A stretch of 64,000 bases of DNA from assembly GCA_963803105.1 (NCBI GenBank), contig CAWDLF010000003.1:25518-89517 (forward strand), in the 5' to 3' direction. The position numbers and the translations under genes are program-made. This document shows positions 1-64,000 of this stretch, piece by piece (within the stretch, counting starts at the first letter, position 1; every line of letters starts with the position of its first letter). The notes beneath the pieces are model-generated. The model was not told where the DNA came from, searched no databases, and was given only the letters and a program-made list of their open reading frames with translations. Source of the DNA: Terriglobia bacterium. GTDB taxonomy: Bacteria; Acidobacteriota; Terriglobia; Acidiferrales; UBA7541.

Positions 1-7
1 CAAGTTC

Positions 8-46
8 GCCCGCCTAAGAGGCGAGGCGGCCGCTACAAAGGCAAAA
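8..46 (+). repeat. REP-like intergenic module: short GC hairpin followed by GGCGGCCGCTACAAAGGCAAAA
   Basis: The motif CGGCCGCTACAA(A/G)GGCAAA recurs at 24992-25010 (+). It also recurs as the reverse complement at 62391-62423. All copies are intergenic. Confidence 0.5.
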
Positions 47-272
47 CGAGACCTACCTTTCGCGAAAGGCGCGCCAGATGGGGCACCCGGCAAAGCACAA
101 CCAAAGGCTGCCGGGCTAAAGACCCCGGCGCTACGCTAAACACCACCCCCCGGCTAACGTCGAGCTACCGGCCATCGAGGGCTTGGTAGTGACTCTAAGT
201 TACTACCGGAACCTTCGCCTGGTTTACACCGCGCCCGGCTTGTACTATAGTCTCGCGACCTGGTAACGGCAT

Positions 273-968
273 ATGAACTGGACAGCCAAAGCGCGCCCGG
301 CAGGAGTGGCTTCTGGAGTATCGGCTTCGAAGCCGACCGTAATGGCCACGAATAGCGCCTCGCCGAACCTACGGACCACCAATGCGCTGAAAGAATTCCT
401 CTGGCTGCTGGGCGATATTCCGCAGGCGCGCATCCTCGATCTGGGGCCCATCTGGCAGTCGACCGTTAACTTCTTTTTGGATAAGGGCTTCCGAATCTCA
501 TCCGAGGACCTGCTGCGCGGCTGGAAAGAGTTTCTGAGTGTCGAAGAAGAATCGCTGCGAACGCATCCCGTGGGCAAAGAAGGGGACGAAGTCGAATCCA
601 CGACCATCGCCCAGCGGTTTTTGGAAAACGCACTACAGTATGGGGATGAAAGCGTTCACGGCATTCTGGCTTGGGATTTGCTGGACTACTTCGATGCGGA
701 CGTGGTGCCGCGGTTGACGGAGCGGTTGTTCCGGATTCTGCGCCCTGGCGGCGCGATGATGGGCCTTTTCCATAGCCGTCCGGCAGCATCATTCCATCGC
801 TATCGCATTGTGGACGGCCAAACCATCGAGCAGCTTCCGGCGCCCACGCTCGCCGTGCACGCGCACGTTTTCCAGAATCGCGAAATCCTCGACCTCTTTG
901 GGGAGTTCCGCTCGTCTAAAACCTTCGTGGGACGCGATCAGGTCCGCGAAGCACTCTTCTTGAAGTAA
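273..968 (+). CDS. Class I SAM-dependent methyltransferase-like protein
   Basis: 231-aa ORF with ILDLGPIW (motif I-like) and RILRPGGAMMGLFH (post-II/III-like) segments. The start is uncertain; an internal Met at MATNSASP is possible. Confidence 0.55.
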   Translation: MNWTAKARPAGVASGVSASKPTVMATNSASPNLRTTNALKEFLWLLGDIPQARILDLGPIWQSTVNFFLDKGFRISSEDLLRGWKEFLSVEEESLRTHPVGKEGDEVESTTIAQRFLENALQYGDESVHGILAWDLLDYFDADVVPRLTERLFRILRPGGAMMGLFHSRPAASFHRYRIVDGQTIEQLPAPTLAVHAHVFQNREILDLFGEFRSSKTFVGRDQVREALFLK

Positions 969-1146
969 GCTCTTTTCACGTCTTTCCCAACGCCACCCGG
1001 ACCCCCAGCGGCTATTTTGGAACGAGGCGGTATTTGTCCGGGAACTCGACCTGCCGGGCAGGAAACCATGAGCGCATGTGGAAGTGCGTGCCGCGGGCGC
1101 GAGCCTAATTACAAAAGAACATATCGCTCATACCAAAACATATATA

Positions 1147-1175
1147 TTGCAAAACGGCAAAACTGATGAAATTAT
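1147..1175 (+). promoter_or_regulatory. Candidate sigma-70 promoter (TTGCAA, 17-nt spacer, AATTAT)
   Basis: -35 TTGCAA at 1147-1152, a 17-nt spacer, and a -10-like AATTAT at 1170-1175. It lies in an unusually AT-rich intergenic patch. Confidence 0.3.
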
Positions 1176-1181
1176 GGCCAA

Positions 1182-1254
1182 ACTCTGGGCGGACTATTAT
1201 TAGGACGCCCGCGATACCGGAGGCAGAGGCCACCCCCTCTGCCTCCTCTGTTTT
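1182..1254 (+). ncRNA. Candidate small RNA (promoter-to-terminator unit of about 70-75 nt)
   Basis: It lies between the candidate promoter and a strong intrinsic terminator and contains an additional GGGCG...CGCCC hairpin. The only ORF here (1166..1882) runs through the terminator and antisense into the kinase gene. Confidence 0.3.
1219..1254 (+). terminator. Rho-independent terminator (plus-strand orientation)
   Basis: An 11-bp perfect stem, GGAGGCAGAGG (1219-1229) pairing with CCTCTGCCTCC (1236-1246), with a 6-nt loop and then TCTGTTTT. Confidence 0.6.
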
Positions 1255-1348
1255 CCCACCGTCCAAGAACAGGCTCTCGAGCACGCACGGTGAGCCAGCG
1301 CATCGCGGAATCGAAATCACACAAAGTGGAATAGCGCGAAGGACTGTA

Positions 1349-2518
1349 TTATTTCGCTACTTCGGTCAACGGAGTCATCGGTATAACCGCTGTTACGGTT
1401 GTTCCGGTCGCCCGGGAATCGATCTGCAAATCCCCACCCAATTCACGGACGCGCTCGCGCATACTGGCGATACCGACACCAGACTGGGTTGTTTCTGTAT
1501 TTCTGTCACCGAATCCCTTTCCGCGGTCTTCAATGGCGAGCGATACACTTCCGTTTGCCAGGCGAATCCGAATCGTGGCTGTTTGACTGCCAGAGTGACG
1601 ATGGATGTTTGTGAGGCTCTCCTGCAACACTCGGAACAGAACTATTTCAAGCGATTGCGACAATCGGTCCAGACCCGGGGGCATGTCGAGCGCTACCGCG
1701 ATTCCACTTCGTTGAGTGAATCCCTCGACGTACCAGGGAATTGCCGAACTCAGGCCCATCTCCTCCAACAAGGGAGGATGCAACAAATAAGATATCGTGC
1801 GGACTTCGGCGGTGCAGCGGTCGAGCAGATCGAGCGAGTCTTGCAGCGGTTTTTCGGCGTCGGCGCGGTTTTGCAGTGCTAGTTCGCAAGACATCTTGAT
1901 CGCTATAAGGTATTGTCCGACGCCGTCGTGGAGTTCGCGCGCGATCCGGCGGCGTTCTGCATCCTGGACGCTCATTACCTGGGAGGAGAGATGCCGCAGT
2001 TCCGCGTTGGCCCTCTCGAGCTGTATGCGCCGATCTTCCGACAGGCGCGCAGCTGTTACCATGGCGTGCGCCTGGGGAACCAAACTGGGAAGGGCGATGG
2101 CGGTAACGACCGAAGCCATGGCAGTCACGAGCTTCACGTCGCCGCCCAGCCAGTACAGCGGATACCACAACACAATGATCTCCATGAAGTGCGTGAACCC
2201 GCAAGCCACGATGAACAGCCCGAATGCAAGGAACATCCAGCTGAACGGAATTTCCTTACGGGTCCTCCAAACCAGGTACACCAGCGTGCCTGAGATTGCC
2301 ACGTATGAAAGCCAGATGGCCGCATCGCTTCCCACATGCAGCGCGATTAACTGTCTATTGTAGAGGTAGCACATCGCGTGCGGCATGAAGTTCGAGGCGA
2401 ACGTATTCAGCACCGTGGAGGGAATCATGAGCAAAGTGGCAGCGCTGAGCGCCAGGACCGTGGCGGAAGCGCCTAGAACAAGCTTGTTCTGCGTGATTGC
2501 TGAAGCCGACACTCTCAT
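1349..2518 (-). CDS. Sensor histidine kinase, HisKA_3/NarL-type, with an N-terminal ETR1-like ethylene/Cu-binding membrane domain
   Basis: The H-box is ELHDGVGQYL, and the HATPase_c motifs are LTNIHRHSG, DRGKGF and GVGIASMRERV. N-terminal helices align with plant ETR1 (GSDAAIWLSY...; GLFIVACGFTHFMEI versus ETR1 GAFIVLCGATHLINL). Confidence 0.9.
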   Translation of the reverse strand: MRVSASAITQNKLVLGASATVLALSAATLLMIPSTVLNTFASNFMPHAMCYLYNRQLIALHVGSDAAIWLSYVAISGTLVYLVWRTRKEIPFSWMFLAFGLFIVACGFTHFMEIIVLWYPLYWLGGDVKLVTAMASVVTAIALPSLVPQAHAMVTAARLSEDRRIQLERANAELRHLSSQVMSVQDAERRRIARELHDGVGQYLIAIKMSCELALQNRADAEKPLQDSLDLLDRCTAEVRTISYLLHPPLLEEMGLSSAIPWYVEGFTQRSGIAVALDMPPGLDRLSQSLEIVLFRVLQESLTNIHRHSGSQTATIRIRLANGSVSLAIEDRGKGFGDRNTETTQSGVGIASMRERVRELGGDLQIDSRATGTTVTAVIPMTPLTEVAK

Positions 2519-2770
2519 CTGCGGTGCTCCCCCAACGACTCGATGCTCTATTTCGAACTACGCGGGATCGTATCGTCAATCGTGAAGATTGTGAATCCTG
2601 CATTGTACGCTGTCGACACGACCGACTTATGAGGAGTTGCCGCGACCTTGACGGGTACGAGGACTGCTGGCGTACGTGCCGTCACCGTCTCTTTCTAAGG
2701 TAGCCCTGGTATTGCCGGTGCTATGAATTCGCGTAATGCTCTACGTGTATGCTCCACTGCGGAGGTGGAA

Positions 2771-3292
2771 ATGCGCGACGAGCTGGCGACATATCTTGAG
2801 GATCACCTTGCGGGTTCCGTTCATGCCATCGAGCTTTTGAAAGCAATGCGCGACGATCATAAGGACGAGCCTCTGGGGGAATTTGCCGGCGAACTTGTCC
2901 CAGAAATCGAAGCGGACCGCCAGCAACTGCTGAGGCTCGTCGAGCGAATTGGCGCCGGCCCGAGCGAGATGAAGCAATTAGCGGGATGGGTGAGCGAGAA
3001 GGTTGGCCGCATAAAGCTGAGCCACCGCGTGACAAATAGCCTGAGCACCTTCGAGGCTCTCGAATTTCTCGAACTGGGGATTCATGGGAAGTGGGCGCTG
3101 TGGCGAGCGCTGGCCGAGGTAGGGCCGGCTGAGCCGCGGCTGCAAGGTGTCAATTTTGACCGTCTGATCCGGCGTGCTGACGCGCAGCACTCGCAGGTCG
3201 AAGAGTTCCGCCTGGAATTGGCGCGCACGCTGTTCATCGGCGCGGCACATAAAACAATGCGCGAGCGACCGCAGTTGGCCAGACCAAATTGA
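2771..3292 (+). CDS. Hypothetical protein
   Basis: ORF with a GGAGGTGG RBS 3 nt upstream of the ATG at 2771. No family was recognised. Confidence 0.5.
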   Translation: MRDELATYLEDHLAGSVHAIELLKAMRDDHKDEPLGEFAGELVPEIEADRQQLLRLVERIGAGPSEMKQLAGWVSEKVGRIKLSHRVTNSLSTFEALEFLELGIHGKWALWRALAEVGPAEPRLQGVNFDRLIRRADAQHSQVEEFRLELARTLFIGAAHKTMRERPQLARPN

Positions 3293-3297
3293 TGCCG

Positions 3298-3567
3298 CTA
3301 GCCAAGGGTTTGCTGTGCCCCGTCTTGCCAGTCGGGGTATCCGAGCGCCTCGACTTGTATGCGCTGCAAATTGCGCGTGGCCTCCGCGAGGGCCGCTCGT
3401 TCCGCATCTCCGTCGGAAGTTTGAGCCAGAGCCTGCAGTCGGTCGAAAATGGCCGCCTCGGCCGCGTCAACAAGCCGCCTAAGCTTCGCGGGGTCTTTCT
3501 CTGAGAGAACTGCTTTGTACTGCTGCTGCCATTCTGGAAAGCGAATACTGCCATCTTTGCATTGCAT
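3298..3567 (-). CDS. Hypothetical small protein (89 aa)
   Basis: Clean ORF with a helical, charged sequence. No family was recognised. Confidence 0.45.
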   Translation of the reverse strand: MQCKDGSIRFPEWQQQYKAVLSEKDPAKLRRLVDAAEAAIFDRLQALAQTSDGDAERAALAEATRNLQRIQVEALGYPDWQDGAQQTLG

Positions 3568-3700
3568 TGGGTGACCTCCCTGGTTCTCGACTACGGCGAT
3601 CTTGGAGTGATGGGCCGCCGGGAGACCGCGAAATGGATTTGTAAAGACCTAGCTGGAATAAAAAAGGCCCCGATACCTGTGCCTGCGAGGCCGGTTTTCT

Positions 3701-3859
3701 CTACTCAGTCACATTCCATACGTACAAGTAAGTCGCGTCCGCTGCAGTCGCTACCTTGCGTCCAGCCTTTCGAGTCGCGCGATTCAAGGCTGACCGCACT
3801 TTCGCTTTCGTTTCAGCCAACTCAGCCAGGGGCACCTCAAGCGCCGACCCGGCCTTCAA
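3701..3859 (-). CDS. Possible small basic protein (52 aa from a TTG start)
   Basis: A GAGGGA RBS lies about 9 nt upstream of the TTG at 3859. The longer 110-aa version of the ORF looks non-coding in its N-terminal part. Confidence 0.2.
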   Translation of the reverse strand: MKAGSALEVPLAELAETKAKVRSALNRATRKAGRKVATAADATYLYVWNVTE

Positions 3860-4247
3860 CGATCGAGATCCCTCAGGATCGCGTCGACGATTAACTTGTG
3901 CTTTCCGCTTGCACCACGGTCTTGAACTGCATGGGAGCGCTTTTCGTTCGGCTGCTTGCCATAGGATCCTTTTTCTATACGGAGCGCTATCGTATCGATA
4001 GCGTAATCCTAACGATGCAAAAGAGCGTGTCAAGTAAAAAGTTTACTGAAGACCCGCGGCGCGCATGATGATTTGGCGCTCTATTCCGCTCGATACGAAT
4101 CGCCACGTGTCGGGCTAAGTGAGGAGCCGAATCACATCCGATGGCTCGGAATTACGCCAGGATCGAGATGGACCTCGGGCGATTTGGCGCAGTATCGGGT
4201 GTAAACCTAGGCGGCTCGATCGGGGAGTGCAGCGTGGGCAATCCGAC

Positions 4248-4622
4248 TTAAGGACGGGAACAAAGGCTTTTTAGTGATGGCAGTAGCTGGTCGACGATTC
4301 CCACGGATTTTGGGAAAACCTTGGCGAACCCAGCTTCGCGAGCATTCTTGAGGAGCTGATCGTTGGTGTGCATCGTGAACATAACCATTGCTGTATCGGG
4401 TGCGATGAGCTTGATTTGCCGCCCGGCCTCTAGCCCGTTCATAACGGGCATCTGCAAGTCCAAGATTGCTATGTCCGGGCGAAGTTCCTTCACCTTTTCA
4501 ATAGCCACCTGACCGTTTTCGGCTTCGCCGATCACTTGCAAATCAGTTCCGTGCTCGATGCAGGCTCGAAGCGAGCGGCGGACGAGAGGATTGTCGTCGA
4601 CGATCAGAACTTTGCAAGACAT
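4248..4622 (-). CDS. Single-domain response regulator (CheY-like receiver)
   Basis: KVLIVDDN, ILDLQMP (phospho-acceptor Asp) and the FPKS region (conserved Lys), 124 aa. A GAAGG RBS is present. Confidence 0.9.
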   Translation of the reverse strand: MSCKVLIVDDNPLVRRSLRACIEHGTDLQVIGEAENGQVAIEKVKELRPDIAILDLQMPVMNGLEAGRQIKLIAPDTAMVMFTMHTNDQLLKNAREAGFAKVFPKSVGIVDQLLPSLKSLCSRP

Positions 4623-4820
4623 TTGACCTTCAGTCTCGCCTCCGACTTTGGCTGACTATACCTTCTGACAATCCGGCGCAGAAGCCTAGGAAAGTCACTT
4701 TCACCGTACCGGTAAAGCGCCGGAGGGCACAATACTGACAATGGTGTAGGTTCCTGCCTGGGGTGCTAGTACGACACGCGATTGGTTATGGCGCCGGGGC
4801 AAAGACTACGTTCGGTCGTT

Positions 4821-5546
4821 TCAGTGGACGTCCACTTCGCGGAACCCGAATCCCTTTAGCATGCCGGAAATCGTGCTTCGTGCATTGTCAGCCGCGAGCT
4901 TGAGGATGCCATTTTGCAGCGCGGCTTGTTGGAGCTCGTGTTCTGCTTCCTCGCGGACTTCGCTTTCGAGGTTGGGGTCGGGAGAAGAGAAAAGACCGGT
5001 GTCTCGTGAATACACTTTTGTCAGGGCATTGTCGATTCGCGTGCTCAGGACTTCCGCTGGAGGCAAATGGATCGACACCTTTTGCCCTTCGACCACTACG
5101 TCGCCCGGCTGCAGACCGGCGAGGTCGATGCCGCCAACCACTTCTCCGTGGACAACCAGGAGCAGACGGTCACCCGCGAGAAATGCCGGTAGATAAGGAT
5201 TGGCGTGCTCACCCGAAATAATCTTGTCGGCCGTGTAGCTCACCGTCTCGAGCCGCTGAAGTTCCTGGATCTGGCGAACCACGGTCGGCTGGTCCACGTT
5301 GAACTCCGTGCGACCTCCGCGCAAGATGCTTAATAGATGCAATAGCCCGAGGCCCGTGGAAAACCAAACCAGCGCGCCGATCAGGACGACTGCAAGAATC
5401 GCACCCAGGAGAACTCCCAAAATCCAGGACTGCGCGCTGCGCGCAGTTCGTTGCGCTTCGTTAGCGACCGGTTCGTTAGCGACGGGCGTATTGTTGATCG
5501 TCATATGTTTGCCAGCCACTACAGTGTAGACCAAGCGAAAAATCAT
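4821..5546 (-). CDS. DUF4230-like membrane-anchored protein
   Basis: N-terminal TM helix, then the DUF4230-like pattern VVRQIQELQRLETVSYT...GGIDLAGL...VSIHLPPAEVLSTRID. Confidence 0.6.
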   Translation of the reverse strand: MIFRLVYTVVAGKHMTINNTPVANEPVANEAQRTARSAQSWILGVLLGAILAVVLIGALVWFSTGLGLLHLLSILRGGRTEFNVDQPTVVRQIQELQRLETVSYTADKIISGEHANPYLPAFLAGDRLLLVVHGEVVGGIDLAGLQPGDVVVEGQKVSIHLPPAEVLSTRIDNALTKVYSRDTGLFSSPDPNLESEVREEAEHELQQAALQNGILKLAADNARSTISGMLKGFGFREVDVH

Positions 5547-5661
5547 TGCCTACGATCGTTCGGGGGTATGCGCGACGAATCGGAGGTACGACTCACGGGA
5601 GCTGGGAGGATGGGACCATTGGCGACCGACAGGAGTATACTGCGCGCACGAGGAGGGACCA

Positions 5662-6723
5662 ATGCGGACCGGGGCTGCTATCCGCTCGTTGCTGTTTTCG
5701 TTTGTCCTGCTGGCTTTCTGCCACGGCGTATCCGGGCAAGTCGGCATTTCCGTGAGCTTCGGGCCTCCGGCGCTGCCGATCTACGCGCAGCCAATTTGCC
5801 CCGCCGACGGGTATCTGTGGATGCCCGGCTACTGGGCCTATTATTTCCCCTATGGCTACTACTGGGTGCCGGGCACCTGGGTTCAGCCACCCCAAGTCGG
5901 TTTGCTCTGGACTCCCGGGTATTGGGGATGGGGCGGCAGCAATTTTGTTTTTTACCAGGGATATTGGGGCCCGCAGGTGGGTTACTACGGTGGCATCAAT
6001 TACGGCTACGGTTACGGCGGTGTTGGATATGAAGGCGGCCGCTGGGAAAACGGATACTTCGCTTACAACACATACGTGAACCACGTGAACGCCGCCGTCA
6101 TTCACAACACCTATAGCAACACGGTCACCCGGGCGTCTGAAAATCACATCAGTTACAACGGCGGCGAGGGCGGCATACAGGCGCGCCCCACGCCGGAGCA
6201 AGAGTCATACGCCAACGAACGACACATCGGTCCGGTGACAGCACAAACGCAACATATAGAGGAAGCCCGCAATAATCCCGACCTCCGCGCTTCCGTCAAT
6301 CAGGGCAAGCCGCCCATCGCGGCTACCGCCAAACCCGGCGAGTTCAAGACGGGCGTTGTAGCTTCCAGGGAAGCAGGCGGCGAATACAAGGCGCCCTTAC
6401 CCGATGCCCCGGTCGGTCACGTCGGCGAGCTGCCGGCGCACAACTTTACGCCGCCACATACCGGAAACACCGCGACCGACGAGGAATATCGGCAGCAACA
6501 GAACAAGCTGGCGACTCAGGAAGCGCAGGATCACCAGAAGCTGGAGTTGGAACAGGAGAAAGAACACCAGCAAGCCCTTGAGAAGAACTACAGCGACGCA
6601 CAAAAACTACAGATGGAGCAGCGTCACGTTCAGCAAACGCAACAACTCGAGCAAACCCACGCTAACCAGCAAAGGCAAATGGAGCAGCACCAAGCGCCGA
6701 AGCAGACGACACCGAACAAGTGA
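5662..6723 (+). CDS. Secreted W/Y/G-rich (YXWGXW-type repeat) protein with a Gln-rich coiled-coil tail
   Basis: Signal peptide (LLAFCHGVSGQ), then PGYWAYY..YYWVPGTWV..TPGYWGWGG..YQGYWGPQVGYYGG. The C-terminus is a Q/E/K-rich heptad-like region. Confidence 0.8.
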   Translation: MRTGAAIRSLLFSFVLLAFCHGVSGQVGISVSFGPPALPIYAQPICPADGYLWMPGYWAYYFPYGYYWVPGTWVQPPQVGLLWTPGYWGWGGSNFVFYQGYWGPQVGYYGGINYGYGYGGVGYEGGRWENGYFAYNTYVNHVNAAVIHNTYSNTVTRASENHISYNGGEGGIQARPTPEQESYANERHIGPVTAQTQHIEEARNNPDLRASVNQGKPPIAATAKPGEFKTGVVASREAGGEYKAPLPDAPVGHVGELPAHNFTPPHTGNTATDEEYRQQQNKLATQEAQDHQKLELEQEKEHQQALEKNYSDAQKLQMEQRHVQQTQQLEQTHANQQRQMEQHQAPKQTTPNK

Positions 6724-6776
6724 AGCTCTGCGGGGCAGCGGTTCCTAAGCGGGCATTCAGGACGTTCCGAAGATAC

Positions 6777-9041
6777 CTAGCGAGAATTGAATGTAGGCGA
6801 TGGCGCCGGCTTCTCCGGGTACAAACGCTCGAACTCCGGGTCGCCATGAAGAATGAGGAGATCCGGGTCGCGGCGGGCCCAGATGGAATCTTTCGAACCT
6901 GCTTCCCAGGCCTTACGCAAGGCATCCAGAGCCTCTGGCTTTCTTTTCAGACCGCAGTACACGCAGGCTGCGTTATAGAGAATAGAGGCTTCGTTGGCGC
7001 GCAACGTGACAGCCAGATTGAGCTCGCGCAAGGCGTCTTCCTCCCGCCCCAAAGCTGCATATTTGGCGCCTAGCAGAACGCGGGCCCGCGCGTCCTCAGG
7101 TACTTGTTTTAAGTGGTTTTCGAGCGCGACGACAACCCGGTGGGACATGTTGCGTCCAGCCTCTTCTTTGCCCATGGCGCCCAGAGAATTCATGATCGGC
7201 ACGTAGACGTTGTAGTCCTCGCCGCTTGCTTCAATCGCGGCCTCCGCAACATCCAGAACTTCCTGGTAGCGTCCCGCGGCGAACAGGGCGCGGCCCAGCA
7301 GATAGTAGGCGCCGTCGCAGTCACGCCTGCGCTCGATGGCCTTCTTGACCATGCGCACAGCTTCGTCGTGGAGTCCAGCGGCGTAAAGCACCCAAGCCTG
7401 GCTGACGTGCGTTTCGGGCAAGTCCCAACGCAGTGCTACGGCTCTGCTGGAAGCCTCGCGCGCGCGTTCAATCCAAACCTCATCGCGGGTGAAGATGGAG
7501 TAGTACATCGCGCAGGCGTTAGCGCAGGCGGCGTAAGCCAGGGCGAAGCTGGGGTCCATAGCCACTGCGTTTTCGAACATCTGCAGAGCGAACTCAACGT
7601 CCTGACGCGTCTGCCGCCGGGCGTAACGCTTGCCGCGCAGGTATTGATCATAGGCCTGCGGGTTTTCCGTGGGCTTGTCGGCGAGCGCCTCCAGTTCCTG
7701 CGGGGAAAGCGTCACGCGCAAAGCTTCTGCAATTTTGCGGGCCATCTCGTCCTGTACTTCAAAGACGTCCTTCATTTCGCGATCGAAGCGTTCGGACCAA
7801 AGCGGAAAATCGGTATGCGTGTCCACAAGTTGAGCGCTGATGCGCACACGCGTGCCGGAGCGACGCAAGGTACCAGTGAGGACGTAGGCTGCGCCCAGCT
7901 GTTGGCCGATCTGCGCAGGTGTCACCGACTTGTCGCGGAACGTCAGAACGGTAGGCCGCGAAAAGGTGTTCAGGCCACGAATTTTGGAGAGCTCGGTGAT
8001 GATGTCTTCGGTGATGCCATCGCGCAGATATTCGTCTTCCTTGGAGCCGCTCAAATTTTCAAAATAGAGAACGGCCACCGACTTTCCCGCCTGTTTTGGG
8101 GCGCCGGAGTCCGAATCGGTCCTTTCCTTCGAGCGGCGCTTACTGGATTCGAGGTCGCGCTTCAGCCGGCTCAGGTCGGTTTTCAGGTCAGTGGCCGTTT
8201 GGCAACGAAGATTGCGATCCTTTTCGAGGGTCTTATCCAGGATGCGCACAAAGTCCGCGGGCAGCGACGGATTTAATTCTCCGGCCGGCCTAGGGTCGCG
8301 GTTTAGGATCGCTTCGAAGATGACCGCCGACGTATCTCCCTGAAAGGGAAGCGTCCCAGTTGCCAGCTGATAGAGAACGGTTCCGGTGGAAAAAAGGTCT
8401 GTGCGGGCGTCCACAAGTTGGCCGCGGGCCTGCTCGGGAGACATATAGGAGACCGTGCCGATGGCCGAGCCTGGCGAAGTCAGTTCCAACTCGGCTGCCG
8501 AGGTCTTCCCTTGGCCGGTCGTGGTTCCCGGCGCAACTTCGCTCCGTGTTATCTTGGCCAGACCGAAATCCAGAATTTTTATCTCGCCACGGTCGGTGAG
8601 GAAGAGATTGGCGGGCTTGATGTCGCGGTGAACGATCCCCTTGGCGTGGGCCGATTCGAGTGCGTCTGCGATCTGCACGGAGAGCGGGAGCAGCCTATCC
8701 ATGTCCATCGGCTGGCGGGTCATCTTCTGTGCGAGTGTCTGCCCCTCCAGTAACTCCATGACGATGAAATAGCGGAGCTCGTGCTGCTCGATCGCGTGAA
8801 TGGTGCAGATGTTCGGGTGGTTGAGAGACGAAGCAGCCCGCGCCTCGCGCTGGAAGCGCTCGAGCGACTGAGTGTCCTGAGCCATTTCCGGGGGAAGGAA
8901 CTTCAGCGCCACGCGCCGGCCGAGCTGGGAATCCTCGGCTTCGTAAACAACGCCCATTCCGCCGGCTCCGACCTGTTTGATGATGTGGTAATGAGCGAGC
9001 GTCTGTCCCACAAGAGATGAAGTAGCGGCCATAAGAGGCAC
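6777..9041 (-). CDS. Ser/Thr protein kinase with a C-terminal TPR repeat region
   Basis: GAGGMGVVY, VALKFL, HRDIKPANL, DFGLA and SYMSPEQ kinase motifs, followed by TPR-like repeats in the C-terminal 300 aa. Confidence 0.9.
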   Translation of the reverse strand: MPLMAATSSLVGQTLAHYHIIKQVGAGGMGVVYEAEDSQLGRRVALKFLPPEMAQDTQSLERFQREARAASSLNHPNICTIHAIEQHELRYFIVMELLEGQTLAQKMTRQPMDMDRLLPLSVQIADALESAHAKGIVHRDIKPANLFLTDRGEIKILDFGLAKITRSEVAPGTTTGQGKTSAAELELTSPGSAIGTVSYMSPEQARGQLVDARTDLFSTGTVLYQLATGTLPFQGDTSAVIFEAILNRDPRPAGELNPSLPADFVRILDKTLEKDRNLRCQTATDLKTDLSRLKRDLESSKRRSKERTDSDSGAPKQAGKSVAVLYFENLSGSKEDEYLRDGITEDIITELSKIRGLNTFSRPTVLTFRDKSVTPAQIGQQLGAAYVLTGTLRRSGTRVRISAQLVDTHTDFPLWSERFDREMKDVFEVQDEMARKIAEALRVTLSPQELEALADKPTENPQAYDQYLRGKRYARRQTRQDVEFALQMFENAVAMDPSFALAYAACANACAMYYSIFTRDEVWIERAREASSRAVALRWDLPETHVSQAWVLYAAGLHDEAVRMVKKAIERRRDCDGAYYLLGRALFAAGRYQEVLDVAEAAIEASGEDYNVYVPIMNSLGAMGKEEAGRNMSHRVVVALENHLKQVPEDARARVLLGAKYAALGREEDALRELNLAVTLRANEASILYNAACVYCGLKRKPEALDALRKAWEAGSKDSIWARRDPDLLILHGDPEFERLYPEKPAPSPTFNSR

Positions 9042-9104
9042 ATGTTAGATGGTCGCAAGAGGCGAGTCAACGACGCGAGACGCTTTCAAGCGATTGCCTA
9101 TGGT

Positions 9105-10328
9105 TTACTGCGTCTTCTGGGCAATTTCTGTTAGGTCTTCTGTTATGCCGGCGATGGGTGACAACGTGGGGGGCGGGGTCAACTGCACCAAGAGCATCCT
9201 GCTATCGGAGTAATACTCCTGTCCGGTGCTAGTCCGCGCCTTGAATACAGGCGCGTCGGACTGCAGATACTCCTCGGCCGCGGGATGCGTCGCGATTGCC
9301 AGATCCTGGCCGATGAAGTCGCGTTCGGCGTCCACATTCGGGTCAATTCTGTGCAGAAGCTTCAACTTATGTTTCACGAAGTGAATTGAGACGTCGTGGG
9401 TTGCTGCGCCCACCCACAGAGGACTGCCGTCCACGGTGCGATCGGTTTTCCATATCCGCAGGTGGTGCCGCCGCCCAACGATAGCGGTAGGATCAGGCAT
9501 CACATAGGAATAATCCTGCGGCTTGCCAAAAACGTAGAGCCAGTTCATCGGCAATTTCGCGTAGTGCTGTCGTTGCCAGAATAGATGCCAAGCGATCCGA
9601 GGCGGCGTGCGTTTATCTACCTTGAGCCAACCGGATTGAGCGAAAGCCCGTTGAAGGTCGTCTTCTTTGGCTACAAACATTAGATTCAGCATATCGCCCT
9701 CGCGTCCCTCAGCGTCCAAGGCTCGCGGCGGTAGCACTTGCATGATTTCGCTGAGTTCGGAGGGACCTTCCCGCGCAACAGGCAAATCTGCGGCTTCCAG
9801 ATCGGAATCGTTCTGCGTATACGCGGTGAATTGCGCGCCTTTCAAGACCACACTGTCCTGGCCGCGAGACAGCAGAAACACCGGTGAGGCGGGCAGATAG
9901 ATCGCCGCGGTGACGGCTACACGCAATCCCATGCGGATAGAGTGTGATCTGCCTTTGAATTTCTTGCTGCCGATCAATGGGGCCATCTCCCCGGTGGAGA
10001 GTTCTACGGAATCGAGATTGACGACTACGGCGCCCCCTATTCCGAGAGGTCGTTTTCCTCGCACTCGAAGGACCGAACCCGTCGCCGGAGCTCCTGAACG
10101 GATCACGGTGAATCCTTCGACAACTACGTCATCTACGACTGTGAAGTCGAGGCGATCGCCCTTGCGAGCATGTGCGGAGGAAATGGTTTGCGCGATTTGG
10201 AGTTTTACGGGAGTGCCACTTTCCACGGCCACCTTAGCTGGGCCGGCAGGTAGGCCCTGGCCGAAAAGGCCGCTGGGCAGCAGTATAAGTGCCCAGACCA
10301 ATAAGACCCGGCACGCCGCGCTGGACAT
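9105..10328 (-). CDS. Secreted LssY C-terminal domain-like protein
   Basis: Signal peptide. The C-terminal half (WLKVDKRT...HHLRIWKT...PLWVGAATHDVS) resembles the LssY_C family. Confidence 0.6.
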   Translation of the reverse strand: MSSAACRVLLVWALILLPSGLFGQGLPAGPAKVAVESGTPVKLQIAQTISSAHARKGDRLDFTVVDDVVVEGFTVIRSGAPATGSVLRVRGKRPLGIGGAVVVNLDSVELSTGEMAPLIGSKKFKGRSHSIRMGLRVAVTAAIYLPASPVFLLSRGQDSVVLKGAQFTAYTQNDSDLEAADLPVAREGPSELSEIMQVLPPRALDAEGREGDMLNLMFVAKEDDLQRAFAQSGWLKVDKRTPPRIAWHLFWQRQHYAKLPMNWLYVFGKPQDYSYVMPDPTAIVGRRHHLRIWKTDRTVDGSPLWVGAATHDVSIHFVKHKLKLLHRIDPNVDAERDFIGQDLAIATHPAAEEYLQSDAPVFKARTSTGQEYYSDSRMLLVQLTPPPTLSPIAGITEDLTEIAQKTQ

Positions 10329-10497
10329 TTGGCAATCCTTTCTCTTCAGGCCAAACCGCTACTCGCGCGGCCGCGTGGAAAGCGCCATAGGTTCCTGACG
10401 CTGTCAGCTTAGCTTAGTAAAATTAAATGCGGTGGGCGATAGAAAATCTGTTCAAAACTGAACACCAGCGAGAATATTCATGCGGCTCGATCAGTAG

Positions 10498-11565
<1,068 letters not shown>

Positions 11566-11587
11566 GCGCCAGTTAGGAGCAGGGCAA

Positions 11588-11950
11588 ATGCCAGCACCGA
11601 AAGATGCTTTAAGGGAGCAGCTCTCCCGACATCGCGAAATTGACATCACCGTGACGGGCAGAAAATCGGGACGCTCTATCTCGATCCCTGTTTGGTTTGT
11701 ATTAGAGGGCGAGAAGCTTTACCTGCTCCCGGTGCAGGGGTCGGATACGCAGTGGTACAAAAACGTGCTCAAGGATCCGTCGATTCGGATCGGTGCGCGG
11801 GGCACGGAAACCGGAATCAAAGTTACTCCTATTACGGACGCCGCGGAGGTGTCGTCCGTGGTCGAGAAGTTTCGCGTAAAGTACGGGGCCGCCGACGTGA
11901 AGAAATACTATTCGAAATTGGATGTCGCGGCTGTCGCGCAGATTTCGTGA
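11588..11950 (+). CDS. Nitroreductase/quinone reductase family (DUF385-like) small protein
   Basis: The pattern TGRKSGRSISIPVWF...QWYKNVLKDPSIRI is typical of the deazaflavin-dependent nitroreductase-like family. Confidence 0.55.
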   Translation: MPAPKDALREQLSRHREIDITVTGRKSGRSISIPVWFVLEGEKLYLLPVQGSDTQWYKNVLKDPSIRIGARGTETGIKVTPITDAAEVSSVVEKFRVKYGAADVKKYYSKLDVAAVAQIS

Positions 11951-11968
11951 CTTTTCGGCGTTAGAGTC

Positions 11969-12949
11969 CTACCGATAGCCCTTGCCCCAACTGTAAGTGT
12001 ACTTCACGGCAAAGCCGGTATGCGCGGCGCCGTTTTGGTGCACGAGCGTCCTAGCGAACTCGAAGACGAGCACGTTCTGGGGATCGGGAGAGATATTCAG
12101 CTCGCTTCCCAGAGTGAAGTTCTGTTGCGTATTGTTCTGGTCCACGCCGTCGACGAACGTGACGCCGCCGAACGAGTAGCGCGTATCGAGAGAGGCCCAG
12201 ATTTTGGAGGTGAAGGAATAACTGATGTGTCCTTCGAGTCCGGGTAGTGCGTGTTGCCGGAGAGTTTCCGCTCCATGATAAGAGGTGTTGTCGGTGTAAA
12301 AATAGGCGTTGGCGTAGGCGTCGAACTCCCACTTCTTTCCGGGTCCGAAGGGGTACGCCACGGCGAATTCTGGTTTGAACGACCAGCGATTGGAACCCAG
12401 GTTGAGAAGTTTGTCGGCTTGATATGTTCCGGTGGGCGCGGTGACGGTAAGGCTCAAGCCGATAGCGGTGGTCTGCTGGTATTTTGCGAATTGCGCCACA
12501 CTCAGCGCGGGCCCTCCCTTTAGCAACACAGCCCACTCATAGCTAGAGTCTCCGGTGCCGGTACTGGAGCTATGGACGTCAGTGCCGTTCACCGAGCCGT
12601 CGAGGCCGGCGACCGGGACGCTGACCTCCACCCAGGACAGACGGTGGGCGAAACTGAAATCGCGCGTGTAGTTAATGACTCCCTGATTCAGGTTGAGTTC
12701 CGCCCCCGCGATGATCAGCGAAGTATCAATCGAGGTATTCGAGTGCGAGTAGTCGTAGTCAAGCTCGAGCTGATTGACGCCTACGGGAGTATTGTCATAA
12801 GTGCGCGGGTCCGTGAACTGCGCGACCAGCGGGCGCGGAAAATGAAGGACGGCGAGCGAAAAAAGGACCAAGAGCAGCCGCTTGTGCACGGCACAATCTA
12901 GCAGACCCCCCGATTGGCCGTAAACATCTGCGTACGCCGGTTTGCGCAT
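11969..12949 (-). CDS. Outer-membrane beta-barrel protein (MetA-pathway/transporter-like)
   Basis: Signal-like N-terminus, alternating amphipathic beta pattern, and a C-terminal aromatic end (...YSWGKGYR). The start is uncertain (a GTG at 12889 is possible). Confidence 0.55.
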   Translation of the reverse strand: MRKPAYADVYGQSGGLLDCAVHKRLLLVLFSLAVLHFPRPLVAQFTDPRTYDNTPVGVNQLELDYDYSHSNTSIDTSLIIAGAELNLNQGVINYTRDFSFAHRLSWVEVSVPVAGLDGSVNGTDVHSSSTGTGDSSYEWAVLLKGGPALSVAQFAKYQQTTAIGLSLTVTAPTGTYQADKLLNLGSNRWSFKPEFAVAYPFGPGKKWEFDAYANAYFYTDNTSYHGAETLRQHALPGLEGHISYSFTSKIWASLDTRYSFGGVTFVDGVDQNNTQQNFTLGSELNISPDPQNVLVFEFARTLVHQNGAAHTGFAVKYTYSWGKGYR

Positions 12950-13063
12950 TGGGTCGATAGCACTGACGACAAATTCGTTGTGTCCAGGGCAGAAGAGGGC
13001 GTACGATTCGTCTGAAACTGAGCCAAATCGGAATCTCGATTGGAGTCTCTTGGTAGCGCGCTA

Positions 13064-13426
13064 ATGCTGATCGAAGTCACCGAAAAAGACGATATTTGCC
13101 TCGTGCGTTTCGAGGGGCGTTTCGTGTCTGGCTGGGATCCGGACTACGTCCGCGCCAAGGACGAAATCGCAGGACGCCGCTGCGATAAGGTACTGGCCGA
13201 CTTCCGCGATGTTTCGCAGATCGGCTCGACAGGCATCGGCTTCATCGTGGCCATTTACGTTTCCGTCCGCAGACATTCCCAAGGCCGTTTCGTAGTGGTG
13301 GGTTTACAGCGCCGTGTGCGCGAAGTGTTCGACATCACGCGTGTCAGCACGGTGATCCCCTTGGCAGAAGATATGGCATCCGGTTTGGCGGCACTCCGCT
13401 CCGAGACCTCAGCCGCAGCGGGTTGA
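13064..13426 (+). CDS. STAS-domain protein (anti-sigma-factor antagonist-like)
   Basis: MLIEVTEKDDICLVRFEGRF...SQIGSTGIGFIV...RVREVFDITRV is a typical SpoIIAA/STAS layout. Confidence 0.7.
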   Translation: MLIEVTEKDDICLVRFEGRFVSGWDPDYVRAKDEIAGRRCDKVLADFRDVSQIGSTGIGFIVAIYVSVRRHSQGRFVVVGLQRRVREVFDITRVSTVIPLAEDMASGLAALRSETSAAAG

Positions 13427-13485
13427 GACTACTCCCCCGGTAACCCGACTTGTGATGCAGGCAAAGCCCCCACTGGATTGTTGCG

Positions 13486-14661
13486 TCAAGCATGAGCCCG
13501 ATCCGCAGCGTGCGTATGCTCCGCAGCAGCGTGCGAATGTTCCGCTGTAGCATGCGAGTGCGACCGTTCCCCCTGCTCGTAAATAGCTTTGGCTGAACCG
13601 ACGATGTGCGGATCAGGGGCAGTGACGACATCCGTGTCCTTACCGGCATAGGGAATGGTGTAGAGGATGTGCCTGATTGCGTTGAGTCGCGCGCGTTTCT
13701 TGTCATCGGAGCGCACGATCGTCCAGGGCGCGTCAGCGGTGTCGGTGTAAAAAAGCATCGCCTCTTTGGCTTTGGTATAGGAGTCCCACCGGCCCAGGGA
13801 TTCCACATCCATCGGGCTGAGCTTCCATTGTTTCAGGGGATCTCGCGCCCGGCCGAGAAACCGTCGTAGTTGCTCTTCGCGGCTGACGGAAAACCAGAAT
13901 TTGTAGAATCGGATTCCGCTACGCACCATCATCCGCTCGAATTCCGGCGTCTGGCGCATGAATTCCAGATATTCGTGCGGGGTGCAAAAGCCCATCACGT
14001 GCTCGACACCCGCACGGTTGTACCAGGAGCGGTCGAAGAAGACGATTTCACCTTTGGTGGGAAGTTTTTCGATATAACGCTGGAAATACCACTGTCCCCG
14101 CTCGGTATCCGAAGGTTTTGCCAAAGCCACGACTTTTGCGCCGCGAGGATTGAGATTTTCCGTGAAGCGCTGGATCGTTCCTCCCTTGCCAGCGGCGTCA
14201 CGCCCTTCGAAGAGCAGCACGATGCGTTCACCGACTTCCTTTGCCCAAGCCTGCATCTTGACCAGTTCGATCTGCAGCAATTGGATCTTTTTCAGATACT
14301 CGGAGTTCTTCATTTGCTTGTCATACGGGTAATTGGAACTGATGATGTCCCTTTTACTCTTCGCCTTCTTTACCTTGGCGATCAGTTCATGGGGAATGCT
14401 GGTCCGAACCTGTTCATCAATCAGTTCGATCATGGGAAAGGCGCTTTTCTTCTCCTTCGCTTTCTGCTTCTCAGCTTTCTCGAGGGCCTTTATTTGTTTC
14501 TTTTCCTGCTTGCGGCCTGGTTCTGGCAAAACCACCAGCCCCGCGGGAATGCTGGGCCGCAGCTGTTCGCCGATCAAGTCCGTCATGGGGAAAGTGCCGG
14601 CGAGCAGTTTGGTGGAGCTCTTTTTGCCGTTCGATTTATGATTCTCGGTTTCGGCCTTCAT
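13486..14661 (-). CDS. ppk2: Polyphosphate kinase 2 with an N-terminal repeat extension and a His-rich tail
   Basis: GRDAAGKGGTI (Walker A), FDRSWYNRAGVEHVMGF and other PPK2 motifs. The N-terminal motif is duplicated, as FPMTDLIGEQLRPSIP and FPMIELIDEQVRTSIP. Confidence 0.9.
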   Translation of the reverse strand: MKAETENHKSNGKKSSTKLLAGTFPMTDLIGEQLRPSIPAGLVVLPEPGRKQEKKQIKALEKAEKQKAKEKKSAFPMIELIDEQVRTSIPHELIAKVKKAKSKRDIISSNYPYDKQMKNSEYLKKIQLLQIELVKMQAWAKEVGERIVLLFEGRDAAGKGGTIQRFTENLNPRGAKVVALAKPSDTERGQWYFQRYIEKLPTKGEIVFFDRSWYNRAGVEHVMGFCTPHEYLEFMRQTPEFERMMVRSGIRFYKFWFSVSREEQLRRFLGRARDPLKQWKLSPMDVESLGRWDSYTKAKEAMLFYTDTADAPWTIVRSDDKKRARLNAIRHILYTIPYAGKDTDVVTAPDPHIVGSAKAIYEQGERSHSHATAEHSHAAAEHTHAADRAHA

Positions 14662-14956
14662 ATTTTCCTCTTCTCGCTATGGGGCTGCGCTTTCCAGGGT
14701 CTTGTGATGCGCCGGAGAATTTTGCGGTAAGGCAATTTAAAAGCCATTTTGGATGCTGCCGGGAAGGGCAGTTCAGCCATTGGCCGGGATTTATTGGTTG
14801 ATGGAGGGGCAGCGGTCCCAAGTTTTGGACCGGCTGAGAGGCTACTCGGCGCGAGGGGAAGAATCCAATCCAATTCGTGAATTCACATCATTTGGCACGA
14901 TGATGGATCGGCATTCGATCTTCGCCTGGAATCCCCCCCCGCCCCCGGTGCCGCTG

Positions 14957-15607
14957 CTATTGCGCCGTCGCGGGCGGCGCCACGTTCTTTACCAGGAGGG
15001 GATTGATGTATCCCGCCGGCAGCGTCCGGTCGGGATCGGGCCGCACGCTGAGATAGGTCACCTGATCTGTGATGTGGCTCCACACGTGAAGTACGCCGGG
15101 CGGAATGATGATGATGTCGCCCGGCCCAACCCTCCGACTTACTGCGCCCGGCCCCGCAGCGGCGCTGCCGCCAGGACCGTTCAAGATGCTGTAAGTTGCG
15201 CTGGGCTTCTTATCGATCAGCGCACCGCCCGTGGTCAGCACGCCGCCGCCGGAGAGAATGATGTACGTTTCCGCCGTGTAATCGTGATATGGGCCAGTGA
15301 CCGGTTCGCCCGGCTTGTCGTTTGTCGGGCCGCGATGGATAACGCCGACCGCGAGGTTGTATTTGCCCATGTCGACCACGCGAAGCTGCTGGTCAACGGC
15401 AGGCGGAGCGTTTTTCAACAGGGTATCGACGTCGCTCTTCAGAATGTCGAAGGCCATCATCGGTGCTGCGCCTGGTTGCCCAAACGCGGGCGGTGGAACC
15501 GCGGGCACGCCAGACGACGCGCCAGCAGGCGGAGCTGACTGGGCGGAACCGATCGCCGGACATACTGCGAAAACGATGGCAATAACTCCAAGGATGACCC
15601 TTTGCAT
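14957..15607 (-). CDS. Secreted cupin-domain protein
   Basis: AAGGAGAA RBS before the ATG at 15607 and a signal peptide. The cupin-like core is HDYTAETYIILSGGG...IIIPPGVLHVW. Confidence 0.7.
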   Translation of the reverse strand: MQRVILGVIAIVFAVCPAIGSAQSAPPAGASSGVPAVPPPAFGQPGAAPMMAFDILKSDVDTLLKNAPPAVDQQLRVVDMGKYNLAVGVIHRGPTNDKPGEPVTGPYHDYTAETYIILSGGGVLTTGGALIDKKPSATYSILNGPGGSAAAGPGAVSRRVGPGDIIIIPPGVLHVWSHITDQVTYLSVRPDPDRTLPAGYINPLLVKNVAPPATAQ

Positions 15608-15981
15608 AGCTTTCTCCTTTGTGCGTTGTGTGGAAGTGATCGAACGATGGAACATAGCGACGCTATCGGAAAGAGATATTACTCCAAAATGGTCTCTGTG
15701 GTGGTCAAGTACTGACGAACGCGGCCGGCGGAAAACGGACTGCCGGCGGGTTTTTCTTCACTTGCTTTTTACCCATTGCGGGCGTAAGAGTGGGCTTTGT
15801 AGGAAGCTTTGCACGGGAGGGAGTTATGACTCCACCGGGCATAGACGCTTAACACCGTTCGACGCACCGCTTTTGCGGTGCGAAACCTGGGCGGCGCTTA
15901 CGGTGCTACCGCAGGTTGGAGAACACGCAAAACGGGGAGCTGCCAGGCTTCCCGTTTTGTTTTTTGGGGGGCAGTCTGGGT

Positions 15982-16671
15982 CTATTCGGGCTCGGCGGGG
16001 CTCACTGCGGCAGGCGCCTTGGGCAGAGATGCCTTCGCGCGGTCGGACCTGTGCGACCTCCAAAAATGAATTGCCGCGGGCAGGAATGACGCGACGATGA
16101 CCACCGCAATGATGTAATGGATTCGCTTGTCGATATTCGGAACCGTGCGTCCCAGGCCGTAGCCCAGCAGCACCGTGCTCCACACCCATAGGATTCCACC
16201 CGCGATGTCGTATGCCAAATAGCGCGCGTATTTCATCTTCGCGGCTCCGGCGACGGGAGGGCAAAAGGTACGGACGATGGGAATGAACCGCGCCAGGATG
16301 ACGGTCTTTCCGCCGTACGCTTCGTAGAATTCGTGTGCGCGTTCGAGGTGGCGTTTCTTGAAGAATCGCGAGTCTTCGCGCCGGTAGAGCCCCTGTCCCG
16401 CTTTGCGGCCGACCAAGTAGCCAATCTGGTCGCCGGCGATGGCGCAGAGGGTGACAAAGGTAAGTAGTTCCGCGAGCTTTAAATGTCCGCTGGCGGCAAA
16501 AACGCCCGCGGTGACCAGCAGGGAATCGCCCGGCAGGAAGAAGCCCACGAACATGCCGGTTTCGACGAACACGATCGCGCACACCAGCAGGGTGCCGCCC
16601 CATTCGACAATTTCACGGACGTTATAGACGTCCCCAACAAGCTGCTGAATGCTGTGCATCATCTTCACCAT
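15982..16671 (-). CDS. DedA family membrane protein
   Basis: VFVETGMFVGFFLPGDSLLV, GRKAG and ARFIPIVRTF motifs. The start is uncertain (16659-16710). Confidence 0.85.
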   Translation of the reverse strand: MVKMMHSIQQLVGDVYNVREIVEWGGTLLVCAIVFVETGMFVGFFLPGDSLLVTAGVFAASGHLKLAELLTFVTLCAIAGDQIGYLVGRKAGQGLYRREDSRFFKKRHLERAHEFYEAYGGKTVILARFIPIVRTFCPPVAGAAKMKYARYLAYDIAGGILWVWSTVLLGYGLGRTVPNIDKRIHYIIAVVIVASFLPAAIHFWRSHRSDRAKASLPKAPAAVSPAEPE

Positions 16672-16823
16672 ACCAGAAAAGTTCGAGCCCACCCTCCCCG
16701 ATAGTCCCATCTCGCGGCTAGTACTTTACTCCCAGCGGATTTGGCTCTCTGTACCATTGGCCGGGTTGGCGCCGGAAGCGAGTATGGGTGTGACAGAGGA
16801 CGGCAAATTCGAGGGGGGCACTG

Positions 16824-17030
16824 ATGATAGGCGGTTACGCGGTGTGGATGGGGCAGCCTGTGATCCTAAGAGTGACGACAGGCAGTTTGCGGGTGCCTTT
16901 GCGAGGGCGTTTGCTGTCGGAAACGAACGAATCGGTGCGGTTGCGGATCGCTGACAGCTGGGATGTGGACGTTTTCAAGTCCATGGTCGTGGCCGTAGAG
17001 CACGATCAGCCGGTGTACGTAGTCAACTAG
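16824..17030 (+). CDS. Hypothetical small protein (68 aa)
   Basis: ORF only. No family was recognised. Confidence 0.3.
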   Translation: MIGGYAVWMGQPVILRVTTGSLRVPLRGRLLSETNESVRLRIADSWDVDVFKSMVVAVEHDQPVYVVN

Positions 17031-17402
17031 ACGGGTGGACGGCGGCGGAAACGCCGTCGTGAACGGGCGCTGGAGACATCGCCATGCGGCAAAAATGGAT
17101 GGTGGTTCGAGATACGCTAATCGTCCTGAGCATGCAGATCGTCTTCCGGACTGTGATGATTATGCGCCGCATGAACTACTAGAGATTGGGGTCGTCCGAA
17201 ACGCGGGCCGCCCGAACAGATTTACCGCCCAGTCCCCCTCAGTCCCCCGGCCCTGGATCCGTTCCCCCGCGGATCCGGGGCTTCCTCTTTTTGGGGCTGG
17301 ATCTGAAAACGCGAGCGCCGGCGATGGTTTGCCTCAGAAGCGAACGGACGGATGCGAGAAGCTCGATCGATTGAAGCGAACAAGGCAGTCGAAAAAACGA
17401 AA

Positions 17403-17432
17403 CCGGGCTGCCCGCACAAAAGCGCAGCCCGG
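17403..17432 (-). terminator. Intrinsic terminator downstream of the PEP-CTERM gene
   Basis: CCGGGCTGC (17403-17411) pairs with GCAGCCCGG (17424-17432). On the minus strand it is followed by TTTCGTTTTTTCG. Confidence 0.6.
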
Positions 17433-17450
17433 CTCGAATGATGATCCCGC

Positions 17451-18257
17451 CTACTGTAGGGAAATCGACTTGTTCCGCCGAAACAATCCGAACAACAGCA
17501 TCGAAGCCAACCCCACGCCAAGCATTTGCATGGAGGAGGGTTCCGGTGTGCTCGCGATATCGATGCTCAGATTGTCATACGTTGCCACGGCGGTGGTATC
17601 CGTATTTAGGCCAAGCCCGAATTCCTGTGTCAACCCGAAGTACAACGGATCGCCATTAAAATTCGGATTTGTGGTTCCGGAGGCGCCCGTAGCGAAGTCG
17701 TACTCTAAGAAGTCGCTGGCCACAAGATCTGCGGTGAAGGTGTTGAACCCCGTGGGTATGCCGCCACCGTTGGTGCCAGGACCGGGAATAACAGCCACAT
17801 AGTACACGCCGTCTTGCTCAATCGTGGGCCGAGCCGAGTTTCCGAACGGAGTCCCAACGGCCAGCGAGCTGAAGACCAAGTTCTTGTCCACGGAAACGTC
17901 GATGCCCGTAATTGCTCCACCGGTCAGCGGATTATAAACGAACGAGTTGTTGATGAACCCCTGAGAAACCGCATCGCCGGCGGTGCCAAAATTAGCGGTG
18001 ATCTGGAGCGCTTGCCCAGGATTGCCGCAGCTGGAGCACTGAGTGCCAGCAATCGACGCGTCGGCGCCGTTGATATATTGCGGGCTCGCCGTATAGCCGG
18101 ACAAATCAAAAGTTGAATCACTGAAGACCGTATCAGCGAAAGCCGGCGCCGCGCCCAGGCAGACCGCTACAACGACCGCTCCAGCAAGCCGCTTCAGAAA
18201 CGCAGACTCTCTCATGAGAGATACTCCCCCTCTTTGTGCTTTGAATTTGGACTGCAC
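17451..18257 (-). CDS. PEP-CTERM sorting-domain secreted protein
   Basis: Signal peptide. The C-terminal TPEPSSMQMLGVGLASMLLFGLFRRNKS gives PEP, a TM helix and a basic tail. Confidence 0.85.
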   Translation of the reverse strand: MQSKFKAQRGGVSLMRESAFLKRLAGAVVVAVCLGAAPAFADTVFSDSTFDLSGYTASPQYINGADASIAGTQCSSCGNPGQALQITANFGTAGDAVSQGFINNSFVYNPLTGGAITGIDVSVDKNLVFSSLAVGTPFGNSARPTIEQDGVYYVAVIPGPGTNGGGIPTGFNTFTADLVASDFLEYDFATGASGTTNPNFNGDPLYFGLTQEFGLGLNTDTTAVATYDNLSIDIASTPEPSSMQMLGVGLASMLLFGLFRRNKSISLQ

Positions 18258-18721
18258 CTGAACTGGACGGCGTGGGGACGCAAGCGTCCGATGCGGCTCA
18301 GGACCGCGAACAGGGGCAGTTTTAGTTCCAAAGTACTAGGGAAGGCAAGTTCATAGTACTCGAGGGCTTAGTCCATGCGCCTCCGCGCCCACTATGCAAA
18401 CGATTGCACAAATCATGCAACGTTCCTCCACACTTGTGGTCGTTAACCGCCTCGCCCGTACATGCATTACTACCTGCGCGTAGTTGCGGGCGAGCAACTC
18501 CAGGTCTGCTCATGAGCAACGACGCGATTCGTCCGCCATGAAACTCTGAGGGTGAAGACGATTACCCCGCATCGGTATTTGTGACTGGCGGGACGTCGGA
18601 AAGAAAAACACACTGCGAGTGCGCGACAAACGCGGGAACCGGCAGATGGTCAACACCGGGTCACCATTGCCTTTGACTCCGCTCGCTCAGTCGAGGACAC
18701 TATGCCGCAGCCATCGGGCAT

Positions 18722-20533
18722 ATGAGACTTACCTTCGCCGATTGGGCCGTGGTTGTGGCCTACCTGCTCTTCACACTCCTGCAAGGATTGTATTTTCGAC
18801 GGCGGTCGAACCGCTCGACTGCGGACTACTTCGTCTCGGGACGGAGCGCGCCGTGGTGGCTGATCGGCACGTCGATGGTGGCGACCACGTTCGCGGCGGA
18901 TACGCCTCTGGTAGTCACCGGGCTGGTCTACCGCAACGGCATCGCGGGCAATTGGATCTGGTGGAGCATGTTGCCTGCGGGAATCATGACCGTATTCTTG
19001 TTCGCGCGGCTATGGGTGCGGGCGGGCCTGCTGACCGATGTGGAGTTCGCCGAAGTGCGATACGCCGGGAAGCCGGCGGCGTTCCTGCGCGGATTTCGCG
19101 CCCTCTATCTCGGATTGCTGGTGAACTGCGTGATCCTTGGGTGGGTAACCAAGGCTATGACGATGATCGTAGGCGTGGTGCTGGGCGTGAATGAACGCAC
19201 GGCGCTTGCGGTATGCGTCCTTTTCCTGATTCCGTTCACCGGGATCTATGTCGCATTGGGCGGACTTTGGGGAGTGTTGTGGACCGACCTGTTTCAGTTC
19301 GCGCTGAAAATGTTCGTTGTCGTTGCAGTTGCATGGTATGGCGTGGCCGCCGCCGGAGGGATGCATGCGCTGATCGCGCAGCTTGCGGCGTTGCGTGTGT
19401 CTGCCGGCCCTGAGGCATCGAACATCCTGGCATTTTTCCCGGATCTATCGCGTATCCGCACGGCTGACTCTCTTTGGACCATTCCTGCTCTCACGTTTTG
19501 CGTGTATCTCGGCGTGCAGTGGTGGGCGTTTTGGTATCCGGGGTCGGAACCCGGAGGCGGGGGTTACGTGGCGCAGCGAATTCTGAGCGCGCGCAGCGAA
19601 CGCGACGGAATGCTTTCCGTTTTGTGGTTCAATTTCGCGCACTACGCGTTGCGCACCTGGCCGTGGATCCTGGCGGCGCTGGCCGTTGTGGTGCTTTATC
19701 CGCACCTCGCGCAGCCCGAATCGGGTTATATTTTACTGGCCGTCGAACATCTGCCGCGCGCTTTGCGGGGGCTGCTGGTGGCCGGTTTTCTCGCGGCGTT
19801 CATGTCCACGATTGCGACGCACCTCAATTGGGGCAGCTCCTATGTGGTGTCGGACTTCTACAGGCGTTTTGTGCGGCGCGATGGGACGGAGCGGCACTAT
19901 GTCGTCGTGGCCCGATGGGTCACGCTCCTGCTGGTTGCTCTGGGCGCGTGGGTTTCATGGGAACTGGTGACGGTTCGGGCGGGATGGGAAGTTCTGCTGG
20001 AGCTGGGCGCCGGAACTGGCACGGTATATCTGTTGCGATGGTATTGGTGGCGCATTAACGCGTGGAGCGAAATCGCGGCGATGGCCACGGCGCTCATCGT
20101 GTCCCTGGGGATTCGTTGGACGTCGCCGTTTCACGGCTCCGAGGCGGCCGTTTTTGCCGAGCAGACGCTGCTGACGACCGCGGCAACCACTGCGGTGTGG
20201 GTGGTGGCGACGCTGCTGACGCGGCCGGAACCCAGTGACGTGTTAGTGCGGTTTTATCGCCGCGTGCGGCCCGACCCCATCGGATGGCAGCCCGTGGCGC
20301 GCTTGGCTCCCGGAGTGACGCCCGAATCGACCTTGGGACGCAATTTAATTCATTGGCTCGTGGGTTGTGCGATGGTCTACACTGGTCTATTCGGCATTGG
20401 TAAAGTGTGCCTGTTTGAGTGGAGAATAGGGGGCGCCTTGCTCGTGGCGTCGGTGGCATGTGGGGTGTTCGTTTTCCGCGGGTTGGTGCGCCATGCGCCA
20501 TCCGATTTGCAGCTGCACGAAAAATTCAACTAG
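18722..20533 (+). CDS. Sodium:solute symporter family transporter
   Basis: 603 aa with about 13-14 TM segments. The N-terminal DYFVSGRS motif is typical of SSS transporters. Confidence 0.9.
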   Translation: MRLTFADWAVVVAYLLFTLLQGLYFRRRSNRSTADYFVSGRSAPWWLIGTSMVATTFAADTPLVVTGLVYRNGIAGNWIWWSMLPAGIMTVFLFARLWVRAGLLTDVEFAEVRYAGKPAAFLRGFRALYLGLLVNCVILGWVTKAMTMIVGVVLGVNERTALAVCVLFLIPFTGIYVALGGLWGVLWTDLFQFALKMFVVVAVAWYGVAAAGGMHALIAQLAALRVSAGPEASNILAFFPDLSRIRTADSLWTIPALTFCVYLGVQWWAFWYPGSEPGGGGYVAQRILSARSERDGMLSVLWFNFAHYALRTWPWILAALAVVVLYPHLAQPESGYILLAVEHLPRALRGLLVAGFLAAFMSTIATHLNWGSSYVVSDFYRRFVRRDGTERHYVVVARWVTLLLVALGAWVSWELVTVRAGWEVLLELGAGTGTVYLLRWYWWRINAWSEIAAMATALIVSLGIRWTSPFHGSEAAVFAEQTLLTTAATTAVWVVATLLTRPEPSDVLVRFYRRVRPDPIGWQPVARLAPGVTPESTLGRNLIHWLVGCAMVYTGLFGIGKVCLFEWRIGGALLVASVACGVFVFRGLVRHAPSDLQLHEKFN

Positions 20534-20728
20534 AGGCCAGGGCGTGGTGGCAGAAGAGGGATGTTCGAGCAACACGCGGCAACCCGTTGGCCTGCGGGAT
20601 TGTGAGAATATTTTAATCGCCTGCTTTTGGGGCGAACGTTACGAGAGTTTGTTCCGCCTGTTAGACCCCTTCCGATCAGCCTTACGCGGATTCGATAGGG
20701 CACACGAGAAAGGCAGAGGAGCCTGCTG

Positions 20729-21778
20729 ATGAGAATTGCTGGTGTTGGAAGTGCGTTTCCCGGACGCTATTTTAAGCAAGATGAGTTGGTGGAGGAGCTG
20801 AAGGATTTCTGGGGCGGACGATTGGCCCAACCTGGAATTTTGGACCGGCTCGATGAGTCGATGAAGGTGGATGGACGCTTCCTGTGCCAGCCCATCTCTT
20901 TCTATAAGAACATGCAGACGTGGGGCGAGGCCAACGACGCCTGGATCGAAACGGCGCTGGATATTGGCGAAAAGGCCCTTTGTCGTGCCCTCATGGGAGC
21001 GGGTCTGGAACCTGCGGATTTGAGCGCCATTTTTGTGACTTCCGTTACGGGCATCGCGGCGCCGTCGATCGACGCGCGCCTGATCAATCGCATGGGCCTT
21101 TCCACTTCCATCAAGCGCATCCCCATCTTCGGACTGGGCTGCGTGGCCGGCGCAGCGGGAATCTCGCGAGCCGCTGATTACGTCCGCGGCTTTCCCGATC
21201 AGGCTGCCGCCATCCTTTCGATCGAGTTGTGCTCCCTCACCTTGCAGCTGGACGACATCTCCATGGCTCATTTGATTTCCGCCATGCTTTTTGGAGATGG
21301 CGCGGCTGCGGCCGTCGTCACGGGGAACAACAGCGATCGCCCTGGGCCTGAGATTCTGGCCACCAAGTCTGTCTTCTATCCGAACACCGAACGGGTCATG
21401 GGATGGGACATCTCCGAGAAGGGTTTCCACATCGTACTATCGCCGGAAGTCCCCGAGACGGTGACGAAACACCTTGGCAAGGACGTGGACGCGTTTTTGA
21501 CGGAGCAAGGCCTCAGCCGTAGCGACATCAAGAGCTGGGTGATGCACACGGGAGGCCCGAAAGTACTGGAGGCTACGGCCCAGGCACTCGGCCTCACGGA
21601 GAAGGATCTCGCGGCATCTTGGGAATCGCTCCGGAAAGTGGGAAATATTTCCTCGACCTCCGTACTGTTGGTTTTGGAGGATGTTTACAAGAACCGCCGG
21701 CCAGCCCCGGGAAGCTACAGCATCCTTGCGGCGATGGGCCCGGGCTTTTGCTCCGAACTACTACTGTTACGGTGGTGA
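20729..21778 (+). CDS. Type III polyketide synthase (chalcone/stilbene synthase family)
   Basis: The catalytic Cys (FGLGCVAGAAG), His (WVMHTGGPKVL) and Asn (KVGNISSTSVL) contexts are all present, as is FGDGAAA. A GGCAGAGGAG RBS precedes the start. Confidence 0.9.
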   Translation: MRIAGVGSAFPGRYFKQDELVEELKDFWGGRLAQPGILDRLDESMKVDGRFLCQPISFYKNMQTWGEANDAWIETALDIGEKALCRALMGAGLEPADLSAIFVTSVTGIAAPSIDARLINRMGLSTSIKRIPIFGLGCVAGAAGISRAADYVRGFPDQAAAILSIELCSLTLQLDDISMAHLISAMLFGDGAAAAVVTGNNSDRPGPEILATKSVFYPNTERVMGWDISEKGFHIVLSPEVPETVTKHLGKDVDAFLTEQGLSRSDIKSWVMHTGGPKVLEATAQALGLTEKDLAASWESLRKVGNISSTSVLLVLEDVYKNRRPAPGSYSILAAMGPGFCSELLLLRW

Positions 21779-21811
21779 CCGATCTGCGGCGTCACCCCGC
21801 GGGGGGTGCGC

Positions 21812-22918
21812 ATGCAGACCGATGTATTGATTGTAGGCGGGGGTCCGGCAGGATTAGCGACGGCCATTGCGGCCCGCAATAAGGGCCTCCGCGTAACACT
21901 TCTCGATCATCGTATTCCTCCCATCGATAAAGCTTGCGGTGAAGGCTTGCTTCCCGAAGCCGTCGCCGCGCTGCGCACTCTGGGTATCGACCTGGAATCC
22001 GCGGGCGCCCATCCCTTCGAGGGTCTCCATTTTTCAGATGGGCACCTTTCCGTACGGGCGAAGTTTGCCCGAGGAAAAGCCTTCGGCCTGCGTCGAACGG
22101 TCTTGCAGCAGCTTTTGGTGGATCGCGCGACGGAAGCCGGCGTGACCATGTCTTGGCAGGTGAAGATTTCCGCATTCGAGCCCGGCGCCGTGGAAGTCGG
22201 CGGCGAGCGCATCGCGTACCGATGGCTCATCGGAGCGGATGGCCAGCATTCACGCGTCCGGAAGGTGGCGAGGCTGGAGTCACGTCTGCGCCGCAGTCGA
22301 CGGTTTGGATTCCGCCAACATTACGCGACCGCACCGTGGAGCCGCTTTGTGGACGTCCATTGGGCGCCGCGGTGCCAGATGGTCGTCACGCCCACGGGCC
22401 CTAATGAAGTTTGCCTTTCGATGCTTTCGAGCGACTCGCACCTGAGAATCGAAGCAGCGCTGGCTTCGATGTTTCCGGATGTTGCGCGACACTTGCAAGG
22501 CGCGCGCGTCGTTTCAGCGGAGGCCGGCGTTGTTACGCGCATCGGCCGCGCGCGCGCCGTGCGGCGCGGAAACATTGCTCTCGTCGGCGACGCATCCTGT
22601 ACCGTGGACGCCATCGCCGGACAGGGATTGAGTTTGGCGTTCGGGCAGGCGCTGCATCTTGCCGATGCGCTGGCTACCGATAATCTCGCGGCGTATGAAG
22701 CGTCGCACGCGCGCGTCGTTCGCATACCAATTCGCATGACGCGTCTGCTGCTGATGATGAACGCGAGCGGGGCGTTGCGCAGGCGAGTGCTGAAGCTCTT
22801 TACGCGAAACCCATCGCTTTTCGAGGGGCTCGTCGCGGCGCACATCAACCCATCATCGCGCGAGGCGTTGAAGCCCGCGAAAATTCTGGGCCTCGGGTGG
22901 AATCTACTCTGGGAGTGA
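21812..22918 (+). CDS. FAD-dependent oxidoreductase (geranylgeranyl reductase / flavin monooxygenase-like)
   Basis: DVLIVGGGPAGLATAI dinucleotide-binding motif, DKACGEGL and GADG segments, and LVGDASCTVDAIAGQGL. It starts 34 nt after the PKS stop, which suggests an operon. Confidence 0.85.
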   Translation: MQTDVLIVGGGPAGLATAIAARNKGLRVTLLDHRIPPIDKACGEGLLPEAVAALRTLGIDLESAGAHPFEGLHFSDGHLSVRAKFARGKAFGLRRTVLQQLLVDRATEAGVTMSWQVKISAFEPGAVEVGGERIAYRWLIGADGQHSRVRKVARLESRLRRSRRFGFRQHYATAPWSRFVDVHWAPRCQMVVTPTGPNEVCLSMLSSDSHLRIEAALASMFPDVARHLQGARVVSAEAGVVTRIGRARAVRRGNIALVGDASCTVDAIAGQGLSLAFGQALHLADALATDNLAAYEASHARVVRIPIRMTRLLLMMNASGALRRRVLKLFTRNPSLFEGLVAAHINPSSREALKPAKILGLGWNLLWE

Positions 22919-23152
22919 AGTGGCGGGCGGAGTGGAATTTCGAGAAGAAAAACCTGCGCAGCGCAGAACCGGCAGCCGGGGATACTTCGGGAAGTTTGAC
23001 TCCGTGAACGACCGTTCGCACAGGAGAAATTCCGAGCCGCGCGCGGATTCTATGCGGCGCCCGAATTTGCAGGCCGCGCAGAGGCCGAGCAGTCTATCTT
23101 CCGTATCGATACCGGATTTGTCCACCACACTGCCAGAATAGCGCGAAATCAA
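22904..23152 (-). CDS. Small Cys-containing conserved hypothetical protein
   Basis: 82 aa with CAACKFG...LLCE...VLRCAGF. Its start overlaps the proC stop by 4 nt. Confidence 0.45.
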   Translation of the reverse strand: MISRYSGSVVDKSGIDTEDRLLGLCAACKFGRRIESARGSEFLLCERSFTESNFPKYPRLPVLRCAGFSSRNSTPPATSLPE

Positions 23153-23985
23153 TCCTCGTCGTCGGTTACCAGCAGTTCCTTGGCGCGCTCGGCTGCCTTC
23201 ACGACGGCCTTGATCAGCGTCACGCGCAAGCCGCCTTCTTCGAGTTCCAGAATGCCGTCGATAGTGCAGCCGGCCGGCGTGGTCACCGTGTCTTTCAGCA
23301 GCGCGGGATGATGCCCGGTTTCGATGACCACCTTGGCGGCGCCCAGCGCCGTCTGCGCGGCGAGCAGCGTAGCGACTTCGCGCGAAAGGCCCGCCTTAAC
23401 CCCACCTTCGGCTAAGGATTCGAGAATAATGTAGATGAACGCCGGCCCGCTGGCTGAGAGGCCTGTGATGGCGTCCATATTCTTTTCGTCGGCCACGATG
23501 GTGAGTCCGACGGAGCCGAAAAGCGACCGCGCCGTTTCGATATGCTTTTCGCTCGCGTATTTTCCCTTGGCCAAGGCGGTGATGCCGGCGCCAACCATCG
23601 AGGGAGTATTCGGCATGGCGCGAATCACCGGAACCTTACCCTTCAGCCGCCGCTCGATGTAGTCCGTGGGCACCGAAGCAGCGATGGAGATCACCAGCTT
23701 GCTGTCATTCAAGTCCTTGCGAATTTCGTCCACCACTTGCCCGACCGTCTGCGGTTTCACGCACAGAAGAATTACGTCCGCTTTCTTGACGGCGGCTCGA
23801 TTGTCGGTGCCGGCGGGAATCGAAAGGGAAGACAAGCTCTTGCGCGCCTGTCCGCTGTGCTGCACGGTGGCGAAAATATTTTTCGGCGACACCAGCCCCT
23901 GCTTTACGAACGCCTCGGCGAGGATTCCGCCCATCTTTCCGGCGCCCAGGATTGCCAGTTTCGTTTGATTGGAAGCCTTTGCCAT
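23149..23985 (-). CDS. proC: Pyrroline-5-carboxylate reductase
   Basis: LAILGAGKMGG NAD(P)-binding motif, and RAMPNTP, SGSGPAF-like (SASGPAF) and TTPAGCT motifs. A GAAGGGGAA RBS precedes the ATG at 23985. Confidence 0.9.
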   Translation of the reverse strand: MAKASNQTKLAILGAGKMGGILAEAFVKQGLVSPKNIFATVQHSGQARKSLSSLSIPAGTDNRAAVKKADVILLCVKPQTVGQVVDEIRKDLNDSKLVISIAASVPTDYIERRLKGKVPVIRAMPNTPSMVGAGITALAKGKYASEKHIETARSLFGSVGLTIVADEKNMDAITGLSASGPAFIYIILESLAEGGVKAGLSREVATLLAAQTALGAAKVVIETGHHPALLKDTVTTPAGCTIDGILELEEGGLRVTLIKAVVKAAERAKELLVTDDED

Positions 23986-24219
23986 AAGCCGTTCCCCTTC
24001 TGCGCGATCCAAATAAGCCAGCTGATAATACAGGAATTCGTGGTCGGTGATTCGCGATTGGTGAGCCGTGATTCGTGACGATAAGACCTACTGTGTCAGT
24101 CTCTTCGGCCACGAATCCTTGTGAATTCACCTTCCTAGCGTCCTTTGCGCTTCGAGCCTCATCTCATGCCTTACGTCGCTGGGCAGTGCATTTTGCGGCG
24201 AAGGGAATAGGAGAAAACG

Positions 24220-24963
24220 ATGTCGAAGAAACTGGAAGGGAAGGTTGCATTGGTTACAGGCGGATCGCGCGGAATTGGAGCTGCAATCGCCAAGCGGCTG
24301 GCTACGGACGGAGCGAACGTGGCCATCACCTATACGAAAGGCGCCGACGCGGCCGCGTCGGTCGTCAAAGAGATTGAACGCAACGGTGCGAAAGCTATCG
24401 CGATTCAGGCCGACGCTGGCGATGCCGCCGCCGTCATATCCGCGGTCGATAAGACCGTCGCGACCCTCGGCCGGCTCGACATCCTGGTGAACAATGCCGG
24501 CACCGGCTTCCCCAAGTCGTTCGAGCAGGCCACGCTGGAGGAGCTCGATCGGGTGATCGCCATTAATATCCGCGGCACTTTCGTTGCGACGCAAGCGGCG
24601 CTGAAGCACTTGAAGAGCGGTGGCCGCATCATCATGATCGGCTCGTGCGTGGGCGAACGTTTGATGACCCCCGGTTTGGTTTCGTATTCGGCGACAAAGG
24701 GAGCCGTCAAGATGTTTACGCAAGGATTGTCGAGAGAAGTCGGAGCTCGGGGCATTACGGTGAACAATGTCCAACCAGGTCCGATCGACACGGAATTGAA
24801 TCCTGCGGCTGCAGAGTGGGCTGCTCCTCAGAAAGCCGCCACGGCGCTCAACCGCTACGGAACCGTTGACGAAGTCGCCGCCTTGGTGGCGTTCGTCGCG
24901 GGCCCCGAGTCGTCGTACATCACCGGCGCAAACCTGACGGTGGACGGCGGGACGAACGCGTAA
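24220..24963 (+). CDS. SDR family oxidoreductase (3-oxoacyl-ACP reductase-like)
   Basis: TGGSRGIG, NNAG and YSATKGA motifs, 247 aa. Confidence 0.9.
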   Translation: MSKKLEGKVALVTGGSRGIGAAIAKRLATDGANVAITYTKGADAAASVVKEIERNGAKAIAIQADAGDAAAVISAVDKTVATLGRLDILVNNAGTGFPKSFEQATLEELDRVIAINIRGTFVATQAALKHLKSGGRIIMIGSCVGERLMTPGLVSYSATKGAVKMFTQGLSREVGARGITVNNVQPGPIDTELNPAAAEWAAPQKAATALNRYGTVDEVAALVAFVAGPESSYITGANLTVDGGTNA

Positions 24964-24991
24964 GACAAAGGCGCCCGGCTGAATGGCGAGA

Positions 24992-25010
24992 CGGCCGCTA
25001 CAAGGGCAAA
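24992..25010 (+). repeat. REP-like module copy (CGGCCGCTACAAGGGCAAA)
   Basis: It matches the motif at 25-46 and the reverse complement at 62391-62423. It lies between convergent genes. Confidence 0.45.
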
Positions 25011-25082
25011 TGCTGACGTGCTCTCTCGGCTGGGTTTGGGACAACTTCAGGCCGTGGCGCTAGGTCAACCTCGAGCGAGGCA

Positions 25083-25103
25083 GGGCGGGTCTGAGACCCG
25101 CCC
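25083..25103. repeat. Perfect 9-bp stem / 3-nt loop hairpin (GGGCGGGTC TGA GACCCGCCC) followed by CTACGAAGACAAAGGCGAAA
   Basis: Seen directly. There is no T-tract on either strand, so it looks REP-like rather than like a classic terminator. Confidence 0.5.
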
Positions 25104-25186
25104 TACGAAGACAAAGGCGAAATTCCTACGGTTGTGAAGACGGCGAGGATGGCCACAAGACATACGCGAGTGCTGAATTCTACGAT

Positions 25187-27478
25187 TTAGTGGTGATGAC
25201 CGCCGCCACCGCCGCCGGAGTGGCCGCCACCGCCATGGGATCCGCCGCCGCTGCCGTTGCCATGGGGAGCCGGCTGACCTCCGTAGGCGCTATGAGGTTC
25301 GCTATAGTTGCCGCGTGGGGCGCTGTATGTATTGCTCCGCGGGGGATTGTAACCGCCGCTGTTTCCGTTGTTGTTCCCGCCGCGCGGGGCTTCGAATGTG
25401 CCACCCCTTTGGGAATTTTGGTATGTACTGTTGCCGCTTCCGCTGGAGCCGCTTCGCGGCGTCACGATGGGTTGCCTCATATTAAGTGGAGGACGAGAGT
25501 ATGAATTCGAGGCCCCCCCGCGTGACGCCGACGACGGCGGTTCGAACGAGCTGTGGTTCTGTCCCTGTGTAGAGCTACCGCGGTTATAAAACCCTTGTGA
25601 TTCCGATCCGCGCGATGACGGCGTGAAGTGCTGCCATCCGCGAGTCTCCGATTGAGGAGTCGTGCTGCTTCCTCCGAAGCTTTGGCCCGAGCGATTGAAG
25701 TTGCCGCCTGCATTGCCCGTACTCCCTGTGTTGCCGCGGTTCGTGACCGCGCCCTCGCTGGGGCGCTCGAATGAACCAGGCCGGCTGCCGGCATTGTTAT
25801 TGTTCACGGCTGTATTGCTCGCGCCGGTGAAGCCGCGATTAGTTCCGTTGAAGCTGTTGTTGCTGCCCCCCCGCTGCGAGTTGCTGCTGAAAAAGTGCTG
25901 CGAGCTTGACGGCACGCTGCGCAGGGAACTCGGATTCGCGGCGCGGCCGGACGGGCTGAAGCTTTCGCGGGAAGGAGAAATCGGCATCCTGCCCGAGACC
26001 ATGCTTGCCTGCCGCAACGACGACTCATTGAAGCGCTGCTGATTGCCCGGCACGGCGCCGCGGCCGAAATCGTGGCTCGACATCGAGCTGATTCCGCCCT
26101 GCAAGCGGCCGTCATGCATGATTCCATCCACGTTCGAGAATCGCCGGCCGCCAAAACCCCGCTCGCCCGCGAGCGGCCCATAGCCCTGGCGGAAGCCGTT
26201 AATGTTGCCTACACCGAACGTCCGGTAGCCGTGGCCCCAACCGCCCCACCACGGGTGATACCAATCGCAAGGCCCAATTGGAAACCAGCCGACGCTACCG
26301 AATCCGAAACCAAATCCCACTCCGACTCCGAAGCCGCCGCCTCCCCATCCGAAGAAGGACACGTATGCGGGCGCCCACACCGGATAGTAGGTTGGGTAGG
26401 CCACGACGGGCCCGGGCCACCATGACCAACGTCCGCCGTAGACGAACCATCGTCCGTAGTGATACGGCGCCCAACCCCAAGGCTCGCTCGAAACCCACGT
26501 CCATCCGTAGTAGGGAGTCCAAACCCAGCGGCCGGCGCGATAGGGCGCCCAGTTGGGATCGGGGTTCGAGGGCGTCCACACTTGGCCGTAATCGGGGACT
26601 TCGCTCCAGACGCCGTAAGTGTCGAGATCTTCCGAGCCCGTGTAGTAGGGATCGGTCTTGTGCCAGCTCTGCGCGCTTACGATATGGCGGTCGCGCTCGT
26701 CATTCCAGGTGTCGAAGGCATCGGCGTTAGGCGCTGCGTCTGTGCGGTACTGGGGATTATCGGTACCCTGTACGGTGATCATCTGTCCCGCTTCCACGTG
26801 CGTGCTTCCTTGGGGCGTGGAAATATCGGCCGAACCGCTGCGAATGGTTATCTTCGTCTCCGTATCGGAAGTGACCTGGATGCGAAACTCTCCAGCGCCG
26901 GTCGGATGGATCGCGACGTTGGGAGTATCGATTTCGGGATTCGCGTCGCTACCTCGTATCACCGTGAAGTTGGCCAGTCCTTGGCCGACTTGCACCTGAA
27001 GTCCGTTGCGATTCAGAGTGACGATGTTGGCGGTGGTGTTTGCGGACATTCGAAGAACGTCCGCGGCGTCAAGCTGCAGTTCGGCGCGCGCATTATTACC
27101 GGTGGTCACACGATCGCCGGGAGAAATCGGAGCGTTCTGCGTGAGCGCCACCCAGTCGCCGTTGTCGCCGCGCTGCGAGGAAACATCACCCTGAACGATG
27201 CTCGCCCGCGCTTCGCCGGGCTGCGGGCCATCGGTCGACCCATCGGTCGCCCCATTGGCTGACTGATCCGGTGCGCCCTGCGAGTTCTGATTGTTGTACG
27301 GTGGAGGGGCTCCTTGATTGTTATAACGAGGCGGGGCGCCCTGGCCGTTGTTATAAGGCGCAGGTGGCTGCTGGGTGTTGTAAGGTGCCGGCGGCTGATC
27401 CTGCGCGCCCGCGGGTGCCAGCCCGAAAGCAAACAGCAGGATCACCGCGCTCGCCACGCTCGCCAAGTATCTTTTCAT
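25187..27478 (-). CDS. Large secreted FecR-like / W-Y-G-rich protein with a long S/N/G-rich low-complexity region and a Gly/His tail
   Basis: AGGAGGTG RBS and a signal peptide, then PPAPYN repeats and a FecR-like segment (PGDRVTTGNNARAELQL). These are followed by GRWVWTPYYGWTWVSSEPWGWAPYHYGRW, a low-complexity region of about 300 aa, and the tail GGGSHGGGGHSGGGGGGHHH. Confidence 0.85.
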   Translation of the reverse strand: MKRYLASVASAVILLFAFGLAPAGAQDQPPAPYNTQQPPAPYNNGQGAPPRYNNQGAPPPYNNQNSQGAPDQSANGATDGSTDGPQPGEARASIVQGDVSSQRGDNGDWVALTQNAPISPGDRVTTGNNARAELQLDAADVLRMSANTTANIVTLNRNGLQVQVGQGLANFTVIRGSDANPEIDTPNVAIHPTGAGEFRIQVTSDTETKITIRSGSADISTPQGSTHVEAGQMITVQGTDNPQYRTDAAPNADAFDTWNDERDRHIVSAQSWHKTDPYYTGSEDLDTYGVWSEVPDYGQVWTPSNPDPNWAPYRAGRWVWTPYYGWTWVSSEPWGWAPYHYGRWFVYGGRWSWWPGPVVAYPTYYPVWAPAYVSFFGWGGGGFGVGVGFGFGFGSVGWFPIGPCDWYHPWWGGWGHGYRTFGVGNINGFRQGYGPLAGERGFGGRRFSNVDGIMHDGRLQGGISSMSSHDFGRGAVPGNQQRFNESSLRQASMVSGRMPISPSRESFSPSGRAANPSSLRSVPSSSQHFFSSNSQRGGSNNSFNGTNRGFTGASNTAVNNNNAGSRPGSFERPSEGAVTNRGNTGSTGNAGGNFNRSGQSFGGSSTTPQSETRGWQHFTPSSRGSESQGFYNRGSSTQGQNHSSFEPPSSASRGGASNSYSRPPLNMRQPIVTPRSGSSGSGNSTYQNSQRGGTFEAPRGGNNNGNSGGYNPPRSNTYSAPRGNYSEPHSAYGGQPAPHGNGSGGGSHGGGGHSGGGGGGHHH

Positions 27479-27548
27479 CGATCACCTCCTGCCGCGACCT
27501 CGCGTCAGGACCCCAGTTACGAATCCACTTATGAATCCGCTGTCGATA

Positions 27549-27565
27549 ATGCAGGGAGCGTGCCA
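27549..27565 (-). promoter_or_regulatory. Sigma-54 (-24/-12) promoter: TGGCAC-GCTCC-CTGCAT
   Basis: The minus strand reads TTGGCACGCTCCCTGCAT, close to the TGGCAC-N5-TTGCW consensus. It lies about 70 nt upstream of the ATG at 27478 and directly downstream of an NtrC-family activator gene. Confidence 0.65.
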
Positions 27566-27661
27566 AAGTGCCGAAATGGCGTAGGTACTCGTATCTCTAT
27601 GAAGGGAGGGGTCTTGTGGGTGCAGCCCAACCGTGCATCCAGGGCTGCTATTTCGCGGTGG

Positions 27662-27699
27662 TGGTGGTTTTCACGCGGCACTGGTGGTTTTCAACCACC
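27662..27699. promoter_or_regulatory. Candidate enhancer (UAS): direct repeat TGGTGGTTTTCA x2, 20 bp apart; the second copy lies inside the palindrome GGTGGTT-TTC-AACCACC
   Basis: Repeat copies at 27662-27673 and 27682-27693, with the inverted repeat at 27683-27699. They sit about 100-150 bp upstream of the sigma-54 promoter. Confidence 0.4.
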
Positions 27700-27731
27700 G
27701 ATGCGTAACGATTCGCTCGCAAGCGCGAGCC

Positions 27732-29105
27732 TTACTCGGCGGGATCGGAAACGCCGATTTTGGAGAGGCGATAGCGGAGGGCATTGCGCGACAACCCTAG
27801 GGCGCGCGCGGCCTGGCTCTTGTTTCCGTTGGCGCGCCGCAAGGCTTCGCGGATCATTTCATCTTCCCATTGCTCGAGTGAGACGCCCTCGGGCAGCGCC
27901 GCGGACGCGCCGGCGACCGCGCGCGGCGGGTCAATATCGAGGTGAATGTCGGCGGCGTCGAGCGTCGGACCCTCGGATAGGGTGACGGCTCGCTCGATGA
28001 TATTTTCCAGCTCGCGCACGTTACCGGGCCAGTGGAAATCCATCAGCAGCTTCAGCGCTTGCGGAGTGAGGGTGCGGGCTGGGGTGCCGGACTCGCGAGC
28101 GAACTTTTCGAGGAAGAAATTTGCGAGCGCCGGAATATCTTCTTTGTGATCGCGCAACGGAGGGACGTCGATGGCCACCACGTTGAGCCGATAGTACAAA
28201 TCTTCACGGAAGGTGCCGTCCTCGAGCGCGGCGCGCAGATCCCGATTGGTCGCGGCGATGAGGCGCACGTCGACTTTTAAAGTTCTCGTTCCTCCCAGCC
28301 GCTCGAATTCGCGCTCCTGCAAGACGCGCAAAAGCTTTACCTGAATCGCGGGGGGCACGTCGCCAATTTCGTCGAGGAACAGCGTTCCCTTGTCGGCCAA
28401 CTCGAATTTGCCGGGCTTGGTTGTCGTTGCGCCCGAGAAGGCGCCCTTTTCGTATCCGAAGAGTTCGCTTTCCAGGAGGTTTTCGGGAATCGCCGTGCTG
28501 TTAATTTTGACGAAGGGCCCGCCGGCGCGGTGAGAGTGTTCGTGAATGGCGCGCGCGATCAGATCTTTTCCCACGCCGCTTTCACCGCCAATCAGCACGG
28601 TGGAGTTCGTCGGCGCCACGCGTTCGACCAGAGCCAGCACAGCCTGCATCTTGGTGCTGCGCGCGACGATGTTTTTGTATTCGTAGCGGCGGCCGAGCTC
28701 CTCGCGCAAGGTACGATTTTCTTCGCGCAGCTCGTGGGTCGCCAGCTCCTTGCGAATCACCAGCACCAGCTCGGCCAGGGAAAAGGGTTTCAGTATGAAG
28801 TCGCTGGCGCCGGCCTTCATGGCCTCCACCGCGGATTCCACCGTTCCGAAGGCGGTCATGATGATCACCGGGATGGTGGCGTTGACGCGTTTGACGGCCT
28901 GAAGAAATTCCAGCCCGCTCATACCCGGCAATTTGAAGTCGGTGAGCACGATGTCAAAGCGTTCTTTGCCGAGCAGCTGCAAGCCGGCTTCGGCATCGGG
29001 CGCGGCGCGCGTGAGGAAACCCTCGTCGGCGAGCTGCAGCTCGATCACGCGCCGCAACTTGGTTTCGTCTTCCACGATCAGGATCGACTGCTTTTCGCGC
29101 GTCAT
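27732..29105 (-). CDS. Sigma-54-dependent response regulator (NtrC/Fis family)
   Basis: Receiver domain ([21 protein letters not shown]), AAA+ domain ([22 protein letters not shown]) and a C-terminal HTH ([20 protein letters not shown]). The start is set at MTREKQS (29105); the upstream extension of the ORF is Arg-rich junk. Confidence 0.9.
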
Positions 29106-29116
29106 TTTGGATGCGC

Positions 29117-30430
29117 TCACCGGTGAACGGACCCCACTGGTGCCGGAAGATCGGTCTTGATCGCGGTGACGGACGCGGCGGGGAGGAACACGTGAAACGT
29201 CGCGCCGCCGGAAGCGTTGTCTTCGAGGCGAATCCATCCCCGATGGTCGTCGATAATCTTCGCCACAATCGCCAAGCCCATGCCGACGCCGTCCTTCTTC
29301 GATGTGAAAAACGGGTTAAAGATCTGCTCGCGCAATGCCGCGGGAACCCCCGGCCCGGTGTCCTGAACCATCACTCCCACGCCGTCGCGGCCCTGCGAAG
29401 ATTCAGGAGCAGCGGAGAGCCGCAGGACACGCTCGCGGGTATCGGCCGGCTCCATCATGGCCTGGTAAGCATTCTGAATCAGATTTACGAAAACGCGTTC
29501 GCACAGTTGTTCGTCGGCCAGAACGGGCGGCAGATGGCGAGGTTCGTCGCGCTCGACACGCACATGCGCATCGGGGAATTGGGCGTTCACGGCGTCAAAG
29601 GCACGGTCAAGGATTGGTGAAAGCTGGTGCGGCTGCGGCTCAAGCTGTGAGGGCCGCGCAAAATCCAGAAAGCGGGCGATCAGCTCATTGAGGCGGTTCA
29701 CTTCCGAGGAGATGTATCCAGCAAGCTCGCTTTCGATCGGCTGCGCTTCCCGAAGTTTCTTGTTCAGCATTTCTGCTGAGCCCTTGATGACCGCAAGCGG
29801 GTTGCGAATTTCGTGCGCAAGGCCGGCGGACATTTGCCCCAGTGCGGCCAGGCGTTCGGACCGGCGCGCGTCGGCTTCGGCGCGCTGCAATTGCCGGTTG
29901 GTCTCTTCCAGCGTTTCCGAGAGCGCTTGATAGCGCGCAACCTGCCGACGGTTCTCTACGGCGAAACGGTTCACCAGCACGGCGGCGATAAAGAAGAAGA
30001 GGACGCGCGTTGTAAGGATCCACGCTCCCTCGGGAGTGAGTTCGTACTCCTGAAGCGCCGGCCAAAGAAACGAACAGTAGGCAAGGGAAGCGAGTGCGGT
30101 CCACAGAAGCGTGCCGATCGGGCCGAAATACATCGCTGCCGTTACTACGGGCAAATAGTAGATCGGGTAGTACGTGCTATTGATGCCCACTTCCTGCGTG
30201 TGATCGAGAAGCAGCGTCGCCAGCGCGATCTTGATCAAAACGCTGTAGTAGCGTCCCCTGCTCGGTAGCCAGGCGACGAGCCGGCCCTCGAGAAGCTGGA
30301 ATACAATGATGGCTAGGAGGGTCAACTGCTTGTGAACTTCATCGATGGGCGGGAGAAACGCGAGGCAGACCACGAACAGCACGAACACCATGTCGATCCA
30401 ATCGAACGCGGATCGCTTGCGGTCGAGCAT
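29117..30430 (-). CDS. Membrane sensor histidine kinase (NtrB/AtoS-like) paired with the NtrC-family regulator
   Basis: Multi-TM N-terminus, H-box GLAHEIRNPLAVI, and DTGPGVP and GMGLAIV boxes. The start is set at MLDRKRS (30430); the longer ORF overlaps cobA and is not credible. Confidence 0.9.
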   Translation of the reverse strand: MLDRKRSAFDWIDMVFVLFVVCLAFLPPIDEVHKQLTLLAIIVFQLLEGRLVAWLPSRGRYYSVLIKIALATLLLDHTQEVGINSTYYPIYYLPVVTAAMYFGPIGTLLWTALASLAYCSFLWPALQEYELTPEGAWILTTRVLFFFIAAVLVNRFAVENRRQVARYQALSETLEETNRQLQRAEADARRSERLAALGQMSAGLAHEIRNPLAVIKGSAEMLNKKLREAQPIESELAGYISSEVNRLNELIARFLDFARPSQLEPQPHQLSPILDRAFDAVNAQFPDAHVRVERDEPRHLPPVLADEQLCERVFVNLIQNAYQAMMEPADTRERVLRLSAAPESSQGRDGVGVMVQDTGPGVPAALREQIFNPFFTSKKDGVGMGLAIVAKIIDDHRGWIRLEDNASGGATFHVFLPAASVTAIKTDLPAPVGSVHR

Positions 30431-30537
30431 GGCGGGCAGGCCCCTCCCTGGATGACCTATTGTGAAGCTAATAAATTCTAGACGAATCTTACACGAAGCG
30501 GGTTCCTTCCGTTGTTCGGTGTGCTCGCGGGTTCTGG

Positions 30538-31332
30538 CTAACGGCGGGAGAAAGTTGCCGCTGCTTCGTCGAGGAGGGCCGTTAATTCCGGTGCGCGCTG
30601 TCTCCGACGTGCTCCCTGAAGTGACCTGCCCACGAGCAAAATGGCCGGAGCCTCTGCGTGCAGCGTGCGGCCGAGTTCTTCGAGAGTGATGTATCGAACG
30701 GTCTGCTCGGGCGTGCTGACGTGGGAGACGAGCGCGGCGGGGGTTTGAGGGTCGAGGCCCGCGGCAACGAGCTCGTCGCGCAGGCGCGCGAGGTTGCTGC
30801 CCGGCATATAGATCACCAGGACGCCGTCGTGATGCGCCAAACTCTTCCAGTCGGGCCTGGCCTCCTTGTCGCCGTGTCGCGCCGGATGGGCGCTCACGAA
30901 AATGGCGTGCGAGCTCTTGCGCCGGTCGGTGAGTGAAATTCCGAGAGAAGCAGCCGCGGCCATTCCGGCGGTGATTCCCGGGATCACCTCGAAGGGCACG
31001 CCCGCGGCTTCGAGCGCGTCGATCTCTTCTGCCAGCCGCCCGAAGATTCCCGGGTCGCCGCCCTTTAAACGCGCCACGGTACGCCCTTCGCGCGCCGAGC
31101 GAATCATGCGAGCGTTGATCTCCTCCTGGGTCATCGTCTTTGCTCCGCACCGTTTGCCCACGCTGGCGACCAGTGCGGACGGGCTGGCAAGCGCCAGGAT
31201 GGGCGCGGGCACCAGGTCGTCGTGCAGGATCTCATCCGCCTCCCGTAAGATGCGGTGGGCCTTGAGGGTCAGCAAATCCGGGTCTCCCGGGCCTGCTCCA
31301 ACGAGATAAACGGTGGTCGGTTTCATGGGCAT
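30538..31332 (-). CDS. cobA: Uroporphyrinogen-III C-methyltransferase (SUMT)
   Basis: VYLVGAGPGDPDLLTLKA, RLKGGDP.IFGR and IPGITA motifs. Confidence 0.85.
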   Translation of the reverse strand: MPMKPTTVYLVGAGPGDPDLLTLKAHRILREADEILHDDLVPAPILALASPSALVASVGKRCGAKTMTQEEINARMIRSAREGRTVARLKGGDPGIFGRLAEEIDALEAAGVPFEVIPGITAGMAAAASLGISLTDRRKSSHAIFVSAHPARHGDKEARPDWKSLAHHDGVLVIYMPGSNLARLRDELVAAGLDPQTPAALVSHVSTPEQTVRYITLEELGRTLHAEAPAILLVGRSLQGARRRQRAPELTALLDEAAATFSRR

Positions 31333-31654
31333 GAGGGCCGTTCGATCGCTAACAATCCTCAGAAAACAGATGCCATTCTAGCGTAACATATGGGGCGTGG
31401 CAGGTTGCCGCTTAGAGCGGTCGGCTTGGCCAGTCGTTGACCGTAGGGACGAGGTTTTAGAACGAAAAGGTGAGTTTCGGCAGAGATCCCACTGCAATAG
31501 ACCGCCTGTTGGCACCTCCTCGGGGCTCGATGGTTACTCTGGGGCCGAACGGACGTAGAAGCTTAAGGACGCCGGAACCGGACCGACTTCGCTGTATCCG
31601 TGACGCGGGCGAATGCGTCTAAAACCTGTGACAGAATACCGCTAGAGGAGATAC

Positions 31655-32911
31655 ATGTCCGAGCAGGATGTACTTTCGAGAGAAAGCAAGGTTTCACCGG
31701 CGCCCACCCTGGAAACGGGGCCCAAGAAGAGCCGCACGTGGGTCTGGATCGTCCTCATTTTGCTTATCGTCGCGGCAGTCGTCGTCTACCGGATGTACTC
31801 TCCATCCCAACCCGCCAACGCGGAGCAACAGCAGGGCGGCAGAGGTCAGGGCGGAGGGCCTGTTTCCGTCGGTACTGTTCCCGTCCAGAAGAAAGACGTG
31901 CCTTTCTATCTAAGCGGTCTGGGCTCGGTCACGGCACTCAATACGGTTACGGTACACACTCGTGTCGACGGCGAGATTATGAGAGTCGCCTTCAAAGAGG
32001 GCCAATTCGTTCGCGCTGGAGATGTGTTGGTTGAGATCGATCCGCGTCCTTTCCAAGTGGCTCTGGAGCAGGCCGAAGGGCAGCTGGCGAAGGACATCGC
32101 CTCGCAGAACGACGCCAAAGTGGACCTGAATCGCTACCAGACTCTTTGGCAGGAGGGCGTCATCGCCCGCCAGCAGTTGGACTCACAGCAGGCGACCGTA
32201 GGCCAGTTCGACGGCGCCATCCAGTCTGACCAAGCGCAGATAGCCAATCAGAAGCTACAGCTGACGTACAGTCGCATCACCGCTCCCATCAGCGGACGAA
32301 TCGGTCTGCGTCTGGTCGACTCGGGCAACATCGTTCACGCCACGGACGCCAACGGGATGCTGGTGATCACTGAGGTACAGCCGATTTCGGTGATCTTCAC
32401 GCTGCCGGAAGACAACCTGCAGCAGGTGGTGACGGAGATGCGAAATCGTCAGCTCCCCGTCGAAGCCTACAATCGCGACAACAACGCCAAGCTTGCTGAC
32501 GGCGTGCTGCAGACCATTGATAATCAGATCGACCAGACCACCGGGACCATTCGTTTTAAGGCGCAATTTACAAATAACGACTTGTCGCTCTGGCCCAATC
32601 AGTTCGTGAACATACGCCTGTTCCTGAACGTCCGGAAGGATGCCCTGGTGATTCCGTCGGCTGCCGTGCAGAAGGGCGCGCAGGAAAACTTCGTCTATGT
32701 GGTCAAGTCGGACGATACCGCGGAGTACCGTCCAGTGCAGGTCGATTTCTCGCAGGGCAACGATTCCGTTATCCGCTCAGGACTGCAGGCTGGGGAACAG
32801 ATCGTGGTCGATGGACAGGACAAGCTGCAGAACGGAACTCGGGTCGCAGTGCGCTCGGGTGCCCCGCGCGCCAAGGCGTCCAATAGCGGGACTCTAGGGC
32901 AAACCCCGTGA
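31655..32911 (+). CDS. mdtA: RND efflux periplasmic adaptor (MdtA/MuxA-like)
   Basis: Membrane-fusion-protein layout with lipoyl and hairpin regions ([13 protein letters not shown]). It is coupled to the next gene by a GTGA overlap. Confidence 0.85.
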
Positions 32912-35900
32912 GTCCGTCCAAGCCGTTCATTCTGCGGCCCGTCGCAACGTCTCTGTTGATGGTGGGCATCATGCTAGCCGGGGCGGTGGCCTATTTCCAG
33001 CTCCCCGTCTCCGCCTTGCCGCAGGTCGACTATCCGACCATCCAGGTGCTCACGTTCTATCCCGGCGCGAGCCCCGATGTGATGGCTTCCGGCGTTACTA
33101 CTCCTCTCGAGCGCCAGTTCGGGCAAGTTCCCGGCCTGAACCAGATGACATCTACGAGTTCCTACGGCTGCTCGCTAATCACTCTGCAGTTTGAGCTCAA
33201 GGAAAACATTGACGTGGCGGAGCAGCAGGTGCAGGCGGCCATCAACGCCGCGACCACCTATTTGCCGCCCGATCTGCCGAATCCCCCGATCTACAGCAAG
33301 GTGAATCCGGCCGATACTCCGGTTCTGACGTTAGCGCTCACTTCCGAGACTTTGCCGCTCGCCAAAGTAGAGGATTTTGCGGACACCAATCTGGCGCAGA
33401 AGATTTCGCAGCTCTCCGGCGTAGGCTTGGTCTCCATCAGCGGAGGGCAGAAGCCGGCCGTACGCGTTCAAGCGAACCCCACAGCTCTGGCGGCGTATGG
33501 CATGAGCCTCGAAGATCTGCGCACCGCGCTTTCACAAGCCAACGTGGATCAAGCCAAGGGCACGCTGAACGGTCCTCGCCAGACCTTCACGATTAACGCC
33601 AACGACCAGATCCTGACCGCATCGAGCTATAGCCCGCTCATCGTCGCCTATCGGAACGGTAATCCCATACGTCTTTCCGACGTCGCGCAAGTGGTCGACG
33701 GAGTGGAGAATACGCAACAGGCTGCCTGGAGCGGTACCACTCCGGCCGTGGTTCTGAACATTCAGCGCCAGCCGGGCACCAATATTATCGGCGTGGTGGA
33801 TCGCGTCAAGGAACTGCTCCCGCGTCTACAGGCTTCGCTGCCGTCTTCGATTCACGTGGATGTCTTGACCGACCGCACCAGTACCATCCGCGCTTCGGTG
33901 AAGGATGTGCAGTTCGAATTGATGCTGACCATCGGCCTGGTTGTGCTGGTCATGTTCTTGTTTCTGCGCAGCGTCGCCGCGACCATCATCCCCAGCGTTG
34001 CCGTTCCTCTCTCGCTGGTGGGCACCTTTGGCGTGATGTACCTGCTTGGGTTCAGCCTGGACAACTTGTCTTTGATGGCCTTGACGATCTCCACGGGGTT
34101 CGTCGTTGACGACGCCATCGTCATGATCGAAAACATTTCACGGTTCATCGAGGAAGGGCATTCGCCCTTCGAAGCGGCGCTGAAGGGCTCCGAACAGATC
34201 GGATTCACGATTCTCTCGCTGACCGTCTCGCTGATCGCCGTGCTGATCCCGCTGCTATTTATGGGAGACGTTGTCGGCCGCCTGTTCCGCGAGTTCGCTA
34301 TCACCTTGGGCGTTACGATTCTTGTGTCCGCCTTCGTTTCTCTGACGCTGACTCCCATGATGTGCTCGCGCCTGCTGCACCGTATCGAAGAGTCGCGCCA
34401 GAGCCGCTTTTTCCGCATCTCCGAGGATTTCTTCGATCGCACCATCGCTTCGTACGGGCGCGGCGTGAAGTTCGTCTTGCGGCACCAGACGGCCACTCTG
34501 TTTGTTACCTTCGGCACGCTCATCCTTACGCTTGTGCTGTTCTACTACGTCCCTAAAGGTTTCTTTCCGGTGCAGGATACCGGTGTGATCATCGGAATCT
34601 CCGAGGCGCCGCAGTCGGTTTCTTTTTCCGCCATGGCCGAGCGGCAACAGGCACTGGCTGCTGTGATTCTGAAAGATCCTGACGTGGTCAGCCTGTCCTC
34701 GTTTATCGGCGTCGACGGTACGAACCTCACTCCCAATAGCGGCAGAATTCAGATCAACCTAAAGCCACGCGAAGAAAGAAAAGACGATGCTTCGGCCATT
34801 ATCCGCCGCCTGCAACCGCGAGTCGAACAGGTCGAGGGAATTGCGCTGTTCATGCAGCCAGTGCAGGACCTCAGCATCGAAGACCGGGTGAGCCGCACGC
34901 AATATCAGTACTCCATCGAGGACACGGATTCCAACGAACTCGCCCAGTGGGCGCCGCGGCTGGTGGAAGAATTGAAGAAGCTCCCGCAATTGCGCGATGT
35001 CGCTACTGACCAGCAAGATCAGGGCTTGCGCGCCAATCTCGTGATCGACCGCGATAGCGCCGCCCGACTAGGTATCCTGCCCGCCGCCATCGACCAGACC
35101 CTGTATGACGCCTTCGGGCAGCGCCAAGTGTCGACCATGTTCACGCAACTGAACCAGTACCACGTGATTCTGGAAGTGGATCAGCATTTCCAGCAAAATC
35201 CGGATGCGCTCAAGGATATTTACGTGAAGTCCTCGAACGGCACGCAGGTGCCCTTGAGCGCGTTTACCCGTTACGAGACATCCACGTCGACTCTGGCGGT
35301 AAACCACCAGGGGCAGTTTCCGGTGGTGACGCTATCGTTCAACCTGGCGCCCGGATCTTCCCTAGGAGATGCCGTCAACGCGATTCACCGTGTGGAGGCC
35401 CAGATCGGTCTACCAGCCTCCGTCCACCCCAGTTTTCAAGGCATGGCCCAGGTGTTTCAATCCTCGCTCGCCAACGAGCCGGTGCTGATTCTCGCGGCCC
35501 TGATCACCGTATATATCGTCCTGGGAGTTCTGTACGAAAGCTACATTCATCCGTTGACGATTCTCTCTACGCTCCCCTCCGCGGGAGTCGGCGCCCTGCT
35601 CGCGCTGATGTTGTGCCACACGGAATTCAGCGTGATTGCGCTGATTGGCATCATTCTCCTGATTGGTATCGTGCAGAAAAACGCGATCATGATGATCGAC
35701 TTCGCGCTCGATGCCGAGCGCCGGGAAGGGAAGAGTCCCGAGGAGGCGATCTATCAGGCCTGCTTGCTGCGCTTCCGTCCCATTATGATGACGACCATGG
35801 CCGCCATGCTCGGCGGTTTGCCGCTAGCCCTCGGCAGCGGTACCGGAGCTGAGTTGCGCCGTCCGCTGGGAATCAGCATCGTCGGCGGCTTGGTTGTGAG

Positions 35901-36018
35901 CCAGATGCTTACTCTCTTCACCACACCGGTCGTGTATTTGTGGTTTGACCGCTTGGCGCAGCGATTTTCGGGAAGTCACGCCAGCAAGCTAGTGGAGCAG
36001 GGCTCCACGGCGGACTAG
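32908..36018 (+). CDS. mdtB: RND multidrug efflux permease (MdtB/MuxB-like)
   Basis: 1036 aa. The [12 protein letters not shown] start, 12-TM AcrB topology and [11 protein letters not shown] motif are typical. Confidence 0.9.
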
Positions 36019-36026
36019 AACCGAAC

Positions 36027-39000
36027 ATGCACATCTCGGCTCCATTCATTAAGAGGCCGGTGGGCACCATGCTGCTCACGTTGGCGGTGCTTCTCGCCGG
36101 CTCTATTGCCTACCACTTCCTGCCGGTGGGTCCGTTACCGGAAGTGGAATTTCCGACCATTCAAGTTCAAGGCGGGTTGCCGGGCGCGAGCCCGGAAACG
36201 ATGGCCTCGGCCGTTGCCACGCCGCTCGAACGTCAGTTCGGCCGCATTGCCGGCATCACTGAAATGACGTCGACTAGCATGCTCGGCTCGACCAACATCA
36301 CGCTGCAATTCGATCTGAGCCGCAATATCGATGCGGCCGCGCGTGACGTGCAAGCGGCCATCAATGCCTCCGCGGGACAACTCCCGCCGGGCTGCCCAAC
36401 CTTCCGACGTATCGCAAGGTGAATCCCGCCGATGCTCCCATTCTGATTTTGGCGTTGACCTCTGAGACGCTGCCCGTGAGCGCCCTGTACGACGCCGCGG
36501 ACTCGATCATTTCGCAGAAGATTTCGCAGGTGAGCGGCGTCGGCCAAGTGACCGTCGGCGGAGGTGCCCGGCCCGCCGTGCGTGTGGAGCTGAATCCCAC
36601 CGTTTTGGCGAAATACGGTCTCAGCTTGGAGCAGGTGCGCACGGCGCTGACGCAATTCAACGCCAATACACCCAAAGGGTCGGTTTCCAACGGAGCCACA
36701 CGGTGGGTTTTGACTGCCAATGACCAGCTGTTTGACCCCGGGCGCTACCGCGATCTCATTGTCGCCTATAGGAACGGAGCGCCGGTGCGCCTTGGGGATA
36801 TCGCCGACGTCCGCGAGTCGGTCGAGAATTTGTACGCAGCCGGCCTTGTGGACAGCAAGCCGGCCATCGTTATCATCATCAATCGGCAGCCGGGAGCCAA
36901 CATCGTCGGCACCGTCGACAACGTGATGGCCATGCTTCCCTCGGTGAAAGCGTCGATCCCCGCGGCCATGAATTTGATGGTCGAACACGACCGCACACAG
37001 ACGATTCGCGCTTCGGTAAAGGACATCCAGGGAACCTTGCTGCTCACTGTCTTTCTCGTCGTAATGGTAATCTTTGCCTTTCTGCGCAGCGTGCGCGCCA
37101 CCATCATTCCCGCCGTGGCCGTGCCGGTCTCCCTGGTTGGTACCTTTGGGGTGATGTATTTGGTCGGCTATTCAGTGGACAACTTATCGCTGATGGCGCT
37201 GACCATCGTCACAGGCTTCGTCGTCGATGACGCCATCGTGGTCATCGAGAATATTACCCGCTATCTCGAAGCCGGCATGGCGCCCTATGAAGCGGCGTTG
37301 AAGGGCTCTGCCGAAATTGGCTTTACGGTGCTCTCCATGAGCACTTCCTTGGTGGCAGTATTCATTCCCATTCTCATGATGGGCGGCATCGTGGGGCGGT
37401 TGTTCCGCGAGTTCGCCGTCACCTTGAGCGTGGCGATCGGAATGTCACTGCTGGTCTCGCTGACCGTCACACCCATGATGTGCGCGACGATCCTGAAGCC
37501 GGCCAAGAAGGAAGGCCACAACTGGCTCTATCGCACAAGCGAAAGTGGTTTCAACGCGCTCCTGGCGGCCTACGAACGCGGCGTCATATGGGTTTTGAAA
37601 CATCAGCCGTTTACGCTCGGCGCGACCATCGCCACCGTTTGCCTCAGCATCTTGCTCTACTGGTACATTCCCAAGGGATTTTTCCCGCAGCAGGACATCG
37701 GCTCGCTGGGCGGAGCGATCCTTGGCGCGCAGGACATTTCTTTCGACATGATGCGCCAGAAGCAAAAGCAATACAGTGACATCGTGATGGCTGATCCGGC
37801 CGTTGGCAGCGTGACGGCCTTTGTTGGCGGCAACGCCATGAATAGCGGGCGGCTGATGGTGCACTTGAAACCGCGCGACCAAAGGGACGCCAGCGCCGAC
37901 CAGGTAATTGGGCGGCTTCGCAGGAAACTGGCCACCGTTCCTGGTGGGCAGCTTTTCCTACAGGCTGATCAGGACATCCGTGTCGGCGGGCGCCAGGCCA
38001 ACTCCCAGTATCAGTTCACGCTGGAGAGTGAAGACATCGATGAGCTGAACCGCTGGGCCCCGATCGTGTACGACAAGCTCAAGACGCTCCCTGAACTGCG
38101 TGATCTGTCGACCGACCAGCAGGTTGCCGGTCTTGAAGCCAATCTGGTGATCGATCGCGACACTGCCTATCGACTGGGCATACCGGCGCAAACGATCGAC
38201 AACACGTTGTACGATGCCTTCGGCCAGCGGCAGGTCTCCACACTGTACGCGCCGATGAACGAGTATCACGTGGTCATGGAAGTGAGTAACGCTTTCCAGC
38301 AGAATCCCGACGCATTGAAAAACATATACGTGACATCTTCGACCGGTGCGCAGGTGCCCTTGAGCTCCTTTACGCACTACGAAGCGAAGACCACATCGCT
38401 CTCTGTGAACCATCAGGGGCAGTTTCCCGCCATCACGCTTTCTTTCAACCTCGCTCCCAACGTGGCCTTGGGAGATGCGGTCACGGCCGTGGAGGTTGCT
38501 GCGCGAGACGCGGGGATGCCCAGCACGATTCAAGCCAGCTTCCAGGGCACGGCGCAGGCCTTCCAATCTTCTTTGAAGAACGAGCCGATTCTGATTCTCG
38601 CCGCCATCTCTGCGGTCTACATAGTGCTGGGGATGCTGTATGAGAGTTACATCCACCCGATCACGATTCTTTCCACGCTGCCATCGGCGGGCGTGGGCGC
38701 TTTGTTGGCGTTGTTGATTTGCCGCACGGACTTGAGCGTGATCGCGCTGATTGGCATCATTTTGCTTATCGGAATCGTGAAGAAGAACGCCATTATGATG
38801 GTGGACTTCGCCATCGATACCGAGCGTAAGCACGGCAAGTCGCCGGAGGACGCCATTTACGAAGCCTGCATGCTGCGCTTCCGCCCCATCATGATGACCA
38901 CCATGGCGGCCCTGCTCGGCGGTTTGCCCCTGGCTCTCGGCACCGGAACGGGATCGGAACTGCGCCGGCCGCTCGGAATCAGCATCGTAGGAGGCTTGCT

Positions 39001-39151
39001 CGTCAGCCAGCTGCTGACACTGTTTACCACTCCGGTTGTGTATCTCTATATGGATCGGCTCCGCGTCTTCTTGCAGGGCCCCAAGCGCGCGTCTGCGAAG
39101 CGCCCTGTGGACTTGCGACCCTCCACTCCGTCTGCTTCACCGCTCGCCTGA
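36027..39151 (+). pseudogene. mdtC: RND multidrug efflux permease (MdtC/MuxC-like) interrupted by a single -1 frameshift near 36389-36392
   Basis: ORFs 36027..36422 and 36419..39151 are the N- and C-terminal parts of one AcrB-family protein. Adding one base in the GGG run restores ...[25 protein letters not shown]..., which parallels [22 protein letters not shown] in the upstream paralog. Confidence 0.85.
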
Positions 39152-39225
39152 TCGTTCCCTAGTCACCCCGATAGCTCCATGCCGTCGTATGCCTGTGATA
39201 AACTATGCCAGTTGTTTTTCCGTGT

Positions 39226-39302
39226 GCGCTCGTAGCTCAGCTGGATAGAGCGTCTGCCTACGAAGCAGAAGGTCCGGTGTTCGAATCACCGCGGGCGCAC
39301 CA
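39226..39302 (+). tRNA. tRNA-Arg (anticodon ACG)
   Basis: The 77-nt sequence folds by eye into a cloverleaf. Acceptor GCGCTCG/CGGGCGC, D arm GCTC..GAGC, anticodon arm TCTGC-CTACGAA-GCAGA, T arm CGGTG-TTCGAAT-CACCG, discriminator A and an encoded CCA. Confidence 0.95.
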
Positions 39303-39305
39303 TTC
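39258..39305 (+). repeat. att copy 1 (inside the intact tRNA-Arg, from the anticodon loop to 3 nt past CCA)
   Basis: The 48-bp string ctacgaagcagaaggtccggtgttcgaatcaccgcgggcgcaccattc is identical to 43239-43286. Confidence 0.9.
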
Positions 39306-39319
39306 ATTTCCTCAATGTT

Positions 39320-40510
39320 TTATTGAGTGTTTGCAAGGACAGCCTCCTCCACGGCTGCTTCTGCTTGACGCCCATTAGCGCCCAATACGGGGTTAGAAGT
39401 GAGTGTTCTGGGAAGTTCAAAACCAACTCCCATCGACAACGCCACATCCTTGCGGAACTGCAAATCATCGCGCACCCGGTCATAGCGGTCTGACATGTCT
39501 CGCCCGGCGTGGCCCATCCAAAACTTGAGCAGGCCGTCCGGACAATGCAGGTTGCGAAGATGCGTGTTCCTGAAGCGGCGGAAAGCATGGAAGCCGCAAC
39601 GTGGGATTTTGAGGCTGTCTAGTAGGGGATGAAGTTCCCGCCGCAGCGTGTTGCTTTGGCCCATCGGAGTCCCCGTGTCGGTCTCGAAGATGAAACCAGA
39701 CGAACGGTTTCCGATGTAGGTCTTGAGCAGGCTGGCAACGTCCGGGTGCAGATCAACGACGCGAAAGGCATTCATCGTCTTGGGTTTCAGCACCTTGCCG
39801 TTCCAAACCCCTTGCTCGACTTTGACAGACGAACCATCGAAGTGCCGGACTTCAAGGGCGCATAGCTCCCCGGCCCTCAGCCCGGTAGCCGCGAACAAGA
39901 GGGCTGCCATTCGCATCCGTCCGCTCGCTGCTTTCACAAGTTCAGCAACCTGCACACCTGTGAACGAGGGTTTTCGTTGTCTCGTCTCGTCAATGGCGGG
40001 TAGGTCTATGAATTTGTGGTTCCATGTCGTCGGAAAAAGCTGATCGCCTTCACCGTTTACCACGCTGGCTTTCACCAACTTCACCACGAGGACAATGCTA
40101 CGGATGGACGTTGGTGAAAGCTTTTTCTTTGCCAAGCGTTCAACGAGCGAGCGCACTGCACCGTTGCCGATATCCGACAAAGGCACTTCACCGATGCGCG
40201 GATACAGGTGTTTTCGGAGGATGCTTCGCCAGTTATGGGAAACGCTTGGTTTGATCGGCGTACTTCGGTTTTCGCACTGCTCGATCCACCGCATCGCGGC
40301 CGTGCGAAAAGTTGGAGTTGTTATTCGGGAAGGAGCTACGAGATTCTTATTTACAGCGACGAGTTCAGCTTGCATCGCGTTCAATGCACTCCGACGTGTA
40401 GGTAGATCGTCGAAGCCGCCGAGGAACTTCTGCACGCGGGCGGCGTCGCCGTTGTCCTTGATCGAAATAGTCCTCGTAAAGCCTAACTGCCCAGCCGTGA
40501 GTTGTTTCAA
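39320..40510 (-). CDS. int: Tyrosine-type site-specific integrase (phage integrase family)
   Basis: 396 aa. The C-terminal catalytic region has GLRAGELCAL (Arg), HAFRRFRNTHL (His-x-x-Arg) and GHAGRDMSDRY (His...Tyr). The stop lies 17 nt from the tRNA 3' end. Confidence 0.95.
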   Translation of the reverse strand: MKQLTAGQLGFTRTISIKDNGDAARVQKFLGGFDDLPTRRSALNAMQAELVAVNKNLVAPSRITTPTFRTAAMRWIEQCENRSTPIKPSVSHNWRSILRKHLYPRIGEVPLSDIGNGAVRSLVERLAKKKLSPTSIRSIVLVVKLVKASVVNGEGDQLFPTTWNHKFIDLPAIDETRQRKPSFTGVQVAELVKAASGRMRMAALLFAATGLRAGELCALEVRHFDGSSVKVEQGVWNGKVLKPKTMNAFRVVDLHPDVASLLKTYIGNRSSGFIFETDTGTPMGQSNTLRRELHPLLDSLKIPRCGFHAFRRFRNTHLRNLHCPDGLLKFWMGHAGRDMSDRYDRVRDDLQFRKDVALSMGVGFELPRTLTSNPVLGANGRQAEAAVEEAVLANTQ

Positions 40511-40604
40511 TCAATTGCCCGTCCTGGTGCCGTCTGCGGCTCAAAGTTCTCTCTCCTTTGAACCCGTCAACGGCGCGCGATTGTTTCGTTCTTTACGTGA
40601 GCAC

Positions 40605-40853
40605 ATGTCTCGCATGGCGTCGGACGAGCAATTGGCAACAGCGGCTGGTGCTGTAGAACGTGCGAAAGACAAGGTCCGAACAGCGGTTCAAGAGGAAGCT
40701 CAATCGATCAACGAGCGCAACGCCGTTGAGGACAGGTTGCTGGCCGCTCGCGGAGAACTCGCTGCGATTATGCAACAGGAGTACAGAATCAAGGCAGAGC
40801 TGGATGGGGAGTCGTATCGTGATCCAGAACTAGGCTTGGATGTACCAGCTTAA
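40605..40853 (+). CDS. Small coiled-coil protein (82 aa), divergent from the integrase
   Basis: ATG at 40605. The charged heptad-like sequence is EEAQSINERNAVEDRLLAARGELAAIMQQEYRIKAELD. The longer ORF annotation overlaps the integrase and was trimmed. Confidence 0.4.
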   Translation: MSRMASDEQLATAAGAVERAKDKVRTAVQEEAQSINERNAVEDRLLAARGELAAIMQQEYRIKAELDGESYRDPELGLDVPA

Positions 40854-41111
40854 CGAGTTTGTCGATGCGGCCGCATCCGTGTCGACAAAAAGCGCCAGGG
40901 GCGGGAACTGAAGAGCCGTGCATCTGGCACCGTCGGACGCTCCGAATGACGTCCGACACAAGATCCCAGTTCCATAATAAATACTCAAGGAACAGGAACG
41001 GTTGGAGAGCTTGGGGGTTCTTCCGCACCCCCCGATGACTCTCTTCCCCCAAGTGCGATCTTCGTACTAGGAACAGCGGGCAACTGGTCGTCTGCAGGCG
41101 CGAATGCAGCG

Positions 41112-41456
41112 ATGATTGCCACCGCGCCTGCGGTTCTAGCAGCTGCTGGTGCCGTCGGTGGGGTCGCTGTTGTTGGGGAAATTGCTTCATCGATCGGGAG
41201 CACGATATCGGCGGTTTCGGCGACGGTTTGGCAGACCGGAGTAGCCGTTGCGGGTACCGCCGCTGCAATCGGATCCGCGTTAAACACGTGGACCATGCAG
41301 ATTGAAGCCGCTAACCCAGCACTCACACTCACTATCGTCAGTTTGGCAAATGGGTTCGAGGCGGGTGAAGATTCGTCGGCTCCAGAGCTCGATGATTTTG
41401 TAAACCGATTGGGATGGGCTATAAACATCATAGGGCAACTGGCAGACTGGTGGTAG
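41112..41456 (+). CDS. Small Ala/Gly-rich hydrophobic protein (114 aa) ending in ...GQLADWW
   Basis: This is the first possible start in an open frame. It lies 27 nt upstream of the CPBP protease gene on the same strand. All other frames here are also open, so strand choice rests on operon logic. Confidence 0.4.
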   Translation: MIATAPAVLAAAGAVGGVAVVGEIASSIGSTISAVSATVWQTGVAVAGTAAAIGSALNTWTMQIEAANPALTLTIVSLANGFEAGEDSSAPELDDFVNRLGWAINIIGQLADWW

Positions 41457-41483
41457 ATTGCGTCAAGTAGAAAACATTGCCGG

Positions 41484-42260
41484 TTGATAACGAGGCATCT
41501 TCAGTCAGCAATCTGCTATCAAGGGAGGACCTTGACCGAGCTGAACGCTTTTTTAGCGCTTGTGGCATTTCCACTCATCTGGCTCGTAACCCCAGAGCCA
41601 GTGTCCAACCGTTGGGTTCGGCAGCACCAATCGCCAGCTCTGCCTCCGGATATCGCGGCACAATCAGAGAAGAATGGCCGATACCTTTCCTTCGTCAAGT
41701 ACGCATTACTCCTAGTCGTCCTTCGTTTGCTTGCCGCACAAGACTTTCGAAACATCATTTCGCTCGACGAACATTCCCGTCCGTGGCGGCAAATCATACC
41801 AGTGGCGATAGCGGCGGGACTTCTATTATTTGGTTTGCGGCGCCTCATCGTTTTTGTATCCCCAGCGATAGCCTGTACCGAAGATCATGATTACCTTCTC
41901 CGGGGCCCGGTCTCCCTGTGGTTGCTGATTTTTGCGGTGGGGGCCTTCACCGAAGAGTTATGGAGAGCGTTATGTATATCAGGTTTGCAGCGAAATGATC
42001 TCAACGCAATAGCAGCTGATCTCGTGGCGGCGTGCTTCTTCTCTGTTACTCACTTGATGGGCAGACCCTCCCGAATCCCAGAGGGGGTCGGCAATGTCGG
42101 TTCCGAGATGTTGGTGGGTTTGGTACTTGGTGGGCTATTTATACAGTCTGGGACCTTTGTTCCAGCAGCTCTTGCCAGCATAATTTACTACATCACTAAC
42201 CTGTACTGGCTTCGGCGCCGATTCAGAACCTCGTTGATGGGTGACAGAAGACGTCGATGA
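41484..42260 (+). CDS. CPBP family intramembrane glutamic endopeptidase (CAAX protease / Abi / bacteriocin self-immunity family)
   Basis: Multi-TM protein with motif 1 FTEELWRAL (EExxxR) and motif 2 FFSVTHL (FxxxH). A C-terminal helix IIYYITNLY occupies the motif-3 position. The start is uncertain (TTG at 41484 or TTG at 41532 after AAGGGAGGA). Confidence 0.8.
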   Translation: MITRHLQSAICYQGRTLTELNAFLALVAFPLIWLVTPEPVSNRWVRQHQSPALPPDIAAQSEKNGRYLSFVKYALLLVVLRLLAAQDFRNIISLDEHSRPWRQIIPVAIAAGLLLFGLRRLIVFVSPAIACTEDHDYLLRGPVSLWLLIFAVGAFTEELWRALCISGLQRNDLNAIAADLVAACFFSVTHLMGRPSRIPEGVGNVGSEMLVGLVLGGLFIQSGTFVPAALASIIYYITNLYWLRRRFRTSLMGDRRRR

Positions 42261-43031
42261 TGCCTGGTTCCTTCCAATGCGCTCGCGAGTAGGACAGATC
42301 CGGGAGGCCCGCAATCGGGACCAGCGCGGCACTCAGAACGCGAGCGATCGTCCTGGAAGGAAAGCGATTTGCCGGACGCCTCAGAATATCTGACTCAAAC
42401 CCCCTGATCTTTCTACCAGTCTGCTACCACTTATCTCCTCTTGGTGTCCAGCGCTGTCCGGTTGTGTCCACTCGAAGTTTGCAATAGGCAGAGCAAGATT
42501 GGGTAAATCGCAGCTTTTCCTAGCATTCCAGGAAAGGTCTGCGGAAGAAGGTGTTTCAACCTCCGACGGCTTTTGTCATCGAATTGTCATCGAGAGTTGC
42601 TTCCGGAGCCTAAAAACACCTAAAGCATCATCACTAAACGACTGTCTTATCAACGGCACCTAACACGGCAGAACGTCGGATTGTCCTTGAGAGGGACAAA
42701 TCCCTTCAAACAACCATGCTTTTCTAAGGTCGCGGCTATCTGGAGCGACACTGGCCGGCGCAGTCGTGGTCAAGCGCGCGCGGCTCTGGGTCGAGCTTGA
42801 ACACCCGCGGCGGCGAAGAGCCAGCAGACATCCCCACAGTGTCGAGGTCACTTCGATTCCGAGAGGAGGCGTCTGAAGCTAACGCTCTACCGATGACAGC
42901 CAAAGAGCGGGGCATTTCGAGTACGGAAAAAGTACGGAAGCCGCGATGAAACAGCCCAAATAACCGCAATTCCACCGAATGACGGAAACGGAACTCATTG
43001 ATTCCAAATAACTGGAATAGCGACAGTCTGA

Positions 43032-43076
43032 CTGTGGCACCGAGGGTCGCGGGTTCAATCCCCGTCGCTCACCCCA
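43032..43076 (+). pseudogene. 3' fragment of a tRNA-His gene (anticodon loop CTGTGGC through ...CGCTCAC-C-CCA)
   Basis: T arm GCGGG-TTCAATC-CCCGT, acceptor 3' strand CGCTCAC, His-specific discriminator C and CCA. GTG sits in a 7-nt loop context. No matching 5' half (GTGAGCG, D arm) lies upstream. Confidence 0.6.
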
Positions 43077-43238
43077 ACCCCTTCCCCAATGTTTTAGCGG
43101 GTTGTAGCAAGAGCACCCTCGGTTTGGGCGATAGGGGCCTGACGCCCAATAACGCCCTTTGAGACCACTAAAATTCGAGAGAGTTTTCACTTATAAACCG
43201 CGCGCCGTCAACAGGTTAGCGAATTTTGTATTGTTTAG

Positions 43239-43286
43239 CTACGAAGCAGAAGGTCCGGTGTTCGAATCACCGCGGGCGCACCATTC
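43239..43286 (+). repeat. att copy 2 (48/48 identical to the tRNA-Arg 3' part)
   Basis: Direct comparison with 39258-39305. Confidence 0.9.
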
Positions 43287-43373
43287 TATTTCTCGTCCTT
43301 CGCATTCAGTAACTCTTCCTAGACACTTCTCCGTGACACATCTCCTCCGGAGGTGAGTTGTTAAGCTTGGTAA

Positions 43374-43943
43374 CTACTTTTTGTTGAGGTCGTCGTCCTT
43401 GTAATATTTCGTACCTTGCAGGGTCAATTGGAGGGCGAGGCCATTCTTGGTGATCTGGTAGACCCACACTCCCGGGGCAACTTCAGCCGCTCCCGAGTAA
43501 GCTCCACCCTTCTCGCCCACTTTGGCAGCAGCGTCCACTTGCCCTGAACCGGACCAGCCCGAGTTCAGAAATTTTGCTAGTACCTTGTTGTTCGCGAAGA
43601 CGAACACCGCGGCATAGTCTTTCACTCCGAGGCCCAGACCGGCACCGACTGAACCCATCTTCATGAAGGTCTCTTGCTTGGTCTTGTTGTTGACGGCCAG
43701 TCCTGAACCGCGTGCGGTGCTCAACAGCAATACGTTCACGCCCATGTTGTCGAAAACAGCGTATCCCGCGGCTTTCTGGATAGTTGCTTGGGAGGTGGGT
43801 TCCATCTTGTACAAATCCTGCAAGGCCTCGGTGGCCATCTTGCGGGTTTTATCCCTTTTTTCGTCGTTGTCATCTGCGGCAATGCATAGACCTGCGGAGA
43901 GCATCGTCATCGCCAGAATCGAGGCGATCATCCTGATTTTCAC
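43374..43943 (-). CDS. SYLF (Ysc84/DUF500-like) lipid-binding domain protein, secreted
   Basis: AAGGAAGGA RBS before the GTG at 43943 (an ATG at 43931 is the alternative) and a signal peptide. The Gly-rich SYLF-like core is GSGLAVNNKT...GSVGAGLGLGVKDY...GWSGSGQVDAAA. Confidence 0.75.
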   Translation of the reverse strand: MKIRMIASILAMTMLSAGLCIAADDNDEKRDKTRKMATEALQDLYKMEPTSQATIQKAAGYAVFDNMGVNVLLLSTARGSGLAVNNKTKQETFMKMGSVGAGLGLGVKDYAAVFVFANNKVLAKFLNSGWSGSGQVDAAAKVGEKGGAYSGAAEVAPGVWVYQITKNGLALQLTLQGTKYYKDDDLNKK

Positions 43944-44116
43944 TGGGATCCTTCCTTTCCGGAGTCCGGCGGCCACGTTCTGAGCTTGTTGATCCCCACA
44001 GACGCGAAGAGGCCTCCTGCCCATCGACTCAAACTAAAACTCCAGGTCTCCTGGTGTAGCTGATCCCCAAAGCAGGGACAACTAGGGCTTTCCCTAGGGC
44101 GGTGTTTGAGAGCTGG

Positions 44117-44151
44117 AGGTCCGGTGTTCGAATCACCGCGGGCGCACCATT
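44117..44151 (+). repeat. att copy 3 (35 bp identical to the tRNA-Arg T arm, acceptor and CCA plus 2 nt)
   Basis: aggtccggtgttcgaatcaccgcgggcgcaccatt matches 39270-39304. The flank after it (tttctctcgt) resembles the flank after copy 2 (tatttctcgt). Confidence 0.85.
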
Positions 44152-44306
44152 TTTCTCTCGTAACTCTAACCTCCGTATCGTCCCGTCATTTGTTGTAATC
44201 CCGAAAAGCTGGCCACCACCGGCTCGGTTTGTCCTATGATGTGAGCATCCTAGCCCGGACGACTCGTCGTTTTGCGTTCAAATCTCGGTTTCAGTGGAGA
44301 GAAATC

Positions 44307-45371
44307 ATGGACTTCAAGCAGTCGCTCGGGCTTTTCTTCGGCTTATTGATCCTGGCATCGGTGGTGCAGGCAGACGTTGTGCAGCTGAAGAGCGGAGATC
44401 GCGTTACCGGCACCATCGAAGTCTCCGACGGCAAAGACATGACCGTCAAAACCGATTTTGCGGGCGAGATCAAGATCGGTTGGAGCTTCGTGAAGGAAAT
44501 CAGCACCGACAAGCCCGTCTACGTGGTGACGCCCGAGAAGAAAACGGTCAGCGGCAACGTGACCACCGATGGCGCGAACCTGATCATCCACGCGCCGAGC
44601 GGAGGCACGGTTGAAGTGCCGATGGCGCAAGTAACAGTCGTGCGTTCGTCTGACGTAGAAGCGGCCTACGAGAAGAGTCTGCATCCGGGTGTGCTCGAAG
44701 GATGGAAAGGCGGAGTGAACCTGGGGTTCGCCCTGGCCCGAGGAAATAGCGAAACGACCAATCTGAACACTGGATTCACCGCCGACCGCAAGACCATGAA
44801 CGACGAGATTACGATGTACGAGTCGTCACTTTACTCCACCAACGATCAGCCCGGTGGAAGCATGATCGCCAACTCGATTCTGGGCGGGATCAAATACGAT
44901 CGCAACATCACAAAACGCATTTTTGCGTTTGGCAGCGCCGACTACGCGTACGACGAACTGCAGGATCTGAACTTGCGGCAGATCTATAGCGGCGGCCTTG
45001 GTTTGCACGCCATCAACACGCCGAATACCACGCTCGATCTTCTTGCCGGCTTGAACTACACGCGTGAGACCTACGGTGGCGGCGCCACATATGTCGCCCG
45101 GAACCTGGCTGGCCTCACGCTCGGCGAGGACTTCATGCACAAGCTGGGGAAGTCGACTACCATTACCGAGGTTTTCTACTTCTATCCCGACCTTTCGAAC
45201 ACCAGCGAGTACAGATTCTCTCTCGACGCCGCCTCGGTGACGAAGATCAACAGCTGGCTCGGGTGGCAAATGACGCTCAGCGACCGCTACGTCACCAACC
45301 CCCCGACTCCCGGCACAAAATCAAACGACATCATCTTTTCGACGGGCGTAAACATCAGTTTCGCTCATTGA
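44307..45371 (+). CDS. DUF481-like outer-membrane beta-barrel protein (YdiY-like)
   Basis: GGAGAG RBS and a signal peptide. The N-terminal LKSGDRVTGTI motif and a C-terminal barrel ending in F-x-H are present. Confidence 0.75.
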   Translation: MDFKQSLGLFFGLLILASVVQADVVQLKSGDRVTGTIEVSDGKDMTVKTDFAGEIKIGWSFVKEISTDKPVYVVTPEKKTVSGNVTTDGANLIIHAPSGGTVEVPMAQVTVVRSSDVEAAYEKSLHPGVLEGWKGGVNLGFALARGNSETTNLNTGFTADRKTMNDEITMYESSLYSTNDQPGGSMIANSILGGIKYDRNITKRIFAFGSADYAYDELQDLNLRQIYSGGLGLHAINTPNTTLDLLAGLNYTRETYGGGATYVARNLAGLTLGEDFMHKLGKSTTITEVFYFYPDLSNTSEYRFSLDAASVTKINSWLGWQMTLSDRYVTNPPTPGTKSNDIIFSTGVNISFAH

Positions 45372-45552
45372 TGGTGTGGGGCGGCCGGATCGCGCCAGAA
45401 CTTAAGTTGACTTGGGGGTGGTCAGGCGCTGACGCGGAATTCTTGCGCCTTGTGCGCCTCCGAAGTATAGTGCTGCCAGCATTTTGCGGCCGACATCGCG
45501 GGTCAACGGGCGTGAGCCTTTAAGGCCAGCGCGAGGCTCAAATGGGGGAAAG

Positions 45553-46245
45553 ATGAATCGCAAGCGAATGGTAGCGGGACAGCGCGGCAGGTTGACACGC
45601 GTGGCCGGGATGGGCGTCGTAGGCGCCCTCGTATTGGGAGTAGCAGCTCTTGTTTTCGCGCAAGCACCGGGCCCCGGGCAGGCGCCGCCTCCGCCGCCAA
45701 CCCCAGGCCCCGTTCGTCTCGATATCGCTGATGGCTCGACTGCTTCCTATCGCGTACAGGAACAACTCGCCGGCATCAGCTTCCCCAACGATGCCGTGGG
45801 CAGCACGTCGGCCGTCACCGGCACACTCGCTCTGAACACCGATGGCACGGTGAACGTTGCTCAGTCCAAGCTCACCATCGACCTGCGCATGCTCAAGAGC
45901 GATCAGGATATGCGTGACGGCTACATCCAGAAGCGCACCCTCGAGACCGACAAGTTTCCGCTGGCCGAATTCGTTCCCAAGCGCGTCACCGGCTTGGCGA
46001 ACCCCCTTCCGAATACGGGGCAAACAGGCTTTCAGCTCACCGGCGACATGACCATCCACGGGACCACCAGCGAAGTTACCTGGAACGGCATCGCCACCTT
46101 CGGGCGCGATGGTACCGTCGCCGGGCGCGCTACCACCAACTTTACATTCGCTACCTTCGGCCTGATGAAGCCGACGCTCGCGCGCATCCTGAGCGTCGAC
46201 GACAAGATCCAACTCGAGGTCGCGTTCCGCTTCAAGCGCAGCTGA
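45553..46245 (+). CDS. YceI-like periplasmic protein
   Basis: GGGGGAAAG RBS and a TM/signal segment. The YceI-like pattern is S.ASYRVQE...G.F....G...V.G.L..., followed by L.G.LT.HG.T..V. Confidence 0.8.
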   Translation: MNRKRMVAGQRGRLTRVAGMGVVGALVLGVAALVFAQAPGPGQAPPPPPTPGPVRLDIADGSTASYRVQEQLAGISFPNDAVGSTSAVTGTLALNTDGTVNVAQSKLTIDLRMLKSDQDMRDGYIQKRTLETDKFPLAEFVPKRVTGLANPLPNTGQTGFQLTGDMTIHGTTSEVTWNGIATFGRDGTVAGRATTNFTFATFGLMKPTLARILSVDDKIQLEVAFRFKRS

Positions 46246-46261
46246 TTACGAGCGGCGCAAG

Positions 46262-46384
46262 ATGAAAGCCGAACGTAAGCGGCTGATCGCGATCGTCGCC
46301 GTACTCGGCTTCGTCGCGTTGGTCTTTGCCGGATTAGTAATCTCGCTTCTGCCCGGCCTGCGGATGATGTTTGGATCGGGCTAG
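46262..46384 (+). CDS. Possible 40-aa single-TM peptide (MKAERKRLIAIVAVLGFVALVFAGLVISLLPGLRMMFGSG)
   Basis: It was found by reading the sequence and is below the ORF-track cutoff. It starts 17 nt after the yceI-like stop. Confidence 0.3.
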   Translation: MKAERKRLIAIVAVLGFVALVFAGLVISLLPGLRMMFGSG

Positions 46385-46410
46385 GGGGCGGCGGCTCAAG
46401 CGCAGCTGAT

Positions 46411-47172
46411 TCAGTCGATTTTGCTTTCGTCCCGGTACATCACTTTGTGCCGTGTGTTCTCAATCCACTCATCAATCTGCTCGATGGTCATGAAATTCTT
46501 GGGGTCGAAACGCTCCCAGTTCATGATCTGGTCGAGTGGCTTTTTCCAGCGTTTGTAAGAGGGCTTCAGCGGAGGCCCGAAACACATCACGTCGATAATG
46601 GAGATGCCCTCCGGCACTCCGAGCAGCGGACGCATCCTGGTCTGGATATCCTCTTGGCCGATCGCGGTGATCCACCACACGGCGTAGCCGAGCGCCGCCG
46701 CGGCCAAATGCGCGGACATTGTGGACGCAGCCACCGACTGAAGCAGAATCCTCTCGGCGTTCTGTTGGTAGCGCTTGTCCTCGGGCGAGCCGTCCAGAAG
46801 GACCGGGAAGGCCCGCAAAAACCGGTAGTCGCAACAGACCACGATGAGCCCGGGCGCCGTCTTCACGCCGCGGTAATTCGGGGTAGGGAATCCCATTCGG
46901 AGCTTGGCGCGGTGCTGCTGCTCGTCGAGAAAGCATTTCGTCAGCGCTTCGCGGGTATCCGGGTTGTTGACGATGATGTAATGCCAGGGCTGCGCGTTGG
47001 CACCCGACGGGCCATGGCGCGCGGCTTCCAGAATCATCTCAAAATGCTCCTTCGGCACCTTGTAGCCCGGCACGAATTCGCGGTTGGTCATCCGGTTCCG
47101 CACCACATCCATCAGCGCGTTGTACCGCTCTACTTTGTTGAATTGTCCGGTCTCTTTTTCGATTGAAGCCAT
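46411..47172 (-). CDS. Nitroreductase family protein
   Basis: RHGPSGANAQPWHYIIV and a typical nitroreductase fold length (253 aa). Confidence 0.85.
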   Translation of the reverse strand: MASIEKETGQFNKVERYNALMDVVRNRMTNREFVPGYKVPKEHFEMILEAARHGPSGANAQPWHYIIVNNPDTREALTKCFLDEQQHRAKLRMGFPTPNYRGVKTAPGLIVVCCDYRFLRAFPVLLDGSPEDKRYQQNAERILLQSVAASTMSAHLAAAALGYAVWWITAIGQEDIQTRMRPLLGVPEGISIIDVMCFGPPLKPSYKRWKKPLDQIMNWERFDPKNFMTIEQIDEWIENTRHKVMYRDESKID

Positions 47173-47237
47173 CGTATACCTCCCTCGTCGTGTACCCCTG
47201 GAGTGTACTCGTGGTATCCTTCCGAGCTGCGTCCCAT

Positions 47238-48173
47238 ATGAGAATGAAGTCCATTCCTAATCGGCATGTACCAGATCTGCGGCTGAGGCATTTGCGGATC
47301 TTCAAGTCGTTGCTGACCGAACGGAGCCTCACCCGCGCCGCCCAGGCGTCGGGAACAACTCAGCCCACTCTGAGCAAGGTGCTCTTTAGACTACGCCGCG
47401 AACTAGGGGATCCGCTGTTTGTCCGCATCGGTCTTCGGATGGAGCCGACGGCCAAGGCGCTCGCACTGGCCGGCCCGGTCGATCGAATTCTGAACGCAGC
47501 CCACGCCCTGCAACCCGACCACGCGGAATTCAATGCCTTGACCTCTGAACGCATTTTTCGCATTTTAATCAGCGACAGCGGCGTGATCCGGCTGTTGCCT
47601 CTGCTGATGTCTCGGCTCGCGTCGGAAGCGCCAGAACTGCGTTTGGTCGCCGTTCCGATCGACTCACACAAGCTGTTGCCAAAACTCGAGTCGGGAGACG
47701 TAGATCTTGCGGTGGGCTCATTCCCGTCATTGGAAAGAGGTATCCGGCGCCGGCGGTTATACGCTGAAGGGTATCTGAGCCTCGTCCGTAGGGATCATCC
47801 GGAACTGAGCCGGCTCCACTTGCGGAGGGTATTTGTGTCCCAGCGTCACGTGCTGGTTGCGGGGTCAAGCGCGGGGCACGCCGGACACCAAATCGCGGAA
47901 AGAGTGCTGGAGGAAGCTGTTGCACCAAAGTACGTCGCGCTTAGGGTTACGAGTTTTGTTTCGGCCGCGCTGGTTGCAAAGCGCACCAACGCCATCGCGA
48001 CGATGCCAGCCAAACTTGGGGCGATGCTCGCTTCAGAACTGGAGTTGGAGACCTTCGATGCACCCATCGAAATTCCTCGCATCGAGATCGCGCAGTATTG
48101 GCACGAGCGCTCCGACCGCGACCCTTGCAATCGCTGGATTCGCTCGCTACTAGCGGACGTCTCCCACCTTTGA
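47238..48173 (+). CDS. LysR family transcriptional regulator (divergent from the nitroreductase)
   Basis: N-terminal HTH LRHLRIFKSLLTERSLTRAAQASGTTQPTLSKVL and a LysR substrate-binding domain. Confidence 0.9.
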   Translation: MRMKSIPNRHVPDLRLRHLRIFKSLLTERSLTRAAQASGTTQPTLSKVLFRLRRELGDPLFVRIGLRMEPTAKALALAGPVDRILNAAHALQPDHAEFNALTSERIFRILISDSGVIRLLPLLMSRLASEAPELRLVAVPIDSHKLLPKLESGDVDLAVGSFPSLERGIRRRRLYAEGYLSLVRRDHPELSRLHLRRVFVSQRHVLVAGSSAGHAGHQIAERVLEEAVAPKYVALRVTSFVSAALVAKRTNAIATMPAKLGAMLASELELETFDAPIEIPRIEIAQYWHERSDRDPCNRWIRSLLADVSHL

Positions 48174-48189
48174 GCTGGACGCAACTCGG

Positions 48190-49269
48190 TTATTTCGGTG
48201 CGACCCAGGCCAGCCCGTCGGGGTAATTTCCCGTGTTCATCTGCTTCACGACCGTCCAGTCCGACATTCGAATCACGGCGATCTTCTGGGCCTTATCGCA
48301 GGAGACGTAGGCGTACTTTCCATCGGGGCGCAGCAGGATTTCCTGCGGCGTGGGTGGCACGTCGATGGTGCGCGCGAGCGTCATCGTCTTCAGATCGATC
48401 ACCGATACCTTATTGGCCTCGACCGATGCTACCAAGAGCCAACGGCCATCGGAAGTCGGCACCGCGCCATAACCGGAAGAGGGAACGGTTATCCGGGTCT
48501 TCACCGTATTCGTCGCCGTGTCGATTACATCCAGCTCCGGCTTGGTCCAATCGGAAGTGAACACCATTCGATCGTCCGGTGAAATCGAAATGCGCTGCAG
48601 CTTCCACTTTCGCTCTGGATGAGTGGGCGTGCCGTCGACGGAAACCGGAATCGAGGCAGTTTTCGTTCGCGCCTTCAAATCGAGAACCGACACTGTGCCG
48701 GAAAGCACGTTCGACGTATAGCCGAGGCGCCCGTCGTGCGATATGGCAACGTTGTGTGACGCGGGTTCGCCGGTCGGGATCGATCCGACCACCTTGCGGG
48801 TACGAGGGTCAACGATACTCACCGAATTCGCAATTTCGGTCGTCACGTAGATCAGGCCGTCCGTCGGGTTCCAGACTGCGAAATGCGGCCGAACCCCGCG
48901 TCCGAAATCGATCGTGTCCACAACCTTTCGCGCGTCTACGTCGATGACCGCCATGGTGCTGCCGTCCGTGCCCGGCTGACCCAAGTTGACGTTGCTGTAA
49001 ATGGGCGCGTACGCAAAGCGTCCGTCGGGAGAAGTGACCACTTCGTGCGCGGTGATGCCGCCCTCGTTCACCTTCGCCAGTTGCTCGCCGGTCTCCGGAT
49101 CGAAGAAGGCGACGTACCCTTCGCCCTTGCGCCCGAGTTCGTCATTGGCGTTGACCACCAGCAGCAGCCCGTGGCGCGCGGTGTCGGCCGCCGGCCTTGC
49201 AGCTGACAACAGGAAGGCGCCAAAAACACAGGTCGCAAGAGCAGCAACGACGGAAAGACTACGTAGCAT
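48190..49269 (-). CDS. Secreted YVTN/YncE-like beta-propeller repeat protein
   Basis: Signal peptide and repeated units of about 40 aa (G..P..V..SPDG...YV.N....VSVID). Confidence 0.8.
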   Translation of the reverse strand: MLRSLSVVAALATCVFGAFLLSAARPAADTARHGLLLVVNANDELGRKGEGYVAFFDPETGEQLAKVNEGGITAHEVVTSPDGRFAYAPIYSNVNLGQPGTDGSTMAVIDVDARKVVDTIDFGRGVRPHFAVWNPTDGLIYVTTEIANSVSIVDPRTRKVVGSIPTGEPASHNVAISHDGRLGYTSNVLSGTVSVLDLKARTKTASIPVSVDGTPTHPERKWKLQRISISPDDRMVFTSDWTKPELDVIDTATNTVKTRITVPSSGYGAVPTSDGRWLLVASVEANKVSVIDLKTMTLARTIDVPPTPQEILLRPDGKYAYVSCDKAQKIAVIRMSDWTVVKQMNTGNYPDGLAWVAPK

Positions 49270-49397
49270 CGCGGATTACCTCTCATCAGACGCGCGCCGA
49301 GGGCTCGTCTGTCTTGCGCGAACATATGCTTAGCCGGTTTCGCTGTCAAGCGCGCCGAAAAACGAGCTGGAGTTCGCTCACTCTAGGCTTGAGCGGA

Positions 49398-49688
49398 CTA
49401 CGCGCCCTCGATAATTCGGATGTCTCGTTCCGCGCCGTTGCCGAGCACCTTCAACGCGGCGCGGTATGCGTCGCTTTCGTACGCTACGATCCCTTGCTCG
49501 ACGCTGTCAAATTCGATGGCCACAACCCGCTCCTTCAGGCCTGCCTCAAAAGTGCGCGTAGGTACGCCGCGGACGAGCACGCGGCCACCGGCCGCTTGCA
49601 GGGCCGGTCCCGCGAGCTTGGCGTATTCCGCCAGCGCGGTTGGGTTGGAAATGGAACGATAGAAAACCATCCAGTAAGCTTTAGCCAT
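49398..49688 (-). CDS. DUF1330 domain protein
   Basis: 96 aa. MAKAYWMVFYRSISNP...YAKLAGPALQAAGGRVLVRG...VAIEFDSVEQ...Y.S..Y is the typical DUF1330 pattern. Confidence 0.8.
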   Translation of the reverse strand: MAKAYWMVFYRSISNPTALAEYAKLAGPALQAAGGRVLVRGVPTRTFEAGLKERVVAIEFDSVEQGIVAYESDAYRAALKVLGNGAERDIRIIEGA

Positions 49689-49775
49689 CGACCCCTCCGG
49701 AATGAATGACGAATATTAGCCGCTGCATTCCCGCAGATGCCATTTTTTGTGCTTCGCGGATTCCGCCGCAGCAGC

Positions 49776-51338
49776 TCACGGCGTCTCGCGCCGACGGATG
49801 TGGCTGCGGATGAAGCAGACCGACAGAAGGGACGCCAGCAGCATGGAGGCGACTCCTATGCCCAACCCCACGTGCAGCGCATGGACGAACGATGCGCGGA
49901 CGGCGTGTGCGATTACCGGCGACGACCCTTGGCCAACGTTGCCCGCTGCGGCTCGCGTGCCCAGTCGCGCCACAAGCGCCTGTGCCTGCGATAGCGGAAC
50001 GCCGGCAGCGACCAGTTGAGCGGAGAGGCCGCGAGTAAAAGCCGTCGTAACGATAGCCCCGAGCAGCGCGATGCCGAAAACGCCGCCCAGTTCGCGGCTC
50101 GTATTGGTTGCCGCCGAAGCGATTCCGGCGTGGCGTATCTCGACGGAGCCCATCACCGCCGCGGTCATGGGCGTCATGGTCATTCCCATACCGGCGGCCA
50201 GCACCATGAAGGCAGGTAGAAGGACGCCCAGGTAAGTCGAGTTGGTCTGCGTGCGCAGCAGGAGGGCCATGCCGCATGCCGCGACCAAAGTGCCGCAGGC
50301 CATCAGCCAGCGCGAACCAAAGCGATCTGATAGACGCCCGGAAATAGGCGCAGCGAAAAGAATAACTCCGGAAAACGCCAGCAATCGCGTGCCCGCCTGC
50401 ACCGGCGAATACTGCAGAATATTCTGCATGTAGAGCGTGAGAAAGAAAATGCTGCCGAACATCGCAAAAAAGACGGCCGCGGCTACAGCGTTGGCGGCGG
50501 CGAAAGTAGGTATACGAAAGAAAGACAGAGGAAACATTGGCGACGGCCGCCGCGATTCGACGATCACAAAAACCGTGAGCAACACAGCGGCCAGCAAGAA
50601 CATGCCGATGATCACCGGATTCGTCCATCCGCGAGCGTTACCTTCAATCAGCGCAAACACCAGGCAGAACAGCCCCGCCGTGCCGGTGATCAATCCCGGA
50701 GGATCCAGCCGACGGCTGCGCGTCGCGTCCTTCGATTCGCGCACCACGAAGTAAGTCAGCGTGAGCCCGACGATGCCCGTCGGTATGTTGATGAAGAAGA
50801 TGCTGTTCCAGGAAAAGTGTTCGACCAGGTAGCCGCCCGCCACTGGGCCAATAGCCGCCGCCACGCCGGACATAGCCGCCCAAATTCCGATCGCCGACCC
50901 TCGCTCACGGCCGTGAAACGTGGCGCTGATGATGGAGAGCGACCCGGGCAAAAGCGCCGCGGCACCCACCCCCTGGGCAGCGCGGAAGGCGATCAGCTGA
51001 GACGTGCTGGACGACAAGCCGCAGGCGAGCGATCCCAGCGAGAAAAGAACCAGCCCGCCCATGAACAGTCTTTTGCGTCCGTAGAGGTCGCCGAGCGCTC
51101 CGGCCGTCAGCATGAATGACGCGAACGTCAGCGTGTAGGAGTCGATGATCCACTGCAGGCCGGAGACGCCGGCGCCAAAATCCCTTTGGATGGTCGGAAG
51201 CGCGACGTTGAGTACTAGGTTGTCGAGCTGTGGCATAAACAGCCCAAAAACCATGGCGATCAGGACGAGCCACTTGCGTTTGTCTTCGGAGTGTCCTTCG
51301 GCGGGCGAATGCGCCGGCTGAGTGAGAGTCTGTGCCAT
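49776..51338 (-). CDS. MFS transporter, DHA2 (EmrB/QacA, 14-TMS) family
   Basis: 520 aa. LDNLVLNVALPTIQRDF and GALGDLYGRKR motifs. Confidence 0.9.
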   Translation of the reverse strand: MAQTLTQPAHSPAEGHSEDKRKWLVLIAMVFGLFMPQLDNLVLNVALPTIQRDFGAGVSGLQWIIDSYTLTFASFMLTAGALGDLYGRKRLFMGGLVLFSLGSLACGLSSSTSQLIAFRAAQGVGAAALLPGSLSIISATFHGRERGSAIGIWAAMSGVAAAIGPVAGGYLVEHFSWNSIFFINIPTGIVGLTLTYFVVRESKDATRSRRLDPPGLITGTAGLFCLVFALIEGNARGWTNPVIIGMFLLAAVLLTVFVIVESRRPSPMFPLSFFRIPTFAAANAVAAAVFFAMFGSIFFLTLYMQNILQYSPVQAGTRLLAFSGVILFAAPISGRLSDRFGSRWLMACGTLVAACGMALLLRTQTNSTYLGVLLPAFMVLAAGMGMTMTPMTAAVMGSVEIRHAGIASAATNTSRELGGVFGIALLGAIVTTAFTRGLSAQLVAAGVPLSQAQALVARLGTRAAAGNVGQGSSPVIAHAVRASFVHALHVGLGIGVASMLLASLLSVCFIRSHIRRRETP

Positions 51339-51544
51339 GGGTCCTTCTGAAATTGTTGCCCGGCATGACTCATCACCGGTGCCACTTGCGAGCGAGCAGT
51401 TTTTGTATTATCGGGGAGCGGCAACGTCAAGTCAACACGCCGGTTGCTGTCGATGTGGTCCGCTTTGGGCGAAACCAAATGTTCCGGCGTCGCGTTTCAT
51501 TCTTGAGCCTGTGCTGCGGCAGGAACCTGTACAATGGCCACGCG

Positions 51545-52942
51545 ATGCTAGCTCCCACGGACTTGACGCAGACTTCCGAAGACACGGGTTCCGTGCGGGA
51601 TGGCGGTCGGGCGCGCATTGGCCTGGCGATTGGCCTTGCCCTTCTGCTTTTCAGCGCCGTAGCCGCCGGTGTGACCATCGTCCAGCTTCATCGCACCGCG
51701 ACCCGCGTGGCGCATTCCATCAGCATTGAGGTTGCGCTTGCCGATCTGGAATCGAGCCTAAGCGCCGTAGGCCGGGCGCGCGCCGGGTATGTAGCGTCGG
51801 GAGACGATGCGGCCTACGCGGATTATCAGTCGATAGCGGCGCAGATTCCTCTAAAGCTCGATCGTATACAGTCTCTCGAGAAGGGAATTCCCGCGCACGG
51901 CGATTTTCAGGCCCAACTGAGGGCGCTGGCGGAGAAGCGTCTGGCGATTAACACGCAAGCCGTCGAGGCCCGCAGGGCGGGCCAACCGGTGTCGCTCGCC
52001 GATGTGACTGCTCAGGTCGTGACGGTCAGCAATGAGCTTGGGGTGCTACTGCACGACATGGAATCGCACGAAGAGGAATTCACGCGCGAGCGGCAGAGCA
52101 TGTCCGATCGCCTCTTTCTGGCCGTACAGACGATCCTCGCCGCCGCCTTCATTCTTGCCTTGGGCTTGCTCTACTGGAACTACCGGCTCCTGCGTGCCGA
52201 GTTGGTTGAAAAGGAGCGCGCCGAGAAGCTTTCGCGGGAAAGCCGCGATTCCATGCGTCAGCTGAGCGCCCGGCTGCTGCAGGTTCAGGACGAGGAGCGG
52301 CGCAGGCTCTCGCGGGAATTGCACGACAGCCTTGGGCAATCGCTAGTGCTGGCGAAGATGAACCTCTCGTCGCTGGCGGAAAACAAGATGCTCGGCGGCC
52401 TCGTCGACGAATCGCTCAAGTATTTGGATCAATCCATCGCCGAGACGCGCACCATCTCCTACTTGCTTCACCCGCCCTTGCTCGACGACATCGGCTTCGC
52501 CTCGGCTGCAGAGTGGCTCGTCGAGGGGTTCGGGCAGCGCAGCGGCATCGAAACTCAGATTTATATCTCTGACCGCAAGGTGCGATTGCCGCATTCGATT
52601 GAGCTCGCTCTTTTTCGGATCCTGCAGGAGTGCCTTACGAACATTCACCGGCACTCGGGAGCTTCGCGCGCCGAGGTCTTTTTCGAATCGAGTCCGCGGG
52701 AAGCGATACTGAAGGTGCGTGATTACGGCAAAGGTATGGAGAAGGATATGCTCGCCCGATTCCATGTCGGCGATTCCCACGGGGGTGTGGGCTTAGCGGG
52801 CATGCGTGAACGCGTGCACGAGCAGGGTGGTCGCATCGAAATCCTGTCGGAGGGCGACGGCACGGCGGTCGTGGTGACGATGCCGGTTGCCGAAGCGCCG
52901 GCGCAGCGCCCCGCGCGTGCTCCCCTGTCATCGCCTGCCTGA
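51545..52942 (+). CDS. Sensor histidine kinase (CHASE3-like periplasmic domain plus HisKA_3/HATPase_c)
   Basis: The H-box is ELHDSLGQSL, with LTNIHRHSG, DYGKGM and GVGLAGMRERV. The start is uncertain (51479 or 51545). Confidence 0.85.
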   Translation: MLAPTDLTQTSEDTGSVRDGGRARIGLAIGLALLLFSAVAAGVTIVQLHRTATRVAHSISIEVALADLESSLSAVGRARAGYVASGDDAAYADYQSIAAQIPLKLDRIQSLEKGIPAHGDFQAQLRALAEKRLAINTQAVEARRAGQPVSLADVTAQVVTVSNELGVLLHDMESHEEEFTRERQSMSDRLFLAVQTILAAAFILALGLLYWNYRLLRAELVEKERAEKLSRESRDSMRQLSARLLQVQDEERRRLSRELHDSLGQSLVLAKMNLSSLAENKMLGGLVDESLKYLDQSIAETRTISYLLHPPLLDDIGFASAAEWLVEGFGQRSGIETQIYISDRKVRLPHSIELALFRILQECLTNIHRHSGASRAEVFFESSPREAILKVRDYGKGMEKDMLARFHVGDSHGGVGLAGMRERVHEQGGRIEILSEGDGTAVVVTMPVAEAPAQRPARAPLSSPA

Positions 52943-53111
52943 AATTCTCCTCGGTACTCAGGAACTACTACAGGGAACAAGGTATTCCGCAGTCCTCCTG
53001 GTACTCGTAGGGTAGGGCGTGGAGTACAATATGCATACAGTCCGAGTGGCGTGCGCCGTTTGCACTTCCCCTAGCCCCGGGGCAACGCTCACACACCATC
53101 GGGAGATGAGA

Positions 53112-53768
53112 ATGAAAAACCTTCGAATCCTGATTGCCGACGACCACGATTTGATGCGCCGGGGCGTTCGCACCCTGCTGGAGGCTCATCCGGGCTGGGA
53201 GGTTTGCGCCGAGGCCCCCACGGGGCGTGAGGCCGTAACGAAGGCTGAAGAGCTCAAGCCGGATATCGTGATTCTGGACATCAGCATGCCGGACTTGAAT
53301 GGTTTAGAGGCCGCGCGCAGGATCCGCAGCGTATCTCCGAATACCGAAATTTTAATTCTTTCCATGCACTATTCCGACCAGCTGATTCGAGAGCTTCTAG
53401 AGGCCGGCGTGCGCGGCTACATCATCAAGTCGGATTCCGATCGCGATTTGATCATCGCGGTTGAGACTCTGGCAACTCACAAGCCGTTCTTCACGCCGCG
53501 CGCCACCGAAGTGATTTTGGGCAATCTTCAAGTGGCAGGCACGCGCGCGCAGTTGCCGAGTACGATTCGTGAGCGGCTGACTTCGCGGGAGCGGGAGATC
53601 GTGCAGCTGCTGGCCGAGGGCAAGAGCAGCAAGGAAGTAGCCTCTTCGCTGTGCATCAGCGTGAAAACGGCGGAGACGCATCGCGCGAACATCATGCGCA
53701 AGCTGCAATTGCACACGGTGACCGAATTGGTCCGCTACGCGGTGCGCAACCAGATCATCGAGGCTTAG
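53112..53768 (+). CDS. NarL/FixJ (LuxR-type HTH) response regulator
   Basis: ILIADDHDLM, ILDISMPDLNG and a C-terminal LTSREREIVQLLAEGKSSKEVA HTH. A GGGAG RBS is present. Confidence 0.9.
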   Translation: MKNLRILIADDHDLMRRGVRTLLEAHPGWEVCAEAPTGREAVTKAEELKPDIVILDISMPDLNGLEAARRIRSVSPNTEILILSMHYSDQLIRELLEAGVRGYIIKSDSDRDLIIAVETLATHKPFFTPRATEVILGNLQVAGTRAQLPSTIRERLTSREREIVQLLAEGKSSKEVASSLCISVKTAETHRANIMRKLQLHTVTELVRYAVRNQIIEA

Positions 53769-53791
53769 TCGATCAATCTCCTTGCGGCGCT

Positions 53792-54304
53792 TTATTGCGG
53801 CCCGCCAGTGACGACCTTGGCAGTGGTAACCGCCTGTCCTACGTGCCGCTGGGTATGATCGGCTACGTGCACCAGTAATCCTCCCACCGTCGTTGGCAGC
53901 TTCTGTTTCCCCACACTGCGCGGGTCTTCGAGCCGCCCTGCGTCGATAGCACGAACGCGGGCCGCCGCGGACGTCAGCCCAGCCGTAAATTCAGAGAACA
54001 CGCCTGCCCGCGTAGCGCCGGCATCCAATTCTGTCTTGAGCGCGGCCATCTGCTGTTCATCGAGGGAACGCCCCTCGGCGTAGGTCAGCAGGCGGTCGAT
54101 GCTCCGAGCAATGTGGCGCAAGTGAAACGCGACCGGCGCGAGGCCCGCTGGCCGCGCGTTGATTTCTTCGTCCGTCAGGCCGCCGCACCACCGTTCGATG
54201 TCTTCGCCCGCCAGTTCGAGAGCGTGGACTACGGCTCTAGACACGGCCGGGATTTCGGTGCGCGTGCCGCGCAGCCACGGCTCCGGCGGTTTGGGGTCAC
54301 TCAC
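53792..54304 (-). CDS. DinB family protein
   Basis: GGAAGGAGAA RBS before the GTG at 54304. The size is about 170 aa, with His-containing helices (HLRHIARS, HVADHTQRHVGQ). Confidence 0.75.
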   Translation of the reverse strand: MSDPKPPEPWLRGTRTEIPAVSRAVVHALELAGEDIERWCGGLTDEEINARPAGLAPVAFHLRHIARSIDRLLTYAEGRSLDEQQMAALKTELDAGATRAGVFSEFTAGLTSAAARVRAIDAGRLEDPRSVGKQKLPTTVGGLLVHVADHTQRHVGQAVTTAKVVTGGPQ

Positions 54305-54441
54305 GCTGGTTCTCCTTCCGACTGTGCTTTTTAGCGATCGCGCCGGCTCGCTTGACAAGGTGCGAACCCAAATGTAGCGTATCCGCTCGCTTTGCCAGCC
54401 GCAAATCACAGTAGAATCCTAGCGGGTTCGACGGAGAATGC

Positions 54442-56340
54442 ATGCCGCATAGGTTGACTAACGTCCTGCCGCGCGTTCCGAGCGACATCGAGATCGCTCA
54501 GAGCGCTACGCCGCTTCCCATCGAGCGCATCGCCGCCGAATCCGGCATCGCCGCCGGCGAACTGGAGCTTTACGGTAAGAGCAAGGCCAAGGTGCATCTC
54601 TCCATCCGAGATCGCCTCCGCGAAATTCCTAACGGCAAGTACATCGTCGTCACTGCCATCACCCCCACTCCGCTGGGGGAAGGGAAGACCACCACCACGA
54701 TCGGGCTGAGCCAGGCGATCGGCGCGCATCTGGACAAGAAAGTGTTCACCTGTGTGCGCCAGCCGAGCCAAGGCCCAACTTTCGGGATCAAAGGCGGCGC
54801 GGCCGGCGGCGGCTACAGTCAGATTATCCCCATGGAAGATTTCAACCTCCACCTCACAGGAGACATCCACGCCATCACCGCGGCAAACAACCTGCTGGCA
54901 GCGGCCATCGACACGCGCATGTTCCATGAGGCGGCGCAAACCGACGACGCGCTGTTCGACCGCCTGTGCCCCGCGGCCAAGGATGGCACGCGCCGCTTTG
55001 CTTCGGTCATGCTGCGCAGACTGAAGAAGCTGGGCATCGCAAAGACCGACCCAGCGCAGTTGACGCCCGAGGAGCGTGGCCGCTTCGCCCGTCTGGATAT
55101 CGATCCCGCGAGCATCACTTGGCGCCGCGTGGTCGACACCAACGACCGCTTCCTGCGCCAGATCACCGTCGGCCAGGGCCCCGAGGAAAGGGGCATGACG
55201 CGCGAGACCGGTTTCGACATTACCGTGGCGAGCGAGATCATGGCCATTCTGGCGCTCACCACCGGGCTCGGCGACATGCGCGAACGCCTCGGCCGAATGG
55301 TCATCGGCACCAGCCGTGCGGGCGAAGCCATCACCGCCGACGACCTAGGCGTGGGCGGCGCGCTGACCGTGCTGATGAAGGACGCCATTCTGCCCAACCT
55401 GATGCAAACTCTCGAAGGAACTCCTGCTTTCGTCCACGCCGGGCCCTTCGCAAATATCGCGCACGGCAATTCTTCGATCGTAGCCGATCAAATCGCTCTC
55501 AAGCTCGTCGGGCCGGATGGCTACGTCCTCACCGAGGCCGGTTTCGGCGCGGACATCGGCATGGAGAAATTCTTCAACATCAAATGCCGCTACAGCGGCC
55601 TGGCGCCCAATTGCGTGGTTCTCGTGGCCACGATTCGCGCGCTCAAGATGCATGGCGGCGGACCGAAAGTAACGGCCGGTCAGCCGCTCGACCGCGCCTA
55701 CACGGAAGAAAATCTCGAGCTGGTCGAAAAGGGCTGCGCGAATCTGGTGAAGATGGTGCAAAACGCCCGGCGCTTCGGCGTTCCCGTAGTGGTGGGCGTA
55801 AATCGCTTCAAGGACGACACGCCCGCGGAAATCGAACTGGTTCGTCGTTTCGCAGTACAGGCGGGGGCGGAAGACGCGGTGATAACCGATCACTGGGCGC
55901 AAGGCGGCGCCGGAGCCGTGGCCCTCGGCAAAGCGGTCATCGCCGCTTGCCAAAAGCCGAGTAAATTCAGCTTCCTCTACGCCCTGGATTTGAGCATCAA
56001 GGAAAAGATCGAAACCATCGTGCGGGAAATGTATGGCGGAGCGGGCGTTGAATATTCGCCCGAGGCGGACAAGAAGATCGCACTCTACAATCGCCTGGGT
56101 TTTGACAAGCTGCCCATCTGCATGGCCAAAACCCATCTGAGTTTGAGTCACGACCCAACTCTGAAGGGCGCGCCCACGGGATTCATCGTTCCGGTGCGGG
56201 ATATTCGAGCCAGCGTCGGCGCCGGTTTTCTCTATCCGTTGCTCGGCAAGATGAGCACCATGCCGGGCCTCGCCACCCGCCCGGGCTACTACGACATCGA
56301 TCTCGACGTCGAAACTGGCCGCGTGATTGGATTGTCTTAG
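54442..56340 (+). CDS. fhs: Formate--tetrahydrofolate ligase (long, eukaryote-like form)
   Basis: [23 protein letters not shown] and [10 protein letters not shown] motifs. The length is 632 aa because of an insert of about 70 aa ([30 protein letters not shown]). Confidence 0.95.
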
Positions 56341-56576
56341 TGCGAGGAAGACGTCTGTTCGCCCCGGTGGGCGTGCCACCATTTGCGCAGCGCCACGAAG
56401 GACCAAACCGACTCCACGAAGCCGAAGGGCCACGCTCCCTGCAAGAATCCATACACGGCCGCAAGTACGCAAGACGCCGCAAACGCCAGAATGAACCAGG
56501 GGCTGCGCTTCTCAAAGGCGTAGAAGATCAACATCGCTGTCACGGCGAAGAGTCCAAAAAGGGTCAGTGGATTCAC
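56337..56576 (-). CDS. Small membrane protein (79 aa, 2-3 TM)
   Basis: Hydrophobic ORF. It is convergent with fhs and overlaps its stop by 4 nt. Confidence 0.55.
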
Positions 56577-56687
56577 GGCGCTGCTTTGCTCCCGATGCGA
56601 AATTGTGTGCCTTCTTCATTGTCGCTCAATTCCCACTAGGTTAAAGTGTGCCTGACGAAATCTTAACGAAATCCTGACGGAAACTTG

Positions 56688-57236
56688 ATGACGCCAAAAA
56701 CTCCCAAACTGACAATTCTGATTCGCCGCGGCGCTATTCACGAGCGCGTGCGAGCCGTGGCACGGCAAATCACGCGCGACTTCCGCGGTCAGCGTGTGCA
56801 TCTGGTGGGCGTCCTCAAGGGCGCGAGCTTTTTTCTTTGCGATGTCGCGCGCGAGATCGACTTGGAGACCTCTATCGACTTCATCGCCGTTTCGAGCTAC
56901 GGCACCGGCAAGGAATCGTCGGGTCAGGTTCGCCTGGTGAAGGACTTGGACACGCGCATCGCGGGATTGAACGTCATCCTGGTGGAGGACATCCTCGATA
57001 CTGGGCTGACGCTTAGCTATCTACTGCGCATTCTCCGGCAGCGCAGACCCAAGCAGTTGCGCGTGGCCGTGATGCTTGATAAACCTGCGCGCCGCTTGAA
57101 GCCGGTGAAGCCGGACTATCGGGGTTTCAAGATCCCGAACCATTTCGTGGTCGGTTACGGCCTGGATTACGCAGAGCGTTATCGCAACCTGAAAGATCTC
57201 TGCATTTTGAGCGATGTTCCCGGAATCGAATCGTAG
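56688..57236 (+). CDS. hpt: Hypoxanthine phosphoribosyltransferase
   Basis: VILVEDILDTGLTLS PRPP-binding motif, and KPDY.GF.IP..FVVGYG.DY.E.YRNL. Confidence 0.9.
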   Translation: MTPKTPKLTILIRRGAIHERVRAVARQITRDFRGQRVHLVGVLKGASFFLCDVAREIDLETSIDFIAVSSYGTGKESSGQVRLVKDLDTRIAGLNVILVEDILDTGLTLSYLLRILRQRRPKQLRVAVMLDKPARRLKPVKPDYRGFKIPNHFVVGYGLDYAERYRNLKDLCILSDVPGIES

Positions 57237-57355
57237 TTCCCAAGTTCACCACCCTCCCGCTTGCTATAATGGAATGGATAGTAGCGGTCTAGGAGCGGCG
57301 AAATCGGGGTTTCGCTGTCACGCAGTTCAACCTCTAAGCCGGCGTCGCCGCAGGT

Positions 57356-59125
57356 GTGGCCGCCTCGCCCTCAATGACTTCGTCGGAACTCAATTCGGTG
57401 CTCGACTTTCCGCCTGAGACGCTCGCCGTCCTGGCTGAGATCAGCCATGAAATCAATGCGTCGCTGAACCTGGACGAAGTGCTGTCCCGCGCCGCGGCGC
57501 AGGTCAAACGGCTTGTCGATTACGAAATTTTCGCGGTGCTCCTCGTCGATGAAAGCACCAACGAGCTTTTCATCCGCTTCGCCATCGGACATCGCCCCGA
57601 GGTTGTGAGCCATTGGAGAATTCCCATGGGCGACGGCATTATCGGCGCCGCCGCGGCTATCGGACAGGCCATTCGCGTGGGCGACGTGCTGAAAGACTCG
57701 CGCTACCTGGCCGCAGCCCCCGAGGTGCGCTCGGAATTGGCCGTCCCGCTCATCGTTCGCGGGCGCGTGATCGGCGTGGTCGATATCGAAAGCCGCCAGC
57801 CGGATTATTTCACTCCCACCCAGCAGGCGATCTTGACCTTGGTGGCCAGCCGCATCGCCACGGCCGTTGAAAACGCGCGCCTTTACGAAAACGCGCAAAA
57901 GCAGGCCGAAACGCTGTTGCTGCTGAACGAAATCTCGCGCGAGATGAACGCCACCTTCCAGGTAGAAGAGGTGTTGCGTCGCGCAGCGGAACTCGCCAAG
58001 CGCCTCATCGACTATCAGATCTTCAGCATTCTGCTGTACGACGAGACTAGCGACGTCTTTCGTCATCGCGTAACCGTGAAGTTCGGCCAGCGCGTGCAGG
58101 AGAAGTCGGCTGTGCCAGCCCACGAGGGCATCGTCGGAGCCGCAGCCAAGCTCCGGCGCGCCGTGGTCGTTCCCGACGTGTCGCTCGATCCGCGCTATCG
58201 CATGCTGAACCCCGAAACGCGCTCGGAGCTGGCCGTGCCCATGCTCTACAAGAATCAAGTCGTTGGCGTGATGGATTTGGAAAGCCCGCAGCTCAACTAC
58301 TTCACGCCCGATCACGTGCAAGTGCTCGCCATTCTGGCAGCGCATCTCGCAGTTTCGATCGTCAACGCGCGTCTCTACGAGCAGGTGGCTCGCGACGAAA
58401 ACCGCATGGAGCGTGACCTGAACGCCGCGCGCCGCATTCAAGGCGCATTGCTGCCGCGCATGCCCGGCCCGGAGTTCGGGCTGCAGATTGCCGCGCGCGT
58501 GGTGTCCTCGCGCGAGCTCAGCGGCGACCTCTATGACTTTTTGCGCTACGGCCCGCGCGATCTTGGAGTCGCGCTCGGCGACGTAAGCGGAAAAGGTAGC
58601 GCCGCCGCGCTCTACGGCGCCGTGGCCGTCGGAACCCTACGCAGCCTGGGATCGGGCAAGCCGCGCCCCGCCAGCATGCTGCGAGCCGTCAATAGCTTTC
58701 TCGGCGAGCGTCTGATCGAAGGCCGCTTCATGACCTTGTGCTTCGCCACCTGGAATCAGGCCAAGCACCGCCTGCGCGTCGCCAATGCGGGCCAGGAGCA
58801 GCCGCTGCTGTACCACGCCGGGCGCTGCGAAAAGATCGATCTCTCCGGTTTTCCGTTGGGAATTTTTGCGGACAGCACCTACGAGGAGCGCAGCTACATT
58901 CTCGATCCCGGCGACGTTCTGGTGTTTTATTCCGACGGCATCGGAGACGCGCAGGCGGGGACTGGGGAGTTCTTCGGTCATGCGCGCGTCGCGGAGCTTA
59001 TCGTTCGCAACCAACATCTGTCCGCGGACGAAATCGCCGACAGCATCCTCGAAGCCGCCGACCGTTTCTCGGGCGGCCAGCATCCGGCCGATGACCGCAC
59101 GCTGCTGGTGCTGAAAGTCCAGTAG
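57356..59125 (+). CDS. GAF-GAF-PP2C (SpoIIE-type) protein phosphatase
   Basis: Two GAF domains (SELAVPLIVRGRVIGVVDIES; SELAVPMLYKNQVVGVMDLES) and a PP2C/SpoIIE domain (LSGDLYDF, GDVSGKG, SDGI, DDRTLLVL). The start is uncertain (57356 or 57374). Confidence 0.9.
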   Translation: MAASPSMTSSELNSVLDFPPETLAVLAEISHEINASLNLDEVLSRAAAQVKRLVDYEIFAVLLVDESTNELFIRFAIGHRPEVVSHWRIPMGDGIIGAAAAIGQAIRVGDVLKDSRYLAAAPEVRSELAVPLIVRGRVIGVVDIESRQPDYFTPTQQAILTLVASRIATAVENARLYENAQKQAETLLLLNEISREMNATFQVEEVLRRAAELAKRLIDYQIFSILLYDETSDVFRHRVTVKFGQRVQEKSAVPAHEGIVGAAAKLRRAVVVPDVSLDPRYRMLNPETRSELAVPMLYKNQVVGVMDLESPQLNYFTPDHVQVLAILAAHLAVSIVNARLYEQVARDENRMERDLNAARRIQGALLPRMPGPEFGLQIAARVVSSRELSGDLYDFLRYGPRDLGVALGDVSGKGSAAALYGAVAVGTLRSLGSGKPRPASMLRAVNSFLGERLIEGRFMTLCFATWNQAKHRLRVANAGQEQPLLYHAGRCEKIDLSGFPLGIFADSTYEERSYILDPGDVLVFYSDGIGDAQAGTGEFFGHARVAELIVRNQHLSADEIADSILEAADRFSGGQHPADDRTLLVLKVQ

Positions 59126-59146
59126 CCCCTTCGCACCGCGAACGCC

Positions 59147-60007
59147 TTACCGTTCACCCCACCGCAATTTGCTCCGCAGAATCTCGAAATAAGTCTTGCT
59201 CGGCGGGCGAATCAACGAAACCCGGTTCGTGGATTTCGTGATCGTCACGCGGTCTTTCGCGTCCAGCTGAAAGCCAAGCTGCCCGTCGAGCGTCACATAA
59301 ACGGGCTCTTGCGCCGGCGCAAAGTCCAGATCGATTCGCGAAGAGTCGGGAATCACCAGCGGACGGTTTGTCAGCATATGCGGGCAAATCGGCGTAATCA
59401 CGAAAGCATCGATATTGGGATCGATGATCGGTCCCCCGGCGGCCAGCGAATACGCCGTCGAACCGGTAGGCGTGGCCACGATGATTCCATCCGCGCGATA
59501 GCGGCCCACGTGCTCGCGATTCACGTAGACGTCGAAATCCAGCATCCGCGCGAGCGCCGCCTTGTTGGCGACCGCGTCATTTAGCGCGCACAACCGTTCC
59601 GGGGCCTGACCGCTGCGCAAGATCTCGGCCTGCAGCATCATTCGCCGGCTCACGCGATGCTGATCCACTAGCACCTGCTCGAGCAGCGGATACATCTCGT
59701 CCAGGGTTACGCTGGTCATGAAGCCCAGCCCGCCCAGATTTACCGCCAGAATGGGAATTTCGTGGGTGGTCAAGGCGCGCGCGGCGGAGAGAAGAGTTCC
59801 GTCGCCGCCCAAAACGATCAGCAGGTCGATGTTTTCCGCCAGCGCCTCGCGGGTAAGCGCCTTTTCCGGCGGCTGGATGCAGCCCTGGGTTTCCTGGTCG
59901 ATGAAAACGTCGATTTTGTGCCCGCGCAGCCATTCGATCAGCGGCGGCACCACGGAAGCCACGATCTTCTGGACGGGCTTGCAGACAATTCCGGCGGCGC
60001 GAATCAT
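59147..60007 (-). CDS. nadK: NAD kinase
   Basis: LGGDGTLL, NLGGLGF and TPTGSTAYSLAAGGPI motifs. The start is set at MIRAAGIV (60007), 19 nt after the tlyA stop. Confidence 0.9.
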   Translation of the reverse strand: MIRAAGIVCKPVQKIVASVVPPLIEWLRGHKIDVFIDQETQGCIQPPEKALTREALAENIDLLIVLGGDGTLLSAARALTTHEIPILAVNLGGLGFMTSVTLDEMYPLLEQVLVDQHRVSRRMMLQAEILRSGQAPERLCALNDAVANKAALARMLDFDVYVNREHVGRYRADGIIVATPTGSTAYSLAAGGPIIDPNIDAFVITPICPHMLTNRPLVIPDSSRIDLDFAPAQEPVYVTLDGQLGFQLDAKDRVTITKSTNRVSLIRPPSKTYFEILRSKLRWGER

Positions 60008-60026
60008 CGTGAGGCCCGATTTTATG

Positions 60027-60818
60027 CTAAACGGGCCGTCGCGCGTGCAGAAAATACTCCTGATTCCCCTCGGTGCCTTTGATTCGGCTTGGCCGCTCGC
60101 CCTGCACGTGAAGTCCGGCTGCGGCCGCTGCGGCCGACACGCGATCGATGGCCTTGCGATGCAAAGCCTCATCGCGGACGATGCCGCCCTTGCCGATGTG
60201 GCGCTTCTCGAGTTCGAACTGAGGTTTGACTAGAATCAGGAAATCCGCGCCCGGCCGCGCCAGCGGCACGACCGCCGGCAGCACCTTGGCCACGGAAATG
60301 AAAGACACGTCGATAGTCACAAAATCCACTTCATCGATGATGTCGTCAGGCAGCAGATAGCGCGCGTTCCGCTCCACCATCACCACGCGGCTGTCGGTAC
60401 GCAGGTTCCACCGCAGCTGGTCCGTCGAGACATCGACGGCATAGATCTTGGTTGCGCCGTTCTGCAGCATGCAATCGGTGAAACCGCCCGTTGAGCTTCC
60501 GATGTCCATGCACACTTTGAACTCTACGCTGACGCCGAACTCCTCGAAGTCCTCAAGAGCGCCTTCGAGCTTTAATCCGCCACGGCTGGCATAACGCAGG
60601 CCCTCTCCCACAATTTCGATCTGCGCATCCACCGCGACCTGGCTGCCCGCTTTGCCGGCTTTCGCGCCGTCCACACGCACCTCGCCCGCCATCAGCAGTG
60701 CCTGCGCCTGCTCGCGTGAAGCGACGAGTCCGCGCGAGACCATCAGCACGTCGAGGCGCTCTTTGCCGGGCTTGCGGTTTTTCTTGGGAGAAGTTTCGGA
60801 CGTAGGCCGGGAAGACAT
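60027..60818 (-). CDS. tlyA: TlyA family rRNA (cytidine-2'-O)-methyltransferase
   Basis: S4 domain (RLDVLMVSRGLVASREQAQALL.AG.V.V) and FtsJ-like methyltransferase (CMDIGSSTGGFTDC). Confidence 0.9.
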   Translation of the reverse strand: MSSRPTSETSPKKNRKPGKERLDVLMVSRGLVASREQAQALLMAGEVRVDGAKAGKAGSQVAVDAQIEIVGEGLRYASRGGLKLEGALEDFEEFGVSVEFKVCMDIGSSTGGFTDCMLQNGATKIYAVDVSTDQLRWNLRTDSRVVMVERNARYLLPDDIIDEVDFVTIDVSFISVAKVLPAVVPLARPGADFLILVKPQFELEKRHIGKGGIVRDEALHRKAIDRVSAAAAAAGLHVQGERPSRIKGTEGNQEYFLHARRPV

Positions 60819-61017
60819 AGAAATGATGCGCTATGTAGCAGCGCGCTGTGCAGCAGAACGCTTTATGTCACTGAACTAGGACTACGGTAATGGCTAAGTT
60901 TGCCTCTCGCAGTGGCGCTTGTGGCACAGGCACTCTTGCCTGTGCGCGTAAATGCAAGCGACCCGTAAGCCTCAACCGGACGCGGCCACATCACCGGCAA
61001 ACTGGGCCGCGACGCGA

Positions 61018-61971
61018 CTACGATCGTCGCGCGATCAGAAATTCCGCGAGCTGCAGCAGCCGCGTGGCGCGCGCCCCATACGGAGCGATCTGCGCGCGGG
61101 CGCTGGATTCCAGCTCGGCCGCAATGGCGCGCGATTTCTCCATCCCGTAAAGCGCCGGATACGTAGCCTTTTTCTGAGACTGATCCTTGCCCGGCGTTTT
61201 CCCCAGCGCCGCCGACGACTCCTCGACATCCAGTATGTCGTCCACCACTTGAAACGCCCAGCCGATCGCCCCACCGAACTCACGGAGCCGCGCGACATCC
61301 TCTTCGGCGGCGCCTCCGGCAATGGCGCCCGCTATTATGGCCGCGCGAATCAGCGCCGCGGTCTTCGAACGGTGAATGTATTCGAGCGTCGCCGGGTTCA
61401 GCGGTTTTCCTTCTGCTTCGAGGTCCGCCACCTGCCCGCCCACCATGCCATCGACCGTCCCGGCGGCCGTGCTGATCTCGGTGATCACACGCACCCGCTC
61501 GGCGTCCGAGAGCGGCGCCGCGGCCAGCGTCTGAAACGCCCGCGTGAGCAGGGCATCGCCGGCCAGAATTGCGATGGCCTCTCCAAACACTACGTGGTTC
61601 GTCGGCTTGCCGCGCCGCAGATCGTCGTTATCGAGCGAAGGAAGATCGTCGTGGATCAGCGAATAGGTGTGGATGAACTCGATGGCGCATCCCACCTGCA
61701 CCGCGCCGTCAACTCTGTCCGTGAACATGCGCGCCGCTTCCAGGCACAGGATGGGGCGAATCCGCTTGCCGCCCGCCTGCACGCTGTAGCGCATCGCTCG
61801 GTGAATCGAAGGCGGCTGCACATTCTCGGAGGGGAGCAGCTTTTCGAGCGCCGCCTCAATCAGCGTGTGGTCCGCTTGGAAAAAATCAGGGAGCTTCACG
61901 CTCGCGGCCTGCACTTCGAAAAGCTTGGGCGCTCCGGAACTGGATGAGCCAGATGTGGATGAAGAGGACAC
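61018..61971 (-). CDS. ispA: Polyprenyl (farnesyl/geranylgeranyl) diphosphate synthase
   Basis: First DDxxD motif LIHDDLPSLDNDDLRRGKP and second motif FQVVDDILD. Confidence 0.9.
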   Translation of the reverse strand: MSSSSTSGSSSSGAPKLFEVQAASVKLPDFFQADHTLIEAALEKLLPSENVQPPSIHRAMRYSVQAGGKRIRPILCLEAARMFTDRVDGAVQVGCAIEFIHTYSLIHDDLPSLDNDDLRRGKPTNHVVFGEAIAILAGDALLTRAFQTLAAAPLSDAERVRVITEISTAAGTVDGMVGGQVADLEAEGKPLNPATLEYIHRSKTAALIRAAIIAGAIAGGAAEEDVARLREFGGAIGWAFQVVDDILDVEESSAALGKTPGKDQSQKKATYPALYGMEKSRAIAAELESSARAQIAPYGARATRLLQLAEFLIARRS

Positions 61972-61986
61972 GTCTCGCCAGGCCTT

Positions 61987-62256
61987 CTACGAGGATTCAT
62001 CATCGGGCTCGAACGGTTTCGCTGCGATCTTGCCGTCCGCTCGCTTCAGCAGTATCTCCACGCGTCCTTCGGCTTCTTCCAGCTGCTTCTGGCACTCCTG
62101 CGAAAGTTTCACTCCCTCTTCGAAAAGCCCCATGGCCTCGTCGAGCGAAAGCTCCGTGCTTTCCAGGCGCTTCACAACTTCTTCGAGGCGCGTGAGCGAC
62201 TTCTCAAACTCCCCCTTGCGAGGGGCTTCGGACGCTTTATTAGGAGTGGCGGGCAT
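61987..62256 (-). CDS. xseB: Exodeoxyribonuclease VII small subunit
   Basis: 89 aa. FE.SL.RLEEVV.RLES.ELSLDEA..LFEEG..L...C...L is the XseB pattern. It lies directly upstream of ispA, as in many bacteria. Confidence 0.85.
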   Translation of the reverse strand: MPATPNKASEAPRKGEFEKSLTRLEEVVKRLESTELSLDEAMGLFEEGVKLSQECQKQLEEAEGRVEILLKRADGKIAAKPFEPDDESS

Positions 62257-62390
62257 GCGGCGCTCATTCTAGCGCACGCCCCGAAACCTAGCAACGCGCC
62301 ACCCCTGGGAACGCCAATCGCCCGATTGGCGGTCTTTGCCGTGGTCTTCGTCTCTGGGGTTCGGCTTTTGCCTTAGGCTTTTGCCTCGCC

Positions 62391-62423
62391 TTTGTTTTTG
62401 TAGCGGCCGCCTTCAGGCGGGCG
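62391..62423 (-). repeat. REP-like module copy (reverse complement reads CGCCCGCCTGAAGGCGGCCGCTACAAAAACAAA)
   Basis: It matches 8-46 and 24992-25010. It is embedded in a 300-bp intergenic region with further short hairpins, for example CGCCAATCG-CCC-GATTGGCG at about 62313-62332. Confidence 0.5.
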
Positions 62424-62571
62424 TCTTTGCATTCGCCGCCGGTCGCGCCGCGAACCCCAATCTCCCGTTGGCGATTTGCCGTCGCCCTCTTCCGGCTTTC
62501 TCCGTGTCTCTGTGCCTTCGTGGCTAACCGACCCTCTTGTGCTGCACTCCGCTCACAGGCACAATCGAGCC

Positions 62572-63156
62572 ATGCCGACCGAATTCTCCACCTCCCTTCT
62601 CAAGGACTCGACCGACCTCTTGCGTTACTACAAAAAGCTCGGCGAGCGCGCCATCGCTCAGGCGCCGGACGCCGCGCTTGTCGCCACGCTCGATCCCGAG
62701 TCCAACTCCATCGCTACTATCGTGAAGCACATCTCCGGCAATATGCGCTCGCGCTGGACCGATTTCCTCACCACGGACGGCGAAAAGCCCGACCGCCATC
62801 GCGACACGGAGTTCGAAACTCCGCCGCAAACCCGCGCTGAGATCGTCGCTCAATGGGAAGCCGGCTGGAAGATCACCTTCGACACCCTGAGCCACCTCAC
62901 GGACGCCGACCTAACGAAGTCCGTTCTGATTCGCAACGAGCCACACTCCGTGTTGCAGGCCATCGGGCGCGCTCTCGCGCACTACGCCTATCACGTCGGC
63001 CAGATCGTCTACCTGGCCAAGCACTTTGCCTCGGATAAATGGACTTCGCTGAGCGTGCCCAAGGGCAAGTCGAGTGAATTGAACGCCCGCCTGGGCTTAG
63101 GCTCCGCCACGAACCCCGGCTCCGGCCCCGATCCCGGTCAAGGACAGCGCCGGTAG
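62572..63156 (+). CDS. DinB-superfamily protein (DUF1572-like)
   Basis: The layout YYKKLGERAI....IATIVKHISGNMRSRWTDFLT.DGEKPDR.RD.EF....H..YHVGQIV.L is typical of DUF1572/DinB_2. Confidence 0.7.
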   Translation: MPTEFSTSLLKDSTDLLRYYKKLGERAIAQAPDAALVATLDPESNSIATIVKHISGNMRSRWTDFLTTDGEKPDRHRDTEFETPPQTRAEIVAQWEAGWKITFDTLSHLTDADLTKSVLIRNEPHSVLQAIGRALAHYAYHVGQIVYLAKHFASDKWTSLSVPKGKSSELNARLGLGSATNPGSGPDPGQGQRR

Positions 63157-63166
63157 CCTCCGCGCC

Positions 63167-64000
63167 GTGAGCACCCTTCACATCTTCGGCGTCGTTTTCC
63201 TCATTAGCATGAACGCGTTTTTCTCCGCCGTGGAATTTTCGCTGGTCGCCGTCCGGCTTTCGCGCATCCGCCAGCTGGTGGAGAAGGGTGACCCGCGCGC
63301 CCGCATCGTCGAACTTCTACTCAGCGATCTCGGCCGCGTCGTTTCGGGCGTTCAGGTGGGCATCACCATCGCCAGCCTGTCTCTCGGCTATTTGGGCGAG
63401 ATCACACTTTCCGCCATCGTCCACCCCATCGTCGAACGCTTTGGCGGGCGCTGGACGGGCGTGCTCACCCACGCCGTGGCGCTCGTAGTCGTGTTTGGAT
63501 TACTCACCATTTTGCAGGTGATCTTCGGCGAGCTCGTTCCCAAGAGCCTCAGCCTGGCGCGCGCCGAGCGCGTCGCCCTCATCATCGCGCGGCCGTTCTA
63601 CTGGTTCCTGCATACCTTTCGGTGGGCTATCGATTTGCTCGATCGTTCGGCCGAAAAAGTTGTCCTGGCGATGGGCGTGGTCGCGCCGCACAGCCATACA
63701 CTGATTCGCTCGACCGAAGAACTGCAGGTGCTGGTGCAGCAGGCGCGCGATCGCGGTCTCTTGCCCGCCGCGCAGGTGCGCTTCATTCAGAACGCCATCG
63801 AGCTCGGCCAGGTGCAGGTGCGCGAGGTGATGGTGCCGCGGCCGGATGTTCACGCCCTTCCCATCGACGCCACGCTCGACGAAACCATGCGCATGTTCGC
63901 CAGCACGCAGCGCTCGCGCCTACCGGTCTACGAAGGCTCTCTCGACCATATCGTCGGCTTCGTGCACATCAAAGACCTTGTCTGGGTGTTGCTGGAACAT
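63167..64000 (+). CDS. Hemolysin-family / CNNM transporter (DUF21 plus CBS domains), 3'-truncated by the window end
   Basis: My own translation from the GTG at 63167 reads VSTLHIFGVVFLISMNAFFSAVEFSLVAVR...ILQVIFGELVPKSL...VREVMVPRPDV...RLPVYEGSLDHIVGFVHIKDL. The frame is open to the window edge. Confidence 0.85.
   Translation, partial: MSTLHIFGVVFLISMNAFFSAVEFSLVAVRLSRIRQLVEKGDPRARIVELLLSDLGRVVSGVQVGITIASLSLGYLGEITLSAIVHPIVERFGGRWTGVLTHAVALVVVFGLLTILQVIFGELVPKSLSLARAERVALIIARPFYWFLHTFRWAIDLLDRSAEKVVLAMGVVAPHSHTLIRSTEELQVLVQQARDRGLLPAAQVRFIQNAIELGQVQVREVMVPRPDVHALPIDATLDETMRMFASTQRSRLPVYEGSLDHIVGFVHIKDLVWVLLEH

Follow-up and report, generated by a model that had tools for sequence, protein, structure and literature searches.

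In the 64-kb stretch of DNA analysed here (hereafter the window), we identified an intact, monocistronic two-component sensor kinase of a soil bacterium of the Terriglobales (Acidobacteriota). Its membrane sensor is, as judged by sequence comparison, truly homologous to the domain with which plant ETR1 and the bacterial receptors SynEtr1 and AzoEtr1 bind ethylene, with a likeness far above chance. Bacterial homologues of this domain are expected by specialists; the novelty, as far as the alignments reach, is the clade-wide loss of the proline corresponding to ETR1 Pro36. The window kinase would work in the manner of AzoEtr1 and SynEtr1, and its new elements are membership of this Ser36 clade, the direct fusion of the sensor to a HisKA_3 transmitter and the absence of a linked regulator.

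A histidine kinase with an ETR1-type membrane sensor

The kinase is built, in order, from an extra N-terminal hydrophobic helix (TM0), the ETR1_N sensor, a helical linker, HisKA_3 and HATPase_c, as assigned by Pfam and an AlphaFold2 (AF2) model (Table 1). A first-pass annotation of the window, made from the letters alone, had aligned residues 55-150 of the kinase (window positions 2069-2356) with the N-terminal domain of Arabidopsis ETR1 and had proposed a profile search as the way to check this. In that search the sensor scored 111.1 bits (E=3.2e-32) against PF25487 ("Ethylene receptor 1-like, N-terminal domain"), whose gathering score is 27 bits, and aligned to positions 2-96 of the 97 in the profile; BLASTP reproduced all three of the helix pairings listed in the annotation. 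The identity of the kinase to the ETR1 N-terminus was 29% over 118 aa (E=2e-11), the numbering of the ETR1 query being in accord with the published mutants C4, C6, D25, A31, I62, C65, H69, K91 and A102. The identity to AzoEtr1 was higher, at 40% over 142 aa (E=7e-30), with the reference taken from Azospirillum brasilense Sp7 plasmid NZ_CP012915.1, in which the open reading frame of 525 aa has the published length.

Table 1. Coordinates of the kinase gene, its domains and key residues, and the nearby receiver gene in the window
Feature	Residues	Position	Strand	Basis
Sensor histidine kinase gene, 389 aa		1349..2518	(-)	ORF call and Pfam domains
TM0, extra N-terminal hydrophobic helix	~6-30	2429..2503	(-)	Hydropathy peak 12-40, AF2 helix 6-30
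P-H-x-x-C motif directly before helix 1	P46, H47, C50	2369..2383	(-)	Alignments; beyond the Pfam model
ETR1_N sensor (ethylene-binding-domain-like)	57-152	2063..2350	(-)	Pfam PF25487, AF2 and BLASTP
Asp65 codon GAT (ETR1 Asp25)	65	2324..2326	(-)	Codon check; invariant in A1 and A3
Ser76 codon TCA at the ETR1 Pro36 position	76	2291..2293	(-)	Codon check; sole non-conserved essential residue
Cys106-Gly-Phe-Thr109-His110, predicted helix-2 Cu(I) site (ETR1 C65, T68, H69)	106-110	2189..2203	(-)	Codon check
Lys129 codon (ETR1 Lys91)	129	2132..2134	(-)	Codon check; invariant in A3
Helical linker, 35 residues	153-187	1958..2062	(-)	AF2; continuous with helix 3 and the first dimerisation helix
HisKA_3 dimerisation and phospho-acceptor domain	188-250	1769..1957	(-)	Pfam PF07730, E=2e-14
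Acceptor His197 codon	197	1928-1930	(-)	Codon check
HATPase_c catalytic domain	292-382	1373..1645	(-)	Pfam PF02518, E=1.9e-12
Receiver-only response regulator, 124 aa		4248..4622	(-)	Pfam Response_reg, E=1.2e-24; no output domain

The sensor consists of three membrane helices, at residues 55-86, 93-116 and 122 to about 148 in the AF2 model, with which hydropathy agrees, and thus has the three-helix anatomy of the family. TM0, which was found in orthologues too, is either a fourth membrane helix or a signal anchor, and it resembles the extra helix of plant subfamily-2 receptors. The short motif between TM0 and helix 1 is also conserved: H47 is almost invariant in an alignment of 32 diverse homologues (A1), H47 and C50 are invariant or almost so in 71 full-length representatives (A3), and AzoEtr1 has both, as do the remaining bacterial Pro-type domains with a match that extends to P-H-x-x-C. 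A PDB sequence search with the ETR1 N-terminus returned no match, and the searched copy of the PDB held no structure of an ETR1-type membrane domain. No second ETR1_N domain was found in the 64-kb window.

The cytoplasmic half is that of a complete HisKA_3 kinase, the transmitter type named in the first-pass annotation, with the H-box and with intact N, G1 and G2 boxes in HATPase_c (N304, D331-x-G-x-G and G347-x-G). The best NCBIfam match, MctS, was dropped as an identity because it concerned the transmitter only and scored 180 bits against a cutoff of 700. In the AF2 model (mean pLDDT 82.9) a single unbroken helix spans residues 122-217, leading from the third membrane helix through the linker into the HisKA_3 helix that bears His197, and Pfam detected neither a PAS nor a GAF domain between sensor and HisKA_3 (residues 153-187). 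A Foldseek search with this model matched only cytoplasmic kinase cores, with DesK of Bacillus subtilis first; DesK (PDB 3GIE, 5IUJ and 7SSJ) is the closest solved relative of this half of the protein, with E=2.8e-12 by sequence and 1.4e-10 by Foldseek. The identical kinase protein is also encoded on ENA contig ERZ25039484:contig_57284 (399.8 kb) and in a Logan assembly.

ETR1_N is a large family that has been catalogued before and of which some bacterial members have been characterised. A profile of the PF25487-type domain detected 9,620 representatives of 50%-identity clusters at E<=1e-3, 7,594 at E<=1e-10 and 3,227 at E<=1e-30, and exactly this kinase already bears the PF25487 tag in the sequence collection; the rarity implied by the first-pass annotation was therefore overstated. 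Its statement that no such domain had been characterised outside cyanobacteria is likewise outdated, as 14C-ethylene binding and an influence on biofilm formation and root colonisation have been shown for AzoEtr1 of A. brasilense (PMC11819568, 2025). Pfam domains were counted in a sample of 71 full-length representatives of the Ser/Ala type, all of which carry ETR1_N (71/71). Most of these proteins are kinases with HATPase_c (63/71) and HisKA (62/71); 34 of the 71 have a fused receiver (Response_reg) and about 30 have PAS domains of various models, while HisKA_3 (4/71), HisKA_2 (3/71), HWE_HK (2/71) and GAF_2 (2/71) are infrequent. Coupling to HisKA_3, at about 6%, is thus a minority arrangement that is not unique to the window kinase.

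A scan of species-representative genomes recovered approximately 25 full-length relatives at 52-67% identity, all from metagenome-assembled genomes of Acidobacteriota/Terriglobales, including Ca. Acidoferrum, Ca. Sulfotelmatobacter and bins from peat, palsa and Danish soil. Ethylene accumulates in such peat, palsa and soil habitats. Remoter relatives occur in Verrucomicrobiota, Thermoanaerobaculia, Limnocylindria and other groups.

Ethylene-binding residues and the replacement of Pro36

Ethylene binding by ETR1 requires seven residues, D25, Y32, I35, P36, I62, C65 and H69 (PMC11819568, PMC6682694). I35, P36 and I62 were named among the essential residues of ETR1, and substitution of P36 by alanine abolishes ethylene binding (PMC6586836). 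The equivalents in the window kinase are D65, Y72, I75, S76, I103, C106 and H110; measured against the seven residues by which the field recognises a functional ethylene receptor, the sensor keeps six and departs at P36. The first-pass annotation had proposed scoring these residues and had named a lack of conservation beyond Cys and His as grounds for abandoning its reading; most of the residues favour that reading, but Ser76 in part counts against it. AzoEtr1 reads D-Y-I-P-I-C-H at the same alignment columns, and since it has all seven residues according to its published description (PMC11819568), our residue mapping is validated.

The predicted metal site is complete. The helix-1 Asp and the Cys-x3-His pair, whose conservation had been noted at the outset, are present as D65 and C106/H110 with their codons confirmed, the latter two corresponding to the Cu(I) ligands Cys65 and His69 of ETR1. 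Lys91 in helix 3 of ETR1 is the partner of Asp25 in a proposed signal relay, and this pair has also been tied to affinity (PMC10266040); both members are present in the window kinase, as D65 and K129. Further conserved positions are T109 (=T68), S136 (=S98) and P148 (=P110), in addition to K129 (=K91). D65, I75, I103, C106 and H110 are invariant in A1, the Asp, Cys, His and Lys are invariant in A3, and C106 and H110 are invariant in all three of the alignments A1, A2 and A3. That the buried Asp, Cys, His and Lys are so strictly conserved speaks for a functional metal site.

Position 36 differs from this pattern throughout the relatives of the window kinase. Among 24 orthologues it is Ser in 18 and Ala in 6, with no Pro, and more distant loci have Ser in 45, Ala in 9 and Pro in 3. 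When 1.84 billion proteins were searched with the profile, the 143 best new representatives at 50% identity gave a similar distribution (Ser 128, Ala 9, Thr 2, Leu 1, Gly 1, unassigned 2, Pro 0). The collected domains together have Ser in 266, Ala in 38 and Pro in 8, numbers that are skewed by the use of a Ser-type query to start the searches. The opposite picture was obtained from 12 plasmid-borne domains of cultured bacteria, in which Pro predominates (10, from Azospirillum, Rhodovastum, Novosphingobium, Rhizobium, Blastomonas, Eleftheria, Pseudanabaena and Acaryochloris) and the two exceptions are from the cyanobacterium Kovacikia (Ser) and from Deinococcus (Ala). When the domain sequences (about 110 residues) were placed in a neighbour-joining (NJ) tree with ETR1 as the root and no support values, 95 of 95 non-Pro sequences fell into one clade that lacks any Pro type. 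The Ser/Ala clade differs from Pro-type domains also at L82, A98, A135 and P144, in a comparison with only 8-15 Pro-type sequences.

By these alignments, Ser76 is neither an error nor a one-off and is instead a feature of its clade. The clade-wide Ser/Ala counts and the single NJ clade make the Ser/Ala form look like a derived, coherent subfamily that is frequent among uncultured soil phyla. Position 36 is Pro in all receptors with demonstrated ethylene binding, as read directly in AzoEtr1 and as given in the papers for ETR1, SynEtr1 and GeiEtr1/2. A literature search on natural Pro36 variants found no discussion of them, and another found no paper joining ethylene receptor, ethylene binding and Acidobacteria. 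With Ser76 in place of Pro36, and with all orthologues bearing Ser or Ala within a Pro-free clade, ethylene binding by the window sensor is plausible and no more than that.

We tentatively consider a stronger claim, which we hold to be rather doubtful at present: the Ser/Ala36 form may be a distinct sensor class, a large derived ETR1_N clade dominant in uncultured soil Acidobacteriota and Verrucomicrobiota, which would perceive ethylene with a different affinity or a faster release, or would respond to another copper-binding ligand. A faster release or a different affinity would suit bacterial signalling, as has been proposed for natural Asp25Asn variants. If this claim were true, surveys demanding all seven ETR1 residues would have missed a major share of gas sensing by soil bacteria.

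The locus and the candidate partner

The genomic neighbourhoods of the 24 orthologues have a single recurrent element, a receiver-only regulator of 126-165 aa with a NarL-like receiver and no GerE domain (the "VVDDHDVVRQGVRLILR" regulator). It overlaps or abuts the stop codon of the kinase gene in 13 of the 24 loci, lies divergently upstream in 3 and is absent from 8. By gene neighbourhood, therefore, the usual partner of the orthologous kinases is a receiver-only regulator and not a DNA-binding NarL protein. Clustering of the neighbouring genes revealed no conserved copper, ethylene or alkene genes beside the 24 orthologues.

The window kinase has no such neighbour. The gene after it is a convergent methyltransferase-like open reading frame and the gene upstream of it is divergent; no regulator adjoins the kinase or occurs in the 10 kb downstream on the source contig, and no remnant of a lost partner was detected in the 380 bp past the stop codon (969-1348) or in the rest of the window. 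An adjacent regulator with receiver and GerE domains, of the NarL family, is accordingly lacking at this locus, and the adjacent regulator of the orthologues has no GerE domain either. The sole receiver-plus-GerE regulator in the window, at 53109..53768, follows a CHASE3-HisKA_3 kinase at 51332..52942, in agreement with the first-pass annotation, which had placed the only NarL-type regulator about 50 kb away and paired it with another kinase. A scan of positions 900-2900 for promoters and terminators gave counts no higher than the shuffled expectation, and its sole notable feature was a strong hairpin at 1219-1246, between the kinase and the convergent gene.

The description of the kinase as an orphan holds for its immediate surroundings and downstream region, but it overlooked a receiver of 124 aa that sits 1.7 kb upstream on the same strand (4248..4622). 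The best matches in the window to the regulator of the orthologues were the NarL regulator at 53.1 kb (41-47%) and this receiver (31-38%), and the latter is 42.7% identical to the receiver domain of the former. At 31-38% identity to the partner of the orthologues, the upstream receiver is a candidate partner and not an orthologue. The kinases themselves differ in a manner that follows the linkage: position 205, in the regulator-facing helix, is Ala in 16 of 16 linked orthologues, and is Ile, Met or Val in the window kinase and in 6 of the 8 unlinked orthologues. This change would fit a re-wiring of the kinase to another partner.

A putative ethylene-sensing copper kinase and alternative readings

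Receptors of the ETR1_N family in bacteria bind ethylene and signal by phosphotransfer (PMC11819568, PMC6682694). By analogy, we propose that the window kinase is an ethylene-sensing copper kinase, a proposal whose chances we consider evenly balanced, given that ETR1 cannot bind ethylene without Pro36 and that the whole clade has other residues there. The three membrane helices, together with TM0, would hold Cu(I) at Cys106 and His110 with Asp65 nearby, the presence of copper being suggested by homology, and the copper would bind ethylene or a related small unsaturated gas, most likely ethylene. Ser76 in place of the helix-1 proline would probably give an affinity or release kinetics unlike those of the plant receptor. 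Following the relay deduced from work on ETR1, binding may disturb the bridge between Asp65 and Lys129 and shift helix 3. In the predicted structure helix 3 is unbroken into the His197 helix, and its movement could thus pass to the kinase core without a PAS or GAF relay module. Autophosphorylation would then change, in a direction that we can only infer, and the phosphate would presumably go to a receiver-only NarL-like regulator working through protein contacts rather than on DNA. In the source genome this partner would be unlinked, and may be the receiver at 4248..4622 or one encoded elsewhere.

Comparison with known systems indicates which parts of this scheme have precedents. AzoEtr1 is the nearest: it is a histidine kinase of bacterial origin that carries ETR1_N at its N-terminus and P-H-x-x-C before helix 1, and its gene is followed by that of a 135-aa regulator without an output domain (PMC11819568; reading frame inspected), as in most orthologues of the window kinase. 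AzoEtr1, of 525 aa, carries Pro at position 36 and joins its sensor by way of a PAS domain to a classical HisKA, whereas the window kinase, of 389 aa, carries Ser76, has HisKA_3 and lacks both a PAS domain and a linked regulator. SynEtr1 (slr1212 of Synechocystis PCC 6803) and GeiEtr1/2 of Geitlerinema likewise combine a bacterial ethylene-binding domain with a histidine kinase and phosphotransfer to a response regulator (PMC6682694). According to their published description, in contrast to the window kinase, they possess all seven residues and PAS plus GAF or cyanobacteriochrome modules, and hence sense light as well (PMC6682694), and their partner is a DNA-binding regulator (slr1213), unlike the receiver-only one of the window kinase orthologues. 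ETR1 itself shares the three-helix membrane domain, with D25, Y32, I35, I62, C65, T68, H69, K91, S98 and P110 identical; the window kinase differs from it by Ser for Pro36, by a single Cys50 in P-H-x-x-C instead of the Cys4/Cys6 pair, and by having no GAF, HisKA_3 rather than HisKA, and no fused receiver.

A less probable but serious alternative is that the same fold and copper site serve another signal, such as Cu(I) availability, redox state or another copper-binding gas (CO, NO, O2 or volatiles). The metal-site residues are strictly conserved, the lone differing essential residue, P36, is no metal ligand, and it differs across the whole Pro-free NJ clade together with the membrane positions L82, A98, A135 and P144, all of which would agree with a retained metal site and an altered ligand. 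However, no copper-homeostasis or redox genes are conserved near the orthologues, six of the seven ethylene-binding residues and the Asp-Lys relay are the same as in proven receptors, and the contrast with Pro-type domains rests on 8-15 sequences and a tree without support values. The distinction is of consequence for the field. If the Ser36 clade binds ethylene, its perception would reach abundant, mostly uncultured soil phyla and the seven-residue rule would need revision; if it does not, the clade would show the retuning of a copper-based gas sensor. Either way, and also if the clade proves to be a distinct sensor class, the 389-aa kinase, with a sensor helix that passes without a break into the helix of the phospho-acceptor, offers a simple target for a first experimental structure of an ETR1_N domain and would be a minimal model for this unsolved fold.

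It is improbable that the sensor acts chiefly to anchor the kinase in the membrane, or reports the state of the membrane as DesK-type HisKA_3 kinases do, with its polar residues in a structural role. The transmitter is DesK-like, and in DesK as in the window kinase the dimerisation helix follows directly on the last membrane helix, an arrangement seen in kinases with sensing inside the membrane. The membrane domain of DesK is unrelated, senses membrane thickness and fluidity, and has no Cys/His/Asp metal site. The buried Asp, Cys, His and Lys of the ETR1_N sensor, on the other hand, are invariant over hundreds of sequences from several phyla, which is hard to explain without a site for a cofactor or ligand, and ETR1_N is found fused to HisKA, HisKA_3, HWE, PAS arrays and hybrid kinases, as would be expected of a modular ligand sensor. 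Still less probable is a decaying orphan, a nonfunctional kinase whose partner was lost in the source genome: the lack of an adjoining regulator, unlike 16 of the 24 orthologues, would suit it, but the reading frame is intact with all catalytic and sensor motifs kept, eight other orthologues are likewise unlinked, and most of the unlinked ones share the replacement of Ala by Ile, Met or Val at position 205, which fits re-wiring instead.

Regulator linkage and candidate partners

Among the orthologous kinase loci (L001-L025), the residue at position 205 of the ETR1_N kinase followed the linkage of the regulator gene: it was Ala in all 16 orthologues with an adjacent receiver-only regulator, and Ile, Met or Val in the window protein and in six of the eight unlinked orthologues. 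This change may represent a shift in partner specificity accompanying the lost linkage.

A second receiver-only regulator, convergent to the first type (which overlaps or abuts the kinase stop or lies divergently upstream), was found in three orthologous loci (L007, L011 and L019), about 420-530 bp past the kinase stop on the opposite strand. The 124-aa receiver of the window was slightly closer to this second type (38-42% identity) than to the first (31-38%), and no kinase gene adjoins the pair that it forms with the DUF4230 gene (4248-5546). The CHASE3-HisKA_3 kinase elsewhere in the window and the ETR1_N kinase have transmitters that share 44% identity, and the HisKA/HATPase_c kinase and sigma-54 activator (27732-31150) constitute a third two-component pair. 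When neighbouring genes were compared across the orthologous loci, Ser/Thr kinase-like ORFs were observed near the kinase in three; the other gene types of 6777-14661 did not recur beside it.

Features in the window
Feature	Position	Strand	Remarks
Hairpin, perfect, 11 bp, GC-rich	1219-1246		GGAGGCAGAGG...CCTCTGCCTCC; between convergent kinase and methyltransferase-like genes
I205	1904-1906	-	8 residues past acceptor His
E113	2180-2182	-	membrane-embedded; 3 residues past copper-ligand His110 (T-H-F-M-E)
P-H-x-x-C motif (H47, C50)	2369-2383	-	residues 46-50; directly N-terminal of helix 1
Receiver-only response regulator, 124 aa	4248-4622	-	directly downstream of DUF4230 gene
DUF4230 membrane protein	4821-5546	-	same strand as receiver
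Ser/Thr protein kinase with TPR repeats	6777-9041		near ETR1_N kinase
LssY_C protein, aldo-keto reductase, Phenol_MetA_deg outer-membrane protein, PPK2 polyphosphate kinase	within 6777-14661
Sigma-54 activator with receiver domain	27732-29237	-	after HisKA/HATPase_c kinase
HisKA/HATPase_c kinase	29117-31150	-	followed by sigma-54 activator
CHASE3-HisKA_3 kinase, then receiver and GerE regulator	51332-53768	+	complete pair

Conserved residues of the sensor domain

The P-H-x-x-C motif, which is not covered by the Pfam ETR1_N model, is conserved in bacterial domains of the Ser type and of the Pro type, and reads LPHGVC in AzoEtr1, the Azospirillum brasilense receptor. Plant ETR1, in contrast, lacks the motif and carries Cys4 and Cys6 in its place. 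A single Cys before helix 1 has been regarded as a possible dimerisation residue (PMC6682694); His47 of the motif is conserved as strongly as Cys50.

Within the homologue alignments, Glu113 is retained by 90% or more of the Ser/Ala-type domains, and the Pro-type domain of Eleftheria also has Glu here, whereas ETR1 has Asn and AzoEtr1 has Ser.

Hairpin downstream of the kinase

On the plus strand, but not on the minus strand, a T-run comes after the hairpin, which is probably the terminator of the plus-strand gene and possibly serves both convergent genes.

Follow-up and report, generated by a model that had tools for sequence, protein, structure and literature searches.

The stretch of DNA analysed here, referred to as the window (64 kb), contains a single tRNA gene, tRNA-Arg(ACG), whose 3' part recurs twice downstream in the same orientation. 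The first two of the three copies (DR1 and DR2) enclose a module carrying a tyrosine integrase gene (module 1), and the second and third (DR2 and DR3) enclose an islet of 865 bp (43287-44151). The features of the locus are collected in Table 1.

Table 1. Features of the tRNA-Arg(ACG) locus, with positions in the window
Feature	Position	Strand	Basis and remarks
tRNA-Arg(ACG)	39226..39302	+	Intact; target gene with attL core; ARAGORN; Rfam RF00005, 66 bits
DR1, 48-bp att core in attL	39258..39305	+	Anticodon loop to tRNA 3' end, plus TTC; 48/48 versus 43239-43286
P' arm	39306..39400		Spacer CAATGTTTTA and GACGCCC/AGCGCCC repeats (39363-39383), overlapping integrase 3' end
Tyrosine integrase gene	39320..40544	-	PF00589, PF22022; frameshifted; homologues match in two frames
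Operator-like motif CGCGCGCCGTTGACGGGTT	40561..40582		Inverted repeat I4; 20-40 nt upstream of integrase start
orf82, coiled-coil ORF	40605..40853	+	Fragment; tblastx and BLASTP match to sister-element protein
orf114, Gly/Ala-rich hydrophobic orphan ORF	41112..41456	+	Protein search
CPBP/Rce1-like (Abi-type) intramembrane protease homologue, module cargo	41484..42260	+	Pfam PF02517, E = 1.4e-7
Module stretch without recognisable gene	42261..43031		ORFs without Pfam hit; no Rfam family
Relic tRNA-His att core	43032..43076	+	Anticodon loop (CTGTGG) to CCA
Relic P' arm and integrase-3' stub, His-type element	43077..43160		Colinear with core and P' regions of Arg, His and Lys elements
P arm adjoining Arg core	43183..43238	+	Conserved motif TATAAACCGCGCGCCGTCAACAGGTTAGCGAATTT
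DR2, 48-bp att core in attR of module 1	43239..43286	+	Displaced copy of tRNA 3' end
Islet hypervariable spacer	43296..43375		L102 alignment
SYLF/Ysc84-domain lipoprotein gene, only gene of the islet	43374..43943	-	PF04366; NF049970; PHROG 34572, E = 2e-49; maximal ORF to 44024
DR3, attR of older islet	44115..44151	+	35 nt identical to tRNA 3' end; 37 nt if one mismatch is allowed

The initial annotation, made from the sequence alone, had described an intact tRNA-Arg, a perfect 48-bp repeat pair, a 35-bp third copy and an integrase gene ending 17 nt from the tRNA, all of which were retrieved here. ARAGORN and Rfam agree on the tRNA, and the stop codon of the integrase ORF lies at the distance given. 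Exact extension of the match yields for DR1 and DR2 the last 45 nt of the tRNA plus 3 nt, the first base being the C of the anticodon loop CTACGAA. DR3 is identical to the tRNA end at 35 of 35 positions (44117-44151); the portion of the 48-bp core that comes from the anticodon loop is missing from it. The window holds three matches to the repeat, all on the + strand, versus none expected from 100 shuffles; the three tRNA-end repeats are exact and beyond chance. As in integrative elements, the repeats copy the 3' part of the tRNA and the tRNA itself is intact. The enclosed DNA had also been described as AT-rich and ORF-poor. The first part stands, with 54-55% G+C (module 1, 54.5%; islet, 54.1%) versus 59.6 +/- 1.6% in background windows of 3.9 kb, none of which is equally low, hence about 5 G+C points under the flanks. 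The second stands in part, 39320-42260 being coding and 42261-43238 (about 0.8-1 kb) lacking a credible ORF.

A conspecific contig, L102, carries the same region with the gene order mdtC, tRNA-Arg, SYLF gene, third repeat and DUF481. It is 98.6-99.2% identical to the window over 32442-39310 and 43239-57173, and the two aligned blocks share 54 bp on L102, corresponding to the att core. Directly after its tRNA-Arg comes the sequence found past DR2 in the window. Since L102 is missing precisely the 3,981 bp of the integrase module and has the 48-bp core as a single copy, it is an empty site with respect to the module; both strains keep the islet and DR3. This empty site backs the tandem accretion, at the tRNA, of an integrase module and an older integrase-less islet. 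The initial annotation had proposed such an accretion and had named a relative with an unoccupied site as a check, which thus proves positive. The state of L102 could also be the product of a precise excision from an occupied ancestor instead of a pre-insertion state; whichever the polarity, the difference between the two strains is a site-specific recombination at the 48-bp core. Genome and metagenome scans returned no further syntenic locus, so that the comparison rests on one strain. About 15 single-base indels separate the window from L102, and mdtC is split in the window.

The integrase ORF (39320-40510, - strand) matches PF00589 (E = 1e-13) and PF22022. The family-type start is a TTG at 40544, preceded by AAGGAG, and a one-base frameshift at the CCC run 40438-40440, about 33 codons in, leaves a 396-aa ORF devoid of the N-terminal segment. 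Deletion of one C in silico gives a 407-aa ORF colinear with the homologues. The catalytic residues of tyrosine recombinases (R, K, H, R, H/W and Y) are all present as R212, K244, H308, R311, H334 and Y343, invariant in a 16-sequence family alignment; the break in the frame lies near the 5' end of the gene. The frameshifted sequence was also found in an independent Logan contig, L016 (run ERR11630394), in which the integrase 3' end is joined to 31 nt of the tRNA-Arg core, at which point, 31 nt into the repeat, the contig ends. The frameshift could be an assembly error; however, the CCC run is a short homopolymer and the four arginine codons ahead of it are still in the family frame, which fits a genuine one-base insertion. 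By analogy with lambda-type integrases, the lost segment would be the arm-binding domain, and the 396-aa protein, starting from a TTG at 40510, might keep some residual activity.

The integrase belongs to an acidobacterial family, defined here as P0001-P0120. Its relatives have integrases that are 62-73% identical and that stop 16-25 nt short of a tRNA-His (L017, L018-L020) or tRNA-Lys (L021, L120) 3' end, always convergent with the tRNA, while L121 is a family member without a tRNA beside the integrase. The spacing of the core repeats is 9,978 bp in L017 and 10,051 bp in L021, and in both elements they start in the anticodon loop. The window module has the same architecture, with a convergent integrase at 17 nt, a core extending from the anticodon loop to the tRNA 3' end, and the P and P' motifs. 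Conservation of both arms extends over the elements at all three tRNAs, Arg, His and Lys. The P' arm of the Arg module aligns colinearly with the conserved sequence next to the core in the His- and Lys-specific sisters, and its repeats pair with 43137-43157 as direct repeat D4. On the other side, the TATAAACCGCGCGCCGTCAACAGGTTAGCGAATTT motif is conserved 13-22 nt off the core in L017 (His) and L021 (Lys). The operator-like motif CGCGCGCCGTTGACGGGTT is an inverted copy of this P-arm motif, and is found at the equivalent position in L017, L018, L021 and L120. The cis-acting sites, namely the core and both arms, seem intact.

A second core, of another specificity, is located just inside the Arg attachment site of the module. 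It is identical over 45 of 45 positions to positions 32-76 of the L018 tRNA-His, and matches the tRNA-His/integrase junctions of L017-L020 in blastn. In the stub that follows, GACGCCC/AACGCCC repeats (43137-43157) double as P-arm repeats, at the position expected for the Arg core in the P-arm alignment. The His core and stub look like the fossil of a change of target tRNA. The perfect His core and the integrase-3' stub suggest that a His-specific x Arg-specific recombination built the int-attP end of the module, probably within the common GACGCCC arm repeats; the route is uncertain because no P arm can be recognised to the left of the His core, where one is expected.

The remaining genes of module 1 are few. 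The orf82 product aligns with residues 174-251 of a 261-aa protein of L121 (5325-6110, - strand; 33% over 78 aa, E = 1e-11, BLASTP). The ORF is a fragment, its homology being to the C-terminal third of this larger family protein, and it has no family in Pfam, PHROG or PADLOC. Among 1.84 billion representative proteins, orf114 finds only its own copy and a 4668-aa repeat protein, the latter weakly. The CPBP/Rce1-like homologue has just five homologues, at most 47% identical and in unrelated contexts. A comparison of 42261-43031 with the sister elements revealed no similarity. No HTH_17, Xis or AlpA-type hit, as expected of an excisionase or recombination directionality factor, was obtained for the module ORFs with Pfam, PHROGs or NCBIfam; such factors are frequent, not universal, in elements of this kind. 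Module 1 as a prophage or phage satellite (PICI-like) was rejected, the integrase being its sole PHROGs match; it shows no phage structural, packaging, replication or hijacking genes, and no blastn match among 50,697 phage records. An integrative and mobilizable element (IME) or integrative and conjugative element (ICE) was likewise rejected, relaxase and type IV secretion families being absent in Pfam and NCBIfam searches; there was no plasmid match either. The sister elements carry Sf6_terminase-like, AAA_25 and DUF5681 genes, and resolvase genes recur among the relatives too. Module 1 has no DUF5681, AAA_25 or resolvase genes and is not half as long as its relatives; it resembles a degraded version of these ~10-kb acidobacterial elements.

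The initial annotation had suggested that the first module may still be excisable. This is now doubtful: because the integrase is frameshifted and orf82 a fragment, self-excision is questionable, and the frameshift makes the module most likely immobile by itself. Since the core and both arms are seemingly intact, excision with an integrase supplied in trans is possible; the attP-junction pattern is absent from IMG/VR. We regard it as unlikely that module 1 is instead complete, minimal and still self-mobile at tRNA-Arg, the frameshift being an assembly error or the 396-aa form being enough. Such a reading would agree with the perfect direct repeats (48/48), a site polymorphic between 99%-identical strains, intact catalytic residues, and att arms and an operator-like motif that are family-typical, and the other single-base indels relative to L102 may themselves be assembly errors. 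The frameshift, however, recurs in the independent ERR11630394 assembly and, at a short CCC run preceded by four in-frame Arg codons, fits a true insertion. Self-mobility is further argued against by the fragmentary orf82, the lack of a recognisable excisionase, and a size of 4 kb versus ~10 kb without the recurrent genes of the relatives.

With regard to the islet, which is bounded by DR2 (the tRNA in L102) and DR3, its SYLF gene is 99.5% identical in L102, where it is called with 189 aa. In the spacer, a 31-bp segment (43321-43352) is inverted compared with L102, local alignment giving a score of 27 in the inverted versus 17 in the direct orientation, with 30/31 inverted matches. Flanked by att sites, and devoid of integrase and transfer genes, the islet fits a cis-mobilizable element (CIME) or decayed island. 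It could be argued that it is native DNA, DR3 being the leftover of a decayed second tRNA-Arg or of an unrelated duplication, since it has no integrase or other mobility gene, is present in both strains at ~99% identity, and, on inspection by eye, has no arm motif of the module-1 kind beside DR3 or the tRNA. We consider this improbable. DR3 resembles the tRNA over the 3' 35-37 nt only, with an abrupt limit, and nothing upstream of it recalls the tRNA 5' half, which makes it an att-site pattern and not a decayed tRNA gene. Furthermore, the G+C content is 54.1% versus 59.6% in the background, the SYLF family is also known from phage genomes (PHROG 34572), and in 14 other species the DUF481 orthologues lie near neither a SYLF gene nor a tRNA. 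Lastly, an assembly artefact, in which a false, chimeric junction at the tRNA repeat would have brought in an element from another genome or locus, is very improbable: the assembly is of the metagenome type with indel noise, and 48-bp repeats do break short-read assembly graphs, as at the end of L016, but both junctions lie exactly at the core with family-typical orientation and 17-nt integrase-tRNA spacing, L016 independently links the integrase 3' end to the tRNA-Arg core, and the module core is identical to the local tRNA-Arg, which is therefore the expected target.

Two unrelated integrative elements thus probably targeted this tRNA-Arg(ACG) 3' end in succession, and both would now be decaying. 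The older one would have integrated first and lost its integrase, to become the 865-bp islet with the SYLF gene between the tRNA and DR3, a state that may survive in L102. The attP of an element of the acidobacterial family, in which family-typical P and P' arms enclose 48 bp copied from the tRNA (anticodon loop to 3' end), would more recently have recombined with the intact tRNA. The tRNA would have been rebuilt from element DNA, with the integrase now 17 nt downstream, and DR2 and the old islet shifted 3,981 bp outward. The inserted module is a reduced relative of the ~10-kb elements, with the integrase, both att arms, the orf82 fragment, the orphan hydrophobic ORF and the CPBP/Abi-type membrane protease, and the one-base frameshift now splits the N-terminal segment of the integrase from its catalytic body. 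Excision would occur only by a related integrase acting in trans, as for a CIME.

Several known systems can be compared with this locus. Williams is said to have distinguished, in Nucleic Acids Res in 2002, sublocation classes of tRNA-targeting tyrosine integrases, with an attP holding everything between the anticodon loop and the 3' end of the tRNA. The elements described here at tRNA-Arg, tRNA-His and tRNA-Lys are alike in that the core starts in the anticodon loop, the tRNA is reconstituted upon integration and the integrase gene lies beside attP. In lambda-type attP sites, the core lies between arm-type integrase-binding repeats, read by an N-terminal arm-binding domain. Similarly, GACGCCC-type repeats are found on both sides of the core, as putative arm sites, and the N-terminal integrase segment is conserved, whereas for the motif shared by the integrase upstream region and the P arm there is no established counterpart to cite.

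The succession of integration, decay and accretion is the three-step model put forward for ICESt1-type elements of Streptococcus thermophilus and for IMEs (review PMC5704250). As in CIME accretion, a first element inserting site-specifically into the 3' end of a target gene, its decay into an att-flanked remnant devoid of integrase and a second arrival at the same target would lead to three direct att copies. In contrast, the newcomer here would have entered the intact tRNA, on the attL side of the remnant, and not attR; conjugation and mobilisation genes are absent, the two elements appear unrelated, and the host is an uncultured acidobacterium. In the tycheposons of Prochlorococcus, newer elements displace older ones outward at the tRNA (bioRxiv 10.1101/2020.12.28.424599). 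They too are tyrosine-recombinase elements at tRNA genes, with full and partial tRNA flanks and cargo, successive arrivals of which leave degenerate remnants and stray partial tRNAs. Some of their satellite-like relatives carry a small-terminase gene, and L017 a Sf6-type terminase-like gene. Module 1 differs in having no replication module, and in its host phylum and soil habitat. The locus thus represents an ordinary kind of mobile-DNA pile-up, cleanly visible here because a sister strain lacks the newer piece.

The only tRNA gene that ARAGORN detects in the 64-kb window, tRNA-Arg(ACG) (Rfam score 66 bits), is followed by two further copies of its 3' end. The first base of the repeat is the anticodon-loop C (CTACGAA); the repeat runs 3 nt beyond the encoded CCA and, by exact extension, recurs with 48 of 48 bases identical at the far end of a 3,981-bp module. 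The third copy, at the outer border of a 0.87-kb islet, matches over 35 nt exactly, or over 37 nt with one mismatch. These three copies, all on the plus strand, are the sole matches within the window, where none would be expected by chance. An integrase ORF (PF00589 and PF22022) has its stop codon 17 nt away from the tRNA, and the G+C content amounts to 54.5% in the module (3.9 kb) and 54.1% in the islet, as against 59.6 +/- 1.6% in background windows of the same size, none of which is so low. The initial annotation had described the tRNA-Arg gene with its three direct repeats, the adjacent integrase and an AT-richer interior, all of which these analyses bear out; its view of the enclosed DNA as ORF-poor holds for 42261-43238 only, and not for the rest.

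An exact-protein look-up of the nitroreductase encoded downstream recovered a 399,776-bp ENA contig of a conspecific strain (ERZ25039484 contig_57284, hereafter L102), with the gene order mdtB - mdtC - tRNA-Arg(ACG) - SYLF gene - DUF481 - YceI - nitroreductase. In blastn, the window matches L102 in two blocks, 32442-39310 (99.2%) and 43239-57173 (98.6%), which overlap on L102 by 54 bp, this overlap being the att core. The L102 tRNA continues directly into TATTTCTCG, the sequence that follows the second repeat copy in the window, and both the islet and the third copy are present there in nearly identical form. The exact absence of the module from L102, together with its single core, indicates that the module is a precise, strain-specific insertion with a 48-bp target duplication, and that the islet would be the older of the two. 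The tandem accretion proposed initially, for which an empty site was to be sought in a relative, is thus supported by L102, which lacks the module and retains the islet. With regard to more distant genomes, a DUF481 synteny scan of 185,579 species genomes returned 15 loci (L001-L015; 47-79% identity) from Acidobacteriota, Candidatus Acidiferrales and relatives, covering 14 other acidobacterial species, whose orthologues are 50-79% identical. In no case does a tRNA, the SYLF gene or a further window gene lie close by, so that they are uninformative on empty sites, and since these orthologues share no neighbour gene on either side, the neighbourhood is poorly conserved in this acidobacterial group. 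The best identity in an MdtC synteny scan of JGI metagenomes was 65%, with a tRNA-Arg after mdtC in 0 of the 60 loci scanned, and exact look-ups of the DUF481 (354 aa) and SYLF (185 aa) proteins gave no match.

Coordinates of features at the tRNA-Arg locus and in related elements (window positions unless another contig is named)
Feature	Position	Remarks
tRNA-Arg(ACG)	39226-39302	plus strand
First repeat copy (att core)	39258-39305	3' end of the tRNA
Second repeat copy (att core)	43239-43286	outer end of the module
Third repeat copy	44117-44151	outer end of the islet
Integrase ORF	39320-40510	minus strand
CCC run in the integrase region	40438-40440	
Start of the 407-aa ORF	40544	TTG, with AAGGAG before it, as in relatives
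tRNA-His relic	43032-43076	162 bp left of the second repeat copy
Two copies of CCAAATAAC(C/T)G(C/G)AAT	42956-42970; 43004-43018	48 nt apart, just left of the relic
CGCGCGCCGTCAAC(rGGTT) pair, window	40561-40582; 43196-43217	
CGCGCGCCGTCAAC(rGGTT) pair, L017	9912-9925; about 1270-1290	
CGCGCGCCGTCAAC(rGGTT) pair, L021	9969-9982; 1283-1296	
CGCGCGCCGTCAAC(rGGTT) pair, L120	10051-10063; 1910-1922	
Predicted attP junction of the module	left flank ends 43238; right flank starts 39306	...GTATTGTTTAG + core + ATTTCCTCAATG
Islet	43287-44151	sole gene SYLF/Ysc84 lipoprotein (PF04366, NF049970, PHROG 34572)
Segment from att core to SYLF stop	43296-43375	hypervariable between strains
Inverted 31-bp segment	43321-43352	30/31 matches
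Palindrome	43336-43361	overlaps the inverted segment
mdtC	36027-39151	two ORFs (36027-36422, 36419-39151); one-base deletion near 36382 relative to L102
Further indel sites relative to L102	49176, 53058, 53808, 54250, 55446-55722, 56156	
Nitroreductase gene	46411-47172	
P0054 integrase, L121	10001-11287	
P-arm-like motif, L121	837-849	about 9 kb from the P0054 integrase
Sf6-type small-terminase-like and cold-shock-domain genes, L017	5544-6071	

The third repeat copy matches the tRNA solely from the variable region to the 3' end; about half of the positions differ in the 13 nt before the match, and nothing upstream resembles the tRNA 5' half. This sharp end of the similarity and the lack of a 5'-half trace are better fitted by an att site than by a decayed tRNA gene. 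No arm motifs of the module's family were seen by eye in the islet, which argues that it probably derives from an unrelated element; the comparative search found no empty site for it. The hypervariable segment next to the SYLF gene, which includes the inversion, lies in DNA that is otherwise about 99% identical between the strains.

Nearly all of the 466 homologues of the window integrase (E <= 1e-20) come from soil metagenomes and MAGs, and six contexts of this family were examined. The distance from the integrase end to the tRNA 3' end is 16-21 nt at tRNA-His(GTG) for P0001 and P0003 (73% and 70% identity), and 18-25 nt at tRNA-Lys(TTT) for P0005 and P0007 (65% and 62%); in these four, as in the window, the integrase is convergent with the tRNA. 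No tRNA adjoins the P0054 integrase (58% identity), whose target may be a non-tRNA site. A second copy of the tRNA from anticodon loop to 3' end is found 9,978 bp away in the His locus L017 and 10,051 bp away in the Lys locus L021, which gives these relatives an element size of about 10 kb. Genes for resolvase, AAA_25, DUF5681, Tet_JBP and Sf6-type terminase-like proteins recur across the examined loci, none of which has all of them. The gene content of the His-specific element of about 10 kb in L017 hints that full-size members may be phage satellites. In IMG/VR, integrase relatives reach at most 34% identity, and the attP junction has no match.

Alignments of the Arg, His and Lys elements reveal arms conserved around dissimilar cores. 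The integrase-side (P') arm has a spacer, CAATGTTTTA, and GACGCCC-NNNN-AACGCCC repeats located inside the last integrase codons. In the far-side (P) arm there are GACGCCC repeats of a similar kind, and a motif of about 35 bp (GCGCGCCGTCAACrGGTTAG) sits 13-22 nt away from the core. This motif, as 13-19 nt of CGCGCGCCGTCAAC(rGGTT), is found once next to the far att core and once more, in the opposite orientation, 20-45 nt ahead of the integrase start in the window, L017, L018, L021 and L120; the two L017 copies carry one shared variant base. We infer that the GACGCCC repeats are arm-type integrase sites and that the paired motif is operator-like, and may act as an operator or an arm site. All of these family cis elements (core, arms and motif) are present in the window module. 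An earlier reading of the upstream copy as N-terminal coding sequence (the 'RAV' motif), with the copy at 43199 as a pseudogene fragment of the integrase 5' end, was dropped in favour of a non-coding site, because the conserved AAGGAG and TTG start lie downstream of the motif, because inverted copies accompany His, Lys and Arg cores alike at 13-22 nt, and because its copies co-vary within L017.

Homologues match the window integrase region in two frames, the first 33-59 residues (SRRRHQDGQLIETTHGWAVRLYE...) in one and the rest in the other. Removing one C from the CCC run yields a 407-aa ORF whose entire length is colinear with the homologues. As the sequence stands, the frameshift cuts off the catalytic body, in which R212, K244, H308, R311, H334 and Y343 are all conserved, from the N-terminal segment, which in lambda-type integrases binds arm sites. 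The frameshift is probably real, since an independent Logan contig (L016, run ERR11630394), identical to the window over 39275-41527, has it as well. This contig stops 31 nt into the repeat, where a branch is expected in a k-mer assembly graph; its other end falls within the first part of the CPBP gene, which could reflect low coverage or an element variant with other cargo in that sample. An assembly error is a possible alternative, given several single-base indels between the window and L102, one of which splits mdtC. The latter is intact in L102 (1041 aa), and its split makes it either a true pseudogene or the product of an indel in the assembly. Some twelve more single-base indels, most of them outside homopolymers, distinguish the window from L102 (98.6% identical); they suggest that one or other assembly has indel noise, which limits trust in the integrase frameshift.

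In addition to this probable frameshift, the module shows other signs of decay. Its orf82 aligns to residues 174-251 of a 261-aa protein in the L121 sister element (33% identity, E = 1e-11) and is thus a fragment; a PDB search with orf82 returned chance coiled-coil matches only. The module measures 4 kb as against about 10 kb for its relatives, lacks their recurrent genes, and no excisionase is recognisable in any of its ORFs. The frameshifted integrase corrects the initial expectation of a module still able to excise, and these features together do not bear out self-excision. With its att sites intact, the module may still be excised by a related integrase in trans. A Lys-specific family member (L120, ERZ25039484 contig_39484) is found in the same metagenome assembly as L102, so that related integrases able in principle to act in trans co-occur in that soil sample. 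We propose that the locus be labelled a decaying composite island, not an active element, and that the 396-aa 'integrase' be flagged as frameshifted.

The remaining cargo comprises orf114, encoding a Gly/Ala-rich orphan protein of 114 aa, a CPBP/Rce1-like membrane protease, and about 770 bp without recognisable feature. CPBP homologues are few and occur in unrelated contexts, and a 5.8-billion-protein collection contains no complete copy of the protein. PADLOC gave no match in the module, and a role of orf114 and CPBP as a bacteriocin-plus-immunity or abortive-infection pair is a guess.

Near its outer end, the module carries a stretch that matches the tRNA-His gene of the His locus L018 at 45/45 bases, over its positions 32-76. 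Like the Arg core, this relic begins in the anticodon loop, and the sequence to its right is colinear with the spacer, integrase 3' end and GACGCCC repeats of His-, Lys- and Arg-type P' arms, giving the order His core, P'-like stretch, P-arm motif, Arg core. The nearest integrases, at 70-73% identity, have tRNA-His as their target. On the simplest reading of this order, a His-specific element (by its P' arm) and an Arg-specific relative (by its P arm) would have recombined in the GACGCCC repeats common to both, and the hybrid product would retain the old His core as a fossil. Left of the His core, a P arm of the family type cannot be recognised, which makes the route uncertain. The relic might alternatively be a whole decayed tRNA-His gene; the sequence left of the 45-nt core shows weak similarity (13/20 with gaps), and Rfam calls no tRNA at this position.

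By gene content, the locus is no prophage, satellite, IME or ICE, and phage and plasmid collections hold no DNA match for the module. It displays the same three steps as the model in which integration is followed by decay to an att-flanked, integrase-less element and by accretion of a newcomer (PMC5704250). It also shares the outward displacement of older elements by a newcomer with tycheposons, where fragmented integrases and stray partial tRNAs remain (bioRxiv 10.1101/2020.12.28.424599). It is a clean example thanks to the confirmed empty site, with an occupied strain set against an empty conspecific strain of an uncultured soil acidobacterium. Islands stacked at tRNA genes are textbook knowledge, and the value of the example is therefore mainly documentary; its kind is known, and only its His relic and the arm motifs common to the family are of some wider interest.

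To our knowledge, the mobile elements of Acidobacteriota are poorly described. The locus defines an abundant integrase family with different tRNA targets, one geometry and one set of arm motifs, and the operator-like motif shared between the region upstream of the integrase and the P arm is a further feature of its elements. The His relic beside the Arg core provides a concrete and testable hypothesis for tRNA target switching. We tentatively put forward, as a possibility about which we are rather doubtful, that the module is a snapshot of a target change, with exchange of int-attP cassettes via arm repeats serving for retargeting in a previously undescribed acidobacterial family of tRNA-hopping elements of about 10 kb, resembling tycheposons or satellites. 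If the junction did arise by recombination in the GACGCCC repeats that P and P' arms have in common, cassette exchange through arm repeats would represent a general retargeting route.

Follow-up and report, generated by a model that had tools for sequence, protein, structure and literature searches.

The island and its integrase

The window, a stretch of DNA of 64,000 nucleotides, contains a genuine tRNA-integrated genomic island of about 4 kb (39258-43294), with a tRNA target, direct repeats and a tyrosine integrase (Table 1). The mobile-island setting suggested by the first-pass annotation was confirmed, and the minus-strand integrase proved to have a broken reading frame.

Table 1. Features at the tRNA-Arg locus, in window coordinates
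Feature	Positions	Strand	Basis
tRNA-Arg(ACG), integration target of the island	39226-39302	+	ARAGORN; Rfam tRNA, 66.3 bits
attL, left direct repeat (3' part of the tRNA plus 11 nt)	39258-39313		Repeat search, reference copy
Tyrosine integrase, main frame, 396 aa from TTG	39320-40510	-	PF00589 (1.1e-13), PF22022, phrog_1 (2.3e-32)
Integrase N-terminal segment (MSRRRHQDGQL...WAVRLYEDYF), other reading frame	40365-40544	-	tblastn
82-aa acidic Ala/Glu-rich ORF, orphan, putative coding	40605-40853	+	Called as a gene on contig L001
114-aa Ala/Gly/Val-rich, Lys-free hydrophobic ORF, orphan; candidate membrane-active (toxin-like) module or chance ORF	41112-41456	+	ATG start
CPBP/Rce1-like polytopic membrane protein, 242 aa from conserved TTG	41532-42260	+	PF02517, homologs, alignments, hydropathy
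Island tail, about 1 kb, without a convincing gene	42261-43238		Coding scores of ORFs strongly negative; no family matches
attR, right direct repeat, 95% identical to attL	43239-43294		Repeat search

Relatives of the integrase, 42-57% identical, were found in Acidobacteriota MAGs. In two of the related loci, L008 and L009, the N-terminal segment is in-frame with the body of the protein, while here it was found by tblastn 34 nt out of register. The location of this segment in a different frame points to a frameshift of 1 nt, which probably makes the integrase a pseudogene or leaves it truncated at the N-terminus and, as a consequence of the frameshift, the island may be accumulating junk. The Logan contig L001 has the same integrase N-terminal sequence as the window, but was rejected as independent support because it is 100% identical DNA of the same element.

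The tail of the island includes a tRNA 3'-half-like fragment at about 43030-43076, recognized by sequence inspection from its T-arm (GCGGG-TTCAATC-CCCGT), acceptor strand and CCA and called by neither ARAGORN nor Rfam. A search of the region for Rfam families and for terminator and promoter patterns gave nothing notable.

The CPBP homolog

The CPBP gene is almost certainly real and, judged by its conserved relatives, is the one cargo gene of the island with evolutionary support. The protein matched PF02517 (Rce1-like) over profile positions 4-89 of 93 with a score of 32.1 bits (gathering cut-off 22.4, E 1.4e-7). About 19 homologous loci were found; homologs are 37-47% identical to the window protein and all carry PF02517. 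The gene is intact and its product aligned end to end with the homologs, with 35 invariant columns. At least six hydrophobic 19-mers had a Kyte-Doolittle value of 1.4 or more, and the earlier description of a multi-TM CPBP protein is borne out by the family match and by this polytopic topology. An AF2 model was all-helical but of low confidence (pLDDT 47.5, 6-sequence alignment), and a PDB sequence search with the CPBP profile returned no match.

The longest open frame of the gene runs from TTG 41484 to 42260 and would leave the 27-nt gap after the 114-aa ORF that was originally reported. However, every homolog starts with M/L-T/S-E-L/F, which corresponds to TTG 41532, with AGGGAGGA ahead of it. 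Because the N-termini of the homologs match that site, TTG 41532 is the likely start and the gap is then 75 nt.

The three sequence motifs of the family were only partly retained. The first-pass annotation had listed EExxxR and FxxxH as signatures; FxxxH is present as FSVTH, with F170 and H174 invariant in the alignment, but FTEELWR reads EE-x-x-R. The EE pair, which in the family motif is the catalytic glutamate pair of a TM helix, is invariant and the arginine is one residue nearer in all 16 of 16 subfamily members (EE[LFS]WRALC, or EExxR). The third motif, HxxxN, is missing, its place being taken by S216...Y220 (ASIIYY), and the same columns are S/N...Y/F in 14 of 14 members of the window clade, whereas the distant members L023 and L024 retain HFxAN. 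In CPBP proteases HxxxN lies in the last TM helix, where the histidine and asparagine form the oxyanion hole and are critical for catalysis (PMC11980579). The absence of this motif throughout the clade makes proteolysis by the protein doubtful, so that the original label of protease is sound as to PF02517 membership and questionable as to activity.

It had also been suggested that the protein and its small neighbor constitute an abortive-infection or anti-phage defense module. This interpretation, which is very improbable, was prompted only by the name 'Abi' that PF02517 has historically carried and by the mobile-island setting. No protein of the island matched PADLOC, the integrase alone matched a PHROG, no relative of the CPBP subfamily occurred in 2.9 million viral contigs and the neighborhoods of the homologs contained no defense genes.

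The two small open reading frames

Both small ORFs exist as initially described. The shorter is the ATG-started portion of a longer open frame (40095-40853). The longer, whose open frame reaches upstream to 40950, is dominated by Ala, Gly, Val, Ser and Thr (58%) and has LGWAINIIGQLADWW as its C-terminal end. It contains 25 Ala, 12 Gly, 11 Val, 10 Ile, 9 Thr and 9 Ser residues, a single Arg and no Lys, and has a GRAVY of 0.74 with one strongly hydrophobic segment, residues 7-25. The AF2 model was all-helical and, with a pLDDT of 54, of low confidence; like that of the CPBP protein, it was not good enough for a fold search. The GxxxG/AxxxA-like spacing, previously singled out as a feature, did not survive comparison with shuffles of the same residues, in which GxxxG and small-xxx-small patterns were no less common, and is therefore a consequence of composition. 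The only strict (G/A/S)xxxGxxxG match, at residues 77-89, falls in a polar acidic stretch and not in a hydrophobic helix, and no extended glycine zipper like those of Cdz, TelE and EsxX was found. The N-terminus has neither a basic n-region nor a double-glycine site, the C-terminus has neither a Cys-containing signature nor a TM-plus-Arg tail, and no transporter gene was found on the island.

Database searches returned no relatives of either ORF. The sole match of the 82-aa sequence was its own copy on L001, and there was none in Pfam, PHROG, PADLOC or NCBIfam. The 114-aa sequence matched only itself in 5.8e9 clusters, and a full HMMER search of 1.84e9 representatives found nothing credible beyond self. 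The single non-self match in that search, P0007, a protein of 4668 aa that has a T9SS tail and both Ig and lectin-like repeats, was judged spurious because its score sums one 41-residue segment over 8 repeats. A tblastn search of phage and plasmid collections found nothing, and the PDB sequence matches were due to chance (e.g. thioredoxin h at E 0.03). At the roughly 19 CPBP loci, no relative of either small ORF was encoded beside the homolog. The expected co-occurrence of small-protein homologs with CPBP genes was accordingly not observed (0 of about 19 loci for the 114-aa ORF) and cannot be shown, since the ORF has no homolog.

The small ORFs could be chance frames or remnants in a decaying island, with the CPBP protein a solo accessory membrane protein of unrelated role, such as envelope maintenance or the processing of an unlinked substrate. 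This is a serious possibility, though well short of an even chance, and several observations are in accord with it, 1) both ORFs are strict orphans, 2) random sequence matching the island in length and composition is expected to yield about 3.2 ORFs that reach 114 aa and 9.6 that reach 82 aa, so that length is no evidence of coding, 3) long ORFs on the opposite strand (148 and 159 aa) overlap the 114-aa ORF, 4) this ORF has no recognizable Shine-Dalgarno sequence or promoter-like site, 5) the integrase is frameshifted and about 1 kb of the island is without a gene and 6) most CPBP homologs have no upstream partner. The context of the homologs is usually that of a solo gene with varied neighbors, among them a Y1 transposase and a PD40 propeller protein, and a conserved neighbor was found only within near-identical genomes.

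Other observations argue that the ORFs are not fortuitous. The plus frame of the 114-aa ORF scored best among the overlapping frames (+0.014 bits per codon, compared to -0.135 and -0.15 for the antisense ORFs) and was the one picked by the independent gene call on L001. The frequency of G at codon position 1 was 0.50 in the 114-aa ORF and the G1 excess of the 82-aa ORF was 0.25; the G1 and purine periodicity of both was above that of 98% of the known spurious ORFs in the window. Codon and synonymous-codon scores trained on the host were discarded as a discriminator when the bona fide CPBP gene was found to score like a spurious ORF; such scores are uninformative here because the island has foreign codon usage. 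The third argument against chance frames, a composition like that of real toxin C-terminal domains upstream of CPBP homologs, came from the loci described below.

RHS-linked homologs and a possible immunity role

Two of the CPBP homologs lie downstream of RHS modules. At L015, a full RHS protein (PF05593, 67.8 bits) has the core boundary DPTGL followed by a 189-aa C-terminal domain, and the CPBP homolog begins 64-70 nt after the RHS gene on the same strand, the canonical immunity position. At L023, an orphan RHS tip, consisting of NPQTLNLYAMVSDNPETFADLDGH and a C-terminal domain, is followed by a Zn-ribbon membrane ORF and then by the CPBP homolog; the RHS core end is present there in degenerate form. 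The CPBP gene of the window lies on the same strand as the 114-aa ORF and begins 27-75 nt past its stop, a placement that fits the RHS immunity position. The RHS core end (PxxxxDPxGL) is absent from every frame upstream of 41112, and no RHS similarity was detected within the 64-kb window.

In the last 114 aa, the A/G/V/S/T fraction was 0.58 in the window ORF, 0.59 at L015 and 0.58 at L023, with 25, 28 and 27 Ala, 12, 13 and 14 Gly and 0, 0 and 4 Lys, respectively. When the C-terminal 114 aa of 501 ORFs were ranked by Jensen-Shannon composition against the 114-aa ORF, the two RHS C-terminal domains were 2nd and 6th. The resemblance is modest: a sliding-window composition measure placed L015 only 10th and L023 outside the top 15. 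The Jensen-Shannon rankings, in which the signal is weaker, replaced a first composition enrichment (3 of 4 ORFs) that had relied on post hoc thresholds. There was no similarity between the 114-aa ORF and the two RHS domains beyond composition (shuffle z-scores 0.5-1.1), and a PDB sequence search with the C-terminal region of L015 gave no match. The toxin and immunity pair originally proposed is supported in its CPBP half, indirectly, by the two homologs downstream of RHS modules with C-terminal domains of a composition like that of the 114-aa ORF.

The decaying island may carry a membrane protein of the immunity type, perhaps accompanied by an orphan module of a membrane toxin, a proposal made with a little less than even confidence. 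The chances that the CPBP protein has an immunity-type role are about evenly balanced and, if it does, it is slightly more likely than not that the 114-aa ORF is its toxin-like partner. The integrative island at tRNA-Arg would carry the divergent CPBP-like polytopic inner-membrane protein as cargo, and the protein would shield the membrane from toxin domains that are rich in Ala and Gly and insert into it. Protection would occur by binding or excluding these domains within the bilayer and not by cleavage, and the mechanism may be non-proteolytic. The 114-aa ORF would represent the cognate toxin-like module, an orphan cassette that would be either silent or weakly expressed because it has no delivery domain, and selection for the island would act on the immunity gene. 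More speculatively, and rather unlikely, Acidobacteriota may have put the CPBP clade without HxxxN to use as immunity proteins against Ala/Gly-rich toxin domains that RHS proteins deliver and that insert into membranes, with minimal tRNA islands, like the one here, shuttling orphan toxin-tip and immunity cassettes between genomes. A literature search turned up no description of a CPBP protein as an immunity factor of Rhs or T6SS systems.

If the protein does confer immunity, Abi/CPBP self-immunity would extend from the bacteriocins of Firmicutes to RHS-type contact-dependent toxins in Acidobacteriota. The CPBP scaffold would then protect without the oxyanion-hole residues, which bears on whether Abi-type immunity needs proteolysis, and the 4-kb island would be a very small vehicle spreading orphan immunity genes among soil bacteria. 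If the small ORFs are chance frames, the locus amounts to an unremarkable island remnant whose single membrane-protein gene is poorly characterized.

The RHS protein of L015 resembles the 114-aa ORF in ending with a hydrophobic C-terminal segment, as might be expected if the CPBP protein were an enzyme that processes or sorts its neighbor, like the myxosortases MrtX and MrtJ with a C-terminal-tag protein or MroQ with AgrD. MrtX and MrtJ are Gram-negative CPBP-family proteins that sometimes occur in a two-gene neighborhood with the target, and such pairs of a CPBP enzyme and a single target are documented (PMC11980579). However, the catalytic set of MrtX (E, E, H, N) is complete and the C-terminal tags on which it acts contain Cys, whereas the window clade lacks the catalytically critical histidine and asparagine of HxxxN (PMC11980579), its neighbor has no tag, Cys-containing signature or TM-plus-Arg tail, and the putative substrate is not conserved. 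A processing role is improbable.

The proposed immunity role has counterparts as well. In Pseudomonas aeruginosa the Rhs effector Tse5 (RhsP1) carries a C-terminal toxin domain that inserts into membranes and forms pores, and its partner Tsi5 is a membrane immunity protein (PMC9637101, PMC10684867). The likeness is to L015, where the gene for an integral membrane protein comes directly after that for an RHS protein whose hydrophobic C-terminal domain belongs to no enzymatic family. In the window, too, a hydrophobic module precedes a membrane protein. Tsi5 is a small two-TM protein and not a CPBP protein, and the window ORF differs from Tse5 in having no RHS body, DPxGL boundary or detectable similarity to any C-terminal toxin domain.

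The bacteriocins of the SkkI, PlnI and PlnL systems have double-glycine leaders and dedicated ABC exporters, whereas here no leader precedes the small protein, transporter genes are absent from the island and the CPBP clade lacks HxxxN. Abi/CPBP proteins confer class IIb bacteriocin immunity (PMC8538875). In the lactic acid bacterial systems, as in the window, a PF02517 protein (SkkI, PlnI or PlnL) adjoins a small hydrophobic membrane-active peptide, and self-immunity has been proposed (Kjos et al. 2010, cited in PMC8538875). The Cdz bacteriocins CdzC and CdzD are likewise small proteins rich in Gly and small hydrophobic residues with a membrane immunity protein, CdzI, and their loci are horizontally acquired, with CaaX proteases noted nearby (PMC5380434). 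They differ from the window in their extended strict GxxxGxxxG zippers, RTX-like secretion signals and type I secretion system.

EsxX and ExiCD belong to a Gram-positive T7SS LXG system, and ExiC (DUF5079) and ExiD (DUF5080) come from families other than CPBP. The likeness lies in the polytopic membrane immunity against a depolarizing toxin and in the orphan immunity ('antitoxin') islands of toxin-less strains; it is almost always a polytopic membrane protein that neutralizes a channel-forming effector, and orphan genes for such immunity are known from islands (PMC12744356).

The integrative island and its integrase

The first-pass annotation had placed an 82-aa ORF, an Ala/Gly-rich 114-aa ORF and a CPBP gene on a mobile island. 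All three ORFs were present (Table), and the island was borne out by a tRNA-Arg gene, 56-nt direct repeats that copy the 3' part of the tRNA and enclose the ORFs, and a tyrosine integrase adjoining the tRNA. The G+C content was 51-59% in the island versus 56-64% in the flanks. The nearest integrase relatives found, at 42-57% identity, were all from Acidobacteriota MAGs (Acidoferrales, Acidobacteriaceae and Sulfotelmatobacter), consistent with the guess of an acidobacterial-like host.

The N-terminal segment of the integrase, MSRRRHQDGQLIETTHGWAVRLYEDYF, does not share the frame of the body, unlike in the relatives L008 and L009, where one frame covers both. The break is a 1-nt shift near 40450-40480, where a long homopolymer is absent. 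Judged from these frames, the window integrase is not intact, and the island has probably been immobilised or is in decay.

A third copy of the tRNA-Arg 3' repeat, with an identical core (GGAGGTCCGGTGTTCGAATCACCGCGGGCGCACCA), was located 866 nt past attR, and the intervening stretch, 43295-44104, has a single gene, encoding a Ysc84-domain protein with host-like codon usage. Together they look like what is left of an older integration in tandem. A fragment in the island tail reads as the 3' half of another tRNA, different from tRNA-Arg, with a T-arm (GCGGG/TTCAATC/CCCGT), an acceptor strand (CGCTCAC) and discriminator C followed by CCA. Neither ARAGORN nor Rfam called this fragment, which may represent a vestigial attachment site of a previous host or a nested element.

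Table. Coordinates of features in the window and in related loci
Feature	Position	Strand	Details
tRNA-Arg(ACG)	39226-39302		
Direct repeats	39258-39313 and 43239-43294		95% identical
Tyrosine integrase	39320-40510	minus	PF00589, 1.1e-13; phrog_1, 2.3e-32
ORF with integrase N-terminal segment	40365-40544	minus	
82-aa ORF	40605-40853	plus	
114-aa ORF	41112-41456	plus	
CPBP gene	41532 (most likely start)-42260	plus	PF02517
tRNA-like fragment	~43030-43076		
Ysc84-domain gene	43374-44024	minus	
Third repeat copy	44105-44160		77% identical
L003, Y1 transposase	5122-5655		PF01797
L015, serine recombinase and small ORF	6205-7046		PF00239, 8.6e-48 (recombinase)
L023, Zn-ribbon protein	836-1288		
L024, Zn-ribbon protein	112-453		

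Coding status of the small ORFs

The main rival to the immunity reading set out below takes the small ORFs for chance frames adjoining a solo CPBP gene. Their length carries no weight, because random sequence of island length and first-order composition is expected to yield 3.2 ORFs that reach 114 aa and 9.6 that reach 82 aa. The 114-aa ORF is also overlapped by antisense ORFs that are 148 aa and 159 aa long. The coding evidence weakly favours the plus strand. The 114-aa ORF was predicted as a gene on L001, a 2253-bp Logan contig, and its G frequency at codon position 1 was 0.50, a value that only 2% of known spurious ORFs surpass. The plus frame had the top codon log-odds among the overlapping frames, but the antisense 148-aa ORF came close in position-1 G. 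Synonymous-codon tests were uninformative, since the host model makes even CPBP appear foreign.

The 114-aa ORF had one match in a word-indexed search of 5.8 billion clusters and two when HMMER was run in full against 1.84 billion representatives. The first was its own copy on L001, which is not independent evidence because its DNA is 100% identical to window 39275-41527. The second HMMER match, a 4668-aa repeat protein, was judged spurious, being a weak 41-residue match summed over 8 repeats. The 82-aa ORF matched only itself, and neither ORF had a match in Pfam, PHROGs, PADLOC, NCBIfam, PDB, phages or plasmids. Both small ORFs are orphans in these searches. The GxxxG and small-xxx-small spacing of the 114-aa ORF proved to be no more than residue composition predicts.

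The two small ORFs are in frame with each other (both starts, 40605 and 41112, equal 0 mod 3) within 40095-41456 of the plus strand. Only two stops intervene (40851-40853 and about 40947-40949), and upstream the 114-aa frame stays open back to 40950, with 54 codons lacking any start codon. The shared frame could have arisen by chance (1 in 3) or be left over from one longer gene.

Start and signature motifs of the CPBP gene

The CPBP gene is real, although not typical. Its PF02517 match exceeded the threshold, five homologs at 37-47% identity were found in the 5.8-billion-cluster protein set, and JGI metagenomes added 14 loci; the homologs align end to end with 35 invariant columns. All homolog N-termini read M/L-T/S-E-L/F, with a TTG codon in most, and the window equivalent is TTG 41532, preceded by AGGGAGGA. 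Because the homolog starts correspond to this codon, the predicted protein is most likely 242 aa long and the gap to the 114-aa ORF 75 nt, not the 27 nt originally proposed. A TTG start appears near-universal in the subfamily (the window, L002, L003 and L013-L024), so gene callers may misplace the CPBP start.

Of the signature motifs initially reported, FxxxH is conserved, and so is the Glu pair of EExxxR, in a form one residue shorter, EE-x-W-R. At the columns of the third motif, HxxxN, the 14 sequences of the window clade have S/N-x-x-Y/F-Y/F; the canonical H-F-x-A-N persists in L023 and L024, which are the most distant members. In HxxxN, the His and Asn make up the oxyanion hole and count among four catalysis-critical family residues (PMC11980579). 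Since both are absent, we infer that proteolytic activity of the window clade is doubtful, and the missing motif also weakens the model in which CPBP is a processing or sorting protein. The suggested Abi or phage-defence role found no support, as the small ORFs matched nothing in PHROGs or PADLOC and no CPBP homolog occurred in the viral contigs searched.

Homolog neighbourhoods and a possible immunity role

CPBP homologs were mostly solo genes in varied contexts, and the survey of their loci found no neighbour conserved across clades. Co-occurrence with the small ORFs was not seen, as no homolog locus encodes a relative of either. L015 encodes a large RHS protein (PF05593, 67.8 bits), in which the core boundary, ...NSPLDEVDPTGL, is followed by a C-terminal domain of 189 aa. 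At 64-70 nt downstream lies a CPBP homolog belonging to the clade without motif 3, in the place directly after the toxin where polymorphic toxin loci have their immunity gene (PMC3482391). In L023, a short ORF opens with an RHS core tail, NPQTLNLYAMVSDNPETFADLDGH, indicating an orphan toxin tip, after which come first a Zn-ribbon membrane protein and then a canonical-motif CPBP. Homologous Zn-ribbon proteins with two TM segments are directly upstream of CPBP in L023 and L024 (30% identity, E 3e-7); with the HxxxN-retaining CPBP they form a conserved two-gene module that differs from the window clade.

The unusual composition of the 114-aa ORF (Ala 25, Gly 12, A/G/V/S/T 0.58, Lys 0) was nearly equalled by the last 114 residues of the L015 RHS C-terminal domain (28, 13, 0.59 and 0) and of the L023 tip (27, 14, 0.58 and 4), with no similarity beyond composition (shuffle z-scores 0.5-1.1). 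An unbiased Jensen-Shannon ranking took in every one of the 501 ORFs with 100 aa or more in about 214 kb, each compared over its C-terminal 114 aa. L015 was 2nd and L023 6th, a result with a probability that we roughly estimate at about 0.006, about ten upstream ORFs being eligible. A sliding-window version was weaker (L015 10th, L023 not in the top 15), and the thresholds of an earlier 3-of-4 composition count were set post hoc.

The best-supported reading, by analogy, is that the CPBP-like clade would be membrane immunity proteins against Ala/Gly-rich membrane-inserting toxin domains. For the window itself, composition and the two analogous loci suggest that the pair may form an orphan cassette of toxin module and immunity gene, or amount to an orphan immunity gene alone, on a decaying island. 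Precedents are the Rhs protein Tse5 with its membrane immunity protein Tsi5 (PMC9637101), the rule that polytopic membrane proteins, which islands often carry as orphans, neutralise channel-forming effectors (PMC12744356), the immunity to class IIb bacteriocins that Abi/CPBP proteins confer (PMC8538875), and the glycine-rich Cdz bacteriocins, for which CaaX proteases have been noted within or close to the carrying islands (PMC5380434). The literature search found no paper that gives CPBP proteins the role of an Rhs or T6SS immunity factor. One in-silico survey of T6SS clusters enters CPBP genes as 'miscellaneous'.

Downstream of the RHS-CPBP genes, L015 has a serine recombinase and a small ORF that resembles, by eye, a DNA-binding or excisionase-type protein, with no Pfam match, so this locus also borders mobile DNA. 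In one lineage (L003 and L005), an IS200/IS605-type Y1 transposase divergently adjoins the CPBP homolog, and a GWxTD/TPR protein, conserved only within that lineage, is convergently downstream.
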